A DNA stretch of 64,000 bases, from the NCBI GenBank assembly GCA_964562235.1, contig CAZLSV010000014.1:15984-79983 (forward strand). Direction: 5' to 3'. Each line of letters starts with the position of its first letter. Position 1 is the first letter of the stretch. This document shows positions 1 through 64,000 of this stretch, one piece after another. A program made the translations under genes and the position numbers. The DNA is from an uncultured Desulfatibacillum sp. (GTDB lineage: Bacteria > Desulfobacterota > Desulfobacteria > Desulfobacterales > SpSt-501). The notes beneath the pieces were generated by a model. The model ran no database searches, was not told the DNA's origin, and was given only the letters and a program-made list of their open reading frames with translations.

Positions 1-2
1 GC

Positions 3-734
3 GCGGAGGTCACCCGCAACGCCGTCCTGGACTCCCCCGCCCACAAGGTCAAGGTCAGCATGCGCAGCCCGTTCATGCTGCCGCGGCTGGCCCTGGTCGA
101 CCCGGAGCTCACCTGTTCCATGCCGCCGGCCCTCACCGCCGCCACCGGACTCGACGCCCTGACCCAGCTGCTGGAGGCCTTTGTCAGCCGCAACGCCACC
201 CCCCTGACCGACGGGCTCTGCCGTGAAGGCCTGCACCGCGCCGCCCGCTCCCTCTACCGGGCCTTCGCAGACGGCAACGATCGACAGGCCCGGGAAGAGA
301 TGTGCCTGGCCAGCCTGTTCGGCGGCCTGGCGCTCGCCAACGCCCGGCTGGGGGCGGTGCACGGCATCGCCGGGCCCTTTGGCGGCGCTTTCCGGGCCCC
401 CCATGGCGCGGTGTGCGGACGACTGCTGCCGTTTGTCGCGGCCGCCAACATCAAAGCCCTTCGCGAGCGCGACCCCGACGCCCCCGCCCTTGGCCGCTTC
501 CGGGAGGCGGCGAGAATATTGACGGGCGACCCCGAGGCCGGCGCCGAGGCCGGAAGCGCCTGGCTGCAAGCCCTCTGCGACCGGCTTGAAGTACCGGCGC
601 TCTCCAGCTACGGCTTCTCCAGCCAAAAGGCGCCGGATCTGATCGCCCACGCCACCCGATCCAGCAGCATGAAGGGCAACCCCATCGACCTGACCGCCGG
701 GGAGCTGGAGCGGATCCTGGAGCAGGCTCGGTAA
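3..734 (+). CDS. Iron-containing (group III) alcohol dehydrogenase, C-terminal part. The 5' end lies outside the window.
   Basis: Frame 3 is open from nt 3. The translation (..PRLALVDPELTCSMPPALTAATGLDALTQLLEAFVS..GAVHGIAGPFGG..PHGAVCGRLLP..) looks like the conserved C-terminal half of Fe-ADH family enzymes. Confidence 0.8.
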   Translation, partial: AEVTRNAVLDSPAHKVKVSMRSPFMLPRLALVDPELTCSMPPALTAATGLDALTQLLEAFVSRNATPLTDGLCREGLHRAARSLYRAFADGNDRQAREEMCLASLFGGLALANARLGAVHGIAGPFGGAFRAPHGAVCGRLLPFVAAANIKALRERDPDAPALGRFREAARILTGDPEAGAEAGSAWLQALCDRLEVPALSSYGFSSQKAPDLIAHATRSSSMKGNPIDLTAGELERILEQAR

Positions 735-931
735 TGCCAACGGATCCCCCCCTGCCAGCGCCGGTGAACCGCCCCGTCCCCCACCGGGTCCACCGGGCCG
801 CATAGGGTCCCACCGTCGGCCGCGTCGGTCCGGCAAGCCCCGAATCCCGATGATTTCCCAAAGCCGGCCTTTCCTAACGCGCAGGGATGGCTTATAGTCA
901 CCGTGTGGGAAACAGGAAGAGGAACTGGAAA

Positions 932-2437
932 ATGATTCGGAAAAGCATATCTCTATTGGCCGCGCTTTCCGCCGGCCTGACGATGAGCGCGGCGGCCCTG
1001 GCCGCCGAGACCCAAACCCCGCTCGTCCGGCTGGTCAAAAAAATCCAACCGGCGGTCTCGACCGTCATCGCCTATGACATCGAACGCAACATCGGGAACA
1101 TCGGAACGGGTTTTTTCGTCAGCCCGCAGGGCCATTTGATCACCAATTTCCACGTGCTGGCCGGCCGGTACGCCGCCGACGTCCGCACCGCCGCCGGCAA
1201 GTCCTACCGGGTCAAGGCCGTGCTGGCGGAGAACAAGGCCGCCGACCTGGTGAAATTGGAAGTGGACATCCCCCCGGAAGAGGTCTCCTGGATCCCGCTG
1301 GACGACCGCGTGCCGGAAATCGCCGAACGGGTGGTCGTCGTCGGCAGCCCCATGGGCCTTGAGCAGACGGTCAGTGACGGGATCGTCTCCTCGGTGCGGG
1401 ATATCCCGCCGGTCGGCACCGTTTTCCAGATGTCCGCCCCCATCTCCCCCGGTTCCAGCGGCAGCCCGGTCGTCAGTATGAAGGGGCGGGTGGTCGGTAT
1501 CGCCACGTTCCAGTTCGTTCAGGGGCAAAACCTGAATTTCGCCGTAACCTCACTGCAGATCCAGTCCCTGCAAAAATTCGACTCCGCCAAAACAATCCCG
1601 GAATGGGGCTACGGCCACCTGGGAAACAAGCCGAGAGCGGCCGAGGCCCTGTGCCAGAAAGGCTTCAGCTTTTCCGTCAACGGCGAGGATCAAAAAGCAC
1701 TTGAGTATTTCAAGAAGGCGACCGAATCCGACCCCTCGGATTCAGAGGCCTGGAGCGGCCTGGGATCCTGTTACGCCGGCCTCAACAACCCGGATAGCGC
1801 CATCGCCGCTTACAAACAGGCCGTTGAGGCCAGCCCGCGGGAAGCCGCCTCCCATTTCCACCTCGGCAACTATTACGGCAAGCTCGGCCGTTTCGAGGAA
1901 GCCGTCGGCGCCTACCGCGAAGCGATCGTCCTCAACTCCCGGTTCGAGGCCGCCTACTACAACATGGGACTCGCCCTGACGCGGCTGGGCCGCTTCGACG
2001 AGGGACTGGAGGCGTTCGAAAACGTCACGCGCATCAACCCGGACGCGGCACCGGCCCATTATAACGCCGGCATCGCTTACAGCCAGCTGGGCCACTTCAA
2101 GGAGGCGGTCAACGCCCAGCGAAACGTCATCCGCCTGAACCCGGATTTCGCACCGGCCTACTTTGCCATGGGCGAGGCCTTCTACCGCCTCGGCCGCGAA
2201 GCAGAGGGCGTCGACGCTTTCCGGGAGGCGATCCGCGTGGACCCGGATTTCGCACCGGCGCACCATATCCTGGGGACCGTCATGCTTCACAAAGGGGACA
2301 AAAGCGGCGCGCTCGAGCAGTTCAAGATCCTGAAGAAACTGGACGCGGAGATGGCTCAGAACCTTTTCGAACAGATCTATCCCAAAGATGACCCTGCCAA
2401 AAAACCTAAAAGAGCTGCCAAGCAGCCGAAACCATAA
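932..2437 (+). CDS. Secreted trypsin-like (S1/DegP-type) serine protease fused to C-terminal TPR repeats
   Basis: ATG at 932 follows AGGAAGAGGA. The N-terminus has a signal-like segment (MIRKSISLLAALSAGLTMSAAALA). Triad-like motifs are ITNFHVL, AADLVKLEV and GSSGSPVV. Five or six 34-aa TPR units follow (AWSGLGSCYAGLNNPDSAIAAYKQAVE..). Confidence 0.8.
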   Translation: MIRKSISLLAALSAGLTMSAAALAAETQTPLVRLVKKIQPAVSTVIAYDIERNIGNIGTGFFVSPQGHLITNFHVLAGRYAADVRTAAGKSYRVKAVLAENKAADLVKLEVDIPPEEVSWIPLDDRVPEIAERVVVVGSPMGLEQTVSDGIVSSVRDIPPVGTVFQMSAPISPGSSGSPVVSMKGRVVGIATFQFVQGQNLNFAVTSLQIQSLQKFDSAKTIPEWGYGHLGNKPRAAEALCQKGFSFSVNGEDQKALEYFKKATESDPSDSEAWSGLGSCYAGLNNPDSAIAAYKQAVEASPREAASHFHLGNYYGKLGRFEEAVGAYREAIVLNSRFEAAYYNMGLALTRLGRFDEGLEAFENVTRINPDAAPAHYNAGIAYSQLGHFKEAVNAQRNVIRLNPDFAPAYFAMGEAFYRLGREAEGVDAFREAIRVDPDFAPAHHILGTVMLHKGDKSGALEQFKILKKLDAEMAQNLFEQIYPKDDPAKKPKRAAKQPKP

Positions 2438-2885
2438 CTGCTTCGGTTGCAGCCCCACGAACCCCTCCGGCCTGCGGATGCGGTTCCTTACGGACGGTGA
2501 GGCCGTTTACTCGCGGGTCAAAGTCCCTGAGCACCTCTGCGGCTGGAGCAACATCGTCCACGGCGGCGTGCTCACCACCATTTTGGATGAAATCATGAGC
2601 TGGTCGGCCATCCACCTGCTCAAGCGCATTGCGCTGACCCAAAACATCGCCGTCGAGTTTCTCAAGCCGGTCCATGTGGGCGGGGAACTTCGGGCCGAAG
2701 GCCGCATCCTGGAGATTAGCTCAAAGAACGACGCCTTCACGGAGGGCGCGCTCTACGACTCACGGGGGGAGCTCTGCGTCCGGTCGAAAGCGGGTTTCAA
2801 GGTGTTCTCCCCCGCGGTCGCGCGCCGCCTGGGCATCGCCGACAACGAAACCATTTCGTGGTTCGAAGGAATTTTCAAGGCATGA
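2388..2885 (+). CDS. PaaI-family / hotdog-fold thioesterase
   Basis: The N-terminal NHNCFGCSPTNPSGLRMRF and the VHGGVLTTILDEIMSW core are typical of PaaI-like hotdog thioesterases. The gene overlaps the 3' end of the protease gene by 50 nt. Confidence 0.7.
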   Translation: MTLPKNLKELPSSRNHNCFGCSPTNPSGLRMRFLTDGEAVYSRVKVPEHLCGWSNIVHGGVLTTILDEIMSWSAIHLLKRIALTQNIAVEFLKPVHVGGELRAEGRILEISSKNDAFTEGALYDSRGELCVRSKAGFKVFSPAVARRLGIADNETISWFEGIFKA

Positions 2886-3018
2886 AATGAAACCACGGCC
2901 GCGCCCGGCTTTATTGGACCATCACGGCAGGAATGAAAAGGGCGGTCGAGATGTCGGTTTCCCGGCAGCACGCACACGACGTGATCACACGGGATGCCGG
3001 CGGCTTCCGCGGTGCGTT

Positions 3019-3522
3019 ATGCGTCTCTGGACGCTTCATCCCAAATACATGGACCCGCGCGGTCTGGTCGCGCTCTGGCGGGAGGGGCTGCTGGCCCAGG
3101 CGGTCCTGAACGGCCGGACCCGCGGCTACACCCGCCATCCCCAACTCAATCGCTTTCGGGGCTCCCCCTCGCCCGCGGAAGCCATTGCCCTCTACCTGCG
3201 CGCGATTCATGCCGAATCCTGTCGAAGGGGCTACTGTTTCGATGCCGCCAGAATCGGACCCGCCGGCCGGGTCGAACCGATCGCGGTCACGCGCGGGCAG
3301 CTCGGCTACGAATGGGCCCACCTGCAGGCCAAGCTGAGGGCCCGGTCCCCGGAGTGGCTGGTCCGGTTGAAATCGATATCTTCCCTTAAACCGCACCCTC
3401 TGTTTCGCATCGTCCCCGGCCCGGTGGCGGAGTGGGAGGTGCTTGAGACGGGCAAAAGGCTTCCGCCACAGCAGGGGCGATCCGCCCTGCGTTTAACCGG
3501 AAAAGCCGTGAAAAAAATGTGA
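3019..3522 (+). CDS. Pyrimidine-dimer DNA glycosylase family protein (T4 endonuclease V-like)
   Basis: The internal ATG at 3019 gives MRLWTLHPKYMDPRGLVALWREGLLAQAVLNGRTRGYTRHPQLNRF, the characteristic N-terminus of this family. The upstream part of ORF 2674..3522 is Arg/Ser-rich alternate-frame noise over the thioesterase gene. Confidence 0.65.
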   Translation: MRLWTLHPKYMDPRGLVALWREGLLAQAVLNGRTRGYTRHPQLNRFRGSPSPAEAIALYLRAIHAESCRRGYCFDAARIGPAGRVEPIAVTRGQLGYEWAHLQAKLRARSPEWLVRLKSISSLKPHPLFRIVPGPVAEWEVLETGKRLPPQQGRSALRLTGKAVKKM

Positions 3523-3567
3523 AGATGCCGGACCTTGTTGCCCGTTGATAAAGGAGGCCCGAGTCCA

Positions 3568-4278
3568 ATGCGCGCCCATTGCCTGCAGCATGTCGCCTTC
3601 GAGGGCCTCGGCCGTATCGGCCCCTGGTTGGAGGGCGCCGGTTACGAGGTCACGTTCACGCGCTTTTTCAATTCCCCCCTCCTGCCGGCACTGGAGGATG
3701 TCGATTTTCTCATCGCCATGGGCGGCCCGATGAGCGTCAACGAGGAACTTGAATTTCCGTGGCTTTCCCGCGAAAAGGCGTTCATTCGAAGCGCCGTCGA
3801 AGCCGGAAAGCCCGTCCTGGGGGTCTGCCTGGGAGCCCAGCTCATCGCCAACGCCATGGGCGCCCGCGTCTACCCGAATTCCCAACGGGAGATCGGCTGG
3901 TTCACCGTGCAGGCGGCCGGGCCGGCCGACGAGGCCTCTTTCCCCGTCTTCCGCTTTCCGCCCGAAGCCAGGGTCTTCCACTGGCACGGGGAGACCTTCG
4001 ATCTGCCGGCCGGGGCCATCCATCTCGCGCTCAGCGCGGGATGCCGGAACCAGGCCTTTCAGCTCGGGCCCGCCGTGATCGGCCTGCAGTTTCACCTTGA
4101 AACAACACCCGAATCTCTGCGGCAGCTCGTCGAACACTGCCGAACGGAAATCAGGGTTTCCCCCACCGTGCAGCCGGAAGAGACGATCCTGGCCGAAACC
4201 CAGGCCACTTTTGGATCCATCAACCGCCTGATGGCCGAGGTGCTTGCCTTCCTGCACACCAACCGCCGCACCGTCTGA
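3568..4278 (+). CDS. Class I glutamine amidotransferase-like protein
   Basis: AAGGAGG lies 11 nt upstream of the ATG at 3568. It has the nucleophile-elbow motif VLGVCLGAQLIA and a downstream HWHGETF. Confidence 0.75.
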   Translation: MRAHCLQHVAFEGLGRIGPWLEGAGYEVTFTRFFNSPLLPALEDVDFLIAMGGPMSVNEELEFPWLSREKAFIRSAVEAGKPVLGVCLGAQLIANAMGARVYPNSQREIGWFTVQAAGPADEASFPVFRFPPEARVFHWHGETFDLPAGAIHLALSAGCRNQAFQLGPAVIGLQFHLETTPESLRQLVEHCRTEIRVSPTVQPEETILAETQATFGSINRLMAEVLAFLHTNRRTV

Positions 4279-4444
4279 ATCCGTCCCGTCTCCCGAAAGT
4301 CGCGCAAGACGCTTTGCCGGGCTTTTCCAATCATGGGCGACAGCCTCTTTTTTGGGCTGGAAGCGATGCGCTCGTTGTATTATGATTCGTTGAAACTGTT
4401 TATTGGCCGGAGTATTGAAAATCCATTTCGACAAGGAGGTCGCT

Positions 4445-4978
4445 ATGCGTCTCAGCGCCAAGAAAATCGCATTTCTGGTGGCCGAGGGGGTCGAGGACCT
4501 GGAATTTTACGTGCCCCTCATGCGTCTTCAGGAGGAAGGGGCGGAGGCCATCGTCGCCGGCCTGGACCTCAAGTCCGTCCGTGGAAAAAACGGGCTGGAA
4601 ATCACTCCCACCGCACGCATTGACTCGCTTCAGAGCGGCGATCTGTTCGCCCTGGTGGTGCCCGGAGGGTGGGCGCCCGACAAACTGCGCCGCTACGCCG
4701 CGGTCAAAAAGCTGGTCCAGGAGATGGACGCTTCCCAAAAAACGCTGGGGTTCATCTGCCACGGAGGGCATGTCGCTATTTCCGCCGGGATCGTGCAGGG
4801 CCGGCGGGCCACCGGCACGCTGGCCATCAAGGACGACCTTGAAAATGCGGGCGCCACGTGGGTGGAGGAACCCGCGTTCCGCGAGGGGCATTTCGTCTGG
4901 GGCCGGGTGGTGGCCGACATTCCGGCGTTCTGCCGCGAGTTGGTTGCCGCGCTGGTGGAGCAGGCGGGACGCGGATAA
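4445..4978 (+). CDS. DJ-1/PfpI family protein
   Basis: AAGGAGG precedes the ATG at 4445. Motifs are KKIAFLVAEGVEDLEFYVP and the Cys-His elbow GFICHGGHV. Confidence 0.8.
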   Translation: MRLSAKKIAFLVAEGVEDLEFYVPLMRLQEEGAEAIVAGLDLKSVRGKNGLEITPTARIDSLQSGDLFALVVPGGWAPDKLRRYAAVKKLVQEMDASQKTLGFICHGGHVAISAGIVQGRRATGTLAIKDDLENAGATWVEEPAFREGHFVWGRVVADIPAFCRELVAALVEQAGRG

Positions 4979-5257
4979 GGAGCCCGAGATGAACGGCCAA
5001 AAAGGTTTTGACCAGTGACCCGAACTTTTCTTCGAAAAATCTGTTTATCGCGTGACCGTTGAAAAAACTGTAAAATTTTCCCCGCGCGCGGCCTTTCGCA
5101 GGGGAGGGCCCCCGGCGGTCCGCCCCAAACCATCTTGAATTGAGGATTATTATCGCTTCCAACATGGCGCTCTGAAAAAAAGGACGGCGATGGAAGCGGA
5201 CCGGAGGGCCCGGCCGAACACACCTTGGCCGAGGTCTTGAAAAACTCTCTGCGCGAC

Positions 5258-7018
5258 TCAGCCGCCGGCGGCGGCCTCGGCCATGCGCAGCACCGCCTGT
5301 AGCTGGGCGCGCAGCGGGTGCTCCGCCAGCCCGTCCACCGCCGCCATCTCTAGCTGCAGCCGATCGAGGGCGCGGGCCGTGATGCGCTCGGGACCCGCCG
5401 TCAGGCGGATGAGAGCCTGCAGCGCCAGAAAGCTCAGCATCAGCGCAATGGCGATGACCCAGAACGCGTGCAGGAAATAATCCCCGGCGAGATACTCCGC
5501 GCTGAAAAACGTCTTCACGGTGACCCAGCCCACGTAGCCCAGGATGCCGGTGACCGGCGCATTCATCAGAATCTGCAGCCACCCCCCACCGAGGCGCCGG
5601 GCCATGGCGTCGACCTCCTGCTCGATGGCCCGGTCCCAGAGGCTCGAGAGCTGCTCCTGGAACCGGCCGGCCGATGCCATCGGCGCGTCGAGGCTCCGCA
5701 CGGCCGAATCGAAACGCCCGCGGACCAGCAGCTCAGCCGCCTCCGGCCAGCGTCCGATCAGTTCGAGCCGGTACCGCCCGAGCGCCGCTTCGAGGCCGTC
5801 GGCCCCCGCCGGCGCCGATCCCTTGCCCGCTCGCCGGACAGAAAACACCCCCCCGAACGGGCGGCCCAGGCGTAAAAAAGCGGCGATACCGCTGCCGGCG
5901 GCCATCAGGCGCGTCCAGACCGCCAGCACCCATCCCACCGGGCCGACCCACCGCATGCAAAGCTTCTGGTACACCGCGGCCCCCGGGCCGCCGGCTCCCC
6001 GCCGGGAGTCCTGACCCCCCAGCGCCGCGGCGGCGGCCGTCATCGCTTCCGTCTGGATCCGCGCCAGCGCCTGCTGCGCGGCCTGGAGCGCCGGCCGGTC
6101 CGCCGCGAGCTCGCGGCCGGCCTCGTCCAGAACGACCGCATGCAGCTTGCGGGCGTTGTCCACGCGCCGGTCGACCACGAGACTCCCACGGCCCGCGAGT
6201 CCGAACACCAGGCTGCGCAACTCCTCGAACTGATCGAAGTCGTGGCGCGGACCGGCCAACGGGTCCCAGGCCGGCGCCTGCAGGTGCCGGCGCGCACAGA
6301 CGCACAGCGCCCGGTCGACCGCCCCCTGCCATCCCTCCTGCAGGTAGCCGCGGAAGTCGGGCAGAATGTTCTCCTTCAGATCCGCCTCCTCCAGGCGGTC
6401 GCACTTGTTGAGGACCGCCACGAGAGACTCGCCGTCGAAGCGCGCCACGAACGGCGCCAGAAAATCCGCGTGATCGCGGCGCTTGGGGTTTTCGGCATCG
6501 AAGACGCAGATCAGCACGTCGGATTGGGCGATGGCGCGCTCCAGCGCAGGGACGTGGCGACGGAAGGCCGTGGAGTCGGTGTCGGGGGTGTCGATCAGGC
6601 ACAGCCCCCCGGGCAGGCGCGTGCCTGCCGCGGCCGCGACGACGACCGAATCGCTGCCGAGGTCGCGGGTGAGCTCCGCCGCGTCCTCCTTGCCGGCGCC
6701 GAAGACCACCAGCGTTTCGGTGGTCGGCCGGCGGCGGCCCGTCGGCGAGAGCTCCGCCCCTCCCGCCAGCGCATTGACGAGGGTGGACTTGCCGGACCCG
6801 GACGGGCCGATCAGCGTCACCACGAGGCTGCGCTCGAAGCGGGCGGCGATCGCGCGGATCATCCGGATGGCCTCCTCGCCTTGCCGGGCCAGCGCGGCGG
6901 CAGGCCGCCACAGCGGCACCGCCTCCAGGCTGGATTTCAGCAGGCCGAGCTCGGAAACCAGGGCCTCGATGCGCCCGACGCCCTTGAGAATCGCCGCGCG
7001 CTGCTCGCCTCTCCTCAC
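5258..7018 (-). CDS. Membrane-associated P-loop GTPase, downstream member of a paralogous pair (dynamin-like/HSR1-like)
   Basis: G1 is GPSGSGKST, G3 is LIDTPDTD and G4 is LNKCD. The C-terminal half has hydrophobic segments (VGPVGWVLAVWTRLMAAGSGIAAFL; FLHAFWVIAIALMLSFLALQALI). Its GTG start overlaps the upstream gene's stop as GTGA (7015-7018). Confidence 0.7.
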   Translation of the reverse strand: MRRGEQRAAILKGVGRIEALVSELGLLKSSLEAVPLWRPAAALARQGEEAIRMIRAIAARFERSLVVTLIGPSGSGKSTLVNALAGGAELSPTGRRRPTTETLVVFGAGKEDAAELTRDLGSDSVVVAAAAGTRLPGGLCLIDTPDTDSTAFRRHVPALERAIAQSDVLICVFDAENPKRRDHADFLAPFVARFDGESLVAVLNKCDRLEEADLKENILPDFRGYLQEGWQGAVDRALCVCARRHLQAPAWDPLAGPRHDFDQFEELRSLVFGLAGRGSLVVDRRVDNARKLHAVVLDEAGRELAADRPALQAAQQALARIQTEAMTAAAAALGGQDSRRGAGGPGAAVYQKLCMRWVGPVGWVLAVWTRLMAAGSGIAAFLRLGRPFGGVFSVRRAGKGSAPAGADGLEAALGRYRLELIGRWPEAAELLVRGRFDSAVRSLDAPMASAGRFQEQLSSLWDRAIEQEVDAMARRLGGGWLQILMNAPVTGILGYVGWVTVKTFFSAEYLAGDYFLHAFWVIAIALMLSFLALQALIRLTAGPERITARALDRLQLEMAAVDGLAEHPLRAQLQAVLRMAEAAAGG

Positions 7019-8937
7019 CGGACCCCTCCCTTTGTTTCCCGTGCCAGGCAGCCGTCGGCGGCGGCGATCCCCCGTTCGGCGTCGCCGGCCGCCTCTTCCA
7101 ACGCTCGCAGTATCTCGCCCGTGATCTCCTGCTCGAAAATTTCACGGAGGATTTCGAATTTGCGGTTCAGCCAGGTTTGGGCCACCGGCCCGAGCATCTC
7201 CTGGAGCTGCTTCCGGTCCGCCTGCTTCAGCCCGCGGGTGACCGGAATGGCCACCAGGGCGTAAAGATCTTTCAGGCCGAAAAGCCCGGCCAGCTTGACT
7301 TTGATGGTGGCGCCGCCGACGGGGTCCCCGGTCGAGAGGACGTAGGTCACCGCGGCGGCCGCCGGCAGCACGTTCAAGAAGGCCCAGAAGGTCTGCGAGA
7401 CCTGGTCCCAGACCCCCATCCGGCGGCGGAAATGCCCGGCCAGGCGGCTGAGCTCCGCCTCCATGTCGGCGCCGACCTCGCCGATCTCCTCCCGGCGGTC
7501 GAGGATGGCCTGCAGGATGGCGCTGAAATCTTTTTGCTCCAGCCGCTTTCGACTCGGCAAGGCCGCGGGGTGCGCGCTTATCGCACCCGGCGGCTGCGCG
7601 TCGCCGGCTTCAGTCCCCGCGCCCGGTGCGATATGCGGGCTCAGCACCTGCTGATGCAGGTCGGTGGCCGCCGTCACCAGGTTTTCCTCGAGCTTGCGGG
7701 CAAACAGCCGGGAGGGCTTTTCGGACGGCGGCTCTCCGGAAACCCTCGCGCGCGCCCAGCCCGCGACCCCGACCAGGGCCTTCAAGGGCAGCTCGATCAG
7801 GCTGCCCGTGCGCCGCATGAACTTGACCGCCGGCGGGTCGGTCCGCGCCCAGATCTTGGCAAACCGCCGCATGACGCGTTCCACCGGGAAGTGCCGCAGC
7901 GCCTGCTGGAGAGACCGGTTTTGCACCTCCCGCACGCCGGCCGCGTAGCGTTTCAGCTCGGCCAGGGACTCCCGGCCGCGGCCCAGGAACACCTCCGCCT
8001 GCGCCATGACATCGGAGAGCATGGAGGCGTGCAGCTCCCGGCGCAGCCGGGTCGCGTCGATCGCCGCCAGGGCCTGCTCGAAGGAGGCCCCTTCCGGCCG
8101 CACCGGCTGAAGGCGGAGGCCGCGCTCGCCGGCCGCGACGCGGTTGTCCTCCTCGGCCCGGAAGACCCCGAGCACACACTCCTTGGCCGAACCGCCGTAA
8201 AGGTTTCGGGCCACGGTCGCGGCGTGCTCTTCCACCTCCGCGGCCGTGAAGCTCGGGTAGCAGCGGTAGACGAGAAAGCATTTGCGGCGGCCGATGCCGG
8301 TCAGCATCCGGCCGATGAAGTCGGTGTTGTCGCGGTTGTTGTAGTTGGAGTTGGTGAAGATGTAGATCAGGATATCGGCCGCCTCGAGGGCGGCCTGGGC
8401 GCTGGAGCGGTTGGCGTAGTGCCCGCGGCTGCCGGTGTCGAAATCGGGGGTGTCCATTAGAACCAGCGGCGGGGCGCCCGGACCGGTTTCGATGAAAAGC
8501 GGGCCCCCGGGCTCGAGGAGCTCCTCCGGCTGCCGCAGCGCTTCCGGGGCGGCCCCGAAAGGCTCCACCAGCGCCGCGATGAATCCGGATTTTCCGGCCA
8601 TCGTCCCGGGGACCGAGAAAAGCACGCGCCGGTTCATGCCCGCCCGCCCTCCGACGGGCGCGAATCGGCCGCCGGCGAGGGAGTTGAAAAGGGTGGACTT
8701 TCCGGAAGAGCCCCCGCCGCAGATCGCGGCCACCAGCGGGAAATCCGGGTCGAAGCGGCTCAGCAGGCGGCTGTCCAGGGTCTTGCACCAGGCGGCGAGC
8801 TCCGGGGCGGCCTCCAGCTTCAAGGCATCCGCCAGAAGGGGCAATTCCAGGCGAAGCGTTTTCAGCCTCTCATGCAAAGAGGCCGGCACGCCCATGCCCA
8901 CCGCCGCGGTATCGGAAACATTCATGAACGACAACAT
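7015..8937 (-). CDS. P-loop GTPase, upstream member of the paralogous pair (dynamin-like candidate)
   Basis: The start was re-set to the ATG at 8937 (alternative 8925). The longer 891-aa ORF runs antisense over the neighbouring dehydrogenase gene. G1 is CGGGSSGKST and G3 is LMDTPDFD. There is a long helical middle and a hydrophobic hairpin near the C-terminus (FWAFLNVLPAAAAVTYVL..LYALVAIPV). Confidence 0.65.
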   Translation of the reverse strand: MLSFMNVSDTAAVGMGVPASLHERLKTLRLELPLLADALKLEAAPELAAWCKTLDSRLLSRFDPDFPLVAAICGGGSSGKSTLFNSLAGGRFAPVGGRAGMNRRVLFSVPGTMAGKSGFIAALVEPFGAAPEALRQPEELLEPGGPLFIETGPGAPPLVLMDTPDFDTGSRGHYANRSSAQAALEAADILIYIFTNSNYNNRDNTDFIGRMLTGIGRRKCFLVYRCYPSFTAAEVEEHAATVARNLYGGSAKECVLGVFRAEEDNRVAAGERGLRLQPVRPEGASFEQALAAIDATRLRRELHASMLSDVMAQAEVFLGRGRESLAELKRYAAGVREVQNRSLQQALRHFPVERVMRRFAKIWARTDPPAVKFMRRTGSLIELPLKALVGVAGWARARVSGEPPSEKPSRLFARKLEENLVTAATDLHQQVLSPHIAPGAGTEAGDAQPPGAISAHPAALPSRKRLEQKDFSAILQAILDRREEIGEVGADMEAELSRLAGHFRRRMGVWDQVSQTFWAFLNVLPAAAAVTYVLSTGDPVGGATIKVKLAGLFGLKDLYALVAIPVTRGLKQADRKQLQEMLGPVAQTWLNRKFEILREIFEQEITGEILRALEEAAGDAERGIAAADGCLARETKGGVR

Positions 8938-8973
8938 AATACGCCTGGGCTGAAATAAAACCGAATGCCCCTT

Positions 8974-9090
8974 GTTATTGCTCCGACAAACAGGTTCAAC
9001 GTGAACCGGCGCCTGGCGGATCGGGGCGTCCGCCGCGGCGCCTCTGCGTGAGGTGCCGAATTGGCACATAATCAACCGCCGGTGTAATAG
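8974..9090. repeat. Palindromic intergenic element, copy 1 of the GTTATTGCTCCG family
   Basis: The terminal arms TTATTGCTCCG (8975-8985) and CGGTGTAATAG (9080-9090) pair with 1 mismatch and 2 G:T wobbles. Internal hairpins are GTTCA-ACG-TGAAC and GGCGGA..TCCGCC. It shares its 12-mer with 45050-45061. Confidence 0.5.
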
Positions 9091-9183
9091 CACACCCTCC
9101 CGCTGAAGACCATCCCGCCCCCGTTGCGAGGGCGGAAGCTTTTGTGATAAAGACCCCACCAGGGTCAACCGAAGGGGGCATGC

Positions 9184-10371
9184 ATGAAAAGACTCTCCCG
9201 CACCGGGTGCCGGGTGCTGCTCGCTCTGACCGTGGTGCTCATCGGCCGCGCGGGAGCCTACGACCTTCTGCCCTGGATGAAATCGCGTCTCTTTCCCGCG
9301 GATGTGCCCTTCCTGGAATCGACCTCCGGCACCTTCCGCGTGGAGGTCCTCGCCGAGGGGCTGGTAAGTCCCTGGGCCGTCGTCCCGGCGCCCGACGGGC
9401 GGATCTTCATCACCGAACGCCCGGGCCGACTGCGGGTGGTGGAGAATGGGAGGTTGTCCCCCGCCCCGGTGCCCGGGGTGCCGGAGGTGGCCTACCAGGG
9501 CCAGGGCGGCCTGCTCGACATGACCCTGCACCCGGACCATGCGCTCAACCGCCGGGTCTACCTGGCGTACACCGTGGCTACCGACAAGGGCTTGATGACC
9601 CGTGTGGCCCGTTTTGAAGAGACTCCCGACGGATTGAAAGACATGCATGTCGTCTTTCAGGGTTTCCCCGGAAGCGACCTGCCGAAACACTTCGGGTGCC
9701 GTATCCGTTTCGGCGCGGACCGCAGGCTTTACATAACCCTCGGGGAGCGCGGCGAAGGGAATAGAGCACAGGACCTGATGGATCTCAACGGCAAAACCCT
9801 GCGCCTGAACGACGACGGCACGGTTCCGGCCGACAACCCGTTTGCCGGCCGAAGCGACGCGCGGCCCGAAATTTTCACGTACGGAAACCGGAACTCACAA
9901 GGGATGGCCGTCCATCCGGAGACCGGTTGGATTTTTCAAACCGAGCACGGCCCCTCCTGGAACGACGCCCCCGGCGGGGGCGACGAAGTGAACCATATCG
10001 TTGCCGGCGGCAACTACGGCTGGCCGCTCGTGCATCACCGCGGCACGCGCGCGGGCACCATCGCCCCCCTGGCGGAGTACACCCCGGCAATCGCTCCGGC
10101 CGGTTGTATGTTCTACACGGGTGCGGCCTTCCCGGCCTGGAAGGGTGATTTCTTCTTCGCCAACCTGGTCGGGAAAATGCTCGTGCGCCTGAAGCTCGAT
10201 GAAACCAACATCGTCGGGCAGGAGCATCTGTTGAAAGCGGCTTTCGGCAGGCTGAGAGATGCCGCCCAGGGACAGGACGGTTCGATCTACATCATCACTT
10301 CGGACACGGATGCCTACGGCCCCGGTCGCGCCGGCGGCGACCGGCTGCTGCGGCTTTTGCCGACGAAATAG
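9184..10371 (+). CDS. PQQ-dependent (soluble) sugar dehydrogenase, beta-propeller, with a signal peptide
   Basis: Motifs are GLLDMTLHPD, YGNRNSQGMAVHPETGWIFQTEHGP and GGDEVNHIVAGGNYGWP. The N-terminus is a signal sequence (MKRLSRTGCRVLLALTVVLIGRAGA). Confidence 0.8.
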   Translation: MKRLSRTGCRVLLALTVVLIGRAGAYDLLPWMKSRLFPADVPFLESTSGTFRVEVLAEGLVSPWAVVPAPDGRIFITERPGRLRVVENGRLSPAPVPGVPEVAYQGQGGLLDMTLHPDHALNRRVYLAYTVATDKGLMTRVARFEETPDGLKDMHVVFQGFPGSDLPKHFGCRIRFGADRRLYITLGERGEGNRAQDLMDLNGKTLRLNDDGTVPADNPFAGRSDARPEIFTYGNRNSQGMAVHPETGWIFQTEHGPSWNDAPGGGDEVNHIVAGGNYGWPLVHHRGTRAGTIAPLAEYTPAIAPAGCMFYTGAAFPAWKGDFFFANLVGKMLVRLKLDETNIVGQEHLLKAAFGRLRDAAQGQDGSIYIITSDTDAYGPGRAGGDRLLRLLPTK

Positions 10372-10385
10372 GAAGGATTCGAGTC

Positions 10386-11753
10386 GTGAATTTCACGCCC
10401 CTTTTCAAACCCCGCAGCATCGCCGTTGCGGGCGTGTCGCTCGCCAACGACCGCCACCCCGCCAACGTGATCTACAACAAGATCCACCTGCGCTACCCGG
10501 TCAAGGTCTACCCGGTGAACCCGAAGGGCGGTGTTTTCAAGCGCGACCGCGTCTACCGGGGAATGGAGGAGATCCCCGGACCCGTCGATCTGGCCGTAAT
10601 CGCCGTGCGCGCCGATTTCGTGCCGGAAACGCTCGCCCAGTGCATCCGCAAGGGGGTGGGCGGCGCGGTGATCATCTCCGGCGGTTTCGCCGAAAGCGGC
10701 CGGCCGGACCTGCAGGAGCGGATCACCGCAATGGCCCGGGAGGCGGAGTTCCCTTTCATCGGGCCCAACTGCCTCGGCATCTACTCGCCGGGAAAATTCG
10801 ACACGTTTTTCCTGCCGGGCGAGCGCCTGGTGCGGCCGAACCCGGGCAGCGTGGGGTTCGTCAGCCAGAGCGGCGGCGTGCTGGTCGATCAGATGGTGAA
10901 GTTTGCCGAACAGGGACTGGGGCTCTCGCTCGCGGTCAGCATCGGCAACAAGGCCTTGATCCGTGAAACCGATCTGCTGCGCTACCTCGCCGAAGACCCG
11001 GCTACTAAGGTCATCGCCTTCTACGTGGAAGGCTTCGGCCGCGGTGAAGGGCGCACCTTTGTGGAGCTGGCGGCCGGCTGCCGAAAACCGGTGGTCGTGC
11101 TCAAGGCCGGCAAGACCCTGGAAGGCAGCCGCGCCGTGAGCAGCCACACCGCATCGCTGGCCGGCGACTACAAGGTGTTCTCCGATGTGCTCGCCCAGTA
11201 CGGCATCGTAGAGGCCCGCAACGAGTTCGAACTCACCTGCTTCTGCGAATCGCTCAACCACTACCCTCGCGCCATCGCGGGCAAGGTCGGGGTCATCACC
11301 GTGAGCGGCGGCCACGGCGCCCTGGCCACGGACATCTGCGCCGACCTGGGACTGCAAGTGCCGCGGCTTTCGGAGGCGGTCAGAGCCGAGATCCGGGCCG
11401 GCCTCTCGGCCAACGTCCGCGACATCGCCTCCCTGGAGAACCCGATCGATCTGACGGGCAGCGCCGTCGACGAGGATTTCGAAGCGGCCGTCGGCGCGCT
11501 CGGCCGGGCGCCCGAGGTGGACTGCCTGCTGCTCCTGCTGCTGCCTTACTCCCCGGGGATCAGCTCCGATCTCGGTGCCCGGCTGAGCTATGTGCACCAG
11601 CAGACCGGCAAGCCGCTGGTCGCCTATGTGCCGCACATCGAAAAATACCGGATTCTGTTCGAGGGCTTCGAACTGAACAACGTACCGGTCGCCTCCTCCA
11701 TCGACGGGGCGGTCTTCATGGTGGAAGCCATGCGGAGGTGCAGGCCATGCTGA
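10386..11753 (+). CDS. ADP-forming acetyl-CoA synthetase family, alpha subunit (CoA-binding plus succinyl-CoA-synthetase-like flavodoxin domains)
   Basis: GTG start after AGGAAGGA. Motifs are PRSIAVAGVS, GPNCLGIYSP, GFVSQSGG and the SHTASLAG phosphohistidine-loop-like motif. Confidence 0.8.
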   Translation: MNFTPLFKPRSIAVAGVSLANDRHPANVIYNKIHLRYPVKVYPVNPKGGVFKRDRVYRGMEEIPGPVDLAVIAVRADFVPETLAQCIRKGVGGAVIISGGFAESGRPDLQERITAMAREAEFPFIGPNCLGIYSPGKFDTFFLPGERLVRPNPGSVGFVSQSGGVLVDQMVKFAEQGLGLSLAVSIGNKALIRETDLLRYLAEDPATKVIAFYVEGFGRGEGRTFVELAAGCRKPVVVLKAGKTLEGSRAVSSHTASLAGDYKVFSDVLAQYGIVEARNEFELTCFCESLNHYPRAIAGKVGVITVSGGHGALATDICADLGLQVPRLSEAVRAEIRAGLSANVRDIASLENPIDLTGSAVDEDFEAAVGALGRAPEVDCLLLLLLPYSPGISSDLGARLSYVHQQTGKPLVAYVPHIEKYRILFEGFELNNVPVASSIDGAVFMVEAMRRCRPC

Positions 11754-12433
11754 GCCAGGAACTGATGAACATTGTCGATGCCGGCCGCGAACACGGATGG
11801 GTGCTGGAGCCGGAGGCCCTGCGCCTGCTGCGGGCCTCCCATGTTCCGGTCCCCCGGTTCGCATGGGCCCGGTCGAAAACCGAGGCGCTCGCCGCGGCGG
11901 CCGCCATCGGCTTCCCGGTGGTCGCCAAGGTGGTGTCCCCGCAGGTCCTGCACAAGTCCGATGTGCAGGGGGTCCAGCCCGGCGTCCCGGACCCGGAGAG
12001 CCTGGCCCGGGTCTATGACCGGTTCGGCGCGCTGCCCGGTTTTGAAGGGATGCTCGTCGCCGAAATGCTCTCGGGACACGAGCTCATCGTCGGCGCCAAG
12101 ATCGACTACCAGTTCGGACCGGTGATCCTGCTCGGGATCGGCGGCACGGCCGTCGAAATCTACAAGGACACGGTCACGCGCATGGCGCCGCTCAAGCCGC
12201 GCGACGCCGAATCCATGCTCACCTGCCTGCGGGGCAGCCGACTGCTCACGGGCCACCGGGGCTTTGCCGCCGTCAACATTCCGAAACTGACCGAGATGAT
12301 GCTCGCCTTCTCGGGTCTCGTCATGGAACTCGCCGACCGGATCGACTCCATCGACCTCAACCCCGTGTTCTGCTCTCCGGAGCGCTGCACGGTCGCCGAC
12401 GCACGGATTATCTTGGCCGATAATGCAAAGTGA
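11747..12433 (+). CDS. ADP-forming acetyl-CoA synthetase family, beta subunit (ATP-grasp domain)
   Basis: The ATG at 11747 follows GGAGG and overlaps the alpha-subunit stop (ATGCTGA). The ATP-grasp-like sequence is GFPVVAKVVSPQVLHKSDVQGV..GMLVAEM..DLNPV. Confidence 0.75.
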   Translation: MLSQELMNIVDAGREHGWVLEPEALRLLRASHVPVPRFAWARSKTEALAAAAAIGFPVVAKVVSPQVLHKSDVQGVQPGVPDPESLARVYDRFGALPGFEGMLVAEMLSGHELIVGAKIDYQFGPVILLGIGGTAVEIYKDTVTRMAPLKPRDAESMLTCLRGSRLLTGHRGFAAVNIPKLTEMMLAFSGLVMELADRIDSIDLNPVFCSPERCTVADARIILADNAK

Positions 12434-12558
12434 TGATCCAGTATTTCATGAGCGCGGAATGATGAACATGGGGAAAGGCTGATTGAGAGATAATGGACCT
12501 GCGGCGGCTCCGGAATCGACCGTACAATCTTGATGCACCCCGAAGGTTGGGGACCGTG

Positions 12559-12891
12559 TCACTCAAAAACTTTTCGAATCTGTCGTTCCAGTTCGGGGAT
12601 GTTCTTCACAATGGTTTCCCAAACCCGGTCAAGATCAATCGTGTCATATTCATGGATCAGCACATTTCTCAAACCTACGATTCCGCTCCACGGAATCTCC
12701 GGGTAGTGACCGCGAAAATCATCCGGGAGCCTATTGGCCGCCTCTCCGATCACTTCGAGACGCCGAATCACTGCATCCTGTTTTTCCGATGAAGCCATGA
12801 AGTCGGCTCTGCTCAATCCAAAAGTGTACTTTTGAATCGCCTTGATGGAGTCGTAGATATCATCGATATGCACCAAAGGGTCTTTTTTCAT
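12559..12891 (-). CDS. hepT: HepT-like (DUF86) ribonuclease toxin of a type VII toxin-antitoxin pair
   Basis: The Rx4HxY active-site motif is in GLRNVLIHEYDTIDLDRVW. The protein is 110 aa, overlaps the upstream nucleotidyltransferase gene by 4 nt, and has visibly lower GC than its neighbours. Confidence 0.85.
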   Translation of the reverse strand: MKKDPLVHIDDIYDSIKAIQKYTFGLSRADFMASSEKQDAVIRRLEVIGEAANRLPDDFRGHYPEIPWSGIVGLRNVLIHEYDTIDLDRVWETIVKNIPELERQIRKVFE

Positions 12892-13193
12892 AAGATCCGG
12901 CGGCTTTCCTTTAGAACCCGGTCTTTGAGACGAGGCTTCAAATAATCCCTTGAAACCAAGTCAACTTTAACGCCCAAGATGCTCTCTAGTTCATTTTTGA
13001 GACCCACAACATCCAACAGGCTGACATCGTCACGGTACTTGACTAAAAGGTCTAAATCGCTCAGGGAACTGGCATCTCCCCTTGCGATGGACCCAAACAC
13101 CGATGCCTCAACAACGCCGCGGTTCATTAATACGGGAACGATGCGTTGGGCGATCTCATGGATTTCGATATTCATGCCTACACCCCTATTCAA
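12888..13193 (-). CDS. mntA: MntA-like minimal nucleotidyltransferase antitoxin
   Basis: The GSxxRG..DxD motif is in FGSIARGDASSLSDLDLLV. The protein is 101 aa and sits directly upstream of, and overlapping, the HepT gene. Confidence 0.85.
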   Translation of the reverse strand: MNRGVGMNIEIHEIAQRIVPVLMNRGVVEASVFGSIARGDASSLSDLDLLVKYRDDVSLLDVVGLKNELESILGVKVDLVSRDYLKPRLKDRVLKESRRIL

Positions 13194-13255
13194 AAGGGAA
13201 GAACAGCATTTCAGAAAAAATAGCAGATACCTGAATCTTAAGCAATAGAGCGAGA

Positions 13256-14173
13256 ATGGACAAGATGATCAAACAACCAGCCGGGGATTTTCCCAAAAAC
13301 ATCTTACCGTACCTGATTCTCAGCGTCGCCCCGCTTTGCTGGGCGGGGAACATCGTGCTGGCCCGGGGCGTGGCGGAGCTCATCCCGCCGGTGGCCTTCG
13401 CCTTCTGGCGCTGGACCCTCGCCTTCGCGCTGATCCTGCCCTTCACGCTGCGGCAGCTCGCCCGGGACCGCAGGGAGATCGGCCGGCGCTGGAAGATGAT
13501 GTTTTTACTTTCCCTCCTGGGGATATCGAGCTTCAACACGCTGCTTTACACCGCGGTCCACACCACCACCGCCATCAACGGCGCCCTGATCCAGTCCATT
13601 ATGCCCGCGGTGATCGTGCTGCTGAGCCTGATGCTCTATCGGGAAAAGATCGCATCGCGCCAGCTGGCCGGCGTGGTGCTGTGCATCCTGGGCGCCGCCC
13701 TGATCGTGCTGCGGGGGGATCTGAAGACGCTTCTGGCCATGTCCTTTGTGCAAGGCGACCTGCTCATGGTCATCGCCGTTTCGGTCTATGGGCTCTACTC
13801 CGTGCTGCTGCGCCGGCGCCCGGCCATCCACCCCTTGAGTTTTCTGACCGCCACGTTTGCCTTGGGCGCCGCCGGTCTTTTCCCGGCTTACCTGGCGGAG
13901 CTGGCCGTCACCGGCCCGTTCGCACCCGGCCGGGACATCGTATTGAGCATCCTGTACGTGGCCGTCTTCCCCTCCATCGTCGCCTATTTCTGCTGGAACA
14001 GGGGAGTGGAGCTGGTCGGCCCCAACCGGGCCGGACTCTTCATCAACCTGATCCCGGCCTTCGCCTCGCTGCTGTCCGTCGGCCTTTTGGGCGAGTCGAT
14101 CCAGCTCTATCACATCGGCGGCATGGGGCTCATCGCCGGCGGAATGGCGCTGTTTTATCTGGTCAACGCCTGA
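13256..14173 (+). CDS. DMT-superfamily (EamA-like) transporter
   Basis: About ten hydrophobic helices and a duplicated EamA-like architecture across 305 aa. Confidence 0.8.
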   Translation: MDKMIKQPAGDFPKNILPYLILSVAPLCWAGNIVLARGVAELIPPVAFAFWRWTLAFALILPFTLRQLARDRREIGRRWKMMFLLSLLGISSFNTLLYTAVHTTTAINGALIQSIMPAVIVLLSLMLYREKIASRQLAGVVLCILGAALIVLRGDLKTLLAMSFVQGDLLMVIAVSVYGLYSVLLRRRPAIHPLSFLTATFALGAAGLFPAYLAELAVTGPFAPGRDIVLSILYVAVFPSIVAYFCWNRGVELVGPNRAGLFINLIPAFASLLSVGLLGESIQLYHIGGMGLIAGGMALFYLVNA

Positions 14174-14589
14174 AGGATGCACCCGGTTCATTGACGCGAA
14201 TCGATTATACATCAACCCCATCGGACCGGCGCGAGCTGCTCCATCACAATTCAATCCCGGGAAGTAACGGTTCATTTTCGACCGAGGCCTGATTTTCAGG
14301 TCCCTACCATAATCCCCGCCGAGCAACCAATGTCGGGCCTCGCGGCCACGCGTCGACAACCGCAACATGATGGTCGTATTTACCCGCTCGCTATCCAACC
14401 GTTTTTCCATGCGATAAGCAGCATAAAATTAGCTTGCGCACGCTTACACCAACATCGAACGTTTACATAAATAGTTGTAATCGCTAACATATTTAACATT
14501 AAAGGAGAAAATAAAGATTGACTTTTTTTATGCCTCGAAAGAAAATCGCCCGGGAATTGATTATAAACCGAAACGGATGGGAGGGCAAA

Positions 14590-14961
14590 ATGAGAGCGGC
14601 GAAACTGATTCCTTCGTGTCTGCTGATCGGTGCTGCGGTGGCGTTGTTCATTTCGGGTTGCGGCGATTCGGGTGGCAGCGACATGTCCAACCTCAGCGGG
14701 GCATGGCAAGATCCTTCGACGAAGCAAAAATTTCAGATTGACTTCAGCAATAACAAAACCATCATTACTTTCGGTGACGCCATTTTACCGGCCACGATTA
14801 AACCACTCACATCGGACAGCTATTCGGTGCGTGTTTCAGACAAGGGCTCGGGGGAGAAGGAGTGGAAACTTTCCCGAGTTTGGGACGACAAGAAAAAATC
14901 CTTCACGCTGAAACTCGAGCACGACAGCGCGACATCCAATTTAGAGCGCGTAAAGATTTAA
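14590..14961 (+). CDS. Small lipoprotein of unknown function
   Basis: The ATG at 14590 gives MRAAKLIPSCLLIGAAVALFISGCGDSGG, which contains the lipobox ISGC. The gene is lower in GC. No recognisable domain. Confidence 0.5.
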   Translation: MRAAKLIPSCLLIGAAVALFISGCGDSGGSDMSNLSGAWQDPSTKQKFQIDFSNNKTIITFGDAILPATIKPLTSDSYSVRVSDKGSGEKEWKLSRVWDDKKKSFTLKLEHDSATSNLERVKI

Positions 14962-14996
14962 CCCTCCGAGTGCCTGTCACACCTCAAACCAAAATC

Positions 14997-15027
14997 AAGG
15001 ACCGGGTCGACAAGCTCGGTCCTTTTT
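14997..15027 (+). terminator. Rho-independent terminator candidate downstream of the lipoprotein gene
   Basis: Stem AAGGACCG (14997-15004) pairs with CGGTCCTT (15017-15024) around a 12-nt loop. A T-run follows (CCTTTTTCC). Confidence 0.5.
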
Positions 15028-15227
15028 CCTCGCCCGTTCGCCATTGCGGCTGCGTCCATCCCATGAAACGCATTCGGAATTAGACCCGCCCCCCGACACC
15101 GCCGGACGCCCGTGGTGTCATATGAAACCCTGCGTCTTCCGCGCTGGTGACCCCGCTGGTAACCCATGGATAAGGGCGGCGTCGCCGCCGGCACGCCTTG
15201 ATAGGAAGGCGGCCTCGAGCGAACGTT

Positions 15228-16241
15228 TCAAGGCGGCTGCGCCAGGAACGTCGCGAGGCCTTCTACCAGCGCGGCCATGAAGCGGAAGTCGAGGGTTTCC
15301 ATCCTGTCGGTGGGCAGGTGGTAGTGGGGGTTGCGAAAGAAGGCGGAGTCCGTGATCATCACGGCCTGGAATCCCTGGTCCCAGAACGAGGCGTGGTCGC
15401 TCAAACGCACGGCCGGCATGATCCAGCCGTTGAAGGGCACGGTCAGTTTGACAACCGCCAGGTCCGGGTTTTTCTGGAAACTGTCGGAGATGCTCCCGGC
15501 CAGAGCGCGCGAAGCGAAGTTGCCCACGATCCCGATGAAATCGCCCTCCTTGGGGTAGCCGAAAAACATCAGCGGAAACGGGTAGGACTGGCAGCCCGGT
15601 TCGCGGCAGGTGTAGCCGACCATCTCCAGGCACAGCATGGCGTCGATGCGTTCGTTCCGCCGCCGGGCCTGCCTCGCGTAGACCCGGCTTCCCATGAACC
15701 GCGTGCCGTAGGCCGGCGGCTCTTCGAGGGCAAAGGAGACGAACACGACGGACAAACCGAGATTCTTGTCGCGGCTCAACGCCGCTATCTGCCGCGCGGT
15801 TTCAAGCTGCACGGCCACGGCGCTGGCGTTGTCGTCGGCGCCGACGGTGCCGGCGACCGAGTCGTAGTGGGCACCGATCAGGATCCGCCGGGCGGGGCTG
15901 GGGCCGAAACGGACCTCGGCGACGACATTGGCAACCTCGAAGCCTTGACAGTCATAATGCTCCAGGCGCGCCTCGATCCCGTTCCCCTTGTAGAAATCCC
16001 GGATGTACTCCGCCGTCTTGGTGAGGTTGCCCGGAACCCGGACGCTGCGCTCTCCGATCTCTACCGTAAGCGCCCGGAGGTGGTTTCTCAACCGGGCTTC
16101 CGTTGCGGGAATGTCGACCATCGCCGCCGCTCCCCAAGCGCGTGTGTCCCCGGCATGCAGGCTACCGGCCTCGATGTCCGGCAGGACAAATCGGCCCAGC
16201 GCAAACGCCAGGCATGCAATCATGTAGACCCTAATGCGCAT
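15228..16241 (-). CDS. M28-family metallopeptidase (aminopeptidase)
   Basis: Signal-like N-terminus. M28-type metal-ligand contexts are IGAHYDSV, GADDNASAVA and SFALEEPP. There is a late SDHASF motif. Confidence 0.75.
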   Translation of the reverse strand: MRIRVYMIACLAFALGRFVLPDIEAGSLHAGDTRAWGAAAMVDIPATEARLRNHLRALTVEIGERSVRVPGNLTKTAEYIRDFYKGNGIEARLEHYDCQGFEVANVVAEVRFGPSPARRILIGAHYDSVAGTVGADDNASAVAVQLETARQIAALSRDKNLGLSVVFVSFALEEPPAYGTRFMGSRVYARQARRRNERIDAMLCLEMVGYTCREPGCQSYPFPLMFFGYPKEGDFIGIVGNFASRALAGSISDSFQKNPDLAVVKLTVPFNGWIMPAVRLSDHASFWDQGFQAVMITDSAFFRNPHYHLPTDRMETLDFRFMAALVEGLATFLAQPP

Positions 16242-16326
16242 TGCTTTTGCGGTTTTAAAAATTCTATACTATGACTCGGCCTGTGTGAACAAGGCGCACC
16301 CATGCACAGAGGGGAACCGATCGCGA

Positions 16327-18393
16327 ATGAAAAATAATTTCATGAGATGCTGGCTCGTTATGGCCGTCCTGCTTCTGGGCGGATCGGTCCTGGCGGCCGA
16401 CCCTCCCAAGACCGAACCCGGTCCTCAAAGCCCCACGTTCGCCGTCACGGAGAACATGGGGGAAGCCATCATCAAGGAGGCCGGGCAGGTCAAGGAAGAG
16501 CTCCAGCAGCAGGTCGTGGTGCTTGCGCGCTGGACCCCTCTCGGCTGGAACCTGAAAACCATCGACTTCCTGTACAAGTGGCTGCTGACCCTGCCTTTGC
16601 GAATCCCCGAGTTCATGCAGGTGGTGGCCGCCCAAAGCCGCGTCCTCGGCATCGCCGGGTCGCTGGTGATTTTCATCTTCCTGGCCGCCGTCCTTTACAG
16701 CCTCTTCGGCCGCAACCGGGTCATGCGCCGAATCGAAACGGCCATCCAGCCGGTTCGCTACCGCATCCCCGAGCCGCTCTACCCCTTTTTCATGGCCGCC
16801 TTACGGGTGGTAGTGGCGGCGGCCATCCCACTGCTGCTGCTCGCGGTTTACTCGGCCATCGGCGCCATGATCACTTACAAGGCCGTCTGGTTCGCGCTCG
16901 TCGGCGACCTTCTCCTGCTGTGGTCGCTGGCGGCCCTGACGATCGCCCTGCTGCGGGAGTTGCTGACCCGCGACCTGTTCAAGATCACCCAGGCCTACGG
17001 GAACCGGGTGTTTCAGATCGCCCGGCTGGTGCTGCTCTACGGGCTGACCTGCATCGTGCTCTATTGGGCCGCCGAGGCGTTCCGCTTCCCCAAAGACGTG
17101 CTCGCTTTCCTGCAGTTTGCCATCTCCGTGTCGGTGGTCTGCGTCTTTCTGCTGCTGATGCTCAACAAGCGGGCGCTGCTCTCCTTTCTCCCGCCCCTGC
17201 CCTACCGCCGCTACAAGGACTACGTCCGGATACTGAACCGCTACTACTACCCGCTGATCGGGGCCTCCTTCGTACTGGCGCTGCTGTGGTGCTTCGGCTT
17301 CCGCGAGGTCGGTCGCCTGCTGCTGGTGAAGATCTGGTCCACGGTCGGCGCCCTGATTCTGCTCAGCCTCCTCTATCACATGCTGCGCATCTGGCTGCAC
17401 CGCTGGGCCGAGCGCCTTCCGGCGGGCGAGGACTCCGCCCAGTCTCTGATCGGCACGGTGCGCTCCTTTCTGATGTACGCCACGGCCGTCGCAGCGGGGG
17501 CCGTGCTGCTCAACATGATCGGTTTTCTGGAGCCGATCGAACGCGTGCTCTCCTTCCCGGTCGCCAAGGTCGGCAAGACCGGCATCACGGCCTGGGTCGT
17601 GATCAAGGCGCTCCTGATCCTTTTCTTTTTCATCTACACCTCCCGTCTGCTGCAAGCCTACCTGGACTACAAGGTCTACCCCGCTTTCGGGGTCGAACCG
17701 GGCACCGGCTTCGCCGTCAACACCATCATCCGGCTGGTCTTCTTCGGGGTGGGCCTGCTGATCACCCTCGACACGGTGGGAGTGGACTTCGGCTTCCTGC
17801 TGGTGTTCGCCGGCGCCATCGGCGTCGGCATCGGCCTCGGCCTCCAGAGCATGGCGGCCAACCTGATATCGGGCTTCATCATCATTTTTGGAGGCAAGGT
17901 CCGGAAAGGCGACTGGATTAAGGTCGAAGAGGGCCTCGGTGTCGTCACCGATATCGACATCCTATCGACCCGGGTGCGCACGCGTGGCAACGTCGAGTAC
18001 CTCGTGCCCAACTCCAACCTGGTGTCCAACACCATCGTCAATTATACCCTCTCCGCTCCCACGATCTGGATCTCTCTGCCCGTGGGCGTCTCGTACGGCT
18101 CGGACCCACGGCAGGTCGAGCAGATCCTGTTGGAGCTCGCCGGCAGGGAACCCATGGTTTCCCAGCAAGAAAAACCCCGCGTCATTTTTTCGCAGTTCGC
18201 CGACAGCTCGCTCAATTTCGACCTCATCGTCTGCATCGACGTCCGGGCCTATGCCGAACGGGTCGTCAAAAGCGCTCTTTATTTCGCCATCTTCGATGAG
18301 TTCAAAAAGGCGGGCATCGAGATACCGTTCCCCCAGCGCGACCTCCACATCCGCACCCCGGAAAAAGGAGGGCTCTCAACGGTTCAAGCCTGA
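16327..18393 (+). CDS. MscS-family mechanosensitive channel (large MscK/YbdG-like type)
   Basis: The ATG at 16327 gives a signal-like N-terminus. Multiple TM helices are followed by the MscS core (LQSMAANLISGFIIIFGGKVRKGDWIKVE..GVVTDIDILSTRVRT). Confidence 0.8.
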   Translation: MKNNFMRCWLVMAVLLLGGSVLAADPPKTEPGPQSPTFAVTENMGEAIIKEAGQVKEELQQQVVVLARWTPLGWNLKTIDFLYKWLLTLPLRIPEFMQVVAAQSRVLGIAGSLVIFIFLAAVLYSLFGRNRVMRRIETAIQPVRYRIPEPLYPFFMAALRVVVAAAIPLLLLAVYSAIGAMITYKAVWFALVGDLLLLWSLAALTIALLRELLTRDLFKITQAYGNRVFQIARLVLLYGLTCIVLYWAAEAFRFPKDVLAFLQFAISVSVVCVFLLLMLNKRALLSFLPPLPYRRYKDYVRILNRYYYPLIGASFVLALLWCFGFREVGRLLLVKIWSTVGALILLSLLYHMLRIWLHRWAERLPAGEDSAQSLIGTVRSFLMYATAVAAGAVLLNMIGFLEPIERVLSFPVAKVGKTGITAWVVIKALLILFFFIYTSRLLQAYLDYKVYPAFGVEPGTGFAVNTIIRLVFFGVGLLITLDTVGVDFGFLLVFAGAIGVGIGLGLQSMAANLISGFIIIFGGKVRKGDWIKVEEGLGVVTDIDILSTRVRTRGNVEYLVPNSNLVSNTIVNYTLSAPTIWISLPVGVSYGSDPRQVEQILLELAGREPMVSQQEKPRVIFSQFADSSLNFDLIVCIDVRAYAERVVKSALYFAIFDEFKKAGIEIPFPQRDLHIRTPEKGGLSTVQA

Positions 18394-19487
18394 AACCGGC
18401 GCATGAAGGAGCGGTCCAGATAATCCTTGAGGAAAAAGCCGAGGCGCCCGTCGAAGACAAGCGTTTTCCAGCGCACGACGGCAGTGCCGTCGCCCATGTT
18501 GAAGGCCAGCAGATAGTCCCGCTGGGGAGTGAAGGGCATCAGATCCCCGCCGCCCAGGGCCCGCTGCAGGTTATTAAGCAGAACGGGGTTCTGGCGCACC
18601 GCGTAGACTCCCACCTTGGCAAGCGGCCGCGGCTCGAAACAGATGCAGTCCCCGCCGCCGAAAATCCCCGGATACGCCACCGACTGCAGAAAACGGTTCA
18701 CCAAAAGACCGCCCTCCTCCCCGGCCGGAATGCCCGAGTCGCGAAAAAGAGGCGAGGGCTTCACCCCGACGGCCATGAACAGGAAATCGCAGGGTCGGGA
18801 TTCGCCCGAGCTCAGCCGGACGCAGCGACCGGAGGCGCTCTCGACCTTCCGGCCCTCGATCAGGGTGACGGCCAGGCGGGCAAGGCCGCGCTGCGCCTTG
18901 CGCCGCACCACCGGATCGAATCCGGCCAACAAACGCTCCCCCGCGACCAGGGCGATCTCCGCCGCCCCCGGTGCGTCCTTCACCAGCCGCCGCAGGTTGG
19001 CGGCAATCTCCAGACCGGCCGGGCCGCCGCCGGCCACCACGATGGACAGCCCCCGCTGCCGGAGCGCGGCGAGGATCCGGTGGCGGGCGTCGAGCAGTTT
19101 TTCAATCGGTTTGACCGGGACCGCGGCTTCATGGGCCGATATCGGCGCGTCGATCGGCACGCCGCTGCCGGTGTTGAAGGAGGCGACGTCGTAGGCGACC
19201 CGCTCCCCGCCCTGCAGCTGCAGCTCCTGGCGCGCCGGGTCCACTCGCACGACCAGATCCTCGATGAAGCTCGCCCCGCCGGAGAGGGCCATCTGCTTCA
19301 CGTCGAAGCGGATCTCCTCGGGCCGGTAAATGCCGGAGAGCATGCCCGGGCCCATGCCGGAGTAGTAGTGCAGGGGACCGGGGCCGATCACCGTGACGCG
19401 GTGTCCGGCCGCCGTGAAGTCGGCCAGGCGTTTGAGGACCGTCATGTGGGCATGCCCGGCGCCCACGAGAACCAGGTGTTTGGTCAT
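18384..19487 (-). CDS. FAD/NAD(P)-dependent pyridine nucleotide-disulfide oxidoreductase family protein (NDH-2/SQR-like)
   Basis: The ATG at 19487 gives MTKHLVLVGAGHAHMTVL (GxGxxG-type dinucleotide fold) and a second fold, IVVAGGGPAGLE. The rest of the 735-aa ORF is an alternate frame of the upstream peptidase gene. Confidence 0.75.
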   Translation of the reverse strand: MTKHLVLVGAGHAHMTVLKRLADFTAAGHRVTVIGPGPLHYYSGMGPGMLSGIYRPEEIRFDVKQMALSGGASFIEDLVVRVDPARQELQLQGGERVAYDVASFNTGSGVPIDAPISAHEAAVPVKPIEKLLDARHRILAALRQRGLSIVVAGGGPAGLEIAANLRRLVKDAPGAAEIALVAGERLLAGFDPVVRRKAQRGLARLAVTLIEGRKVESASGRCVRLSSGESRPCDFLFMAVGVKPSPLFRDSGIPAGEEGGLLVNRFLQSVAYPGIFGGGDCICFEPRPLAKVGVYAVRQNPVLLNNLQRALGGGDLMPFTPQRDYLLAFNMGDGTAVVRWKTLVFDGRLGFFLKDYLDRSFMRRFQA

Positions 19488-19497
19488 AGCAATAGAT

Positions 19498-19570
19498 GGT
19501 GTTTGGGTATTTGGGTGTTTGGGTGTTTGGTGGAGCGAAATACCGAGATACCCAAACACCCAAATACCTA
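19498..19570. repeat. Inverted repeat built from tandem TTTGGGTR octamers
   Basis: Four tandem octamers are TTTGGGTA, TTTGGGTG, TTTGGGTG and TTTGGTGG (19502-19533). A perfect 19-nt arm GGTATTTGGGTGTTTGGGT (19506-19524) is matched by its reverse complement at 19550-19568. The loop is 25 nt. Confidence 0.85.
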
Positions 19571-20872
19571 TCCCTTCTCGTTCATCAATTCTTCTATCTC
19601 GTCGGCTTCCCGCGGGATGTCCGCCATGAGGTCGACCGGGTCCCGGTCGGTGACCAGGATGTCGTTTTCGATCCGCACCCCGATCCCCTCCTCGCGGATG
19701 TAGATGCCCGGCTCGCAGGTGAGCACCATGCCCGCCTCGAAGGGGCGGAATCTGTCGCCGTAGTCGTGGACATCCAGGCCGAGATGGTGCGAAGCCCCGT
19801 GCGGGAAGTACTTCTTGTACAGCGGCTGATCCTTCGGCTGCTCCTTGACCTTTTCCGCGTCCAGCAGGCCCAGGCCGATCAGCTCCGCCTCCATCAACCG
19901 GCCGACCTCGGCGGTGTAGGCCTCCAGGGTGTTCCCCGGCCGAAGCATCCGGATGGCCGCTTTCTGCACCCGCAGCACGGCCTCGTAGACCGCCCGCTGC
20001 CGTGGGGTGAAGCGCCCGTTCACCGGCACCGTGCGCGTGAGGTCGCCGGCGTAGTTGGCGTACTCCGCGCCGAAGTCGATCAGCACCAGCTCCCCGTCCC
20101 CGCACGGCTTGTCGTTTTTGACGTAGTGCAGGGTGCAGGAATCGGCGCCCGAGGCCACGATGGTCTGGAAGGCGGGGCCGCGGGAGCGCGCGCGCAGAAA
20201 TTCGTGCCAGATCTCGGCCTCGATCTCGTATTCCCAGACCCCCGGCCGAATGAACCCGAGCAGCCGCCGGAAAGCCCGACCCGTGATGCCGGCCGCCTGC
20301 CGGATGAGCTCGACCTCCAGCGGTAATTTGACCACCCGCAGGTTTTGCATGATCGGTGCCAGGCGCCGGTAACGGTGCAACGGGAAGGCCTCCCGGCACC
20401 ATTTGCCGAAACGCGCATCCCGGGTCTCGACGAGCGCTTCCGCCCGCGGATGCTCGTTCGAGTTGAGGTAGATCCGCTCGGCCTGGAGCGCCAGGGGCCG
20501 GAACACGGAATCGAATTCCGCGTTCCAGCAGACGCTCTTCACCCCGGAGGCCGCCGCGGCCTCCTCTCTGCTGTGTTTCTTCCCCTCCCACAGGGCGATC
20601 TTCTCGCTGGTCTCCCTCAGAAACAGGACCTCGCGGTGCTTCTCCTCCCTGGCCTCCGGGAAAAGAACCAGCGTGCTCTCCTCCTGGTCGATCCCGGAAA
20701 GATAAAGCAGATCGGTCTGCTGGCTGAAGGGGTGGACCCCGTCCGCGCTCTTGGGCATGACGTCGCTGGAGTTGAAGACGGCGATGGCGGCGGGCTCGAG
20801 CTGCGCCGCCAGCCTTCTGCGGTTTTCAATGAAAAGCTGCGGATCGATCGGATCGTAGCGCATCGGCAACAC
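19568..20872 (-). CDS. pepP: Xaa-Pro aminopeptidase (M24B family)
   Basis: The N-terminal AMP_N-like region is followed by the M24 pita-bread core (LIDFGAEYANYAGDLTRT, HGASHHLGLDVHD, VLTCEPGIY, IRIENDILV). The start is GTG 20872 or ATG 20863. Confidence 0.85.
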   Translation of the reverse strand: MLPMRYDPIDPQLFIENRRRLAAQLEPAAIAVFNSSDVMPKSADGVHPFSQQTDLLYLSGIDQEESTLVLFPEAREEKHREVLFLRETSEKIALWEGKKHSREEAAAASGVKSVCWNAEFDSVFRPLALQAERIYLNSNEHPRAEALVETRDARFGKWCREAFPLHRYRRLAPIMQNLRVVKLPLEVELIRQAAGITGRAFRRLLGFIRPGVWEYEIEAEIWHEFLRARSRGPAFQTIVASGADSCTLHYVKNDKPCGDGELVLIDFGAEYANYAGDLTRTVPVNGRFTPRQRAVYEAVLRVQKAAIRMLRPGNTLEAYTAEVGRLMEAELIGLGLLDAEKVKEQPKDQPLYKKYFPHGASHHLGLDVHDYGDRFRPFEAGMVLTCEPGIYIREEGIGVRIENDILVTDRDPVDLMADIPREADEIEELMNEKG

Positions 20873-20884
20873 CCGGTAAGCGGA

Positions 20885-21184
20885 TCACTCCTTGTGCTTC
20901 AGGCCGTAGGCCGCTTTGAAATCGTGCCACTCGTCATGGTCGAGGACGCCGTCCTTGTTCAGGTCGATGGCGGCAAACGCCTTTTCATCCGCCTTCGGAA
21001 AATAGGCCTTGAATTCCGGCCAGGTGACCTTGCCGTCTTTGCTGGGGTCCATGTCGCCGAAGTGGGCATTGTAGCTCTTTGCGTCGGGAATGTTGTACGT
21101 TTCTTTGGTCGGCGGGGAAGCTGCATGGGCCACCGCGGAAACACCGATAGCCGTCAAAATCAACAAGGCAAACCACTTCTTCAT
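20885..21184 (-). CDS. Secreted EF-hand calcium-binding protein
   Basis: Signal peptide MKKWFALLILTAIGVSAVAHA. Two EF-hand loops are DMDPSKDGKVTWPEF and DLNKDGVLDHDEW. Confidence 0.7.
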   Translation of the reverse strand: MKKWFALLILTAIGVSAVAHAASPPTKETYNIPDAKSYNAHFGDMDPSKDGKVTWPEFKAYFPKADEKAFAAIDLNKDGVLDHDEWHDFKAAYGLKHKE

Positions 21185-21366
21185 GAAGGCCCTCCTGGAG
21201 GTATTCTCACCATGACCGAATTTTGAAGTATTCTACGCATCCCTGCCACGGCGTCAACCCGAAATTTCAAAGCGGCCCCGCCGGGGCCGTTTTGAAATTG
21301 AACGCCCGCGGATTTCGTGGTAGGCCCGTTTCACAGAACCCATCGCGTCGGCAACGGAGACACGTC

Positions 21367-22575
21367 ATGACCGAGCCCCCACGGCCGGAAAATTCCGATG
21401 CACCCGCCGGCCGCCTCGCCGTGACGATCGCCGCCAGCATCGTCTGCCGCACCGCGCTCAACACGGCGCGCCGGTTCACCTACCCTTTTGCGCCCGACCT
21501 CAGCCGGACGCTGGGCGTCCCCCTCACCTCCATCACGGCCCTGATCGCGGTGAACTGGGCGACCAACCTGCTCGGGATGGTGACCGGCCCTTTGGCCGAC
21601 CGCTTCGGCTACCGGGGGATGATGCTGATCGGCATGGGAATGCTCGCGGCCGGGATGATGATGGGCGGGCTGTTTCCCCTCTTCGGCGTCCTCATCGTAG
21701 CCCAGTTCTTGAGCGGTCTCGGCAAAAGCCTCTTCGATCCGGCCCTGCAGGCCTATGTCGGCGCCCGCGTTCCCTACCAACGCCGGGGCCTGGTCGTCGG
21801 TCTCCTGGAAACGGCCTGGGCCGCCAGCACCCTGGTCGGCATCCCCGCCATGGCGTTTCTGATCGACCGCGCCGGATGGCGCGCGGCCTTCCTGGCGCTC
21901 GGCGTCTGCGGCCTGGCGGGGCTCTGGATGGTGAAAGCGGTGATCCCGGCCAAACGGCGGCTGGCCTCGCCGTCGCATGCCGGGCCCGATCTCGGCCGCC
22001 GTCTGCGGGAAGTCCTTGGCCACCGGGCGGCCCTGGGGGTGGCCGGTTACACGTTTCTATTCAACCTCGCCATGGACAACCTGTTCGTGGTCTACGGGGT
22101 CTGGCTGGAAGAGGCCTTTCAGCTGAGCCTGTTGGCGGTCGGGCTGAGCACCGGCGTCATCGGTGCGGCGGAACTGGCCGGGGAGTTTCTCACGGCGGGA
22201 CTCGCGGACCGGGTCGGGCTGAAACGGGCCGCCGTCGGCGGGGTCGCATTTTGCACCCTGACCTACGGGGTGCTGCCGTTCGCGGCCACCACCGCCCACC
22301 TCGCTCTGGGGGTGCTGTTTGTGCACTTCTGCATTTTCGAAATGACCATAGTGACCATACTGTCGCTGACCACGGAGCTCCTCCCGCAGTCGCGTGCGAC
22401 CATGATCGCAACCTATTATGCCGCGGCCGGGCTCGGCCGCGTGGCCGGGGCGCTGTTGGGGGGCCCGGTCTGGCTTGCGTCCGGAATTGTTGGAACCGGC
22501 GTCACGTCGGCCGCCATCTCGGCGCTCTCCTTAGCCTTCCTGCTGTGGGGGTTGAGCGGCTGGCGCAAGGGCTGA
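21367..22575 (+). CDS. MFS transporter
   Basis: The ATG at 21367 removes a basic alternate-frame leader. There are about 12 hydrophobic helices, and the MFS loop motif is GPLADRFGYRGMM. Confidence 0.75.
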   Translation: MTEPPRPENSDAPAGRLAVTIAASIVCRTALNTARRFTYPFAPDLSRTLGVPLTSITALIAVNWATNLLGMVTGPLADRFGYRGMMLIGMGMLAAGMMMGGLFPLFGVLIVAQFLSGLGKSLFDPALQAYVGARVPYQRRGLVVGLLETAWAASTLVGIPAMAFLIDRAGWRAAFLALGVCGLAGLWMVKAVIPAKRRLASPSHAGPDLGRRLREVLGHRAALGVAGYTFLFNLAMDNLFVVYGVWLEEAFQLSLLAVGLSTGVIGAAELAGEFLTAGLADRVGLKRAAVGGVAFCTLTYGVLPFAATTAHLALGVLFVHFCIFEMTIVTILSLTTELLPQSRATMIATYYAAAGLGRVAGALLGGPVWLASGIVGTGVTSAAISALSLAFLLWGLSGWRKG

Positions 22576-23730
22576 TCCGCGGACCTCGGCCGGCCGCTTG
22601 CCTAAGTATCCCTTGAGGGTTTCCAGCACCAGCAGGGACTGCATCTCCTCCCGGCTCAGCCCTTCCCAATAGCTCTCGGACCAGAAGGCCTCCGGCAGGT
22701 GCTTGCGCGCACCGCCGTTCAGCTTCTCCCCACGCGCGGCCAGGTGCCGTCGGTAGGATTTCATTTCCTCCCGCATCGCGGCGTCCGAAAGCCCGGCAAT
22801 TTTCCGGCAATCCTCCTCCAACGTCTGCACGGCGGGCAGACGCGGGGATTCCAGGACTTCCTTGAACGCCCGCGCGAACCGCTCCAGACCCTGGTGGATG
22901 TGCTCGTTCTGGACCATGTTGATGTTGGACCAGCCGGCCCTGAGCCATTTGAAATTGGCGATGCGCACCCGCCCGGCGTCCGGCCCCGCCTCGGTGTAGA
23001 CGGAGAGCCCGGCCGAGTCGTACATGTAGGACTTGACCCACCCGAGGCCCGTGACGTTCAGGCCCGCCTCCCCGGAATAGAAGTAAGTCCAGTCGTCGTC
23101 GTTTCCGATGATGTAGCCCTTGCGGCCGACATCCGACACGTCGGCCTGCCTGGAAATCGAGATCACGGTCCGGCGCGACCCGCTGGTGAGAACAATGAGC
23201 GTCCGGTAAAGGCCGTAGCGGTAGTAGCCCCCGGTGGAGAGGTCCGGCGTGTTTTCAACCGTTTCGACCCCGCGGATCACCACCGGGGAGTCTTCCGCGC
23301 CGAACAGCTCCCACAGCCGCGGAAGCTGCGGCCATGGCTTTTCGGTCTGCTGCCAGGAAGTGCTTCGCAGCGAAGCCGGGCTGGTGGCAAACCAGGGAAT
23401 CGCCGGGTTGAAGGAATATTTCAGCACGTCGACCAGCCGTGCGCGCACGTCCGCCTCGTAGTAGCTGGATGAAAACCCGTGGGCGGATCCGGCCGAAAAA
23501 ATCTCACCGTCCTTCTTGTTCCGGGCGACGAAGTCCATGAGCCCCGCAATGAGCTCCGGCTGAAATTTTGCCCCGTTGCCGGAGCCGACCAGGCTCAGCA
23601 GGTGCTCGGTCCCGGATAACAACTCGGGTGGAAGGAGCTTGTCGTCCGCGGCCCGGCTGCCGGCCGGGAACAGAACAAAACAGACCGAAAATAAAACCAG
23701 GGTCTGCAGATGGTGGATCAACTTTTTCAT
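22531..23730 (-). CDS. Exported protein of unknown function
   Basis: The ATG at 23730 gives the signal-like MKKLIHHLQTLVLFSVCFVLFPAGSRAADD. I recognise no motif. Its 3' end overlaps the convergent MFS gene by 45 nt. Confidence 0.5.
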   Translation of the reverse strand: MKKLIHHLQTLVLFSVCFVLFPAGSRAADDKLLPPELLSGTEHLLSLVGSGNGAKFQPELIAGLMDFVARNKKDGEIFSAGSAHGFSSSYYEADVRARLVDVLKYSFNPAIPWFATSPASLRSTSWQQTEKPWPQLPRLWELFGAEDSPVVIRGVETVENTPDLSTGGYYRYGLYRTLIVLTSGSRRTVISISRQADVSDVGRKGYIIGNDDDWTYFYSGEAGLNVTGLGWVKSYMYDSAGLSVYTEAGPDAGRVRIANFKWLRAGWSNINMVQNEHIHQGLERFARAFKEVLESPRLPAVQTLEEDCRKIAGLSDAAMREEMKSYRRHLAARGEKLNGGARKHLPEAFWSESYWEGLSREEMQSLLVLETLKGYLGKRPAEVRGSALAPAAQPPQQEG

Positions 23731-23840
23731 GGCGTCTGTCCTTTTGATGGAGGGCCAAATAATAGACACCCCTGCGGCCTTTCGCAAGCGGGGTCGTCAT
23801 GTTTGCAAAACCCCTCCCACGGGATTACCTTAGCACCCAA

Positions 23841-26800
23841 ATGAAAAACGACACGATTCGGATATCCGGCGCCCGCCAGCACAACCTGAAGAACCTGAAC
23901 CTGGAGATCCCGCTCAACCAGATCACCGTCGTGACCGGGGTCAGCGGCTCGGGGAAATCGTCGCTGGCCTTCGACACCCTTTACGCCGAGGGCCAGCGCC
24001 GCTACATCGAAACCTTCTCGCCCTACGCCCGCCAGTTCATGGACCGCATGGACCGGCCGCACGTCGACAGGATCGAGGGCATCCCGCCCGCCATCGCCAT
24101 CGACAGCAAGGACCCGGTGCGCACGTCGCGTTCCACCGTGGGCACCATGACCGAGATCACGGACTACGTGAAGCTGCTCTACGCGCGCCTCGGCCGGCTG
24201 CACTGCCGCTCCTGCGGCCAGCCGGTCGAGCCCGAGACGCCCGAGCACGTCTGGCGACGGCTGCAGGGCCTGCCGGAGGGCTCGCCGGTCGTGCTCACGT
24301 TCCCTTACCCGTTGAACGGCGCCGGCGCCGAGGAGCTGCGCGGGGCGCTCATGCCGCTCGGGTTCGACCGCCTGTACCGGAACGATCGGGTCGTCTCCAT
24401 CGAGGAGTGGCGGCCGCAGGGCGAGGAGCGGGAGGTCGCCGTCGTGGCCGACCGGCTGCGCTTCCGGCCGAAGGAACGAAAGCGGGTGCTCGACTCGGTC
24501 GAACTCGCGTTTCGCTTCGGGGCCGGCCGCCTCGATGTGTGGGTGCCGCCGCACGGCCGCCACGCCTTCAGCAGCAAGCTGGAGTGCGCGGCCTGCCGGG
24601 TCGCCTACAGCACCCCGCTGCCGAGCCTCTTTTCCTTCAACAGCCCCCTCGGCGCCTGCGACACCTGCCGCGGGTTCGGCCGCACCATCGGGATCGACCT
24701 GGATCTGATCATCCCCGACCGGGCGCGCTCGCTGGCGGAGGGGGCCATCAAGCCCTTCGGGGGGCGGCCGGAGGGCCGACCCGAGTTCGAGGACCTGACC
24801 CAATTCTGCCGGAAGCGCAACATCCCCCTGGACAGGCCTTTTGAAAAACTCTCGGCCGCCCAGCAGCGGTCCCTCGTGGCAGGGACCTCTTCCTACTACG
24901 GGATCGAGGGCTACTTCCGCTGGCTTGAAAACCGCACCTACAAGATGCACGTGCGCGTGCTCCTGTCGCGCTACCGCAGCTACGACATCTGCCCCGCCTG
25001 CAACGGCACGCGCTTCAAGCCGGACACCCTGCTCTACCGCCTGGGAGATTTCACCATCGCCCAGGTCTATGCCCTGAACGTCAACCAGGCGATCGATTTC
25101 TTCAACCGCCTGCCGGTCTCCGAAACCGACGAGGCCGGGTGCATGCTCCGCGATGAAGTCCGCAGCCGGCTCACCTACCTGCGCGACGTGGGCCTGGGCT
25201 ACCTCACCCTGGACCGGCAGTCCCGCACCCTGTCGGGCGGCGAAGTCCAGCGCGTCGCCCTGACCTCGGCCCTGGGTTCCTCCCTGGTCAACACCCTTTA
25301 CGTGCTGGACGAGCCTAGCATCGGGCTGCACCCCCGCGACAACCACCGCCTCGTGCGCATCCTGAAAGGGCTGCGGGACCTGGCGAACACGGTCGTGGTC
25401 GTGGAGCACGACCCGGAGATCATCCGCGAGAGTGATTTCATCCTGGACCTCGGGCCCAAGGCCGGCGCGGAAGGCGGCCGGCTGATGTACTTCGGGCCCA
25501 CCGCGCAGATCAACGGGTCGCTGACCGGCCAGTACCTGCGCGGGGCGCGCCGGATCCCGCTGCCCGCCCGGCGGCGGGCGCCGGACGGGCGCTGGCTGAC
25601 CCTCCGGGGCGCGGCCGAAAACAATCTCAAAGGCATCGACGTCGCCATCCCGCTGGGGCTGCTGGTCGGCCTCACGGGGGTGTCCGGCTCGGGCAAGTCC
25701 ACCCTCGCGGAAGAGATCCTCTTCAAGGCGGCCCGGCGCGCGCTCGGCCAGCCCGAGGGGAGGCCCGGCCAGCACCGTGCGATCGAGGGCATCGAGCACA
25801 TCGACGAAGTGCTGCTGGTGGACCAGCGCGCCATCGGGCGCACGCCCCGGGCCAACCCGCTCACCTACACCAAGGCCTTCGATCCCATCCGCAAGCTCCT
25901 GGCGGCCACCGAGGACGCCCGCCGGCGCGACTTCGGTCCGGGCCATTTTTCCTTCAACGTCGCCGGCGGGCGCTGCGAGACCTGCCGGGGCGAAGGGTTC
26001 GAGAAGGTGGAGATGCAGTTCCTGTCGGACGTCTATCTCCCCTGCCCGGAATGCAACGGCCGCCGGTTCCGGCCGGAGGTGCTGGAGGTCGCCTACCGGG
26101 GCAAGAGCGTCACCGACATCCTCGAACTGACGGTGGACCAGGCCATCGGGTTCTTCGGCGGCGAGAAAGCCGTGGTCTCGGCCCTGCAGCCGCTCAGCGA
26201 GGTGGGACTGGGCTACATCCGACTTGGCCAGCCCATCAGCACCCTCTCCGGCGGCGAGGCCCAGCGGCTCAAGCTCTCCCGCTACCTGCGCTCCGACGAC
26301 GGCAGCGGACGGCGCAAGCTGTTTATCTTCGACGAGCCCACCACCGGCCTGCATTTCGAGGACATCCACACACTGCTGGTCTGCCTCCAGCGCCTGGTCG
26401 ACGCCGGGCACACGGCGCTCGTGATCGAGCACAACATGGACGTGGTCAAGACGGCCGACTGGGTCATCGACCTGGGGCCGGAAGGGGGCGAGGCCGGCGG
26501 GGAGGTCGTGGCGGTCGGCCCGCCGGAGCGGGTCGCCGCCGACGGGCGCTCGCACACGGGCCGTTTCCTCGCGGCCTATCTCAACGGCCGGGGCCGTCTC
26601 AAGCCGGCGGTTTCTGCCGACGACCGGGTGGCCGAACCCGCCGCGGGCTACCACGCCCGGCCGGCGGCGCGGGTGATCGAGCTGAAGGGCGCCCGCGAGC
26701 ACAACCTCCAGGACCTCCACCTGACCCTGCCGCACAACGAACTCGTCGTGCTGACCGGGGTTTCCGGCTCCGGCAAATCCACCCTGGCCTTCGACATCCT

Positions 26801-29192
26801 TTTCGCCGAGGGCCAGCGCCGCTACCTGGAGAGCCTGGCGCCCTACGTCCGCCAGTACATGAAAGTCCTGGAGCGGCCGGATGTGGACCTCGTGACCGGG
26901 CTTTCGCCGACGGTGGCCATCGAACAGCGCATCAGCCACGCCAGCCGGCGTTCCACCGTGGCCACCCTGACCGAAATCTACCATTTCCTGCGCCTGCTCT
27001 ACAGCAAGCTCGGCACCCAGCACTGCCCGGGCTGCGGCCGGCCGCTGGCCGCCCAGACCCGGGCCGCCATCGTCGAGCAGGTCCGCGGCCGCTACGGCCG
27101 CCGCCCGGCCCGCGTGCTGGCCCTCAAGGTGCTGGGCCGCAAGGGCTTCCACAAGGAGCTCCTGGAACGCGCCGTGAAGAAGGGCTTCCGCGAGGCGCGC
27201 ATCGACGGCACGCTCACGCGGCTGACGCCGGGCATGGCCCTTTCGCGCTACCACGAGCACACCATCGAACTGGTCACCGGAAGGCTTCCGGCCGAAGACC
27301 TCGAGGGCCTCATTGCCGGCAGCCTGGAGGAGGGCGACGGCCACATCAGCGTCATCGACGGCCGCGGCCGCGAGGAAGTCTTCAGCCGGCACGGCATCTG
27401 TCCGGGTTGCGGCATCGGTCTGGAGCCGCTCGACCCGCGGCTGTTTTCCTTCAACAGCCGGCAGGGCGCCTGCCCGGCCTGCAAGGGGCTCGGCGTAAGT
27501 GTCGACGAGGAGGAGGAAGCGGCCGCAGCGCCCCTGGTGTGCCCCACCTGCGGCGGCAGCCGGCTCAAGCCCCAGGCCCTGGCGGTCCGCATCGGCGGCC
27601 GCTCCATTTGGGAGCTGATGCAGCAGCCCGCCGGCGACGTGCAGGCGGTCATTCGCGGCTTCCGGTTCCCCGTTCACCAGAAGCCCGTGGCCGAGCCCGT
27701 GGTCTCCGAGATCCTGACCCGCCTGACCCTCCTGAACCAGCTGGGGCTCTCCTACCTGTCGCTCGGCCGCAGCGGCAACACGCTTTCCGGCGGCGAGGCC
27801 CAGCGCGTGCGCCTGGCCGCCCAGCTGGGCTCCAACCTCACCGGCGTGTGCTACATCCTGGACGAGCCCACCATCGGCCTGCACCCCCGGGACAACCACG
27901 TCCTCGTGGAGGCTTTGAAGACGCTGCGCGATCGCGGCAACACCATCATCGTCGTCGAACACGACGAGGAGACCATCCGGGCGGCCGACACCATCATCGA
28001 CCTCGGCCCCGGCGCCGGCCGCGACGGCGGGAAGGTCGTGGCCTCCGGCACCCTGGCCGAGATCCGGCGCGCGCCGCTGTCCATGACCGGCGCCCTGATC
28101 GACGGCCACGACCACCGCATCACCTCGCGGCTGCGGCCCTGGCGGGGCGAACCGGCGATCCGCGTGTCGGGGGCCTGCGCCAACAACCTGCGGGGGATCG
28201 ACGTGGACTTTCCCCTGGGCCGCCTAATCGCCGTCACCGGGGTCTCCGGGTCCGGCAAATCCTCGCTGCTCAAGGAAACCCTCTTCAAGGGCCTGCGGAA
28301 CCGGCTCTCCGACCGCCGCGAACCGGCCGGGGCGTGCCGGGAGATCAGCGGGTGGAAGACCGTCGGCCGCGTCCTGGAGGTGGACCACAGCCCCATCGGC
28401 CGCACGCCGCGCTCGGTGCCTACGTCCTACATCGGCTTTCTGGACGACATCCGCCGGCTGTTCGCCATGACGCCCGCCGCTCGCGCCCGCGGCTACCGGC
28501 CCGGCCGCTTCTCCTTCAATGTCTCCGGCGGCCGCTGCGAGGCCTGCCAGGGCCAGGGCCGCCCCAAAGTCGAAATGAGCTTCCTGCCGGACGTCTATGT
28601 GCCCTGCGAAGTCTGCGACGGCCGGCGCTTCAACCCCGAAACCCTGGAGGTACTCTACAAAGGCAAGACCATCTCCGACGTGCTGGCCATGACGTTCGCC
28701 GAGGCCGTGGTGTTCTTCGGCGCCGTTCCGCTCATCCGCCGGGCGGTCCAGTTCGTGTGCGACGTGGGTCTGGGCTATCTCACCCTGGGCCAGCCGAGCC
28801 CGACGCTCTCCGGCGGCGAGGCCCAGCGCATCAAGCTGGCCGAACAGCTGGCGAAACCTTCCAGCGGGCACACCGTCTACATCCTGGACGAACCCACGAC
28901 CGGCCTGCACCTGGCCGATGTCCGCCGCCTGATCGACGTTCTTCAGGCGCTGGTGGAAGCCGGCCACACGGTGGCCGTGATCGAGCACAACCTGGAAATC
29001 ATCGCGGAGGCCGACTACATCATCGACCTGGGGCCGGAAGGCGGGTCCGCCGGCGGGCGGCTGGTAGCCTCCGGTTCGCCCCGGGAGCTTCTGAAATTCG
29101 CTCGGACCTCGCACACGGCGCGCTGCCTCAAGGAGTACCTGTCGGAAAAGAGAAAAGTGATGAGTCAGAGTAATGAGTCAAGAGTTCAATGA
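23841..29192 (+). CDS. Tandemly duplicated (double) UvrA-family ABC ATPase, about 1783 aa
   Basis: There are two complete UvrA-like modules. Each opens with ..G(A)[19 protein letters not shown](S/T)LAFD.L(Y/F)AEGQRRY.E(T/S).. (module 1 near 23860, module 2 near 26680). Each carries CxxC zinc modules, two LSGGE signature motifs and Walker B LDEP(S/T). There are four ABC nucleotide-binding domains in total. Confidence 0.85.
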
Positions 29193-29314
29193 AAAATGAT
29201 GGGTTTACATCAGCGGATCGTGTGCACTGCTCACAGGGGTCCAATGGTTTGCTTTTCCCCGACTCTTCAGGCTATTCCCTTCACTCATAACTCATCACTC
29301 ATAACTCATCACTT
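29155..29314. repeat. MITE-like inverted repeat with TGAGT/ACTCAT heptamer sub-repeats
   Basis: The left arm AAGTGATGAGTCAGAGTAATGAGTCAAGAG (29155-29184) lies inside the last codons of the uvrA-like ORF. The right arm CACTCATAACTCATCACTCATAACTCATCACTT (29282-29314) contains a 14-nt unit about 2.3 times. By eye the arms match about 26/31 as reverse complements. Confidence 0.7.
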
Positions 29315-29333
29315 AAAAAAGAGGCTTGGCTCC

Positions 29334-30155
29334 ATGAAATCGCTCACGATCGCCGCGGTCCAGTTCGCGCCCCGGTTCGGGGAAAAGGACGAGAACTTCC
29401 GCCGGATGGAAGCGCTGACCGCCGATGTGCGGGCGGACCTCATCGTCTTCCCGGAATTGTGCACGACGGGCTACTTTTTCACGTCGCGGGAGGAGGTGGC
29501 GGAGGTCGCCGAAGCGGCCCGCGGCGCAACGGGGGAGTTCTTCCGCGCCATGGCCCGGCGTCACGACGCCGTCGTGGTGGCCGGCTTTGCCGAAGCCGAC
29601 CGGGGGCGGCTTTTCAACTCCTGTCTGGTCGTCGTTCCGGAGCGCAAGAAGGCCTTCGTCTATCGCAAGACCCACCTGTTCTGCAAGGAGAAGCTGTGCT
29701 TCGATGCCGGGGACACGGGCTTTTTCGTGGTCCCCGACGCCCGGCGGGAGGTGCGCATCGGGCCGATGGTGTGCTACGACTGGCGCTTCCCCGAATCCGC
29801 GCGGGTGCTGGCGCTTCTGGGGGCCGATCTCATCGTCTGCCCGGCCAACCTGGTCACCGAGGCCTGGCACCTGGTCATGCCGGCGCGGGCGATCGAAAAC
29901 AAGCTCTACCTGGCCCTGGCCAACCGCGTCGGCACCGAAGCCCGGGAGGGCGAAGAGTTGACGTTCAAGGGCCGGTCCGTCATCTACGACTGGAGCGGCA
30001 AACCCCTGGCGCAGGCGGGCGACCGGGGGGAGGCCGTCGTCACCGCCGCCATCCGGCCGTCCGAGACCCGCGACAAGTCCTTCAACCCCATCAACGATGT
30101 TCTGCGTGATCGCCGGCCGGAGCATTACGGACCGATCACCGCGAGGGATCGATGA
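29334..30155 (+). CDS. Carbon-nitrogen hydrolase (nitrilase superfamily)
   Basis: ATG at 29334. The E-K-C triad contexts are VFPELCTTGY, YRKTHLF and MVCYDWRFPE. Confidence 0.8.
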   Translation: MKSLTIAAVQFAPRFGEKDENFRRMEALTADVRADLIVFPELCTTGYFFTSREEVAEVAEAARGATGEFFRAMARRHDAVVVAGFAEADRGRLFNSCLVVVPERKKAFVYRKTHLFCKEKLCFDAGDTGFFVVPDARREVRIGPMVCYDWRFPESARVLALLGADLIVCPANLVTEAWHLVMPARAIENKLYLALANRVGTEAREGEELTFKGRSVIYDWSGKPLAQAGDRGEAVVTAAIRPSETRDKSFNPINDVLRDRRPEHYGPITARDR

Positions 30156-30316
30156 TCGGGAGCCGGCCCGGTGCCTGTTTCGGCGCCGGGTACGGCGCGC
30201 GTTGAGCGCGGGGGCCGGGTCTTGGGCGAAGTTGTCAGCCTTCCGCAATTCGGGTAGACTGAGGGAAGGATCGACCGGCTGCGGCCTGTCATGACCTCCC
30301 ACGGAAGGAGCCTTCG

Positions 30317-32725
30317 ATGCCCAAGCGCCTGGAACTCAAGCCGTCCGAACTCCGCCGCGTTTGCAACCCCTCCCAGTTCGCCTTCAAGGACACCTCGGAG
30401 CTGGCCTCTCTGGACCTGGTGATCGGGCAGGAGCGCGCGGTGCACGCCATCGAATTCGGATTGGACATGCGCAGCCCCGGCTACAACATCTTCGTCACCG
30501 GCGCCGAGGGCACCGGCAAGTCCACCATCGTCAGGGACCTCACCGCGCGCTTCGCGAAAACCCAGCCGGTTCCGGACGACTGGTGTCTCGTGAACAATTT
30601 CAGCGATGAATTCCGGCCGCGCGCGGTCGCGCTGCCGCCCGGCCGCGGGCCCTCCTTCGCCAAGAAGATCAACCGGCTCGTGAACGACCTGAAAAAGGAG
30701 ATCCCCAAGGCCTTTGAGACCGAGGCCTACCTGAAAAAGCTCGCCGCCGTCAAATCCCGTTTCAGCTCCCGGCAGCAGAGCATTTTTCAGAAGATCGAAC
30801 GCTTCGCCACCGAGCGCAGCCTGCACATCGACTCCTCCCAGAAGGAGTTCCCCGTCGTGCCCGTCGTCGAGGGCAAGATCCTCTCCGCGGAGGACTACCA
30901 GAAACTGCCCGACGGCGTTAAGGCGGAGATCGACGAAAAAGTCGCTCAGATCCAGGCGGAGATGGAAAGGTCCGGCCGCAAGATCGAAAAACTCAGCCAG
31001 CAGCTGCACACCGACATCGAGCGGCTCATGAGCGAGGCCGTTCTGGCCCCGGTGCAGAAACGTGTCGATCCGCTCCGGGCGGATTTCAAGGAGCGCGGCG
31101 AGGTCCGCGACTATCTGAACGCCCTGCAGGCGGACATCGTCGAAAACTTCGCCTCGTTCATGCCGGCCGAAAAAGGCGAACCGCCCGCCGCCGGCGAGTG
31201 CCCCCAGCCGGCGAAAGCCCCTTTCCAGAAATACCAGGTCAACGTGCTGGTGCACCGCGAGGTGATGAAGGGGGCGCCGGTCATCTACGAGACCAACCCG
31301 ACCTTCTTCAACGTGGTCGGCCGCATCGAGAAGCGCGCTTACATGGGCACGGTGAACACCGACTTCACCCTGGTGCTGGCGGGCTCGCTGCTCAACGCCA
31401 ACGGCGGCTGCCTGATCATGGAGATCGAGCCGCTGTTGATGCACCCCTACGTCTGGGAGGCGCTCAAGCGATCGCTGCAGACCAAGCGCCTGGACATCGA
31501 GGACGTGCCCGAGGAGTCGGCCTTCGGCACCACCTCGCTGCGGCCGCAGCCGATCCCGCTCGAAGTCAAGGTCATTCTGCTGGGCAGCTACGAAGCCTTC
31601 GAAATGCTTCAGAACTACGACTCCAAGTTCAACAAGATTTTCAAGGTCCGGGCCGACTTCGACCAGGAAGTGGCGCGCACGCCCGAAACCGAGCAGCTTT
31701 ACGCCCGGTTCATCGCGCGCGTCTGCCGGGAGGAAAACCTGCTGCCGTTCAACCCGCGCGGCGTGGCCGCCATCGTGGAGTTCGGTGAAAAGTACGTCTC
31801 CGACCAGAACAAGCTCTCGATCCGCTTCGGGCCCCTGCTGGGGGTCCTGAAGGAGTCCGATTACTGGGCGCGGCGCCAGCGCGCGAAGGTGACCTCCGAA
31901 AAACACGTGGTGCGCGCCTTCCAGGAGCACCGCTTCCGCTACAGCCTTTACGAACAGAAGGTCCACGAGTCCTACCGGGACGGCTCCATCATGATCGACG
32001 TCACCGGGGCGGTGGCCGGTCAGATCAACGGCCTGGCCGTTTATCAGATCGGCGAATACTCCTTCGGCCGTCCGGCGCGCATCACGGCCGAGACCTTCAT
32101 GGGCAAAGGGGGAGTGGTCAACATCGAGCGCGAGGCGGACCTGAGCGGCAGCACGCACGACAAGGGGGTGCTGATCCTCTCGGGTTATCTCGGGAGTGTC
32201 TTTGCCCAGCACCACCCGCTCAGCCTGGCGATCAGCATCACTTTCGAGCAGAGCTACAGCGACATCGACGGCGACAGCGCCTCTTCCACCGAGCTTTACG
32301 CCATTCTCTCCAGTCTCTCCGGCATCCCGATCCGGCAGGGCATCGCCGTCACGGGTTCGGTCAATCAGAAGGGCCGGGTCCAGGCGATCGGCGGCGTCAA
32401 CCAGAAAGTCGAAGGTTTCTTCGAGGTCTGCCGGGAGAAGGGCTTGACGGGCGAGCAGGGAGTGATCATTCCTATCGCTAACGTTCAGAACCTGATGCTG
32501 CGCAAGGACGTGGTCGATGCCGTCCGGAAAAAGAAGTTCCATGTCTACCGGGTGTCGCGCGTGGAGGAAGGCATCGAGATTCTGACCGGTGTGCGGGCGG
32601 GCCGCCCGGACGCCGAGGGCCTCTACCCGCCGGGGACGGTTTTCGGGGAGGTCCAGAAAAAATTGAAAGCTTACATCGACCGTGCCCGGCGGGCCAAGGC
32701 TGAGGCGGGCGAGGACACGGAATAA
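30317..32725 (+). CDS. Lon-related ATP-dependent protease (AAA+ plus S16 protease domain; COG1067/YcbZ-like)
   Basis: Walker A is VTGAEGTGKST. The C-terminal S16 domain carries the Ser-Lys dyad contexts DGDSASSTELYAILSSL and GGVNQKVEGFF. Confidence 0.85.
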   Translation: MPKRLELKPSELRRVCNPSQFAFKDTSELASLDLVIGQERAVHAIEFGLDMRSPGYNIFVTGAEGTGKSTIVRDLTARFAKTQPVPDDWCLVNNFSDEFRPRAVALPPGRGPSFAKKINRLVNDLKKEIPKAFETEAYLKKLAAVKSRFSSRQQSIFQKIERFATERSLHIDSSQKEFPVVPVVEGKILSAEDYQKLPDGVKAEIDEKVAQIQAEMERSGRKIEKLSQQLHTDIERLMSEAVLAPVQKRVDPLRADFKERGEVRDYLNALQADIVENFASFMPAEKGEPPAAGECPQPAKAPFQKYQVNVLVHREVMKGAPVIYETNPTFFNVVGRIEKRAYMGTVNTDFTLVLAGSLLNANGGCLIMEIEPLLMHPYVWEALKRSLQTKRLDIEDVPEESAFGTTSLRPQPIPLEVKVILLGSYEAFEMLQNYDSKFNKIFKVRADFDQEVARTPETEQLYARFIARVCREENLLPFNPRGVAAIVEFGEKYVSDQNKLSIRFGPLLGVLKESDYWARRQRAKVTSEKHVVRAFQEHRFRYSLYEQKVHESYRDGSIMIDVTGAVAGQINGLAVYQIGEYSFGRPARITAETFMGKGGVVNIEREADLSGSTHDKGVLILSGYLGSVFAQHHPLSLAISITFEQSYSDIDGDSASSTELYAILSSLSGIPIRQGIAVTGSVNQKGRVQAIGGVNQKVEGFFEVCREKGLTGEQGVIIPIANVQNLMLRKDVVDAVRKKKFHVYRVSRVEEGIEILTGVRAGRPDAEGLYPPGTVFGEVQKKLKAYIDRARRAKAEAGEDTE

Positions 32726-32741
32726 GCAAGGGGAAGACCGG

Positions 32742-33077
32742 ATGAAAACCGATATCGGAAAAGTCATTGCACGGATCGGCGAGGATTTCAAAAACGAAAT
32801 CCTTCCCAACTCCCGGTTCTATCGTGAAGTGAGCATCGGCGAGCGGGCCAAATGCCTCGGCTTGACCGGGCTCACCGGGCACTACCGGGACGTATTCGCC
32901 ATCGTCCCGTTGAAGGAATCCGCGGACGGCATGAAAGTCCGCATCGACGGCCGCACCTTCGTGAACTACGCGCAGTTCGAGTCCGGTGTGGTGGCCCCCG
33001 GGTATGTGGCCGCGGATACCGGGTTGCCCCACAAGCCCTTCGTGCCCAACGACAGCATGATCCTGAACTTTGTTTGA
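32742..33077 (+). CDS. Hypothetical 111-aa protein
   Basis: The ATG at 32742 is 17 nt after the Lon-like stop. There is no recognisable motif. A very strong hairpin follows. Confidence 0.45.
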   Translation: MKTDIGKVIARIGEDFKNEILPNSRFYREVSIGERAKCLGLTGLTGHYRDVFAIVPLKESADGMKVRIDGRTFVNYAQFESGVVAPGYVAADTGLPHKPFVPNDSMILNFV

Positions 33078-33114
33078 AATGAAGCGGCCGAGGGCCGCTT
33101 CATTTCAAACAAAG
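33068..33114. terminator. 22-bp perfect hairpin (bidirectional terminator candidate)
   Basis: CTTTGTTTGAAATGAAGCGGCC (33068-33089), loop GAG, GGCCGCTTCATTTCAAACAAAG (33093-33114). It overlaps the TGA stop at 33075-33077. Confidence 0.6.
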
Positions 33115-33145
33115 AAGATGAAGGCCGGCCTCACAGCATCCATGT

Positions 33146-34522
33146 ATGAAAACACTCCAGTTGGCTGAGCAAGCGCGCATCGCCGATATTCTTCACGCCC
33201 CCGGCAGCCTGACACAGCGGCTGCGCGATTGCCAACCCGGGAATTCGCGGCGGCGGCACGGGAAAGGCAACGGTTCGCTGAACGTGTTGCACCTGCTCTC
33301 CCAGCAGCCGGGGAAAACCGGCAGCGGGGTGGCGCTGCTCGAACTAATCCGCCTCGGGGCGGCGGCGGGGTGGCGACAACGCGCCCTCATCGCTCTGCCC
33401 GGAGAAGCGCCGGTACCGGACATCCCCCCGCTCTCGCCGGCCGACATCACCCCCGTGCGCTTCGACCGGCCCCCGGCCCCCTTTGCCCTTCCCGGCATGA
33501 GCGACATCATGCCCTATGCCTCCACCCGCTTTTCCAGCTTCACCCCGCAGATGCTCGAGGGCTACCTGCAGGCCTTCGCGGCCGCCCTGACGGACGCCGC
33601 CCGCGGTTTCCGGCCGGACCTCATCCAGTCCAACCACCTCTGGCTGCTGACCGCCCTGGCACGGACCCTCTTCCCGCAGACGCCCATTTGCGCCTACAGC
33701 CACGGCACGGAGTTGCGCCAACTGGAGAACGCCGCCCATCTCGCCCCTCTGGTCGTGCCGGCCTGCGCGGACGTAGACCGGGTCTTTGCCCTGCACGCGC
33801 ACAACCGGGACCGAATCATGGACGCCTACGGCATCCCCGCGGCGCACATCCGCGTCGTGGGGGCCGGGTTCCGGAAAGAGGTGTTCAAGCCCGGCGCGGC
33901 CGGCGCGCGCCCCGCCGACCGCGCGGAACTGACGATCGTCTACGCCGGCAAGATCAGCGCGCCGAAAGGGATCCCCTGGCTGATCGAGGCCATGCGCCGG
34001 GTGCAGGCCCCGGGGGGCCGGCGGGTGCAGCTTCTGCTGGCCGGCGCGGCCGGGGGCACCGGGGAGAAGACCATCCGCCGCCAGGCAGCGGACCTGCCCA
34101 ACGTGGTCTTTCTCGGCGCTCTGCCGCAGGAAAAGCTGGCAGCGGTGCTGCAAAACGCCGACGTCTTCGTCCTGCCCTCTTTTTTCGAGGGCCTGCCTCT
34201 GGTCGTCGTCGAGTCGCTCGCCTGCGGCTGTCGGGTGGTGATGACGGACCTGCCCGGGGTGGACTCCTGGATGCCGGAGGGGTTGTGCACGGAGGGGCTC
34301 GTGGAACGCGTGCCCCTGCCCCGGCTGGCCGGCCCGGACGCGCCCCTGCCGGCGGACCTGCCGGCCTTCGTCGAGCGGTTGGCCGAATCCCTCAACCGGC
34401 AACTCGCCCGCAGCCTGGAATGCGGACGGGCAGCGGAGCCGGACCCCCGGTTGAAGGCGCTTTCCTGGTCCGGGGTCTTTGACAAAATGCTGGCGGGATA
34501 CCGGGAACTATCCGAATCTTGA
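33146..34522 (+). CDS. Glycosyltransferase, GT-B fold (GT4/group 1 type)
   Basis: The C-terminal half has YAGKISAPKGI.., FVLPSFFEGLPLVVVESLACG (an EX7E-like motif). The N-terminal about 45 aa may be a start-site artefact. Confidence 0.75.
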   Translation: MKTLQLAEQARIADILHAPGSLTQRLRDCQPGNSRRRHGKGNGSLNVLHLLSQQPGKTGSGVALLELIRLGAAAGWRQRALIALPGEAPVPDIPPLSPADITPVRFDRPPAPFALPGMSDIMPYASTRFSSFTPQMLEGYLQAFAAALTDAARGFRPDLIQSNHLWLLTALARTLFPQTPICAYSHGTELRQLENAAHLAPLVVPACADVDRVFALHAHNRDRIMDAYGIPAAHIRVVGAGFRKEVFKPGAAGARPADRAELTIVYAGKISAPKGIPWLIEAMRRVQAPGGRRVQLLLAGAAGGTGEKTIRRQAADLPNVVFLGALPQEKLAAVLQNADVFVLPSFFEGLPLVVVESLACGCRVVMTDLPGVDSWMPEGLCTEGLVERVPLPRLAGPDAPLPADLPAFVERLAESLNRQLARSLECGRAAEPDPRLKALSWSGVFDKMLAGYRELSES

Positions 34523-34617
34523 ATCCGGCAACACTTTCCGTCACTGGGGCTTCCGGTTTCGACGTTATCGTGCGTCTCCGTCTTTGGTATGTTTCCAATT
34601 CCTTGTCAGCTGCTTGA

Positions 34618-34935
34618 ACCGAAACCATGCACCCGGCCGGCCACATCCTCGGCTCGGCCCAGGTGCGGCTGGAGCGAGACGCCGAGGCCCGCAAGAAAGA
34701 TGAGTTCGCCGAGGCGCTCGTTCTGGCGCCGCCCGCGGCGGACGGCTCCACCTGGATGCGGCGCTGGGTGCACGCCCGCCGGGCGTATGCGTCCGGCTGG
34801 ATGCAAATCCGCGGCCTTCGCCGACGCCGGTCTCTGGACCGCGGCTTCGTGCTCTCCGACCAGGCCGGCTGGAAGGCCCTGCTGGGCACCGTGGAGGAGT
34901 GGCAGGCCGAGTGGAAATGGGACGGCCTACGACCT
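34618..34935 (+). pseudogene. Decayed remnants of a ligase-associated DNA-damage-response locus: beta-CASP/MBL exonuclease fragments fused to an ATP-dependent DNA ligase motif-I fragment
   Basis: One frame reads ..HPAGHILGSAQVRLE.. (a beta-CASP MBL motif). After a gap that a full-length enzyme would fill with about 200 aa, it reads ..ASGWMQIRGLRRRRSLDRGFVLSDQAGW.. (resembling the C-terminal SDHADW motif, with the His and Asp replaced). It then reads EEWQAEWKWDGLR (the KxDGxR adenylation motif of ATP-dependent ligases). No full-length domain is present. Confidence 0.45.
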
Positions 34936-34941
34936 GCCGGC

Positions 34942-35221
34942 GGAATCCGGTCACATGGCCGACCTCACGCTGCGCGCGCGCAAGCCGGTCGTGTTCACGG
35001 GCTCCATGCGCTACTACAGCGAGACGGGCTTCGACGGCATCCGCAACCTGCTGAACGGCGTCAAGGCCTGCTTGCTTCCGCTTTCGGAGGATACCGGCGG
35101 GGGCCTGCTGATGACCGGCCGGATCTTCGCCGCCCGGGAGATGACCGCGGTCAACTTTCTCAACACCGGCACCCTCGGCAGCGTGAACGCGCTGCTCCGC
35201 CATCCCCAAGAGGCGCTCTGA
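34942..35221 (+). pseudogene. Internal fragment of an L-asparaginase gene (partial duplicate of 41929-42172)
   Basis: It aligns without gaps at an offset of 6987 nt to the intact asparaginase gene. By eye there are about 7 mismatches across 34954-35140, and it is more diverged out to about 35185. It translates to ADLTLRARKPVVFTGSMRYYSETGFDGIRNLLNGVKACLLPL.., but lacks the N-terminal TGGTI motif and the C-terminal half. Confidence 0.75.
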
Positions 35222-35282
35222 CCGCAGGGAAAACGCTTCCGCGTGCCTCCTTCACGGGCGAATTCCACTCTCTAAAATCCAC

Positions 35283-35311
35283 TTGACGGCGCACACCGGA
35301 AATGGTTAATG
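35283..35311 (+). promoter_or_regulatory. Sigma70-like promoter candidate upstream of the IclR gene
   Basis: TTGACG (35283-35288), a 17-nt spacer, then TTAATG (35306-35311). A GAAA-N5-TTTC partial palindrome lies about 20 nt downstream. Confidence 0.25.
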
Positions 35312-35416
35312 GACAAATATCCGAAACTTAATTTCTCTCATAGAAACGCCGTCGATCCGCGTCGCAAAGGATCTGGCCGCAGGCCGGATCCCCCGGCGCC
35401 CCGGGGCACCTCCCTG

Positions 35417-36202
35417 ATGAGCATTGACCGAGTCCTGCAGAAAAAACCCGGCAAGTCGGAAACTCTGGAAAAGGGTTTCAAAATCTGGGAATTGTTCAGC
35501 GGCGACGAAACGCGCTTCAGTCTGGCCGAGATCGCACGGCGTGCAGGCATGAACAAGACCTCGGTGCTCCGCTATCTGGCCACCTTCTGCGAAAAAGGCT
35601 ATTTGCAGAAGTACGAGAAAACCCGGCTTTACACCATCGGCGTGCGGACCATGGCCATGTCCTACGGGTTCCTTCAGAGAGCCGACATCGTCCGGCGCGT
35701 CAAACCGCTGGCCGATGAGATCCACAAGCGCTGCGACCTGCACATCGACGTGGGCATTCTTCAAGGCGACGCGATCTATCTGGTCTACCGTCGCGAGTCC
35801 AAGGACACCTTGGCCTTTCGGCACTTCACCACCGGTTCCGGGTTATACTACCTGGCCACGGGCAAAGCCGCCATGGCCTTCTGGGAGGCCTCGGAGCTCA
35901 AGGCGTTGCTCAAGCGCCTGCGGCTGGAACCCAAGACCGACCGCACGATTACCGACAGAAAGCGGCTTCTCGGGGAACTGAAGGAAATCCGCCGGCGGGG
36001 ATATTCGATAAACGATGAGGAATTTGTCCCAGGGCTGGTGGCCATCGGGGCGCCCCTCTTTAACCTGCATACGTCCAAAGTGGTCGGAGGGGTGAGCTTC
36101 GACTCCTCAACGACCCAATTTTCCATCCAAGAACTGGAAGACCGGCACGCCGCATTGCTGATGAAACTGGCCAAGAAGATCTCAGCCGCGGTCTCGCATT
36201 AG
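35417..36202 (+). CDS. IclR-family transcriptional regulator
   Basis: The ATG at 35417 gives an N-terminal wHTH (FSLAEIARRAGMNKTSVLRYLATFCEKGYL). The C-terminal IclR effector domain is (GVSFD.. ..LLMKLAKKIS). Confidence 0.8.
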   Translation: MSIDRVLQKKPGKSETLEKGFKIWELFSGDETRFSLAEIARRAGMNKTSVLRYLATFCEKGYLQKYEKTRLYTIGVRTMAMSYGFLQRADIVRRVKPLADEIHKRCDLHIDVGILQGDAIYLVYRRESKDTLAFRHFTTGSGLYYLATGKAAMAFWEASELKALLKRLRLEPKTDRTITDRKRLLGELKEIRRRGYSINDEEFVPGLVAIGAPLFNLHTSKVVGGVSFDSSTTQFSIQELEDRHAALLMKLAKKISAAVSH

Positions 36203-36208
36203 GCCGGC

Positions 36209-37027
36209 TTGGGAAGCACTGGCAGAGGAGAACCGACACCGTTGCCACCCGCCTTGCTGAAAGTAGACGGACTCAGAAAGCATTTCGGTGGGGTTGTCGC
36301 CCTGGCCGATTACGCCGTCGAAATCCGCCACGGGGAACTGCTGGGCCTGATCGGCCCCAACGGGGCCGGCAAGACCACGGTCTTCAACCTTCTGTCCGGG
36401 GTGCTGCAACCGGATCAGGGCCGCATCGCCATCGAGGGGAGAGACATTACCGGCTCCTCCCCGCACCGGAACGCGGCCCTGGGGATCGCCCGCACCTTCC
36501 AGAACATCCGGCTGTTCAACGATCTATCGGTTATCGACAACATCAAAGTCGCCTTGCACATGCATCTCGGCCGGGGGTTCTGGCAGACGATCGGCCATTC
36601 CCCCGCATTCCGGCGTGACGAGGCGCGAATGGAAGACAAGGCCCGCGAGGTCCTCGACCTGCTCGACTTGAGGGAGGTGAGCATTGAGGAAGCCCGGAAC
36701 CTGCCTTACGGCCTCCAGCGCCGGGTGGAAATCGCCCGGGCGGTGGCAGCCGATCCCAAACTGCTCCTGCTGGACGAACCGGCGGCCGGGCTCAACCCCA
36801 CCGAAACCGGGGAATTGATCGCGGTCATCCGCCGTATCCACCAGGACTACGGGTTGGCCATCTTTCTGGTCGAGCACGACATGAAAGTCGTCATGTCCAT
36901 CTGCGAGCACATCCAGGTGCTGGACCACGGCCGGGCCTTGGCGTATGGCACACCGGCGGAAATCCGCGGCGACCGGCGGGTCGTCGAGGCATACTTGGGC
37001 AAGCCCAACGGGGGTGCCACGTGCTGA
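36209..37027 (+). CDS. livG: Branched-chain amino acid (LIV-type) ABC transporter, ATP-binding protein
   Basis: Walker A is GPNGAGKTT, the signature is LPYGLQRRVEIARA and Walker B is LLLLDEPAAGL. The start is uncertain (TTG 36209 or TTG 36242 after GAGGAG). Confidence 0.85.
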   Translation: MGSTGRGEPTPLPPALLKVDGLRKHFGGVVALADYAVEIRHGELLGLIGPNGAGKTTVFNLLSGVLQPDQGRIAIEGRDITGSSPHRNAALGIARTFQNIRLFNDLSVIDNIKVALHMHLGRGFWQTIGHSPAFRRDEARMEDKAREVLDLLDLREVSIEEARNLPYGLQRRVEIARAVAADPKLLLLDEPAAGLNPTETGELIAVIRRIHQDYGLAIFLVEHDMKVVMSICEHIQVLDHGRALAYGTPAEIRGDRRVVEAYLGKPNGGATC

Positions 37028-37749
37028 GGGTCGACGACCTCCATGTCTACCGCGGACGCACGCATGTGCTGAAGGGAATCAGTCTCGACATCGTCCGGGG
37101 GGAAATCGTCGCCCTGATCGGCGCCAACGGCGCCGGGAAAACAACGCTGCTGAGGACCCTCTCCGGGCTGCTGCGGCCGAGGCAGGGCGAAATCCGGTAT
37201 CAAGCACACGCAGACGGCCGGGAGGCCGACCTGACGGGAGCCCCGGCCGAAGAGATCGTCGGCATGGGCATTTCGCATTGCCCGGAAGGCCGAGGCATCT
37301 TCGCGCAGCTAACCGTGCGTGAAAACCTCCTGATCGGCGCCTATCTGCGCAACGACCGCCGGGGGATAGACGTCGACTACCAGCGCATGTGCGAGCTCTT
37401 TCCCATACTGGGCGAGCGGCCAGGCCAGGCCGCCGGAAGCCTCTCCGGCGGCGAGCAGGAAATGCTCGCGCTCGGGCGGGCGCTCATGAGTCGTCCCAGG
37501 CTGCTCATTCTGGACGAGCCTTCCCTCGGGCTCGGTCCCATCGTCGTCGCCGATCTCTTCAAGATCCTGGAAGAGGTCAACCGGCAGGGAGTGACCCTGC
37601 TGCTCGTGGAACAAAATGCGGTAGCGGCCCTGAATCTCTCGCATCGCGCCTATGTCCTTGAAACCGGACGGATGGCGCTGTCCGGATCGAGCTGCGAGTT
37701 GCTCAACGATTCGAACGTCCGCCGCGCTTATCTGGGGGGCACGCCATGA
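37021..37749 (+). CDS. livF: LIV-type ABC transporter, second ATP-binding protein
   Basis: The GTG start overlaps the livG stop. Walker A is GANGAGKTT, the signature is LSGGEQEMLALGRAL and Walker B is LLILDEPSLGL. Confidence 0.85.
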   Translation: MLRVDDLHVYRGRTHVLKGISLDIVRGEIVALIGANGAGKTTLLRTLSGLLRPRQGEIRYQAHADGREADLTGAPAEEIVGMGISHCPEGRGIFAQLTVRENLLIGAYLRNDRRGIDVDYQRMCELFPILGERPGQAAGSLSGGEQEMLALGRALMSRPRLLILDEPSLGLGPIVVADLFKILEEVNRQGVTLLLVEQNAVAALNLSHRAYVLETGRMALSGSSCELLNDSNVRRAYLGGTP

Positions 37750-38642
37750 CCTCCGGCTACATCGCTCAGCAGATCGTCAACGGTCTCATCCTCGGCAGCA
37801 TGTACGCCATGGTGGCGATTGGTTTTTCGATGATCTACGGCATCGTCCGGTTGATCAATTTCGCCCACGGGGACATCGTCATGATCGGGGCCTTCGTCAC
37901 CTTGGGACTGCTGCAGTCGCTGGGCGCGCCTTTTCCTGTCGTCGCCATCGGGGTGCTGTTGGCGGGCGGCCTCATGGGCGTCATGATCGAGAGGGCCGCC
38001 TTCCGGCCCATGCGCGGCGCCCCCCAGGTCACCGGATTCATCGCTTCGCTGGCGGTGTCGATCATGCTCCAGAACCTTGGAATTCTGATACTGAGCGCTC
38101 AGCCGCGCAATTTCAGCTTTCCGGGCCAGCTGCAGGAGGTGATCCACGCCGGAGCCGTCAGCTTCCGGGTAATCGACCTCGTGATCATGGCCGTCGCCGT
38201 TTCGCTCATGTGCGCCCTGATTCTTCTGATACGCAAAACCAAGATCGGCATGGCCATGCGGGCCACGGCCGAGAACATCGACGCGGCGCGCCTGATGGGC
38301 ATCAAGATCAATCGCACCATCATGGCCGCCTTCGCCATCGGCAGCGCTCTCGCGGGCATCGCCGGGTTGATGTGGGGCGGCAAGTTCGGTCAGATCGACC
38401 CGCTTCTGGGGTACGTGCCCGGGTTGAAATCTTTTGTGGCGGCGGTGATCGGCGGGGTCGGGTCGATCCCGGGGGCGATTCTCGGCGGATACGTTCTCGG
38501 CCTGGCGGAAGTCCTTTTTGTGGGCCTGCTGCCGCCGATATACGCCTCGTTCCGCGACGCCTTCGTGTTCGTGACGTTGATCGTGATTCTGCTGATTTTA
38601 CCAAACGGGATCCTTGGACGAGCGACGGAGGACCGGGCCTGA
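37746..38642 (+). CDS. livH: LIV-type ABC transporter permease
   Basis: The N-terminus QQIVNGLILGSMYAMVAIGFSMIYG is typical of LivH. There are 8-9 TM helices and a 4-nt overlap with livF. Confidence 0.85.
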   Translation: MTSGYIAQQIVNGLILGSMYAMVAIGFSMIYGIVRLINFAHGDIVMIGAFVTLGLLQSLGAPFPVVAIGVLLAGGLMGVMIERAAFRPMRGAPQVTGFIASLAVSIMLQNLGILILSAQPRNFSFPGQLQEVIHAGAVSFRVIDLVIMAVAVSLMCALILLIRKTKIGMAMRATAENIDAARLMGIKINRTIMAAFAIGSALAGIAGLMWGGKFGQIDPLLGYVPGLKSFVAAVIGGVGSIPGAILGGYVLGLAEVLFVGLLPPIYASFRDAFVFVTLIVILLILPNGILGRATEDRA

Positions 38643-39673
38643 TGGACCTTCGACAGCCGCGATGGATTCTCTTGGCGCTCGCCCTGGCAGGGCTGGCGGG
38701 GGTGGGGCTGGCCCAGGCGGTGCTGGACGATTACATCCGGTCCATCATCAATTTTATAGGCATTTACGCCATTCTGGCCGTCAGCCTCAATCTGACCAAC
38801 GGATTTGCAGGTCTGTTTTCGCTCGGCCATCCCGGTTTCATGGCCATCGGCGGTTACGTCACGGCCATCCTGACCTTCCCGGTCTCCCGCAAGGCCATGT
38901 TCCTGGAGCTGCCCGGGTGGCTGGCGGGGTTCGAGCTTCCGTTTCTGCCGGCGCTGCTGGCCGGGGGGGCCTCTGCGGCGCTGACCGCTTTCCTGGTCGG
39001 CCTGCCGGTGCTGCGACTGCGCGGCCACTACCTGGCGGTGGCCACCATGGGTTTTTTGATCATTGTCCAGGTGCTCATTGAAAACTGGGAGAGCGTCACG
39101 CGTGGGCCGCTCGGTTTGAACGGTCTTGAAGCCCTGACGGATCTCTGGTGGGTCTACGGCTGGATGCTGGCAGCCGTCTACGTGAGCTGGAAGATCAAGT
39201 TCTCTTCCTACGGGCGAAGCATGCTGGCCATGCGCGAGGACAGCCTGGCCGCCCAATGCCTGGGGGTGAACCTGTTCCGGACGAGGGTCGCCGCTCTGGC
39301 CATCGGCGCTTTTTTCGCCGGGGTGGCCGGCGGGCTGTGGGCCCATCTGGTAACGGCGATTACGCCCGGCGCCTTTTCACTGATCATGGCCTTCAACATC
39401 GTGGTGATGGTCGTGATCGGCGGAACGGGAAGCATCACGGGCGCGATCGTGGCGGCCGTCGTCTTTTCGGCTGTCACCGAAATCTTCCGGCCCCTCGAAG
39501 AGCGTTTCGATGCGTACGGAATCGCCGAAGTTTTGATGGCGTTGATCCTGCTCTTGATCCTGATATACCGACCCACCGGGCTTTTCGGAAGCCGTGAGCC
39601 TGGTTTCCTGACGACCAGGCCCACTCATAACCCGGGAAATCATCCCGAAACCACAGAAGGAGGTCGAACATGA
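38642..39673 (+). CDS. livM: LIV-type ABC transporter permease
   Basis: The ATG at 38642 overlaps the livH stop (TGATG). It has a LivM-like core (YAILAVSLNLTNGFAGLFSLGHPGFMAIGGY). The upstream part of ORF 37652..39673 is an alternate frame of livH. Confidence 0.8.
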   Translation: MDLRQPRWILLALALAGLAGVGLAQAVLDDYIRSIINFIGIYAILAVSLNLTNGFAGLFSLGHPGFMAIGGYVTAILTFPVSRKAMFLELPGWLAGFELPFLPALLAGGASAALTAFLVGLPVLRLRGHYLAVATMGFLIIVQVLIENWESVTRGPLGLNGLEALTDLWWVYGWMLAAVYVSWKIKFSSYGRSMLAMREDSLAAQCLGVNLFRTRVAALAIGAFFAGVAGGLWAHLVTAITPGAFSLIMAFNIVVMVVIGGTGSITGAIVAAVVFSAVTEIFRPLEERFDAYGIAEVLMALILLLILIYRPTGLFGSREPGFLTTRPTHNPGNHPETTEGGRT

Positions 39674-40821
39674 ATCGGTTGAAATGGGGACTCGTTGCAC
39701 TGGCGCTTGTTTTTCTTTTTGGCGGCGTGGCCTGGTCGGCGGCCGACACCATCAAGCTGGGGGCCTTGTACAACCTGACCGGGGGCATGTCGTCCATCGA
39801 CGCCCCGGCACTGAACGGAGCCAAGCTGCATGCGAAGCTCATCAACGAAAAAGGCGGAGTTCTCGGCAAGAAGCTGGAAGTGATCGGGATCGACACCAAG
39901 ACCGACCAGAAAGCCGCCGCGACCGGAGCGCAGAGAGCCCTGTCGGCGGGGGTCATCGCCGGGCTGGGTTATGGAGACACGACCTACGTCATGGCCGCGG
40001 CCCCGCTGTTCCAGAAGAAGGGGCTGCCCTTTGTGACCTCGGGTGCGACGCACCCCGAGCTGCCCAAATGGGTCGGGAACTACATGTTCATGGTGCCGTT
40101 CGGTGACGACGATCAGTCTTTCGCCATCGCCGATTTCACGGTCAAGAAACTCAACGCCAAGAACGTGGCGGTCTGGACCGACAACTCGATGGACTTCACC
40201 AAGGCGCTTTCCAAGTTCTATATGGCCCGCATCAAGGAACTCGGCGGCACCATCATCCTGGAAGATTTTTTCAAGATGGGGGACAAGGATTTTTCGGCCC
40301 AGATCGCCCGCCTCAAGGCCGCCAACCCCAAGGCGGACGCCGTTTTTGTATCGGCCATTCCCAATGAAGCCGGCCTGAGTGTGAAGCAGATCCGTGAGGC
40401 CGGGCTCGATCTGCCTATCGTGAGCGGCGACGGCTTCGACACCGAGCTGGTCACCACGGTCCCCGGGCCCAAACTGGCCAACGCCGTCTACTTCTCGACT
40501 CACACGTACCGGGAAGACAACCGCCCCGAGGTGCTCGCGTTCGAGAAGGCTTATGAAAAAGAGTACAAGCGGCCGCCCGAAAACGCCTTTGCCGCGCTCG
40601 GCTTCGATGCCGTCGGCCTGATCGCCGACGGACTGAAACGCGCCGGAAAGGTCGATGGGAAGGCCCTGCGCGATGCCTTGGCGGCCACCAAGGGCTACAA
40701 AGCCGTCACCGGCGAAATCACCTATTCCCGGCCCTCCATGGTGCCGGCCAAGGGAGTCTCGATTATCAGCGTGATGAACGGAAAATACAAGGTCGAAGAA
40801 GTCTGGATGCCTAAACCATAG
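39670..40821 (+). CDS. LIV-type ABC transporter periplasmic substrate-binding protein (type 1 PBP)
   Basis: Signal peptide, then TIKLGALYNLTGGMSSIDAPALNGAKL. There is an ATGA overlap with livM. The ligand cannot be inferred from the sequence. Confidence 0.8.
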   Translation: MNRLKWGLVALALVFLFGGVAWSAADTIKLGALYNLTGGMSSIDAPALNGAKLHAKLINEKGGVLGKKLEVIGIDTKTDQKAAATGAQRALSAGVIAGLGYGDTTYVMAAAPLFQKKGLPFVTSGATHPELPKWVGNYMFMVPFGDDDQSFAIADFTVKKLNAKNVAVWTDNSMDFTKALSKFYMARIKELGGTIILEDFFKMGDKDFSAQIARLKAANPKADAVFVSAIPNEAGLSVKQIREAGLDLPIVSGDGFDTELVTTVPGPKLANAVYFSTHTYREDNRPEVLAFEKAYEKEYKRPPENAFAALGFDAVGLIADGLKRAGKVDGKALRDALAATKGYKAVTGEITYSRPSMVPAKGVSIISVMNGKYKVEEVWMPKP

Positions 40822-40896
40822 GACTTGTCGATGCCCATCCCTGTGCTCTGGGGATGGGCATCCCATCGACTACGCCTTTGCCATGAGGATGCGAGC

Positions 40897-41646
40897 ATGA
40901 AAAAAATCAAGCTTGAAGAGTACACCGAATTCACCTTCAACCAGAGCGGCGTCGATAAAGCCCTGATCGCCATCGGCTCGACGGAGAGCCACGGCGAGCA
41001 CCTGCCTTTCGGCTGTGACACCTTTGTCGCCTACGACATCGCCATCGAGGTTGCCCGGCGCCTCGAGCGCACGGTGGTGATCCCGCCGCTGTGGTACGGC
41101 ATGAGTCTGCACTACAGCCACAAACCCATGTGCATCAGTCTGACGAGCGACACCCTGACCCAGGTGCTGCGCGAAACCATGGAATCGCTGGTCCGCTGGG
41201 GAGTCAAGAAAATCCTGGTCATCAACGGGCATGACGGCAATATCGCCTCCATCGAAATCGCCGCCAGGGACATGAAGGTCAAATACCCCGACATGGGTCT
41301 GGCGGTCCTGGACGCCTGGTGGGTCACCGCCGGCAACCTCCTGCCCAAGGACACCTTCGAGGTCTGGGGCGGGCTCGGCCACGGCGGCGAGGGGGAGACC
41401 TCCATCGCGCTCGCCATCTTCCCGGAGCTGGTGGACATGCCGCGGGCCAAGGGCATGATTCCGGACATGGACCCCAACGTCAAACTGATCTGGAACTTTC
41501 AGGAACTAACCGATTACGGGGCCAGCGGAGCGCCTGAAAAAGGCACCGTGGAGAAAGGACAGAAGATGAAACAGGTCCTGGTGGACTACTTGGTCGCCTT
41601 TGTTCACCGCATGGACCGGCTGGGTTGGAAATATGCCAAGGCGTGA
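40897..41646 (+). CDS. Creatininase-family amidohydrolase
   Basis: The ATG at 40897 gives the IAIGSTESHGEHLPFGCD metal-binding motif, followed by INGHDGN and GHGGEGETS. Confidence 0.75.
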   Translation: MKKIKLEEYTEFTFNQSGVDKALIAIGSTESHGEHLPFGCDTFVAYDIAIEVARRLERTVVIPPLWYGMSLHYSHKPMCISLTSDTLTQVLRETMESLVRWGVKKILVINGHDGNIASIEIAARDMKVKYPDMGLAVLDAWWVTAGNLLPKDTFEVWGGLGHGGEGETSIALAIFPELVDMPRAKGMIPDMDPNVKLIWNFQELTDYGASGAPEKGTVEKGQKMKQVLVDYLVAFVHRMDRLGWKYAKA

Positions 41647-42646
41647 CGGCAGACGGACGGTCGCTCTTTTCTTCACCGGCGGCACCATCACCATGCGTCC
41701 CGCCGCCGACGAACGCGGGGTGGTCCCCGGCAACGAGTTCGACCGGCTCTTCGCCGAGCTGCGACCGCATGTCCGGGATGTGGATTTCAAACCGCTGCTG
41801 TGGTCCAATCGGCCCAGCCCGCACATGACCCCCGAGCACATGTTCCGCCTCGCCCGGGACATCGACCGGGCGCTGACCGTGCCCTCGGTGCTGGGCGCGG
41901 TGGTTCTCCACGGGACCGACGTGTTGGTGGAATCCGCCTACATGGCCGACCTCACGCTGCGCTCGTGCAAACCGGTCGTGTTCACGGGCTCCATGCGCTA
42001 CTACAGCGAGACGGGCTTCGACGGCATCCGCAACCTGCTGAACGGCGTCAAGGCCTGCCTGCTTCCGCTTCCGGAGGATACCGGCGTGGGCCTGCTGATG
42101 ACCGACCGGATCTTCGCCGCCCGGGAGGTGATCAAGGTCAACTCCCTCAACATCGACGCCTTCGAGGCCCCCGAGAGCGGCCCGGTGGCCTACGTGGCCG
42201 GCGAAGAGGTCCGGCTCACACGGCACGCGTCCCGCGCGCAGAACATCCGGCGGCCACTGATCCGGACCCATCGGATCGAGCCGGATGTGGCGATGATCTC
42301 CTGCTACACCGGCATGGACGGAACGCTGATCGAACACCTCCTGCGCAAGAAAGTGGCGGGGCTGGTGATCGAGGGCTTCGGCGCCGGCAATGTGCCGCCG
42401 GGGATTGTCCCTTCCGTGGAAAAGGCGATCTGCCGCGGGCTGCCGGTGGTGTTGACGACCCGCTGCCCCGAGGGGGGCGTGTGGCCGATCTACGCCTATG
42501 CCGGCGGCGGGGCCGATCTCGCCAGGAAGGGAATCATTTCAGGCGGCCGGCTCTCGGGCCCCAAGGCGCGCATCCTGCTGATGGCGGCGCTGGGGGCCAC
42601 CCGGAACATCGGGAGGATCCGGCAGCTCTTCGAACGAAACAGCTGA
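41633..42646 (+). CDS. L-asparaginase (type I / cytosolic-type family)
   Basis: The ATG at 41633 overlaps the creatininase gene's 3' end. The catalytic motif is ALFFTGGTITM, followed by HGTDVLVESAY and GFGAGNVP. Confidence 0.8.
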   Translation: MPRRDGRRTVALFFTGGTITMRPAADERGVVPGNEFDRLFAELRPHVRDVDFKPLLWSNRPSPHMTPEHMFRLARDIDRALTVPSVLGAVVLHGTDVLVESAYMADLTLRSCKPVVFTGSMRYYSETGFDGIRNLLNGVKACLLPLPEDTGVGLLMTDRIFAAREVIKVNSLNIDAFEAPESGPVAYVAGEEVRLTRHASRAQNIRRPLIRTHRIEPDVAMISCYTGMDGTLIEHLLRKKVAGLVIEGFGAGNVPPGIVPSVEKAICRGLPVVLTTRCPEGGVWPIYAYAGGGADLARKGIISGGRLSGPKARILLMAALGATRNIGRIRQLFERNS

Positions 42647-42659
42647 CAGGAAAAGGGCC

Positions 42660-44045
42660 ATGAAACGAATTCTGATCAAGAACCTGTTGAACAGCGCCGC
42701 CGCGGCCAAAAAAATCCGGGTCAGCGGCTGGGTACGCACCCGACGCGATTCCAAGGGCTTCTCGTTTCTCGAAGTCAACGACGGCTCCTGCCTCAAGAAC
42801 CTGCAGGTGATTGTGGACGAGAGCGTCCCGGCGTTCAGCGAGCTCAGGGACGTGTCCACCGGCGCCGCCGTGGACATCGAGGGGGCCCTGGTGGAATCCC
42901 CCGGCGCCGGGCAGAAGTGGGAGGTCCGGGCCGACCGCCTGCGGCTTCTCGGCCGCGCCGACCCGGAGACCTTCCCCCTTCAGAAAAAGCGGCACACCGA
43001 CGAGTATCTGAGAACCATCGCCCATCTGCGGCCACGGACCAACAAGTACGGCGCTTTGTTCCGGATCCGGTCCGAGGCCGCCTTCGCCGTCCACCGCTTT
43101 TTCCGGGAGAGCGGGTTCTATTATCTCCACAGCCCCATCCTCACCGGATCCGACTGCGAGGGCGCCGGTGAGATGTTCCGGGTGACCACCCTGCCGCCCT
43201 GCCCGCCTCCGCCGGCCCCGGGCGAGGGTCCGTTCGCCTCGGATTTCTTCGGCAAGGAGGCGAGCCTGACGGTGTCCGGACAGCTCGAGGCCGAGCTGTT
43301 CGCGTGCGCCCTGGGCAACGTCTACACCTTCGGCCCCACCTTCCGGGCGGAGAACTCCAACACCCCGCGCCACGCCGCCGAGTTCTGGATGATCGAGCCC
43401 GAGATGGCCTTCGCCGACATCAACGACAACATGGACCTCGCCGAGGATCTCGTGAAGACCATGACCACCCACGTGCTGGAGAACTGCCGCGAGGACATCG
43501 AGCTGTTCGCCAAGTTCGTGGACAAGCACCTGATGGGGAGCCTTGAAACCATCGTCGCCGAGCCCTACGTGCGCCTGCCTTACGCCGATGCCGTCGAGAT
43601 TCTGAAGAGCGCGGGGCGCACCTTCGAGTTCCCGGTCGACTTCGGGGTGGACCTTCAAACCGAGCACGAGCGCTTTCTCTGCGAGGATCACTTCAAAAAA
43701 CCCGTCATCGTCTACAACTACCCCAGGGAGATCAAGGCGTTTTACATGCGATTGAACGACGACGAGAGGACCGTGGCCGCGATGGACCTGCTGGTGCCCC
43801 GGGTGGGAGAGCTCGTCGGCGGCAGCCAGCGCGAGGAGCGCTACGAAACGCTCGAACGCCGCATCCTGGAAAACGGCATGACGCTTGAAACGTACTGGTG
43901 GTATCTCGACATCCGCCGCTTCGGGTCCGTCCCCCATGCCGGCTTCGGCCTGGGCTTCGAGCGCTTCCTCATGATGGTGACGGGCGTGACCAACATCCGG
44001 GACGTGATCCCGTTCCCGCGTACGCCCAAGCACCTGGAGTTCTGA
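42660..44045 (+). CDS. asnS: Asparagine--tRNA ligase
   Basis: The N-terminal OB anticodon-binding region is (VSGWVRTRRDSKGFSFLEVNDGS). Class II motifs are FRAENSNTPRHAAEFWMIEPE and GGSQREER..PHAGFGLGFERF. Confidence 0.9.
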   Translation: MKRILIKNLLNSAAAAKKIRVSGWVRTRRDSKGFSFLEVNDGSCLKNLQVIVDESVPAFSELRDVSTGAAVDIEGALVESPGAGQKWEVRADRLRLLGRADPETFPLQKKRHTDEYLRTIAHLRPRTNKYGALFRIRSEAAFAVHRFFRESGFYYLHSPILTGSDCEGAGEMFRVTTLPPCPPPPAPGEGPFASDFFGKEASLTVSGQLEAELFACALGNVYTFGPTFRAENSNTPRHAAEFWMIEPEMAFADINDNMDLAEDLVKTMTTHVLENCREDIELFAKFVDKHLMGSLETIVAEPYVRLPYADAVEILKSAGRTFEFPVDFGVDLQTEHERFLCEDHFKKPVIVYNYPREIKAFYMRLNDDERTVAAMDLLVPRVGELVGGSQREERYETLERRILENGMTLETYWWYLDIRRFGSVPHAGFGLGFERFLMMVTGVTNIRDVIPFPRTPKHLEF

Positions 44046-44071
44046 GTTTATGACTGTGGAGATTTTCCCTT

Positions 44072-45013
44072 GTGATTAAGAAAAAGCTCTTCGGGAACAG
44101 CGTCAAGGAACAATACCGCGCCAGCGCGCGGGACCGGATCGCCGTCTTTGTGCTCGCGGCTGGCCAGGTGCGGGGCGCCCTTCTGAACGGCACCCGTATG
44201 GTGAACGAAATGCGGGCCAACCACGGGCTGGGAATCCTGGAAACGCTGGTTCTGGGCCGCGCCTATCTGGGCATCGCCCTGATGGCCTCCGGCCTGAAGG
44301 GCAGCGACCGGGTGGCGATGCAGATCAACTGCTCGGGACCGATCAAGGGGCTCAGCGTGGAGGCGAACGCCTTCGGCGAAGTGCGCGGATATCTCAAACG
44401 GGTGCCCATCCCGGTGGCCGCGCCGCTCGAGGACTTCGATCTTTCCCGCTTCTTCGGGGCCGGGCTTCTTTCGGTCACGCGAACCCTCCAGAACGCCAAG
44501 CAGCCGTTCACCGGCCAGGTGGAGCTGCGCCACGGAAACATCGCCCAGGACCTGGCACATTACTACTTGGCGTCCGAACAGACCCGCACGGCCTTCAACC
44601 TGAGCATCAAATTCGACAGGGACGGGGAGGTGACGGGGGCCGGCGGTCTTTTTCTGCAGGCCATGCCCCGGGCGGAGGAGCCACTGACGGCCGAGCTGGA
44701 AACCATCGTCCACAACTTTCCTTCGCTGGGGGAGGTGTTCGCGGGGGAGCAGACGCCCGATCAGGTGGCCGCGGAGGTGTTGGCCGCCTACGCCCCCAAA
44801 CTCCTGTCCGACCGGAGGGTGGAGTTTCTGTGCCACTGCAGCCGGGAGCGGCTGCATCGCCTGCTCGCCATGCTGCCGATCGAGGACCTCCGGGACCTGC
44901 GCGACAACGGCCCCTTCCCGGTCGAGATGCGCTGCCACAACTGCAACACCCCCTACGAGTTCAGCCGGGAAGAGATGGAAGAACTATACGGCCGCCGCTA
45001 TCCGAGCAACTAG
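44072..45013 (+). CDS. hslO: Hsp33-family redox-regulated chaperone
   Basis: GTG start. The C-terminal zinc centre is CHCSRERL...CHNCNTPYEF (CxC..CxxC), with an Hsp33-like core. Confidence 0.9.
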   Translation: MIKKKLFGNSVKEQYRASARDRIAVFVLAAGQVRGALLNGTRMVNEMRANHGLGILETLVLGRAYLGIALMASGLKGSDRVAMQINCSGPIKGLSVEANAFGEVRGYLKRVPIPVAAPLEDFDLSRFFGAGLLSVTRTLQNAKQPFTGQVELRHGNIAQDLAHYYLASEQTRTAFNLSIKFDRDGEVTGAGGLFLQAMPRAEEPLTAELETIVHNFPSLGEVFAGEQTPDQVAAEVLAAYAPKLLSDRRVEFLCHCSRERLHRLLAMLPIEDLRDLRDNGPFPVEMRCHNCNTPYEFSREEMEELYGRRYPSN

Positions 45014-45036
45014 CGTTTGTGCGTTGATAGCGTCCA

Positions 45037-45140
45037 TCGCGTCGGTCGCGTTATTGCTCCGGCGAATAGACCAGTACAACGGGAGCCGTTGCCGGGTGGC
45101 GCGAGGGGCCACCGCTTCAAACATAACGCGCCAACGCGAT
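45037..45140. repeat. Palindromic intergenic element, copy 2 of the GTTATTGCTCCG family
   Basis: The outer stem ATCGCGTCGGTCGCGTTAT (45037-45055) pairs with ATAACGCGCCAACGCGAT (45123-45140), with 1 bulge and 1 mismatch. Inner hairpins are CAACGG-GAG-CCGTTG and GGTGGC..GCCACC. It shares a 12-mer with copy 1 and a 17/18 core with copy 4. Confidence 0.6.
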
Positions 45141-45172
45141 ACACGCGGTCGCGTCGGCGGCTGAACGCTTCT

Positions 45173-45790
45173 TTATTTCTTTTCGGCCGGCGGGGCGGCC
45201 TGTTTTTTCAGCCCCTGCAGCATCTGGTCAACCGACATCCCGCCCGGGGCCATGGCCGTGGGGTTGATCTCCAGCAGCCCTTCCCAGGCGCGGATGGCGC
45301 CCGGGGCGTCCTGCAGGTCGTGGAAAAGAACGATTCCCTTGTTGAGCCGGGAGACTTCGTGTTTGGGGTTGACGGCGATGGCCTGGTCAAAGGCCTTGAT
45401 GGCATCCTGGGGCCGCCCGTCCTTGCGGTACATGACCCCCATGTCCGTCCAGACATCGGCGTTGTCCGGCTTGAGCTCCAGGGCTTTGCTGTACGCCTGG
45501 ATGGACTTCTTGGGCTGGTCGGTGTCGAAATACGCGTTGCCGAGCTCAATCCAGGCCCCCACGTTCGTGGGATTCTGCGCAGTTTCCTTCTCCAGGGCCG
45601 CGATTTGCCCCAGCAGCTCCTGGTGCGCCGAAGGGGCGCCGGCCGGCATCCCTTTAGGGCTCGGCCCCGACTTGTAAATGCCGAAAAACACCCCTCCGAA
45701 GAACCCCACCGCCAGCGCCACCAGGGCGACCAGCAGCGCGGTCTCCTTGCGCATGTAACTCTTCATGTCCGGTTGAGCGGTCTTGGCCAT
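45173..45790 (-). CDS. Membrane-anchored TPR-repeat protein
   Basis: The ATG at 45790 gives one N-terminal TM helix (ALLVALVALAVGFFGGVFFGIY). Three or four TPR units follow (AWIELGNAYFDTDQPKKSIQAYSKALELKPDN..). Confidence 0.65.
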   Translation of the reverse strand: MAKTAQPDMKSYMRKETALLVALVALAVGFFGGVFFGIYKSGPSPKGMPAGAPSAHQELLGQIAALEKETAQNPTNVGAWIELGNAYFDTDQPKKSIQAYSKALELKPDNADVWTDMGVMYRKDGRPQDAIKAFDQAIAVNPKHEVSRLNKGIVLFHDLQDAPGAIRAWEGLLEINPTAMAPGGMSVDQMLQGLKKQAAPPAEKK

Positions 45791-45926
45791 TTTTTCGCTT
45801 TCTATTTGAAAAATTGATCGGTTATTCCGAAAGTCACCCCGCAAGTTAACAGTTCTTGTTGCGCAGTCAACCCGGATTTAGAAAGCATCAAGGTCTTCGT
45901 TGCTTGGTTAGGGATAGGTGAGAAAC

Positions 45927-46052
45927 GGGCGACTTCGTCCGAGGGCCAAGATCAAGGCGCGCGATTCCCGCCGAACGAGGCGTACGCCAGTACGCCGCAG
46001 TGCGCGCGGGATGAAGCGCAACGCCGAGCTTGGCCCTCCGACGAAGCCGCCC
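45927..46052. repeat. Long-range imperfect inverted repeat (24-nt arms) between the SPOR and TPR genes
   Basis: GGGCGACTTCGTCCGAGGGCCAAG (45927-45950) matches the reverse complement of CTTGGCCCTCCGACGAAGCCGCCC (46029-46052) at 22/24. The interior holds a GGCGTAC-GCCA-GTACGCC hairpin. Confidence 0.6.
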
Positions 46053-46054
46053 TG

Positions 46055-47095
46055 TCAGCGGCGGATGGTGCGCGCCTGGATGCCCTGCCCCGCCAGCTCG
46101 CGCTGCTGCTCTTCGGCCGCCGCCTGGGTGGGAAAGGCGCCGACCAGCAGCTGGGTGTCGCCCCCCGCGCTTTTGACGATGTAGGGGAACAGGCCTCTCC
46201 GGGACAAGCGGCCGGCCGCCTCGACCGCCTCCCGCTCAGAGGGATAGTCGCCGAGATGATTGGCGAAGGGGGTCTTGACGACCGCCGCCTCATCGAGTTT
46301 CATGGCTTTTTTGGCCTGGAGCGCATCCTCCAGGCTGCGGTAGTGACCGATGAGGGTCCGCCACCACTTGCCCTTATCGCCGAGATCCGTGTGGACGATG
46401 TAAGGTGCAAGCCCCTGGCGCTGGTAGCCGGGCAGCGTCGACAACGCGCTCTCACGACCGCGGTTGCTCGAAAGAAGAAGCGACAACGGGTAGACGCCGC
46501 GCTCGCTCTTTGGCGGCTTGACGACGGTCTTAGCCGGTTCGGGCTTCTTCGGCGGAACCGGCGCGGCCTGCGCCACGGGGGGTGTCGGCAAAACGGCCGG
46601 TGCAGACGCGGCGGCCGGGGGGGCGGTGGCCGCCGGCGAGGGTTCAGCGGGCTTCGCTTCGATCGGCTTTTCCGGGATCCCTTTCAGGGCCTCCGACGCG
46701 GGAGGGGTCGACGCGACCGCCGGGGCTGGCTCCGTCGCCAGGGGTTGGGGTTCCTTGGGTGTCTCCGGCACAGCGGCCACCGGCGCGGGGGCCGGCGCCG
46801 GAACGGCCGGCGGCGGCTCCACTTTCGGAGCCGGCGGCGGCATCGGGGGCAGTTTTTTGCGGATGACAGCGGGCGGCTGCCCCGCGGCGGCATGGGCTTC
46901 GCTCGCCACGGATCCTGAGATCTTCTTGGTGACGACGACCGACTGCGGCTGCAGGGTGGGGGGCTTGGCGTCCCCCCGACGGGCGGTACGCGTGCCCTGC
47001 ATGAGCATGCCGGCATGCCAGAGCAGTCCAAGAACCAGCAGGATCATCACCCCTGCGATCAGGAAAAGCCTTTTCTTGCGCTGCGAGGAGACCAT
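46055..47095 (-). CDS. SPOR-domain (peptidoglycan-binding) membrane protein with a Pro/Ala-rich linker
   Basis: N-terminal TM (LFLIAGVMILLVLGLLW), a long P/A-rich low-complexity region, and two C-terminal SPOR-like repeats (YPLSLLLSSNRGRESAL..; ..YIVKSAGGDTQLLVGAFPTQAAAE). Confidence 0.7.
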   Translation of the reverse strand: MVSSQRKKRLFLIAGVMILLVLGLLWHAGMLMQGTRTARRGDAKPPTLQPQSVVVTKKISGSVASEAHAAAGQPPAVIRKKLPPMPPPAPKVEPPPAVPAPAPAPVAAVPETPKEPQPLATEPAPAVASTPPASEALKGIPEKPIEAKPAEPSPAATAPPAAASAPAVLPTPPVAQAAPVPPKKPEPAKTVVKPPKSERGVYPLSLLLSSNRGRESALSTLPGYQRQGLAPYIVHTDLGDKGKWWRTLIGHYRSLEDALQAKKAMKLDEAAVVKTPFANHLGDYPSEREAVEAAGRLSRRGLFPYIVKSAGGDTQLLVGAFPTQAAAEEQQRELAGQGIQARTIRR

Positions 47096-47319
47096 ATGTC
47101 GGCCCTTTTTTGTTACAAGTGGGGTTGAACCATGGGAGGGCGAAAACGCTTATGCTTCATATTTATACCTCAAGACCGTTGAAAGGTAAAGCAAAAGCCC
47201 GCCGGCATGCACCAGGGTCTTGGTTGCGTTCGGCGGAAGTCTGTTTTTGACAACCCGGATGTGGTAATTAGATTTAAGCGTTTAAATTTACCGCCGCGAC
47301 AAGGTTCAGACGACTTCAC

Positions 47320-49416
47320 ATGCGCGTAATTGAGACAATCAAAGTGGGCCGGACGGCTCGGGCGTTAATTCTCGGTCTCGCGCTGATGGCCGGGACGGCC
47401 GCCGGGGCGTCCGCCGCCGCGCTGGAGGTCGAGCACCGGCTCGACGTCGAACTGATCCCGGCCGCCCACATCCTCGCGGGGCGGGATGCGCTTCACATCC
47501 GCGTCGACGACCGCCGCAAACTGGTGTTCGCGCTTTCCGAGCGGGTCGCCCAACTGCGGGTCGAGGTGGAAGGCCAGCCGCGAACCTTCAAGTTCACGAA
47601 CTCGGAGCTCGAGGTCCCGCTGGAGCCGGATGAACGCCACCGCATCATCGATGTGGTCATCACTTATGAAGCGAGTTTCAACGATCCCGTGCCGACGACG
47701 CCCGTGAACAGCGACAATCCCGGTTTCGGCGTCACCGCCTCCATAACCCCGACCGGCACCTTTCTGCTGGCCGGGGCCGGATGGTATCCGGACCTGATCG
47801 ACGGCCGCGACACCTTCCCCCGGCTGCGGGTGAAGGCACCGGAGGGGGTTCTGGCCGTAACGTCCGGGCTCGGCCTCGGCCACACCACGCAGGATGGGGC
47901 CACGTATTCGGAGTGGCGGATCGACAACCCGCTGCGGGGCCTCGCCCTCTCCGCCGCGGCCTATGTGGTTCAGGAAAAAAAGGTCGGAGACGTTGTCGCC
48001 GCCACCTATTTTCTCCCCCACCACCAGGACCTGTCCGCCGCCTATATCGATGCAATCGCAGCCCACCTTAAACTCTATTCGGAACTCTTCGGGCCTTACC
48101 CGTTTCCGAAATTCGCGGTGGTGGAAAACTTTTTCCCCACCGGCTACGGTTTCCCCTCTTACACGCTTCTCGGGGGCAGCCTCCTGCGATTGCCCTTCAT
48201 CCTGAGCACCAGCCTCGGGCACGAAATCGCCCACTGCTGGTGGGGAAACGGCGTATTTGTCGATTACGAACGCGGCAATTGGAGCGAAGCCCTCGCCACC
48301 TACGTGTCGGACTATCTGTTCAAGGAACGGGAGTCGGCGGCCGCCGCCAGGGACTTCCGGCTCCAGGCCCTGCGCAACTTCAGCACGCTGGTCTCCCCGG
48401 CCAAGGATTTCCCCCTCGCGCGCTTCACCGGCCGCGTGGACACGGCCACCAAGGCCGTGGGTTACGACAAGGGGATGATGGTCTTTCACATGCTCCGAAC
48501 GGCCGTCGGGGATGAGGCCTTCTGGGGGGCGCTGCGCGACGTCTACCGCGAACGGCTCTTCCAGCCGACCTCATGGGACGACCTGCGCCGCGCGTTTGAA
48601 TCGAAATCCCAGCGCCCCCTCGATGCCTTCTTCGACCAGTGGGTGGAACGCAAGGGGGCGCCGCGCGTCCGCCTCGCGGACGTCCAGCGCGACCGGGCGG
48701 CCGAGGATTGGAAGGTCACCGGCCGCCTGGTGCAGGAGAAGCCGTTTTTCCAGGCCGAATTCGAGCTTGCCCTGGATGGCGCTTCCCGACAGATTTCCCG
48801 GCGTGTCGAGATCTCAGGGGCATCCACCGCCTTCGATATCGCCGCCGTTTCCGAACCAACGCAGATCGTCGTCGACCCGGATTACCACATCCTGCGCCGG
48901 CTCGACCCGTCCGAGATTCCGCCGACGGTCAACGCCCTGAAAAGCTCGCCGTCCACCCTTCTGGTCCTTTGCGACCCCGCGGCCGAAAGCGGGCCGAAGG
49001 TGGCGGAGACGCTGGCCGGGTCTCTCGGCCTGCGCAACTACGCCGTCGTGGCGGAAGCCCAGGCGGACGCCAGCCGCTTCAAAGGCCAGGACGTCATCCT
49101 CGTGGGCTACCCGCGCACGGTCGAATGGCTGAGCACGATGCCCGCCTCCCGGCACCTGTCCAAAGAGGAAGGCCGCCGGGGGGGCGCACCGGGCGCCACC
49201 GCCGACGACGTATTTTTAGGGGTTTTCCCCAACCCGTACGAGCCCGGCCGGGTTCTGGCCGTTTTGCACCCGCTGGCCTCGCCCGACGCGGCAAAGGTGG
49301 CCGCCAAGATCACGCACTACGGCCGCTACAGCTATCTCGTATTTCGCGACGGCCAGAACCACGAAAAAGGCGCATGGGAGCCGGCCGATTCGCCGGTGGG
49401 GTATCGATGGAAATGA
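47320..49416 (+). CDS. M1-family zinc metallopeptidase (aminopeptidase N-like), exported
   Basis: It has a gluzincin motif, HEIAHCWWGN, with the third ligand E exactly 18 residues after the second His (NWSEALATY). The N-terminus is signal-like. Confidence 0.8.
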   Translation: MRVIETIKVGRTARALILGLALMAGTAAGASAAALEVEHRLDVELIPAAHILAGRDALHIRVDDRRKLVFALSERVAQLRVEVEGQPRTFKFTNSELEVPLEPDERHRIIDVVITYEASFNDPVPTTPVNSDNPGFGVTASITPTGTFLLAGAGWYPDLIDGRDTFPRLRVKAPEGVLAVTSGLGLGHTTQDGATYSEWRIDNPLRGLALSAAAYVVQEKKVGDVVAATYFLPHHQDLSAAYIDAIAAHLKLYSELFGPYPFPKFAVVENFFPTGYGFPSYTLLGGSLLRLPFILSTSLGHEIAHCWWGNGVFVDYERGNWSEALATYVSDYLFKERESAAAARDFRLQALRNFSTLVSPAKDFPLARFTGRVDTATKAVGYDKGMMVFHMLRTAVGDEAFWGALRDVYRERLFQPTSWDDLRRAFESKSQRPLDAFFDQWVERKGAPRVRLADVQRDRAAEDWKVTGRLVQEKPFFQAEFELALDGASRQISRRVEISGASTAFDIAAVSEPTQIVVDPDYHILRRLDPSEIPPTVNALKSSPSTLLVLCDPAAESGPKVAETLAGSLGLRNYAVVAEAQADASRFKGQDVILVGYPRTVEWLSTMPASRHLSKEEGRRGGAPGATADDVFLGVFPNPYEPGRVLAVLHPLASPDAAKVAAKITHYGRYSYLVFRDGQNHEKGAWEPADSPVGYRWK

Positions 49417-50258
49417 AGCCCGGACACCTGATCTTGGCCCTCTGGATCCTGTTCGCCGCCGGTTCGCCGCCGGCCCGAGCCGCGGACCCGCTCGTCTACG
49501 ACCTTCGGCAGGGCCGCCGCCTGGCGCTCTCCGAACTGGCGCCGGAGCTGCGCCAGAACCGCATCGTCGTCGTCGGCGAGCAGCATACGGACGAGGAGCA
49601 CCACCGGGCGCAGCTCAAGGTGATTCAGGCCCTCGTGCAGTCCGGCGCCCGTGTCGCTGTCGGCCTGGAGATGTTTCGCAGGGACAGCCAGCAGACGCTC
49701 GACCGCTGGACGGCCGGCAAGATCGGCCCGCGGGAGTTCGAAGCGGCTTACTACGACAACTGGAACTACCCCTGGGACGCCTACCGCGCCATTTTCGAAT
49801 ACGCCCGCGGCCAGGAAATCCCGATGATCGGCCTCAACGTTTCGCGGGACGTCACGCGCCAGGTGGCGCGCGGCGGCTTCCAGTCCCTCACCGAGGCGCA
49901 GCGGGGTCAGCTCCCGGAGGTGACCTGCAGCATCGACGAGGAGTACATGCGCTACATCCGCAGCGTCTACGGCGCGCACGCGCACGGAAACATGAATTTC
50001 AATTTTTTCTGCGAGGCCCAGATGATTTGGGATGTGGCCATGGCCGTTCACGCGCTGGACTATCTCAAGGCGAACCCTGATGCCACGGTGGTGATCCTGA
50101 CCGGCGTGGGCCACGCTCAGAAAGGCGCCGTGCCCCGCCAGATCCGTTTGCGCTCTCCCGTGCCGGTCGCGGTCATGCTGCCGGAAGTCCCCGGCAGCAT
50201 CGATCCCCGAACGGTCGATGCACAGGACGCCGACTATCTCTTGCTGGGTGCGAAATGA
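49407..50258 (+). CDS. ChaN-like (haem-binding uptake / Tiki superfamily) periplasmic protein
   Basis: The ATG at 49407 (or 49413) gives a signal peptide followed by RIVVVGEQHTDEEHHRAQLKVIQAL..VAVGLEMF, the ChaN-type pattern. The upstream part of ORF 48639..50258 is an alternate frame of the M1 peptidase gene. Confidence 0.55.
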   Translation: MEMKPGHLILALWILFAAGSPPARAADPLVYDLRQGRRLALSELAPELRQNRIVVVGEQHTDEEHHRAQLKVIQALVQSGARVAVGLEMFRRDSQQTLDRWTAGKIGPREFEAAYYDNWNYPWDAYRAIFEYARGQEIPMIGLNVSRDVTRQVARGGFQSLTEAQRGQLPEVTCSIDEEYMRYIRSVYGAHAHGNMNFNFFCEAQMIWDVAMAVHALDYLKANPDATVVILTGVGHAQKGAVPRQIRLRSPVPVAVMLPEVPGSIDPRTVDAQDADYLLLGAK

Positions 50259-50815
50259 AATTCTGCAGCAGCTGCGGCCATGGCCTTCACCTCGCCATCC
50301 CGCCGGGCGATGATCGGGTCCGCTACGTTTGCAAGGCCTGCGGGACCGTTCACTATCAAAACCCGCGGGTGGTGGTCGGGTGCATACCGGCGCACGAAAG
50401 CCGTGTGCTGCTCTGCCGCCGGGCGATCGAACCCCGCCACGGGTTGTGGACGCTGCCGGCCGGCTATCTGGAGAACGGAGAGACCCTGGCGGCCGGTGCC
50501 GAACGCGAGACCCGCGAAGAGGCGGGGGCGCGCATCGAAGAGATGGTTCCGTATCTCATGTTCAACATCTGCCACATCAGCCAGATCTACCTGATGTTCA
50601 GGGCCCGGTTGAGGAACCTGGACTTCGCCGCCGGACCGGAGAGCCTGGAGGTGAAGCTGTTCGCGGAGGAAGAGATCCCCTGGGACCGAATCGCCTTCAG
50701 GGTCATCTCCGAAACCCTGAAGGCCTACTGGAAAGATCGCCGCCGGGGATCGTTCCCGTTTGCCGTCGGCGACATAGCACTGCTGCCGGAAATGGGCGTT
50801 CCACCACGGCGATGA
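50255..50815 (+). CDS. NUDIX hydrolase with an N-terminal zinc ribbon
   Basis: There is an ATGA overlap with the upstream gene. The zinc ribbon is CSSCG..CKACG. The Nudix box is GYLENGETLAAGAERETREEAGA. Confidence 0.8.
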   Translation: MKFCSSCGHGLHLAIPPGDDRVRYVCKACGTVHYQNPRVVVGCIPAHESRVLLCRRAIEPRHGLWTLPAGYLENGETLAAGAERETREEAGARIEEMVPYLMFNICHISQIYLMFRARLRNLDFAAGPESLEVKLFAEEEIPWDRIAFRVISETLKAYWKDRRRGSFPFAVGDIALLPEMGVPPRR

Positions 50816-50837
50816 CCGACCTGGAGGCCGCAAAACG

Positions 50838-51581
50838 ATGATGAACGGAAGACCAACATCCCGATGGCGCCGGCCGGCTCGCCGGGCCGCAACGGTCCTG
50901 TGCGCATGCCTGTTTCAGTTCATCCTGTCCTGCGGAGACGGCGGGGAACCGGCCGGCCGCCCCGCGCCCCGGACCGGACCGGAGAGCTTCACTTTTTTCG
51001 ACGTCGGACGTAACTCGGTGTTTTCCGATAACACCCGCCGCCTTCTGGCCGAAGGGCTGGGAAACGACGCCATCGAGCGCCGCAGCATCATCGACCTGGA
51101 AATCAACTACCCGGGGTTTCTGATCGACCACCTGCCGGAACTCGATGCCCTGAACCGGCAGTTCAACCACCCGCCGGGCGAGCGCGTCGAACACGACGTG
51201 ATCCGGCTCATGTACCGCTACGCCCGCGGCAAGAACTCACCATTTGATTTTGTGGAGCTGATCTTTGACGGGGCCTCGGGCAGCCCCTTGGTGTTCAACA
51301 TGCGTTTCAAGGTCGACGGGGCCGGCGCGGTCGAGTCGCTGCGCACGAAATACGGCCCGCCGGACCGCGTTCACTGGAAAAGTGCAAACGGGGAATCCTT
51401 TGTGTGGCGCAAGGAGCGCGATGTGCTGGCGGTCTCCCTGGTGCCGGACCAGTTCGGTGAGCCGGTCTATCACATCAACCTGTATTTCACCGACAACCTG
51501 AAACGCCTGATCGCCGCCGAGCAGGCCCTGAAAGAACCGACGTCGAGGGGAAAATCGCAATCCAAGAGATTCGCTTTTTGA
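50838..51581 (+). CDS. Hypothetical lipoprotein
   Basis: The Arg-rich N-region is followed by VLCACLFQFILSCGDGG (a lipobox-like ILSC). No recognisable domain. Confidence 0.45.
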   Translation: MMNGRPTSRWRRPARRAATVLCACLFQFILSCGDGGEPAGRPAPRTGPESFTFFDVGRNSVFSDNTRRLLAEGLGNDAIERRSIIDLEINYPGFLIDHLPELDALNRQFNHPPGERVEHDVIRLMYRYARGKNSPFDFVELIFDGASGSPLVFNMRFKVDGAGAVESLRTKYGPPDRVHWKSANGESFVWRKERDVLAVSLVPDQFGEPVYHINLYFTDNLKRLIAAEQALKEPTSRGKSQSKRFAF

Positions 51582-51649
51582 CGCCCTGCCCCGGGAATGG
51601 ATTCCTTTTTCCGAACCCGGCGGTTCTTTCTTTGTGGCCACCGTCAAGT

Positions 51650-52507
51650 ATGATAAGATGCCGAAAAATGAAAACGACGCAGTGCGCCGTGCCGGTTCGG
51701 CGATCCGGGTTTGTTTCGAGGCTTCTTGAACGCCTGATTCAGCTCGTGGGCGTGATGGGGTTCTGGAAAGGCTATTCCGCCCGCCGTCTGGCCAAGGTCA
51801 TCGAAGCCCACCAGCTGTGGTTCAGCTCCCGCCAGAAGCAGGGCAGCCGGGCCATCCTGAGCGACGCCCACCTGAAAGGCGTGAACCTGGCGGAAACCGA
51901 CCTGCGCGGCGCGGATCTGAGCCGGGCCAGTCTGAACCTGAGCCTCATGAACATGGCCGACCTCCGGGAGGCCGACTTGAGCAGCGCGAATCTGCAGAAA
52001 GCCCAAATGCGCGACACCGACCTGCGCGAAGCCAACCTGAGCCAGGCCCACCTGGCCGATGCGGATCTGACCCGTTCCAACCTGATCATGGCCAACCTCA
52101 GCCGGGCCATGATGGAAGGGTGCATCCTGAGAGAGGCCAATCTCTTCCGCGCCTACCTCAAGGGGACCGACCTCGGCCGCGCCGACCTGCGGGGGGCCGA
52201 CCTGCGGGAGACCAATTTGAGCCAGACGGACCTGCGCAACGCCGATTTGAGCCATGCCAACCTGATAATGGCCAACCTGAGTCTGGCCAACCTGAACACG
52301 GCGGACCTCAAGCACGCCAACCTTTTTCGGACCTATCTCCGCCGGGCGGACCTGCAGCGCGCCGACCTGCGGGGCGCGGATCTGTCCGGGACCAACCTGC
52401 GCGAGGCCAACCTGAAGGGCGCGTTGCTCGACCCCGATCAACTGGCGTCGGCCATCCTCGACGAGACCACCGTCCTGCCGGACGGGTCCAACCCGAAGAA
52501 CAACTGA
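51650..52507 (+). CDS. Pentapeptide-repeat protein
   Basis: About 35 consecutive A(D/N)LxX pentapeptides (..AHLKGVNLAETDLRGADLSRASLNLSLMNMADLREADLSSANL..). The start is ATG 51650 or 51668. Confidence 0.8.
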   Translation: MIRCRKMKTTQCAVPVRRSGFVSRLLERLIQLVGVMGFWKGYSARRLAKVIEAHQLWFSSRQKQGSRAILSDAHLKGVNLAETDLRGADLSRASLNLSLMNMADLREADLSSANLQKAQMRDTDLREANLSQAHLADADLTRSNLIMANLSRAMMEGCILREANLFRAYLKGTDLGRADLRGADLRETNLSQTDLRNADLSHANLIMANLSLANLNTADLKHANLFRTYLRRADLQRADLRGADLSGTNLREANLKGALLDPDQLASAILDETTVLPDGSNPKNN

Positions 52508-52523
52508 GAAAGACCTGGACCCA

Positions 52524-53033
52524 GTGAAACCCAATATATACCAAGGCTATTTCCCCGGAGTGGTGGGAGAGATCACCGCGGCGCACGCCGTCTACTATCA
52601 CACCCACTGGGGGTTCGATGTCCGCTTTGAAACCCAGGTGGCGCGGGAGCTTTCCGAATTCGTCACCGGCTTCGACCCCGACCGCGACGGTCTGTGGACA
52701 GCCCGGTGGGAGGGCCGCTTTGCCGGCTCCATCGCGATGGACGGCCGCGACGCCAAGACCGCCGGAGCCCGGCTGAGATGGTTTATCGTGGACCCGGAAT
52801 TCCAAGGCGGCGGCACCGGCATCCGGCTGCTCCAGCGGGCCGTGAGGTTTTGCCGGGAGCGGGGTTATCCAAACATTTACCTGTGGACCTTCGAAGGCCT
52901 GACGGCCGCGCGGCGTATTTATGAAAAAGCGGGATTTTCATTGTGTGAAGAAAAAACGGTGGCCCCATGGGGTCCGTCCATTCGTGAACAGCGGTTTGAA
53001 ATAAATCCCAACCAAGGAAAGGAAAAACAATGA
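52524..53033 (+). CDS. GNAT-family N-acetyltransferase
   Basis: GTG start. The acetyl-CoA-binding motif is WFIVDPEFQGGGTGIRLLQRAVRF. Confidence 0.7.
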   Translation: MKPNIYQGYFPGVVGEITAAHAVYYHTHWGFDVRFETQVARELSEFVTGFDPDRDGLWTARWEGRFAGSIAMDGRDAKTAGARLRWFIVDPEFQGGGTGIRLLQRAVRFCRERGYPNIYLWTFEGLTAARRIYEKAGFSLCEEKTVAPWGPSIREQRFEINPNQGKEKQ

Positions 53034-53740
53034 AAAACGTAATGGCAGTTCTAATGGTAGCGGTGACGCTTCTCTTTTTCCTGGCATGCTCCGCCGACAA
53101 GCCAGAGCCCAAGGCGCCCGAGATTACGACCTTCGAACAAAAGATCAGCTACGTGTTCGGCCGGGAAATCGGCCAAAGCTTCCAGGAAGCACCGACCAAG
53201 GTCGATCTGGATGCCTTCATGCGCGGCATTCAGGATGCCATGAACAAACGCCCCACCCTCATCAGCGCCGAGGAAGAAGAGAAGGCCAAGATGGAATTCT
53301 CGGCTAAAATGCAGGAAGAGCAGGCCAAGCGCGCGGCGGCGGCCGCCGAAAAGAACCTCAAGGACGAAGAGGGCTTCCTGGCCAAAAACAAATCCGAACA
53401 GGGAGTGGTGACCACGGCGAGCGGGCTGCAGTACCAGGTGATCCAGGAAGGCACGGGGGACACCCTCAAGGAAACCGACCGGGTGAAGGTTCATTACCGC
53501 GGCACCCTGATCGACGGAACCGAATTCGACAGCTCCTACAGCCGCAACGAGCCGGCGGAGTTCGAAGTCGGCGGCGTCATTCCGGGCTGGACCGAGGGGT
53601 TGCAGCTCATGAAGGTCGGCGGCAAGTACCGCCTCTGGGTCCCCTCGAAGCTCGCCTACGGCGCGCGCGGGGCCGGCCGGGTGATCGGGCCGAACACCCT
53701 GTTGATCTTCGAGGTGGAACCGCTGGAGGTTGCGAAGTGA
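53030..53740 (+). CDS. FKBP-type peptidyl-prolyl isomerase (FkpA/Mip-like), probable lipoprotein
   Basis: There is an ATGA overlap with the GNAT gene. It has the signal plus FLAC, a helical dimerisation region, and the FKBP core VHYRGTLIDGTEFDSSY..GVIPGWTEGLQLMKVGGKYRLWVPSKLAYG. Confidence 0.85.
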   Translation: MKNVMAVLMVAVTLLFFLACSADKPEPKAPEITTFEQKISYVFGREIGQSFQEAPTKVDLDAFMRGIQDAMNKRPTLISAEEEEKAKMEFSAKMQEEQAKRAAAAAEKNLKDEEGFLAKNKSEQGVVTTASGLQYQVIQEGTGDTLKETDRVKVHYRGTLIDGTEFDSSYSRNEPAEFEVGGVIPGWTEGLQLMKVGGKYRLWVPSKLAYGARGAGRVIGPNTLLIFEVEPLEVAK

Positions 53741-53825
53741 CCCGATTCCTTGCAATGTGTCAAAAAGTGACTAGATTCTCGGCAACCTAAACCCAAATGG
53801 AAGTTCGGCAAAAGGAGGCCCGCCC

Positions 53826-54248
53826 ATGAAAGAGAAGCGCAATTTGCACTTGAAAGTCCAGGAGCTTTGCGATTGCTACGCCACCACCGATCCCTTGAAG
53901 GAGATGTCCGTCGTGGCCAAGGACAAGGACCAGGAGGAAGCCGCCCTCAAGTGGCTGGCCCTGGCGGCGCTGCACGGCGTCACCGACAACGCCAAGGAGA
54001 TCACTATCCGGCGGAACAAAAAAGGCGAGGTCAAGGTGCTGGCCAAATACCGCAAAGCCGAGCTGCCCTCCCCGGGCGCCGACGTCGGCCAGAAGATCAT
54101 GGCCGCCGTCCGCGACATCACCCACATCGAGGGCGACAAGGGCAAGACCCTTCTGGCGTTGGGAATGCGCAACGACAGCCTGGAGCTGAAGGTCAAAATC
54201 AAGGTGCAGGGCGCGCACGAGAAAGTCCGGATCGAATTTCCCAAATAA
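53826..54248 (+). CDS. Hypothetical 140-aa protein
   Basis: AAAGGAGG precedes the ATG at 53826 and a strong terminator hairpin follows. No motif I can name. Confidence 0.5.
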   Translation: MKEKRNLHLKVQELCDCYATTDPLKEMSVVAKDKDQEEAALKWLALAALHGVTDNAKEITIRRNKKGEVKVLAKYRKAELPSPGADVGQKIMAAVRDITHIEGDKGKTLLALGMRNDSLELKVKIKVQGAHEKVRIEFPK

Positions 54249-54266
54249 ACGGGAATCACCCACAAG

Positions 54267-54305
54267 ACAGAAAGGGGGCCGAACTGCCAAAGGCCCCCTT
54301 TCTGT
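54267..54305 (+). terminator. Terminator-like hairpin
   Basis: ACAGAAAGGGGGCC (54267-54280) pairs with GGCCCCCTTTCTGT (54292-54305) around an 11-nt loop. The T-tract after the stem is weak. Confidence 0.5.
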
Positions 54306-54658
54306 TCCCATTCGCCTAAGCATGCGCGCTCCCCCCGGCCATACATCCCGCTGCCCTCCGGAAGATCCTGTTGATCGCAGCGCACATCTGGTATAAAAAA
54401 GGCGGACCGCCGGATGTCCGGAGGACGGATGATTCGGCCGGCGAGGGTATGCCGGGTTCGGCCGCTCCGCCTCTACGCGAGATCCGGAATTTGGGCATAA
54501 TTATCAAGGGTTGCATATTTGTATAGACACGGCCCCCTTCCCTCCCCCTTCCCGACACCCCCAGGACTGGCGGAGAGGGGGCCGCTCTCGGTCCATACGA
54601 TTACGAGACGATTAATAACCATCGGATTAACAATAGCGTTTAACAGGAGAACCACGGC

Positions 54659-56341
54659 ATGAGCGATCAACCGAACAAGATCATCTATTCGATGATCCGC
54701 GTCAGCAAATATTACGACAAGCGGCCGGTGCTGGAAGATATCTCGCTTTCTTATTTCTACGGCGCCAAGATCGGGGTGCTCGGACTGAACGGCTCGGGCA
54801 AGAGCTCTCTGCTGCGTATCCTGGCCGGCGTGGACAAGGAGTTCGTCGGCCAGACCGTGATCTCACCCGGGCTGACCGTCGGCTTTCTCGAACAGGAACC
54901 CCGGCTGGACGAAGCCAAGACGGTGCGGGAAGTGGTGGAAGAGGCGGTCCGGGGCACCGTGGACCTCATCGAGGAGTTCAACCGGATCAACGAAAAGCTC
55001 GCCGAGCCCATGTCCGACGAGGAGATGAGCAAGACGCTCGACCGGCAGTCGGCGATCCAGGAAAAGCTCGATGCCCTGGACGCCTGGGACCTCGATTCGC
55101 GCCTCGAGATGGCGATGGATGCCCTGCGCTGCCCGCCGGGGGACACGCCCGTGAAGGTGGTCTCCGGCGGTGAGCGCCGGCGCGTGGCCCTGTGCCGGCT
55201 CCTGCTGCAGAAACCGGACATTCTGCTGCTGGACGAACCGACCAACCACCTGGATGCCGAGACCGTCGCCTGGCTGGAGCACCACCTTCAGCAGTACCCG
55301 GGAACGGTCATCGCCGTGACCCACGACCGCTACTTCCTCGACAACGTCGCGGGATGGATCCTCGAACTCGACCGCGGCCGGGGCATTCCCTGGAAGGGCA
55401 ACTACTCCTCCTGGCTGGAGCAGAAGCAGGCCCGGCTGAAGCAGGAGGAAAAATCCGAAAGCAAACGCCAGAAGACCCTCGAGCGCGAGCTGGAGTGGAT
55501 CCGCATGGCGCCCAAGGCGCGCCAGGCCAAGTCCAAGGCGCGCATCACGGCCTATGAGAAGCTTCTGACCCAGGACACGGCCAAGCGCGTGGAGGATCTC
55601 GAAATCTACATCCCTCCCGGGCCCCGGCTGGGCAACCTCGTGGTCGACGCTCAGGGCGTCTCGAAGAGCTACTCGAACCGGCTGCTCGTGGAAAACGTCT
55701 CCTTCGCCCTGCCCCCCGGGGGCATCGTGGGGGTCATCGGCCCGAACGGGGCCGGCAAGACCACGCTGTTTCGCATGATCACCGGCCAGGAGACGCCCGA
55801 CGCCGGCACCATCCGCATCGGCGACACGGTGAAACTCGGCTACGTCGACCAGAGCCGCGACAGCCTGGACCCCGACAAATCCGCCTGGGAGGTGATCGCG
55901 GACGGCCAGGACCTGATCGAGCTGGGCAAGGTCCAGGTGAAATCCCGCGCCTACGCCGCGCGCTTCAACTTCTCCGGCAGCGATCAGCAGAAGAAGGTGG
56001 GGATGCTCTCCGGCGGGGAGCGCAACCGGGTGCACCTGGCGCGCATGCTCAAGTCGGGGGCCAACGTGCTGCTGCTGGACGAGCCGACCAACGATCTGGA
56101 CGTCAACACGCTCCGGGCGCTGGAGGAAGCGCTCGAGGGCTTCGCCGGGTGCGCGGTCGTCATCAGCCACGACCGCTGGTTCCTTGATCGGATCGTCACC
56201 CACATCCTGGCCTTCGAGGGCGAAAGCAGCGTGCTCTGGTTCGAGGGCAATTACTCGGAATACGAGGCCGACCGGCGCAAGCGTTTAGGCGCCGAGGCCG
56301 ATCAGCCGCACCGGATCAAGTATCGGCACCTGACGAGATAG
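54659..56341 (+). CDS. ettA: ABC-F translational throttle protein EttA
   Basis: The N-terminus [47 protein letters not shown] is EttA-like. Two ABC domains are joined by a linker (SWLEQKQARLKQEE). The length is 560 aa. Confidence 0.9.
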   Translation: MSDQPNKIIYSMIRVSKYYDKRPVLEDISLSYFYGAKIGVLGLNGSGKSSLLRILAGVDKEFVGQTVISPGLTVGFLEQEPRLDEAKTVREVVEEAVRGTVDLIEEFNRINEKLAEPMSDEEMSKTLDRQSAIQEKLDALDAWDLDSRLEMAMDALRCPPGDTPVKVVSGGERRRVALCRLLLQKPDILLLDEPTNHLDAETVAWLEHHLQQYPGTVIAVTHDRYFLDNVAGWILELDRGRGIPWKGNYSSWLEQKQARLKQEEKSESKRQKTLERELEWIRMAPKARQAKSKARITAYEKLLTQDTAKRVEDLEIYIPPGPRLGNLVVDAQGVSKSYSNRLLVENVSFALPPGGIVGVIGPNGAGKTTLFRMITGQETPDAGTIRIGDTVKLGYVDQSRDSLDPDKSAWEVIADGQDLIELGKVQVKSRAYAARFNFSGSDQQKKVGMLSGGERNRVHLARMLKSGANVLLLDEPTNDLDVNTLRALEEALEGFAGCAVVISHDRWFLDRIVTHILAFEGESSVLWFEGNYSEYEADRRKRLGAEADQPHRIKYRHLTR

Positions 56342-56347
56342 GAGCCC

Positions 56348-56459
56348 GTGTTAAGTTTTACGTTTTAGGTGTTAAAAAAAAACGATTGTGTTTTGCCAGA
56401 GACAGCCAACGTGCCTCTACCTCTTTTGGCTTAACACTTAATCACTTAAAACTTAAAAC
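56348..56459. repeat. AT-rich inverted repeat with TTAAGT/ACTTAA heptamer sub-repeats
   Basis: The left arm GTGTTAAGTTTTACGTTTTAGGTGTTAA (56348-56375) matches the reverse complement of TTAACACTTAATCACTTAAAACTTAAAAC (56431-56459) at about 23/29 by eye. The right arm supplies the last codons and stop of the RluA-family gene. Confidence 0.7.
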
Positions 56460-57222
56460 TGTCCTTTGAGTAGTCCTCCCAGTTCCAAAACGGTGACCCG
56501 GGCGTTTCAAGCCCCGGCCAGGGCCAGCCGCTGGGAAGCGGGGCATCGAAGGCAAGCGTCTCGCCCCGGGTGGGGTGCTCGAAGGCGATGCGGCTGGCGA
56601 AAAGGGCGATCGCGCGGGACGGCAGGGCGCACGGGGCGCCGTAGCGCACATCGCCCACGATCGGGCAGCCGACGTGGGACAGCTGCAGCCGGATCTGATG
56701 CTTGCGGCCGGTCTCCAGCTCGATTTCAACGAGGCTGCGGCCGCCGCCGGCATCCCGCACGCGGTAGGCGAGGCGGGCCTCGCGGCCGAGCGGGGTCGCG
56801 TGCGGCACGATCCGGACCGCCCGGTCCCGACGCTCGAGGCAATGCATCAGCCGCCCTTCTTCGGAGGGGGGCCGCCCTTCGACCACCGCCAGATAGACCT
56901 TGCGCATCCGCCGGTTTCGGATCTGCGCGCTCAGGCGGGCGGCCGATTTGGAGGTGCGGGCAAAGACCATGGCGCCCGCCACCGGGCGGTCCAGGCGGTG
57001 CACCAACCCCAGAAAAACCCGGCCCGGCTTGTGATGACGCGTTTTGATCCAGGCCTTGGCTAAATCCAGAAGGTTGGCCTCGCCGGTCTCGTCCCCCTGG
57101 GAGAGCAGGCCGGCCGGCTTGTAAACGACCAGCAGGTGGTTGTCTTCGAAGAAAACCGGCCAGCGCTCATGCAGAAACGGAATCATGGATCCACCCGCGC
57201 GTGGGTTGTTGGAATAGGGCAT
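56446..57222 (-). CDS. RluA-family pseudouridine synthase
   Basis: The catalytic motif is VHRLDRPVAGAMVFARTS, with a downstream GRKHQIRLQL. The start is ATG 57222 or 57186. Confidence 0.8.
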   Translation of the reverse strand: MPYSNNPRAGGSMIPFLHERWPVFFEDNHLLVVYKPAGLLSQGDETGEANLLDLAKAWIKTRHHKPGRVFLGLVHRLDRPVAGAMVFARTSKSAARLSAQIRNRRMRKVYLAVVEGRPPSEEGRLMHCLERRDRAVRIVPHATPLGREARLAYRVRDAGGGRSLVEIELETGRKHQIRLQLSHVGCPIVGDVRYGAPCALPSRAIALFASRIAFEHPTRGETLAFDAPLPSGWPWPGLETPGSPFWNWEDYSKDSFKF

Positions 57223-57293
57223 TTGCCGGAGTGATTATTAAACTGTCATTAAATATGCCAAGCTCAGCATCTTGTGCAGAGGCGGAGCAATAA

Positions 57294-58757
57294 ATGCAGC
57301 CGTCTCCATCTTCACACCGCGCTCCTCCGGACATGGAGCAGATGAACGCCGTTTTGCGTTCCTGCGACATTCGACTCTCCCAGCTTCAACTCCGGCAGCT
57401 CTGGGCCTATCACAGCCTTCTGCGCGAAGGCAATGCCGATTTGAACCTGACGCGGGTCCACAATTTCACCAACATGGTGACCAAGCTCTACGTGGACTCG
57501 ATGCTGCCGGCGGACCTTCTGGAGCTGCCCTCGCCGCTGCTCGATCTGGGCACCGGGCCCGGCATGCCGGGAATCCCGCTCAAGATCTACCGCCCGGCGC
57601 TCGACATGGTCCTCGCGGAGACCCGCGGTAACCGCGTGGAGTTTCTCAGCCGCGCGCTCGAGCATTTGGCCTTGAAGGGAATTCGCGTGGTCGGCGGCCG
57701 GGTCACGGCGCGCTTCGAGGAGCCGGTGGCCGGGGTGATCACCCGGGCCGTCGAGACCATCGACAAGACCCTGGAGCGAGTGGCCGGCTGCCTGGCCCGG
57801 GACGGGCTGGTGATTTTCATGAAGGGCCCGCACTGCGATGAAGAGATCGAGCTGGCCCGGACCCGCTTCCCGGACACCTACGCGCTCCTGATCGACCGGC
57901 CGTACAGCATCCCCCGCACGCGCCATGCCCGCCGGCTGGTCGTTTACCGACGCCTGGACGATCCGCTCTACCGCCGCCGCGCGAGAGCCATGGAGGGCCA
58001 TTCCGTGCGCACCATCAGCAGCGACCAGAACCCCGTCTTCAAGGACCTCAAAAAAAGCCTGACCGGCCGTGGCATCCGCAAGACGGGCCAGGCGCTGGCG
58101 GCCGGTGAAAAGCTGGTGGCCGAAATTTTGGCGGCGCACCCCGAGGTCTGCCTGGCATGGGTGAGCGGCCATGATCAACCGCCGCCCGATGCCGCCCCCC
58201 GCCTCCACTGGTATCAGCTGACCCCCGAGCTGCTGGGGGAGCTCGATATCTTCGGCACCCGCGCCCCGCTGCTGCTCATCCGCCTGCCCGAGATGCCGGT
58301 CTGGACGCCGTCGGAAGTGTTTCCGGCCGGTGCCAGTGTGCTCATTCCCTTTCAGGACCCGGAAAACGTGGGTGCCGCCATCCGGTCGGCGGCGGCTTTC
58401 GGCGCGACGCAGGCGATTCTGCTGGCGGAGAGCGCCAACCCTTTCCACCCGAAAGCCCTGCGCGCCTCCGGCGGCGCCGTGCTGAGCCTGCCGCTGCGCC
58501 AAGGGCCCGCCCTCGATGCCATCCCGCACGAACTGCCCGTAGTCGCCCTGTCGGCCGAGGGGACCGACATCCGTCAGGCGGCGTTCCCACCCGCCTTCGG
58601 CCTGTTGCCCGGCCTGGAAGGCCCGGGCCTGCCGGAGCCCTGGCGCCGCCGCGCCGTGCGCATCCCCATCCGACCGGAAGTGGAGTCGCTCAACGCCGCC
58701 GCGGCGACGGCGGTGGCCCTCTATGAGTGGAAACGACGAATGGACGCTGGAACATGA
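57294..58757 (+). CDS. Fusion protein: an RsmG-type 16S rRNA m7G methyltransferase domain plus a SpoU/TrmH-family (SPOUT) RNA 2'-O-methyltransferase domain
   Basis: The N-terminal about 215 aa carry RsmG-like motifs (LNLTRV, LLDLGTGPGMPGIPLKI, VLAETRGNRVEFL, GVITRAVE). The C-terminal about 260 aa carry SPOUT motifs (IPFQDPENVGAAIRSAAAFGA, LLPGLEGPGLP, RIPIRPEVESLNAAAATAVALYEW). The frame is continuous with no internal stop. Confidence 0.75.
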   Translation: MQPSPSSHRAPPDMEQMNAVLRSCDIRLSQLQLRQLWAYHSLLREGNADLNLTRVHNFTNMVTKLYVDSMLPADLLELPSPLLDLGTGPGMPGIPLKIYRPALDMVLAETRGNRVEFLSRALEHLALKGIRVVGGRVTARFEEPVAGVITRAVETIDKTLERVAGCLARDGLVIFMKGPHCDEEIELARTRFPDTYALLIDRPYSIPRTRHARRLVVYRRLDDPLYRRRARAMEGHSVRTISSDQNPVFKDLKKSLTGRGIRKTGQALAAGEKLVAEILAAHPEVCLAWVSGHDQPPPDAAPRLHWYQLTPELLGELDIFGTRAPLLLIRLPEMPVWTPSEVFPAGASVLIPFQDPENVGAAIRSAAAFGATQAILLAESANPFHPKALRASGGAVLSLPLRQGPALDAIPHELPVVALSAEGTDIRQAAFPPAFGLLPGLEGPGLPEPWRRRAVRIPIRPEVESLNAAAATAVALYEWKRRMDAGT

Positions 58758-59632
58758 ACCCGATCGCGCCCAGCCACCTGAAACCGCCGGAACCCCTTGT
58801 CCCCGGCGGCGTGTACCTCTGCCAGGTCAGCGACACCGTGTCCTGCGGCGCCTGCTGCGGCCTTTACAACTGCCCGGATGCCTCCCGGGACCGGCTGCAT
58901 GCGCTCCTGGTCTACCGCACCGAAACCTTCCGACCGGTTGCGCGCGACATCGACGCCATCGACGCCTTCCGGCTGGAGACGGAACGCCGCGAACAATGCG
59001 CGCGGCCGTACCTTGATTTCTACGCGTGCCCGTTTCTCGGACTCATCGGCCCTCGCGGCTCGCGGCCCGGCTGCCTGCTCCACCCCCTGGCCGACGGAAA
59101 CGGCGGGATCGACTACCGCGGGTTGAGCTTCTACGGCGGACTGGCTTGCCGCGACTACTTCTGCCCTACCTACCGGAACCTGCCGGCCGCCCACAAAGAA
59201 ATCGTTACGGCGGCTTGCGCGGACTGGTACCTCTACGGGCTCGTGATCACCGAGGAGCGGCTGCTGGCCGCGCTCTTTGGGCATATTGAACACCGGTTGG
59301 GCCGGCCGCTGGCCCCGGCCGAGGTCAACGCCAGCCAACCGGCCCGGGACGCGCTGCGGGAGCTGTTCGGCGCCAAAATCAACTGGCCCTACCATGGGCC
59401 GGACTGGAAAGGCCCCGGCAACTACTTTTTCAACGACGGGCTTTACCGGCCCGCGCCCATCGACTACCAGCGGATCGACGCCCGGCCGTCCGTTCACGAC
59501 GGCATTCTGCGCGAGCTCTCTTCAGTGTTCGAATCCGCAGCCCACCTGGCGGCGGCCGAGGCCCGGGTCGAAGATCTCCTCTCCCGGGTGCTCAGCGGCG
59601 TGGATGCGCCGAGTTCCGGGCCGGGCTATTGA
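58754..59632 (+). CDS. Cysteine-cluster protein (YkgJ/CxxCxxCC-like putative Zn/Fe-chelating domain)
   Basis: The ATG at 58754 overlaps the upstream stop (ATGA). The Cys cluster is VSCGACCGLYNC, with further conserved-looking Cys (YACPF, GCLLHP, GLACRDYFCP). Confidence 0.55.
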   Translation: MNPIAPSHLKPPEPLVPGGVYLCQVSDTVSCGACCGLYNCPDASRDRLHALLVYRTETFRPVARDIDAIDAFRLETERREQCARPYLDFYACPFLGLIGPRGSRPGCLLHPLADGNGGIDYRGLSFYGGLACRDYFCPTYRNLPAAHKEIVTAACADWYLYGLVITEERLLAALFGHIEHRLGRPLAPAEVNASQPARDALRELFGAKINWPYHGPDWKGPGNYFFNDGLYRPAPIDYQRIDARPSVHDGILRELSSVFESAAHLAAAEARVEDLLSRVLSGVDAPSSGPGY

Positions 59633-59703
59633 ACTCGGCGGCCCGCCTGTGATATAGATAGTCTTTTAACCACAGCAATCGAATTTTACCGGGAGGAAAA
59701 CGA

Positions 59704-59814
59704 ATGGGAAAAGGTGATCGTCGCTCCAAAAAAGGAAAAATCTGGCGTGGGACCCACGGCAATGCGCGCCCCAAGAAGAAAAAAACCAGCGAGAAAGACT
59801 CCGCGCAGTCCTGA
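59704..59814 (+). CDS. 30S ribosomal protein THX (bTHX), 36 aa; absent from the ORF track because it is under 60 aa
   Basis: GGGAGG lies 8 nt upstream of the ATG at 59704. My own translation is [36 protein letters not shown]. The GKGDRR..(R/K)GKIWRGT.G..RP.K core matches what I remember of Thermus THX. Confidence 0.75.
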
Positions 59815-59819
59815 TTTAC

Positions 59820-59890
59820 GTTATTGTCCCGGCCGCCAAAAATGCCACGCCTCGTTCGGGCGAGGGCGCAGCGGAGTGCCGGAACAATAA
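59820..59890. repeat. Palindromic intergenic element, copy 3 of the family (terminator-like, immediately after THX)
   Basis: TTATTGTCCCGGC (59821-59833) pairs with GCCGGAACAATAA (59878-59890) at 12/13. The inner hairpin is CGCCTCG..CGAGGGCG. GTTATTGTCCCG matches the family 12-mer at 10/12. Confidence 0.55.
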
Positions 59891-60031
59891 AATGCACAAA
59901 GCAGGCCGGCTGTTTTACGAACATTCGTGTCAGGAAGGCCCCCGCCGTGGACCCACCACCGGGCGGCATTTGACCCGCGAGCGTTTGGTCGTGAAAACGC
60001 CGGCCTTTCTTTTTTCTGTAAAGGAGCCCGC

Positions 60032-60631
60032 ATGAACGCGAAGCCGTCAAACCCACGTACCCCCGACTGGGACATCGACAGCATGTTCACCGACCGCTGG
60101 TCGCCCCGGGCCTTTGCATCTGACCCGCTCTCGGACCGGGAGATCCAGACGCTCTTCGAGGCCGCGCGCTGGGCGCCGTCCTGTTACAACGAGCAGCCCT
60201 GGCTGTTCGTCTACGCCACCGAGCCGGAGCAACGCGGTCGGCTCGCGGCCTGCCTGGTCTCGAAAAACCAGGTTTGGGCCGGCCGGGCGCCGCTGCTGAT
60301 GTTCATCCTGGCTCGGCGCCATTTCCAAAAAACGGGCAAGGAGAACCGCCACGCGCCGTACGACGCCGGCGCCGCCTGGATGGCGCTGGCGCTGCAGGCG
60401 CGCAAACTCGGGCTGTATGCGCATGCCATGGCCGGCTTCAACCTCGACAAGGCTTACGAGGCGCTGGGCGTTTCGCGGGAGGAGTATCTCGTGATGGCCG
60501 CCATTGCGGTGGGCCGCAAAACCGAAGACTCCGGGCTGCCCGAGGATTTGCGCACCATGGAAAGCCCGAACACCCGCAAGCCCCACGCGGAGGTGGCCAC
60601 CTGCGAATTCCCGTTGTCGCGCCCCGCTTAA
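60032..60631 (+). CDS. Nitroreductase-family protein
   Basis: AAGGAG precedes the ATG at 60032. Motifs are RWSPRAF, LFEAARWAPSCYNEQPW and LALQARKLGLYAHAMAGF. Confidence 0.8.
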   Translation: MNAKPSNPRTPDWDIDSMFTDRWSPRAFASDPLSDREIQTLFEAARWAPSCYNEQPWLFVYATEPEQRGRLAACLVSKNQVWAGRAPLLMFILARRHFQKTGKENRHAPYDAGAAWMALALQARKLGLYAHAMAGFNLDKAYEALGVSREEYLVMAAIAVGRKTEDSGLPEDLRTMESPNTRKPHAEVATCEFPLSRPA

Positions 60632-60777
60632 CATACCCCGACCTTCGAGGAGAAAATCGCAGTTGATTATTCGGCGGGAGTGGCTTCCAGCCACGATCTG
60701 ATGCGGTTGATAGAATCACCTTCTCGATCGCGGCAGGATGCCGCTCCCACAAGACAGAGACCCACTTTCTATCGCAA

Positions 60778-61554
60778 ATGAACTCAATTCTCCTCTCCCT
60801 CGTCGACACCCACGCCCACCTGTGCAGCCCGGAATTCGATCACGACCGGGACGAAGTTCTCGCTCGGGCATACGCGGCGGGCGTCGGGGCCGTCATTGCC
60901 GTCGGCGAAACCCTGGCGGATGCGGAAGGAAACCTCGCTCTGGCCGGAAAATTCCCCATGGTGAAACCCGCGGCCGGGCTCTATCCCACCGTTCTCGACG
61001 GTGATCACGCCGCCAAGATGCATACCTTCATCCGCCAGCACCGTGCGCAGCTGGCTGCCATCGGCGAGGTGGGCCTGGATCACTGGGGGGTCCAGGAAGA
61101 ACCGGACCGAGAGGTGCAGCGCGAGATTTTCGCAGGCTTCATCCGCCTGTCGAAGGAGCTGGACCTTCCGCTGAATGTGCATTCGCGTTCGGCCGGCCGG
61201 CCGGCGGTCGCTTTGCTGCTCGAAGAGGGCGCCACCCGTGTGCAGCTGCACGCTTTCGACGGCAAGGCCTCGACGGCCCTGCCGGCGGTCGAGGCCGGAT
61301 ATTTCTTCTCCATCCCCCCCTCGGTGGTGCGCTCCCGGCAGAAGCAGAAGTTGGTCAAGCATCTGCCGCTCACCTGCTTGTTGGTTGAAACCGACAGCCC
61401 CGTGCTGGGGCCCGAACCCGGCTTCCGCAACGAGCCCGCCAACCTGCCCTTGGCCATCCGCGCCATCGCCGAAATCAAAGGCCTCTGCGCCCAGCAGGTG
61501 GTCGAAGCCGTTGACGCCAACACGATGCGCCTGTATGGGCCTCTGGTGCATTGA
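60778..61554 (+). CDS. TatD-family metal-dependent hydrolase
   Basis: Motifs are LVDTHAHL, AIGEVGLD, LNVHSR, HAF and VETDSP, in the TatD order. Confidence 0.85.
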   Translation: MNSILLSLVDTHAHLCSPEFDHDRDEVLARAYAAGVGAVIAVGETLADAEGNLALAGKFPMVKPAAGLYPTVLDGDHAAKMHTFIRQHRAQLAAIGEVGLDHWGVQEEPDREVQREIFAGFIRLSKELDLPLNVHSRSAGRPAVALLLEEGATRVQLHAFDGKASTALPAVEAGYFFSIPPSVVRSRQKQKLVKHLPLTCLLVETDSPVLGPEPGFRNEPANLPLAIRAIAEIKGLCAQQVVEAVDANTMRLYGPLVH

Positions 61555-61759
61555 CAAATACCCTGTAAAAAGACGGAAGGGCTCCTTGCCTGGGAGGAAG
61601 AATCACCCCGAACATTCCCCTCCCCGTGCGGGAGGGGCCAGGGGAGGGGGAATTTGGCATCGCCCGTGACAACTTAGATCGGCTGAGCCTCGCCAATCGC
61701 CTGAAAATGCTTTATAGTGCAGCCGAACGATTTCACCCCGTCGCAAGGAGACACTAAAG

Positions 61760-62050
61760 ATGCTCGCCTACTTCGTCCACGACCCGCGCAAAACCCAGGA
61801 CACCATCTATCTGCCCGACCTGGGCTGTTTCGTTCCGGTCGACCCGAAAGCCATGGAACGTTTCATTTCGGTCAAGCCCGACTTCGCCAACTGGACGGGC
61901 CAGGCCTGCGCCGTCGTCACGCCTGAGGAGTTCGGGACCGTGATCGCCACCCGCGACGACCAGGGGGACGTCTGCATCGTCCGCCAGGAGTTGTGGCGCG
62001 AACGGATGCTCGCCAACCTGGGGAACCCCTTGGACATGAGCCGACAGTAA
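61760..62050 (+). CDS. Hypothetical 96-aa protein
   Basis: AAGGAG lies 9 nt upstream of the ATG at 61760. No motif recognised. Confidence 0.4.
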   Translation: MLAYFVHDPRKTQDTIYLPDLGCFVPVDPKAMERFISVKPDFANWTGQACAVVTPEEFGTVIATRDDQGDVCIVRQELWRERMLANLGNPLDMSRQ

Positions 62051-62082
62051 TTTTACCATACCGGGAAAAGGAGCTGCCTCCC

Positions 62083-62862
62083 ATGGGTTCATCCTCGTTG
62101 CGCGAATACATGGAGTTCGCCGTCCAGACCGCCCATGAAGCCGGCCGGCTGACCCTCGGTTATTTCCGGACCGAGCTGCAACCGGAGATGAAGGCCGACG
62201 ACTCGCCGGTCACGGCGGCCGACCGCAAGGCGGAGGAGCTGATCCGCGCTCGGATCGAACGCCGCTTCCCCGGGCATTGCATCGTCGGGGAGGAGTTCGG
62301 CGCAACCGGCGCCGACGCATCCGCGCCCTGCTGGTGGATCGATCCCATCGACGGCACCAAGGCCTTTGTGCGCGGGGTGCCGCTTTACGGGGTCCTCATC
62401 GGGTTGGAGATCGAAAAACGCATCGTCGCCGGGGCGGCCTATTTCCCGGCCCTCGATGAAATGATCTATGCGGCCGACGGGGCCGGGTGTTATTTGAACG
62501 GCCGGCGCTGCCGGGTCAGCGGCGCTCAGCGCCTGGCGGCCAGCATTATATCCTTCACCAACGCCGCCAATTTCACGGCGGCCGGCCGCGAAGCGTCATG
62601 GAAGCGGTTTGTCGATGTGGCCTATCACAGCGTCGGCTGGTCGGACGCCTACGGACACGCCCTGGTGGCCGCCGGCCGCCTGGAGCTCATGCTGGACCCC
62701 ATAATGAACCCTTACGACTGCGGACCTTTTCCGGTCATTTTGCGGGAGGCCGGCGGCTATTTCGGGGACTGGTCGGGCAATGAAACCATCCACGGCAACG
62801 AGGCGCTCAGCACGAGCCGTGAGCTCCTTCCGGAGGTGCTGGCCCTGGTACGGGGGGACTGA
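62083..62862 (+). CDS. Inositol monophosphatase-family phosphatase (SuhB/HisN-like)
   Basis: The ATG at 62083 follows AAAAGGAG. Motifs are VTAADRKAEE, GEEFG, WWIDPIDGTKAF and GWSDAYG. Confidence 0.8.
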   Translation: MGSSSLREYMEFAVQTAHEAGRLTLGYFRTELQPEMKADDSPVTAADRKAEELIRARIERRFPGHCIVGEEFGATGADASAPCWWIDPIDGTKAFVRGVPLYGVLIGLEIEKRIVAGAAYFPALDEMIYAADGAGCYLNGRRCRVSGAQRLAASIISFTNAANFTAAGREASWKRFVDVAYHSVGWSDAYGHALVAAGRLELMLDPIMNPYDCGPFPVILREAGGYFGDWSGNETIHGNEALSTSRELLPEVLALVRGD

Positions 62863-62954
62863 AGGCTGGCGCCCCATCCGATATGGCCTATTCAGGCGAA
62901 TCATCTGCGCGAGCGCCCTTGCCGAAACGATGCGATGCATTAATGTTTTTGTAT

Positions 62955-63066
62955 TTATTACTCCGTCAAATAAATAGGTACAACGGCAGCCGTTGTCAGG
63001 GGGAGCGGGGTGTCCGCCTCTGTGGGAGATACGAGAACTATGTTTATTCGGTCACCGAAGTAATAA
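62955..63066. repeat. Palindromic intergenic element, copy 4 of the family (upstream of mscL)
   Basis: TTATTACTCCG (62955-62965) pairs with CGAAGTAATAA (63056-63066) at 10/11. The inner hairpin is ACAACGG-CAG-CCGTTGT (62980-62996). GTACAACGGCAGCCGTTG matches 45074-45091 at 17/18. Confidence 0.6.
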
Positions 63067-63141
63067 TCGGCAGAGGAAGAGAGGCTTCCTTTGCGTCTTG
63101 GGGGGGAAACCTTAAGGGGAAACCTTAAAAGGAGGTGGATC

Positions 63142-63576
63142 ATGTTCAAGGAGTTCAAAGAGTTTGCCATGCGCGGAAACGTTCTCGACATGGCTATCGG
63201 AATTATCATCGGCGCGGCTTTCGGCAAGATCGTCTCTTCCTTCGTGGCCGACGTCCTGATGCCGCCCATCGGCCTGCTTCTGGGGAAAGTGGACTTCTCC
63301 AATCTCTTCATCAATCTCAGCGGCCAAAGCTACCCGAGCCTCGAGGCCGCCAAGGCCGCCGGCGCCGCGACCCTGAACTACGGCATGTTTTTTAACACGG
63401 TCATCGACTTCCTGATCGTGGCCTTTGCCATCTTTATGCTGATCAAGCAGGTCAACCGCTTAACGGCCAAGAAGGAAGAAGCCCCGGCGGCCCCGACAAC
63501 CAAGGACTGCCCGCGCTGTCTGTCGCAGATTCCGATTAAAGCCACCCGCTGCGGGCACTGCACCTCCGATATATAA
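63142..63576 (+). CDS. mscL: Large-conductance mechanosensitive channel MscL with a C-terminal CxxC..CxxC tail
   Basis: AAAGGAGG precedes the ATG at 63142. [44 protein letters not shown] is the canonical MscL N-terminus. The tail is [22 protein letters not shown]. Confidence 0.9.
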
Positions 63577-63749
63577 GCTGCGCATGACACCCCCTTTGTG
63601 GGCTTGGGCTGAGGTGGCCGGGGGAGGGGAACCTTCCGTCATTTCCCCCGGCCGGCTTCGCCCTGAGCAAGCTGGCAGGCGACGCTTGAGGGCATCAGCT
63701 GCGACCATCCCAGCTTCGCTTTCGAAGGCCCATCGTCTAGAGAAATGCC

Positions 63750-64000
63750 ATGAACATCAAGCTCATCTGCGGCTCCGACATCGTGATCAGCAGCTGGCCC
63801 GGCGAGACTCCACGGACCATAGAACAACTGCTGAAAACTGCCAAAATTACACACCCGCAACTGGTTATGGGTTGGCACGAAGAACAGGGGCGCCTGAAGG
63901 AGTATCTGCCGGTCTTCATTAACGGCGAGCACATTCGCTTCCGTCAGGGGCTTGAGACCGAACTGAAGGATGGGGATGAGGTGTACGTCATTCCGTTGAT
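63750..64000 (+). CDS. MoaD/ThiS-family ubiquitin-like small protein; the 3' end runs off the window
   Basis: My own translation from the ATG at 63750 is MNIKLICGSDIVISSWPGETPRTIEQLLKTAKITHPQLVMGWHEEQGRLKEYLPVFINGEHIRFRQGLETELKDGDEVYVIPL.. This is the typical beta-grasp sulfur-carrier pattern (..VN.E....... L.DGDEV.IIP). It is not in the ORF track because no stop is reached. Confidence 0.6.
   Translation, partial: MNIKLICGSDIVISSWPGETPRTIEQLLKTAKITHPQLVMGWHEEQGRLKEYLPVFINGEHIRFRQGLETELKDGDEVYVIPL

Follow-up and report, generated by a model that had tools for sequence, protein, structure and literature searches.

Organization of the two-gene operon

Two adjacent genes on the minus strand of the window (the whole 64,000-nucleotide stretch analysed here) encode proteins of 640 and 586 residues, hereafter A and B. 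The genes overlap as GTGA, as the original prediction had read the junction.

7015–8937, minus strand: gene A, 640 aa, ATG start at 8937; dynamin-like, divergent subunit
5258–7018, minus strand: gene B, 586 aa, GTG start; dynamin-like GTPase, near-canonical subunit
7015–7018, minus strand: A/B overlap GTGA, the TGA stop of A (7017–7015) lying over the GTG start of B (7018–7016); read from sequence
7023–7030, minus strand: Shine–Dalgarno-like sequence GGGAGGGG within the 3' end of A, 4 nt upstream of the GTG of B; read from sequence

The junction sequence is ...GGGAGGGGTCCGGTGAGG. The frame containing gene A spans 7015–9690 on the minus strand, and the 640-residue protein begins at the ATG at 8937. 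This start is backed by an identical entry of 640 residues in the database (P0121), as well as by homologues 630–640 residues long with 97–100% coverage. The third-position GC content is 0.87 for A and 0.89 for B, as against ~0.6–0.7 for spurious overlapping frames, and each protein has ~1,000 homologous clusters at 90% identity. Therefore, both reading frames are genuine coding sequence.

Both proteins belong to the dynamin superfamily

Dynamin_N is the top Pfam family of both proteins. The scores of 30.9 bits for A and 36.0 bits for B exceed the gathering score of 27 by small margins (4–9 bits), and the best-scoring stretch is chiefly the P-loop region. Dynamin_N is also the best family in 24/24 members of the A family and 24/24 members of the B family.

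The AlphaFold2 models of A and B are of moderate confidence (mean pLDDT 70–73). They comprise N-terminal helices, long helices after the G domain, and a C-terminal helix, so that a helical neck and trunk are predicted around the G domain of each protein. The best Foldseek matches of the models (28 for B and 20 for A) are all members of the dynamin superfamily, including BDLP (2j68/2j69), Cj-DLP1/2 (5owv), Drp1, MxA, EHD, MFN1/2, Fzo1, and IniA. For B, 5owv_A (8.5e-7) and 2j68 (2.1e-6) are followed by MFN1, Fzo1, EHD, and MxA; for A, 2j68 (7.8e-6) and 5owv_A (4.4e-5) are followed by MFN2 and IniA (6j73). The alignments cover ~270–790 columns with low TM-scores (0.17–0.36). In sequence searches, the A profile matches SynDLP at the N-terminal helix and the P-loop, and B aligns to Cj-DLP1 over G3–G4, with DTPG against DTPD and TKAD against NKCD. 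The dynamin-like character originally proposed for the two proteins is borne out by the top-ranking Dynamin_N family and the Foldseek ranks. The tandem pair of BDLP type stands as a dynamin-like pair, but LeoABC is not its closest analogue.

Neither protein is placed among Era/EngA-like GTPases by profile or structure search. B scores 32.5 bits against NCBIfam Era (cut-off 237) and 26.7 bits against NCBIfam Der (EngA; cut-off 306.7), and A scores ~15 bits against these models. Era and Der enter the Foldseek list of A only from about rank 26, with E>0.02, and the Pfam search finds neither a KH domain nor a second G domain in A or B.

No specific model in Pfam or NCBIfam covers A or B, in agreement with the earlier remark that they match no nameable family. 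Their relatives appear in databases as 'hypothetical', 'GTPase', '50S ribosome-binding GTPase', and 'EcfA2', the last of which is wrong.

Motifs of the GTPase domains

8152–8736, minus strand: GTPase domain of A, approximately residues 68–262; b1-P-loop-a1 ... b6 order in the model, Dynamin_N and MMR_HSR1 matches
6284–6829, minus strand: GTPase domain of B, approximately residues 64–245; profile matches, model, and alignment to Cj-DLP1

The GTPase domains of A and B are 33% identical over 144 residues (E=3e-10), and hhalign relates the two proteins with a probability of 98% over 155 columns confined to these domains. The C-terminal halves have no detectable sequence similarity to each other, although the predicted helix layouts are alike. 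The two proteins are therefore paralogous, as initially described, in their GTPase domains but not detectably in their C-terminal halves.

All motifs quoted in the original prediction are present, within CGGGSSGKST and LMDTPDFDTG of A and within GPSGSGKST, IDTPDTDS, and LNKCD of B. The G1 P-loop, GxxxxGK[ST], is GGGSSGKS in A and GPSGSGKS in B and is invariant or nearly so in each family. The switch-I threonine of G2 is near-invariant in the B family (RPTT); it is absent from A in this clade (AGMNRR), whereas a distant A clade has a threonine (GGATRR). The G4 motif of B is NKCD, and N-x-x-D is kept in most of the B family. The A family never has NKxD, and YR[CVAS]Y stands in this clade (YRCY in the window protein, at the place of NKCD in B, as had been noticed) and YN.. 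in the distant clade.

The G3 motif departs from DxxG in both proteins. Each has DTPD, which retains the Walker-B aspartate and, in B, aligns residue for residue with DTPG of Cj-DLP1. D-x-P-D occurs in 67 of the 70 B-family representatives (one of the 70 has DTPG), in all 236 A-family sequences, and in 22/22 proteins of 11 A/B loci. The DxxG glycine is normally universal and is regarded as essential to the GTPase switch; its amide touches the γ-phosphate and permits switch-II movement. With an aspartate in place of the switch-II glycine in both subunits, the nucleotide switch of A and B is probably not the same in its details as in the dynamins described so far. By its motifs, GTPase activity would not be assured even for B, the G3 glycine being absent from both proteins and G2 and G4 from A.

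Hydrophobic segments

7237–7392, minus strand: hydrophobic hairpin of A, residues 516–567, FWAFLNVLPAAAAVTYVLSTGDPVGG...LFGLKDLYALVAIPVT; almost invariant; candidate paddle or re-entrant membrane anchor
5870–5950, minus strand: first hydrophobic segment of B, residues 357–383, WVGPVGW...AAFLRLGRP
5399–5584, minus strand: transmembrane-grade helical hairpin of B, residues 479–540; family-mean Kyte–Doolittle hydrophobicity of the second helix 2.56

Hydrophobicity was scored as Kyte–Doolittle values in 19-residue windows conserved across each family. The means are 1.52 (residues 517–535) and 1.43 (residues 549–567) for A, and 1.65 (residues 364–382) and 1.52 (residues 483–501) for B; residues 519–537 of B reach a family mean of 2.56 without charged residues. 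The hydrophobic hairpin-like segments described near the C-termini are thus present and conserved in each family. Within the first segment of B, the W-x-G-P-x-G-W motif is kept in most of the family, and the B hairpin is followed by ~45 C-terminal residues. In the distant clade, the hairpins of both subunits are transmembrane-grade.

Residues 511–571 are the only long low-confidence stretch of the A model (pLDDT<50), yet their sequence is almost invariant. This property of A, together with the uncharged, strongly hydrophobic helix of B, disfavours a reading of the segments as buried core helices. The conserved, uncharged segments of A and B fit a predicted membrane element between the trunk and the C-terminal helix, putatively at the trunk tip.

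Conservation of the pair and genomic surroundings

The order A-then-B is found in 11/11 homologous loci read, with the 4-nt overlap in 6 of the 11, which answers the question of whether the pair is conserved across genomes. The loci come from Desulfobacterales-like, Planctomycetota, and Ca. Binatia MAGs, among others, and no third gene is conserved with the pair across the 11. A and B diverge from the window proteins in parallel (r=0.997 for normalised bit scores, driven by two groups of loci).

8938–9183, no strand assigned: intergenic region separating gene A from the divergent GSDH-family gene; presumed to hold the operon promoter
9184–10371, plus strand: GSDH-family gene, divergent neighbour of gene A

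No sigma-70 consensus was found in 8938–9183. The operon is isolated, with the GSDH-family gene on one side and a convergent DJ-1/PfpI gene on the other. The genes around the operon have metabolic or housekeeping roles, and the neighbourhood is syntenic across Desulfobacterales-like contigs (Trypsin-TPR, 4HBT, Fe-ADH, and ADP-forming CoA ligase). In the loci read, neither mobile or defence genes adjoin A and B nor are division genes found nearby. The flanking genes offer no hint of function.

Comparison with known dynamin-like proteins

Most bacterial dynamin-like proteins are encoded as side-by-side operon pairs and work as heterotypic complexes (PMC6104087). Campylobacter jejuni DLP1/DLP2 (5owv/5oxf), the best or second-best Foldseek match of both models, are likewise two distinct BDLPs (24% mutual identity) encoded side by side in an operon, and no PDB sequence other than Cj-DLP1 aligns with B over G3–G4. 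The Cj-DLP1/2 complex is heterotypic and tethers membranes (PMC6104087). Identity between the Cj-DLP chains and A or B is 11–15%. Unlike A and B, Cj-DLP1 has canonical DTPG and TKAD motifs, and the Cj-DLPs are cytosolic proteins without transmembrane-grade helices that bind lipid peripherally through a trunk-tip patch (PMC6104087).

Nostoc punctiforme BDLP1 (2j68/2j69), which comes from a cyanobacterial tandem gene pair (PMC5827413), is the top Foldseek match of A and ranks 3–4 for B. Its domains follow the same order as those of A and B, from helices and G domain through the bundles of the neck and trunk to a membrane element near the C-terminal third and a helix that runs back. The BDLP1 paddle attaches transiently and in a nucleotide-dependent manner (PMC6104087), whereas B has a transmembrane-grade hairpin and a second hydrophobic segment, and A and B have D-x-P-D at G3.

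The nearest described bacterial precedent of a transmembrane-anchored pair, likened by description only, is Streptomyces DynA/DynB, of which DynB has two transmembrane segments and recruits its partner DynA (PMC8748795). Unlike that pair, A and B both carry hydrophobic hairpins, and the loci read have no cell-division context.

Mitofusins, Fzo1, and FZL resemble A and B in having a BDLP-class fold with trunk-tip helices as a permanent membrane anchor, and mitofusin isoforms pair heterotypically. MFN1, MFN2, and Fzo1 give the highest Foldseek TM-scores (0.30–0.36 on the query). However, these are proteins of eukaryotic organelles whose G motifs are canonical, and A and B are smaller with a compact G domain.

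Trypanosoma brucei MfnL (TbMfnL, Tb927.7.2410) is a ~62-kDa protein in which a G domain and a coiled coil are combined with two successive C-proximal transmembrane segments in a U-shaped topology, and bacterial homologues have been reported from the PVC group, Proteobacteria, and Myxococcota (bioRxiv 10.1101/2023.06.28.546890). Compared by description only, B resembles MfnL in size and layout (586 residues, G domain 64–245, long helices, and hairpin 479–540), and the B family includes Planctomycetota members. The same preprint attributes 'conserved G1 to G4 motifs' to the family and makes no reference to gene pairs (bioRxiv 10.1101/2023.06.28.546890).

Discussion

We consider it probable that A and B form a heterotypic dynamin-like pair of the BDLP/mitofusin class, bicistronic and translationally coupled, that resides permanently in the cytoplasmic membrane. 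By analogy with the pairs described above, the most likely function would be to remodel or repair that membrane. The two genes would be expressed from a bicistronic operon with coupled translation. In each protein, a compact G domain of dynamin type would follow the N-terminal helices; long helical bundles would make up the neck and trunk, the hydrophobic hairpin would lie near the C-terminal third, and the last helix would run back towards the G domain. B would be anchored through its transmembrane-grade hairpin. B is likely the guanine-specific, hydrolysing subunit, because G1, the switch-I threonine, and NKCD are kept. A is likely a regulatory or structural partner, because NKxD and, in this clade, the switch-I threonine are lost; the P-loop and Walker-B aspartate remain in A, which probably still binds nucleotide phosphates. 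As for Cj-DLP1/2, DynA, DynA/DynB, and mitofusins, nucleotide-dependent contacts between G domains and hinge movements may lead to a membrane being tethered, bent, fused, or resealed. The analysis establishes how the genes are arranged, which family the proteins belong to, that the pair is conserved, and which motifs and hydrophobic segments the proteins carry; we infer that the two proteins form a heteromer, that B hydrolyses GTP, that the topology is as described, and that the pair remodels membrane.

The same fold could serve a different job, that of a slow or non-hydrolysing nucleotide-bound membrane scaffold or divisome stabiliser instead of a fusion, fission, or repair motor. We regard this as unlikely. 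Genuine turnover of nucleotide is favoured by the strong purifying selection on B, whose G1, RPTT, and N-x-x-D motifs are invariant, and the loci read lack nearby division genes, even though D-x-P-D predominates in the B-family representatives and occurs in every A examined, G2 and G4 are lost in A, and the transmembrane-anchored DynB of Streptomyces stabilises FtsZ rings with DynA (PMC8748795).

A role as an anti-phage module of the Eleos type (LeoA/LeoBC, 'dynamins'), which would sense or counter phage-induced membrane damage and not be housekeeping, is very unlikely. The PADLOC LeoA model matches B with 33.3 bits (E=7e-9, residues 57–321), LeoBC matches B with 21 bits, and LeoA matches A with 11.6 bits; these scores are weak and limited to the G domain and first helices, and A scarcely matches. 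A contribution to phage defence is reported for DynA of B. subtilis (PMC12998192). However, each of A and B is highly conserved across many MAGs (50–85% identity), and the two diverge in parallel, which suggests vertical inheritance, the Desulfobacterales-like neighbourhood is syntenic with no adjoining mobile or defence genes, and the architecture is unlike LeoABC, A and B both being full-length with hydrophobic hairpins.

It is scarcely credible that A and B are TRAFAC GTPases, either ribosome-associated or of a generic kind (Era/Der/YlqF-like), or else ATPases of the ABC type (EcfA2), as the database names '50S ribosome-binding GTPase' and 'EcfA2', P-loop-only matches to ABC proteins, and MMR_HSR1 scores barely over the cut-off of 21.9 (22.0 for A and 29.8 for B) might suggest, given that all NCBIfam equivalog scores are 7–10 times under their cut-offs, the ABC matches span only ~25–40 residues at the P-loop, KH, second G, and ABC signature regions are absent, the ~350–400 residues of helical bundle and membrane hairpins lack a counterpart in those families, and Foldseek ranks the dynamin superfamily first.

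The heterotypic dynamin-like pair can be extended to a more tentative proposal, which we think possible but rather doubtful. A and B may represent a distinct, widespread lineage of obligate two-subunit, membrane-integral dynamin-like machines, with aspartate for the switch-II glycine in both subunits and one subunit without guanine recognition, and perhaps the bacterial sister group of eukaryotic MfnL. If so, their nucleotide switch would be unlike that of every characterised dynamin, and MfnL, which acts from the matrix to shape the mitochondrial inner membrane, would have derived from one half of a bacterial heteropair.

Bacterial dynamin-like pairs are common, and a handful have been studied (BDLP1, DynA, DynA/DynB, LeoABC, IniA/C, Cj-DLP1/2, and SynDLP). 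A and B define a subfamily that has no name and is in part wrongly annotated, with members in Desulfobacterales-like, Planctomycetota, Ca. Binatia, and other MAGs. They depart from the described pairs in having D-x-P-D in both subunits, A without NKxD and, in this clade, without the switch-I threonine, B with a transmembrane-grade hairpin and a second segment, and A with a conserved hydrophobic hairpin. A dedicated profile would correct the annotations 'EcfA2' and '50S ribosome-binding GTPase'. The subfamily combines three traits relevant to mechanism, namely predicted mitofusin-like anchoring by hairpins, asymmetry between a near-canonical and a degenerate subunit, and a family-wide glycine-to-aspartate change at G3. 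The pair would offer a tractable bacterial model for heterotypic transmembrane-anchored dynamins, and a test provided by nature of whether the glycine of DxxG can be dispensed with.

Organization of the A–B operon

Gene A and gene B, which encode the two dynamin-like proteins (DLPs), lie on the minus strand of the window between two plus-strand genes.

4403-4978, plus strand: DJ-1/PfpI gene, downstream of the pair and convergent
5258-7018, minus strand: gene B, 586-aa ORF with a GTG start
7030-7023: Shine-Dalgarno-like run at the A/B junction
7015-8937, minus strand: gene A, starting with the ATG at 8937 and encoding 640 aa, within an open frame of 7015-9690
9184-10371, plus strand: GSDH-family gene, upstream of the pair and divergent

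The junction sequence is GGGAGGGGTCCGGTGAGG, in which the TGA of A and the GTG of B overlap by 4 nt. Homologues of A are 630-640 aa long and cover 97-100% of the protein, which fixes the start of A at the ATG at 8937. Third-position GC is 0.87 for A and 0.89 for B, indicating that both frames are coding, and a public collection holds proteins identical to both, of 640 and 586 aa. Since the upstream gene is divergent and the downstream gene convergent, A and B constitute an isolated two-gene operon. We detected no sigma-70 consensus promoter in the 246 nt between A and the GSDH-family gene. The presumed 5' leader of A contains, on the minus strand at 8993-9007 and ~56 nt 5' of the A start, the terminator-like hairpin GGTTCACGTTGAACC with a T-rich run after it.

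Family placement and predicted structures

Dynamin_N is the top Pfam match of both proteins, which exceed its gathering score of 27 (A, 30.9; B, 36.0), and it also ranks first for all of the 24 relatives in either family alignment. Sequence and profile searches against the PDB return mostly P-loop matches to ABC proteins and EF3. Two matches are informative: B aligns with Campylobacter jejuni DLP1 (PDB 5owv) across G3-G4, and the A profile matches SynDLP over the N-terminal helix and the P-loop. A tblastn search of plasmids with B gives one match, in Nonomuraea, covering the G domain only.

In both AlphaFold2 models, built from 24-sequence alignments (mean pLDDT 73 for B and 70 for A), a pair of N-terminal helices precedes a compact G domain whose strands follow the canonical order; very long helices, hairpins of hydrophobic helices, and a helix at the C-terminus are predicted as well. 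In Foldseek searches against the PDB, the best matches of B are 5owv_A (8.5e-7), 5oxf_A, and the bacterial DLP (BDLP) structures 2j68/2j69, with Drp1, Dnm1, MxA, EHD4, MFN1/2, and Fzo1 also retrieved; those of A are 2j68 (7.8e-6), 5owv_A, Drp1, MFN2, and IniA (6j73). The TM-scores are low (0.17-0.36), as expected for elongated hinge proteins, and the dynamin placement thus rests on ranking and topology, not on rigid superposition. Dynamin_N, the Foldseek ranking, and the conservation of the pair (see below) support the dynamin-like interpretation of the original prediction, and the pair is of a kind already known, the paired BDLP operon.

The original prediction named Era/EngA-like ribosome GTPases as an example of a non-dynamin family that would overturn this interpretation. 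We reject that assignment: the NCBIfam profiles for Era, Der, YlqF, HflX, and other equivalogs score 7-10 times below their cut-offs, and Era and Der appear far down the Foldseek ranking. An ABC/EcfA2 assignment is rejected as well, as the many matches to ABC proteins are all confined to the P-loop.

Homologues carry the source names 'hypothetical protein', 'GTPase', '50S ribosome-binding GTPase', 'EcfA2', and, once, 'dynamin family protein'. JGI names many B-family proteins 'energy-coupling factor transporter ATP-binding protein EcfA2' or 'GTPase SAR1 family protein', and the labels on A-family proteins are '50S ribosome-binding GTPase' or 'hypothetical'. These names are misleading, resting as they do on P-loop-level similarity, and 'EcfA2' is wrong.

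Altered G motifs and asymmetry of the two subunits

Every motif quoted for A and B in the original prediction is found in the translated sequences. At G3, where GTPases have DxxG, both A and B have D-T-P-D, which the predicted secondary structure places where strand b3 ends. When B is aligned with Cj-DLP1 by phmmer, its DTPD falls exactly over DTPG and its NKCD over TKAD. D-x-P-D is present in 236 of 236 A-family sequences examined, in all 22 proteins of 11 homologous loci, and in 67 of the 70 B-family representatives of full length; one of the other three has DTPG. Literature searches found no report of a D-x-P-D or 'DTPD' motif in GTPases.

The B family has a near-invariant RPTT in switch I and, in most members, N-x-x-D at G4. 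NKxD is never present in the A family: YR[CVAS]Y is found in the window's clade and YN.. in a distant clade. The absence of NKxD from A itself had been anticipated, and YRCY occupies the position of the NKCD of B. Switch I of A reads AGMNRR in the window's clade versus GGATRR in the distant clade, indicating that the former has lost the switch-I threonine as well. The non-canonical motif residues of A are almost invariant, which argues that A is under strong selection and is not decaying.

Predicted membrane elements

Residues 519-537 of B have a family-mean Kyte-Doolittle (KD) value of 2.56 and zero charged residues. A short conserved loop, YL-GD-F-H, separates them from the segment with which they pair, residues 483-501 (KD 1.52). 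B has one more such segment, residues 357-383, in which a W-x-G-P-x-G-W motif is conserved. Residues 517-567 of A form a nearly invariant hairpin, with an uncharged helix 1 and an amphipathic helix 2 containing invariant Lys and Asp residues; this is the sole long low-confidence stretch of the A model. A subunits of the distant clade reach transmembrane grade, too (KD 2.0-2.4).

Conservation of the pair

We read 11 homologous loci, comprising three close relatives (L001-L003) and eight distant ones (L015-L022), among them a Planctomycetota MAG (L015), a 4.77-Mb contig (L017), and a Ca. Binatia locus (L018). Each of the 11 has an A-type gene and, directly downstream on that strand, a B-type gene, showing that the two are conserved as a pair. 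They overlap by 4 nt in six loci and are separated by 5-75 nt in the others, and A and B diverge in parallel from the window proteins across loci. We found no third gene common to the window and all 11 loci. Among the genome-contig matches listed for the B-family alignment, L004-L014 agree with it at the level of the P-loop, and the ORF listings of two of these contigs (L005 and L007) contain no DLP pair. No recorded contig was retrieved by an exact look-up with the B protein of the window.

The closest named relatives of A and B are Desulfobacterales MAG proteins. At the 50% identity level, the B-family profile retrieves 120 clusters with E≤1e-30 and 1,021 with E≤1e-10; the full-length B architecture is kept down to about E=1e-25.

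Genomic neighborhood

Protease genes occur near the pair in the window, the close relatives, and one distant locus.

Window 887-2437, plus strand: TPR-containing Trypsin_2 protease, a few genes away from the pair
L001 13687-15183, L002 11419-12855, L003 12692-14188: Trypsin_2-TPR protease, a few genes from the pair
L017 11549-12643: trypsin-PDZ (HtrA-like) gene, directly after gene B

The Trypsin_2-TPR protease adjoins a 4HBT thioesterase every time. In L017, the trypsin-PDZ gene is followed by a LMW phosphatase and then NfeD. No such protease is found near the pair in the other seven distant loci, and its proximity to the pair may therefore be a coincidence.

In L015 (9449-12213), the pair is followed by one unknown gene, then by a LiaF-like membrane protein, a histidine kinase, and a LytTR response regulator, a module of the cell-envelope-stress type present at this one locus. 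In two related loci (L016, 4241-6004; L021, 6001-7857), A overlaps the preceding gene (DUF7847 and Oxidored_molyb, respectively) by 4 nt, and the pair may there belong to a longer transcription unit; sulfatase and PMT_2 glycosyltransferase genes flank it.

On the plus strand of the window (2388-3522), a 4HBT thioesterase ORF (2388-2885) and a pyrimidine-dimer glycosylase ORF (2674-3522) overlap by 212 nt. In the longest glycosylase ORF, the Pyr_excise domain does not begin until residue 116, and the start codon probably lies downstream of the longest-ORF start. At 52147-52295, tandem repeats with a 15-nt (5-codon) period, in units such as GCCGACCTC.. and GCCAACCTGAGA.., are consistent with a gene for a pentapeptide-repeat (A-D/N-L-x-x) protein. 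At 12001-16000, GC content falls to 0.57-0.58, compared with 0.62-0.71 in the rest of the window; the stretch may differ in origin or be rich in non-coding sequence. Searches of the window for Rfam families and tRNAs found none.

Proposed function of the pair

Most bacterial DLPs are encoded side by side in operon pairs and form heterotypic complexes (PMC6104087). The Cj-DLP1/2 complex, a 2:2 tetramer, tethers membranes (PMC6104087); Streptomyces DynB, which acts with DynA, is anchored by two transmembrane segments (PMC8748795); and mitofusins, Fzo1, and FZL are anchored by transmembrane helices (PMC5827413). The A–B subfamily differs from the characterized pairs in catalytic motifs and in predicted mode of anchorage, and is undescribed as far as the literature searched shows, our searches having found no description of it. 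The MfnL family, defined by TbMfnL of Trypanosoma brucei, has homologues among bacteria of the PVC group, Proteobacteria, and Myxococcota, and, compared by description only, resembles B in size and layout (G domain, coiled coil, two C-proximal transmembrane helices; bioRxiv 10.1101/2023.06.28.546890). Look-ups of the homologue clusters found no MfnL accession numbers and no eukaryotic names among their members.

From the literature on DLP pairs, the Cj-DLP1/2 tethering tetramer, DynB/DynA, and the transmembrane-anchored mitofusins, the most likely mechanism is that A and B would assemble at the inner membrane, on its cytoplasmic side, as a heteromer anchored by their hairpins. B would bind and hydrolyse GTP. 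The P-loop and Walker-B aspartate of A are intact and would let it bind nucleotide phosphates, without guanine-specific contacts; its role would be that of a regulatory or structural partner. Hinge movements driven by nucleotide would tether, bend, fuse, or reseal the membrane. A serious alternative, favored by the loss of the switch-II glycine, is a slow, scaffold-like nucleotide cycle instead of a membrane motor. An Eleos defence system is unlikely, as PADLOC detects weak similarity of the pair to LeoA and LeoBC and the genomic context counts against it. For the proposed membrane-anchored A–B heteromer, the output may be repair, fusion, fission, or scaffolding.

Follow-up and report, generated by a model that had tools for sequence, protein, structure and literature searches.

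A reading frame that holds two UvrA-like units head to tail raises the question of whether two such units in one chain are a genuine protein, when they were joined and how a protein of this kind would work. The frame lies on the forward strand of the window, the 64-kb stretch of DNA analysed here, and runs from 23799 to 29192 (1797 aa) when counted from its first ATG. Homologue N-termini favour a start at 23841, giving a 1783-aa product, and the in-frame ATG further upstream, at 23799, is unlikely to be the true start. As judged from its sequence, the gene encodes a single polypeptide in which a linker of about 31 aa connects two complete UvrA units with intact ATPase motifs. A sequence-only reading had proposed a head-to-tail double UvrA of about 1780 aa, and this description held, both units aligning to UvrA structures. 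The whole protein reaches 2111 bits against the NCBIfam UvrA equivalog NF001503 (cutoff 1147) and 2058 bits against TIGR00630 (cutoff 729.8). Its features are as follows.

23841..29192, + strand: complete double-uvrA gene, 1783 aa plus stop (homologue N-termini; NCBIfam UvrA equivalog NF001503)
23850..26582, + strand: unit 1, aa 4-914 (end-to-end alignment with 2r6f; HMM match positions 2-941 of 948)
23937..23960, + strand: Walker A of the first nucleotide-binding domain (NBD-I) of unit 1, GVSGSGKS, aa 33-40 (motif; lysine in 86/86 family members)
24216..24584, + strand: UvrB-binding domain of unit 1, aa 126-248 (between the Zn1 motifs CRSC(122) and CAAC(249); PF17760)
24669..24989, + strand: insertion (DNA-binding) domain of unit 1, aa 277-383 (between the Zn2 motifs CDTC(273) and CPAC(384); PF17755; alignment with 2r6f)
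25677..25700, + strand: Walker A of NBD-II of unit 1, aa 613-620 (motif; family conservation)
26583..26675, + strand: inter-unit linker, aa 915-945, about 31 aa (gap between the HMM matches of the two units; sequence)
26676..29156, + strand: unit 2, aa 946-1772 (alignment with 3pih; HMM matches at positions 4-287 and 401-946)
26757..26780, + strand: Walker A of NBD-I of unit 2, aa 973-980 (motif; family conservation)
27036..27398, + strand: UvrB-binding domain of unit 2, aa 1066-1186 (between CPGC(1062) and CPGC(1187); PF17760, 49.5 bits)
27483..27539, + strand: insertion-domain remnant of unit 2, 19 aa (between CPAC(1211) and CPTC(1234))
28239..28262, + strand: Walker A of NBD-II of unit 2, aa 1467-1474 (motif; family conservation)

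Unit 1 resembles a class I UvrA and is complete: both NBDs, the three zinc modules, the UvrB-binding domain and the insertion domain are all present, and it aligns end to end with residues 22-963 of B. stearothermophilus UvrA (2r6f; E = 9e-266). Conservation of the UvrB-binding domains was scored against the columns that are invariant in canonical proteins. That of unit 1 is divergent, scoring 36.4 bits against Pfam PF17760 (cutoff 23.3; E. coli 132) and having lost the canonical LAPIv..KKG motif; in the AF2 model it has a pLDDT of 81-92. The insertion domain matches Pfam PF17755 with 47.8 bits (E. coli 135), over profile positions 1-65 of 110 only; the motifs CDTC(273) and CPAC(384), between which a segment of about 110 aa had been thought to be kept, enclose 107 aa. 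Unit 2 is a UvrA with both NBDs, three zinc modules and a UvrB-binding domain, without an insertion domain: the alignment with T. maritima UvrA (3pih) covers residues 4-287 and 382-915 and skips this domain, PF17755 finds no match in the unit, and a loop of 19 aa stands in its place, as expected from the deletion read earlier from a spacing of about 20 aa. Its UvrB-binding domain is nearer to the canonical form than that of unit 1 (49.5 vs 36.4 bits), and LAPlv..RKG.h is retained in the family consensus.

AF2 models were made and fold searches run for each half separately, and in both cases the fold is that of a class I UvrA. The best Foldseek match is 3uwx_A for unit 1 (pLDDT 78, TMq 0.76) as well as for unit 2 (pLDDT 72, TMq 0.81), with class II structures ranking lower in both searches. 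Taken alone, units 1 and 2 exceed the TIGR00630 cutoff (1020 and 1044 bits), which together with the fold match confirms that the second half is indeed UvrA-like, and fall below that of NF001503 (1051 and 1067 bits). The four NBDs counted earlier are borne out by the motifs, since the Walker A sequence GVSGSGKS occurs four times (aa 33, 613, 973 and 1467), as do the LSGGE signature, the DEP Walker B motif and the H-loop, leaving all four domains intact. The six zinc modules are made up of twelve CxxC motifs, all located where expected, and 24/24 zinc cysteines are aligned in most homologues.

Could such a chain have arisen through an assembly or sequencing artefact, or through the mis-joining of adjacent genes? 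We give this next to no probability. The reading frame is continuous, and the linker, which falls where the junction had been placed (about 26600-26700), is conserved, homologues having 27-77 residues in a slightly wider interval (aa 905-945, 41 aa in the reference). At least 120 independent protein clusters are of equal length (1767-1805 aa, 71-99% identical; one listed match, of 1632 aa, is a shorter fragment). The junction is crossed by at least 586 species-genome stretches from many phyla and, in most of the 80 loci fetched, by ORFs longer than 1700 aa, 52 of them complete. The halves are 66-72% identical in DNA, which excludes collapse or expansion of a repeat. The conserved junction and this low identity refute an artefact, and the fusion point is real, being common to hundreds of independent assemblies.

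The same numbers do not sustain the earlier view of tandem UvrAs as a minor class, as nearly all of the best 150 clusters at 50% identity are also long proteins. The window protein comes from an uncultured organism of Desulfobacterales type, and its large family extends over Desulfobacterota, Verrucomicrobiota, Proteobacteria, Planctomycetota and further phyla; fused UvrAs are common and routinely annotated, and the window protein belongs to an already known kind. Goosen and Moolenaar, in DNA Repair in 2008, reportedly catalogued tandem-duplicated UvrAs as a separate class, likewise with two UvrA-like units per polypeptide; the present survey distinguishes several double architectures. Experimental work on tandem, fused or double UvrA was not found in the full-text literature searched.

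Among the 159 doubles surveyed, the commonest architecture (85) was BI-Bi, in which both units have a UvrB-binding domain while the insertion domain is present in unit 1 and reduced in unit 2, followed by BI-BI (36), bI-bI (21) and Bi-BI (5). The window protein is BI-Bi, its UvrB-binding and insertion domains measuring 128 and 101 residues in unit 1 and 126 and 13 residues in unit 2 (HMM coordinates), and the layout is found in 75 of the 86 family members closest to it. Within these 86, the insertion domain of unit 1 is retained throughout (86/86), that of unit 2 is reduced to less than 90 aa in 76, and the members with a full one in unit 2 are scattered on the tree, implying at least seven state changes. 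UvrB-binding domains are retained in 171/172 units (unit 1, 86/86; unit 2, 85/86), all four Walker A lysines are conserved in 85-86 members, and the wedge Tyr is conserved in both units.

Sequence comparison indicates that the fusion is ancient and that the halves have co-diverged. Core identity is 50% between unit 1 and unit 2 and 53-56% between each unit and the UvrAs of E. coli, Bacillus and Thermotoga, hence the fusion must be old; the canonical proteins of these three phyla are 63-69% identical among themselves. In a neighbour-joining tree of moderate support with only three canonical outgroups, we found a pure unit 1 clade of 88 and a pure unit 2 clade of 86, common to 86 proteins; bootstrap values for pure clades with 70 or more members were 90/100 and 58/100, respectively. 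Unit 1 thus clusters with unit 1, and unit 2 with unit 2, of the other members, pointing to one shared fusion, and the choice between an ancient fusion and a recent duplication falls to the former. A recent duplication is ruled out by the DNA identity and the core protein identity of the halves.

The domain order of each unit is that of the canonical class I homodimers (E. coli; B. stearothermophilus 2r6f/3uwx; T. maritima 3pih; C. thermocellum 9gxk), and each likewise has a pair of ABC ATPase sites, three zinc modules, a wedge Tyr and a UvrB-binding domain, and aligns over its full length with a score above the TIGR00630 cutoff. However, whereas a class I UvrA chain measures about 940 aa and pairs with an identical chain, the 1783-aa window protein has two covalently joined, non-identical units, one insertion domain per pseudo-dimer and far more diverged accessory domains. 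Unit 2, with a short loop closing Zn2, is the natural equivalent of the engineered insertion-domain deletions (E. coli delta290-400; B. stearothermophilus delta-ID). With these mutants, short substrates are still incised and transcription-coupled repair is still supported; E. coli delta290-400, in which both activities persist, loses its damage specificity when undamaged competitor DNA is present (PMC3025350). In contrast to the mutants, which have neither clamp of the dimer and are no longer specific for damage, the partner unit here always keeps one.

Two further kinds of UvrA invite comparison. The long chlamydial UvrA (NCBIfam NF001885 / PRK00635, a model of 1809 positions) is of similar length (about 1800 aa) and is likewise annotated as excinuclease ABC subunit A, but the lineage of its second half is distinct and more diverged; against NF001885 (cutoff 3054) the window protein reaches 1282 bits, its best stretch covering model positions 1-1082 only, and it was rejected as a member. 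Class II UvrAs (D. radiodurans UvrA2 2vf7, DrrC, Ecm16 7sh1) are also paralogues with altered accessory domains and with roles that are obscure or lie outside NER, having no Zn1 and no UvrB-binding domain and keeping the insertion domain (PMC3167621, PMC9328131). Unit 2 is the opposite, with the UvrB-binding domain kept and the insertion domain gone, and membership in class II was rejected because both units carry Zn1 and a UvrB-binding domain.

The surroundings of the gene were searched as well. Neither uvrB nor uvrC was found in the 64-kb window, consistent with their reported absence next to the gene, and no second uvrA was found there. An MFS efflux-type transporter is encoded upstream, and a nitrilase-superfamily hydrolase and a Lon-like protease downstream. 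Across 45 family loci, no neighbour recurs at more than 10 and none is shared with the window, and given this lack of conservation the three genes are treated as unrelated. A sigma-70 promoter scan near the gene gave two weak consensus matches, neither positioned to drive uvrA; terminator-like sites near it are no more frequent than in shuffled sequence, and neither tRNA genes nor Rfam matches were found near it.

How might this protein work? We consider it reasonably likely that it acts as an intramolecular pseudo-dimer, sensing damage and loading UvrB with a single DNA clamp. In the covalent pseudo-dimer that we infer, the two units would fold back onto each other, head-to-head like the canonical UvrA2 homodimer, in which two insertion domains clamp the DNA and each UvrB contacts both protomers (PMC12796330). 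One chain would provide four ATPase sites and two each of the wedge tyrosine, the C-terminal zinc hairpin and the UvrB dock, but only one insertion-domain clamp. DNA would be scanned, with ATP binding and hydrolysis probing its deformability, and the lesion would be passed to UvrB as it is by UvrA2. Fusion would fix the stoichiometry and leave the halves free to specialise, unit 1 possibly as the clamp and damage-discrimination element and unit 2 as the more canonical UvrB dock. That both docks are kept argues for work with UvrB (or Mfd), and the idea that one insertion domain suffices fits the published behaviour of E. coli delta290-400. Counting against this proposal are the strong divergence of the accessory domains (UvrB-binding domains 36 and 49 vs 132 bits; unit 1 insertion domain 48 vs 135), the lower identity of the units to canonical UvrAs (53-56%) than of canonical UvrAs to each other, and the absence of functional support from a conserved gene neighbourhood among the 45 family loci.

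Such a distance from canonical UvrAs, which exceeds that between canonical orthologues across phyla, would also be expected of an accessory paralogue that coexists with a canonical uvrA outside general NER and deals with special lesions or DNA-bound compounds, on the model of the class II proteins DrrC and Ecm16, which handle intercalating drugs. We regard this as possible but doubtful. The low Pfam scores of the UvrB-binding and insertion domains would suit it, as would the single units just under the NF001503 cutoff, the patchy distribution of the family over many phyla, and at least two relatives (L006 and L029) with another UvrA-like gene inside 10 kb. Yet the characterised class II UvrAs, which have neither Zn1 nor the UvrB-binding domain, are UvrB-independent (PMC9328131), whereas that domain is present in both units here and almost without exception in the family. 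The efflux-type transporter upstream could hint at the same role, but it is not conserved at related loci. To our knowledge, the long chlamydial UvrA is the sole UvrA of chlamydial genomes, so that a double UvrA, albeit of a distinct lineage, can serve as NER sensor.

The units might also not pair within the chain at all: two chains could associate through unit 1 with unit 1 and unit 2 with unit 2 (or unit 1 with unit 2 in trans), giving eight ATPase sites, or the units could bridge two DNA sites like beads on a string. The flexible linker, at its length here and in homologues, would allow either arrangement, but the loss of the insertion domain is strictly one-sided, unit 1 always keeping its own, and a pair of unit 2s would be clampless. 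Since one-sided loss is most simply explained if units 1 and 2 pair and share one DNA-binding groove, we judge an arrangement in two chains to be quite improbable, and return to the intramolecular pseudo-dimer.

UvrA is mostly studied as a symmetric homodimer, in which the separate roles of four ATPase sites, two clamps and two UvrB docks are difficult to tell apart; in a natural, asymmetric fused UvrA every site is individually mutable within one chain. More tentatively, and with less confidence than in the pseudo-dimer itself, we suggest that the double UvrA may be the organism’s only UvrA and an obligate asymmetric covalent heterodimer, with one clamp (in unit 1) and two non-equivalent UvrB docks. 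If so, UvrB loading or strand choice would be intrinsically polarised, and the repeated one-sided loss of the clamp would illustrate naturally that the symmetric UvrA2 needs only one insertion domain. The pattern across the family is an evolutionary statement on which parts of UvrA2 are required twice: four ATPase sites and both UvrB docks have been retained, while the second insertion domain has been lost many times and the first never.

The double uvrA gene stands alone in the window, with the following genes around it.

Double uvrA and its neighbours (coordinates of the window)
21223-22575, plus strand: MFS transporter, upstream of double uvrA
22531-23730, minus strand: 399-aa ORF, upstream and divergent from double uvrA; no Pfam or NCBIfam match
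23799-29192, plus strand: long ORF, 1797 aa counted from the first ATG
23841-29192, plus strand: likely double uvrA gene, 1783 aa; start set by the N-termini of the closest homologues
29196-30155, plus strand: nitrilase-superfamily hydrolase, downstream; begins 4 nt past the double uvrA stop
30317-32725, plus strand: Lon-like protease, downstream

The start at 23841 is favoured over that at 23799 because the closest homologues begin at [16 protein letters not shown]. Neither uvrB nor uvrC, both noted as not adjacent in the sequence-only reading, nor another uvrA was found within the 64-kb window, and no neighbour gene conserved across related loci was found. Within the double uvrA (24001-28000) GC is 0.70 and GC3 0.91, against a GC of 0.57-0.66 in most of the window, the minimum (0.57-0.58) lying in the 12-16 kb region; GC3 is 0.81 for the 399-aa ORF, a value taken over the longer ORF 22531-23787. 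Elsewhere, two adjoining ORFs that overlap, one of 586 aa (5258-7018) and one of 891 aa (7015-9690), both on the minus strand, give weak dynamin-family GTPase matches and resemble a tandem pair of bacterial dynamin-like proteins. The window has just one other soluble twin-ABC ATPase, an ABC-F type protein (54659-56341, plus strand; two ABC_tran domains and ABC_tran_Xtn).

Scored as a whole, the protein reaches 2111 bits with the NCBIfam UvrA equivalog model NF001503 and 2058 with TIGR00630, and all of its best relatives of solved structure are UvrA; the chlamydial long-UvrA equivalog was rejected (1282 bits, where the cutoff is 3054). When the protein was split at the linker, the first 933 aa aligned end to end with residues 22-963 of Bacillus stearothermophilus UvrA (2r6f; E = 9e-266), and the last 850 aa aligned with Thermotoga maritima UvrA over residues 4-287 and again over 382-915, skipping the insertion domain, bearing out the proposal of two full UvrA units in one ORF. 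AlphaFold models of the halves (pLDDT 78 for unit 1, 72 for unit 2) both had as best PDB match 3uwx_A, the UvrA chain of a UvrA-UvrB complex (TMq 0.76 and 0.81, respectively), with class II UvrAs ranking below it; the second half is thus UvrA-like by alignment and by model. Pattern checks located the Walker A motif (GVSGSGKS; aa 33, 613, 973, 1467), the LSGGE signature, the DEP Walker B motif and the H-loop four times each, matching the four nucleotide-binding domains claimed earlier, and 12 CxxC motifs that make up six complete zinc modules. In unit 1 the Zn1 cysteine pairs are 123 aa apart (the UvrB-binding domain) and the Zn2 pairs 107 aa apart (the insertion domain); in unit 2 the first distance is 121 aa and the second just 19 aa ([19 protein letters not shown]), so that the insertion segment of unit 1 and its deletion from unit 2 were both read correctly from the sequence.

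The accessory domains that remain are diverged.

Pfam scores of the accessory domains
UvrA_inter (UvrB-binding): E. coli UvrA 132 bits; unit 1 36.4 bits; unit 2 49.5 bits
UvrA_DNA-bind (insertion domain): E. coli UvrA 134.9 bits, full length; unit 1 47.8 bits, first 65 of 110 positions only; unit 2 none

The asymmetry is two-way, with the clamp in unit 1 and the more canonical UvrB dock in unit 2, since the consensus of the UvrB-binding domain keeps the canonical motifs (LAPlv..RKG.h) in the unit 2 family while that of unit 1 has lost them.

The junction between the units is widely conserved. Among proteins clustered at 90% identity, at least 120 clusters of 1767-1805 aa cover 99% of the query at 71-99% identity, and one shorter fragment of 1632 aa was also listed; the named clusters are labelled 'excinuclease ABC subunit UvrA' and come from Desulfobacterales or Desulfobacteraceae MAGs. 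A 200-aa junction-spanning query is matched over its full length by at least 586 genomic stretches from species representatives. The 80 best loci belong to Desulfobacteria, many Verrucomicrobiota, Burkholderiales and other Beta- and Gammaproteobacteria, as well as Planctomycetota, Chlamydiales, Nitrospinota, Syntrophales, Kiritimatiellia and Bdellovibrionales, and most of them hold unbroken ORFs of 1750-2460 aa running through the junction. With aa 584-1783 as query, representatives at 50% identity were searched exhaustively with HMMER, and the 150 best matches are nearly all long, mostly 1550-1960 aa. As the two halves share only 66-72% DNA identity, a repeat-induced misassembly is excluded, and the concern that an artefact had created the junction can be set aside. 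The window protein is one of a broad set of tandem UvrAs already called UvrA by annotation pipelines.

Two of these loci carry additional UvrA-like genes. In L029, from a Verrucomicrobiota MAG, a third UvrA-like ORF (13654-15999, plus strand) lies directly 3' of the double gene (7196-13063), giving three UvrA units in succession; it aligns with E. coli UvrA residues 1-284 and 406-902 and hence also lacks the insertion domain. In L006, from a Chthoniobacterales MAG, a second UvrA-like gene (6-1442, minus strand), oriented divergently about 6 kb upstream of the double, runs off the locus; it shares 45.6% identity with residues 4-471 of E. coli UvrA, UvrB-binding and insertion domains included; another UvrA-like gene is therefore present in at least some double-bearing genomes.

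To place the fusion in time, the sequence-only reading had proposed a phylogeny of the halves. For the identities, the two accessory domains were masked and 674 core columns compared.

Core identities
Unit 1 vs unit 2 of the window protein: 50.1%
Unit 1 vs E. coli, Bacillus and Thermotoga UvrA: 53-56%
Unit 2 vs the same three: 53-55%
The same three among themselves: 63-69%

A neighbour-joining tree of 321 units places unit 1 of the window protein in a clade of 88, all first units, and unit 2 in one of 86, all second units; the same 86 proteins are common to both (bootstrap for a pure clade with 70 members or more 90/100 and 58/100, respectively). These separate pure clades indicate that the fusion predates the spread of the family over Desulfobacteria, Verrucomicrobiota, Proteobacteria and Nitrospinota, arguing for an ancient fusion rather than a recent duplication.

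With a UvrA HMM we divided 159 complete doubles, a sample biased towards relatives of the query, into units, whose UvrB-binding and insertion domains were then measured.

Architectures among the 159 doubles (B, UvrB-binding domain; I, insertion domain; present if at least 90 aa)
BI-Bi (layout of the window protein): 85
BI-BI: 36
bI-bI (double class II, about 1600 aa): 21
Bi-BI (insertion-less unit first): 5
Other architectures: a few

Even with this bias, the asymmetric layout is clearly common and not special to the window. Duplicated UvrAs had been described as a minor class; a separate class they reportedly are, having been given as such in a 2008 review, but their supposed rarity does not hold. 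The 21 double class II clusters (P0199, P0252, P0254, P0261 and others; about 1590-1680 aa) have no UvrB-binding domain in either unit and keep a Zn2 spacing of 138 residues in both, and the reversed layout was seen in five clusters (P0168, P0222 and P0161 among them). Planctomycete doubles (L054, L063, L072, L080; 2167-2441 aa) lie outside the 86-member family, with a full insertion domain in each half and several hundred additional residues; their unit 1 is the double unit closest to canonical UvrA (63.7% core identity to E. coli).

Within the 86-member family each of the four Walker A sites has its lysine in 85-86 members, and conservation extends to the signatures, the H-loops and all but one of the four Walker B motifs. 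At the remaining Walker B, in the second nucleotide-binding domain of unit 2 (aa 1679-1685; LDEP in the window), 27 of 86 members have EEP for DEP, and one ATPase site may be drifting in part of the family. Both units carry a YARQF tyrosine, which we take to equal the Y62 wedge residue of Clostridium thermocellum UvrA, required for ATP-dependent UvrB loading (PMC12796330). The UvrB-binding domain is retained in every unit 1 and in 85/86 of unit 2, and the insertion domain in every unit 1; that of unit 2 is below 90 aa in 76/86 members (median 32 aa; 13-20 aa in Desulfobacteria). Because the ten members with a full domain are dispersed on the tree, implying at least seven state changes by Fitch parsimony, the simplest reading is that the domain was lost repeatedly and independently, each time from unit 2.

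Alongside the observed domain content, motif integrity and conservation pattern, the best-supported reading is an intramolecular pseudo-dimer that would be equivalent to UvrA2. Its two units would fold back on each other and load UvrB, lesions still being passed on to it, in a presumed role in nucleotide excision repair. That one clamp, both UvrB docks and all four ATPase sites are always kept fits a damage sensor of this kind, for which a single clamp could suffice. E. coli UvrA without both insertion domains is unimpaired in short-substrate incision and transcription-coupled repair and loses damage specificity when undamaged DNA competes (PMC3025350).

The main rival, an accessory paralogue with a specialised role beside a canonical UvrA, would be in line with the raised divergence seen in both units, their low-scoring accessory domains, the patchy phyletic spread and the additional UvrA-like genes near the double in L006 and L029. 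We nevertheless consider it less likely than the pseudo-dimer, as the UvrB-binding domains of both units are near-universally kept, whereas the characterised UvrB-independent class II proteins are without them (PMC9328131). The same contrast led us to reject a class II identity for the window protein.

No paper on a tandem, fused or double UvrA was found in the literature searched, and the family therefore appears to be experimentally uncharacterised. The window protein adds to a kind already known but unstudied, confirming the earlier observation and supporting its interpretation. The comparison adds that the second insertion domain seems dispensable and to have been lost repeatedly, with both UvrB docks and four ATPase sites retained.
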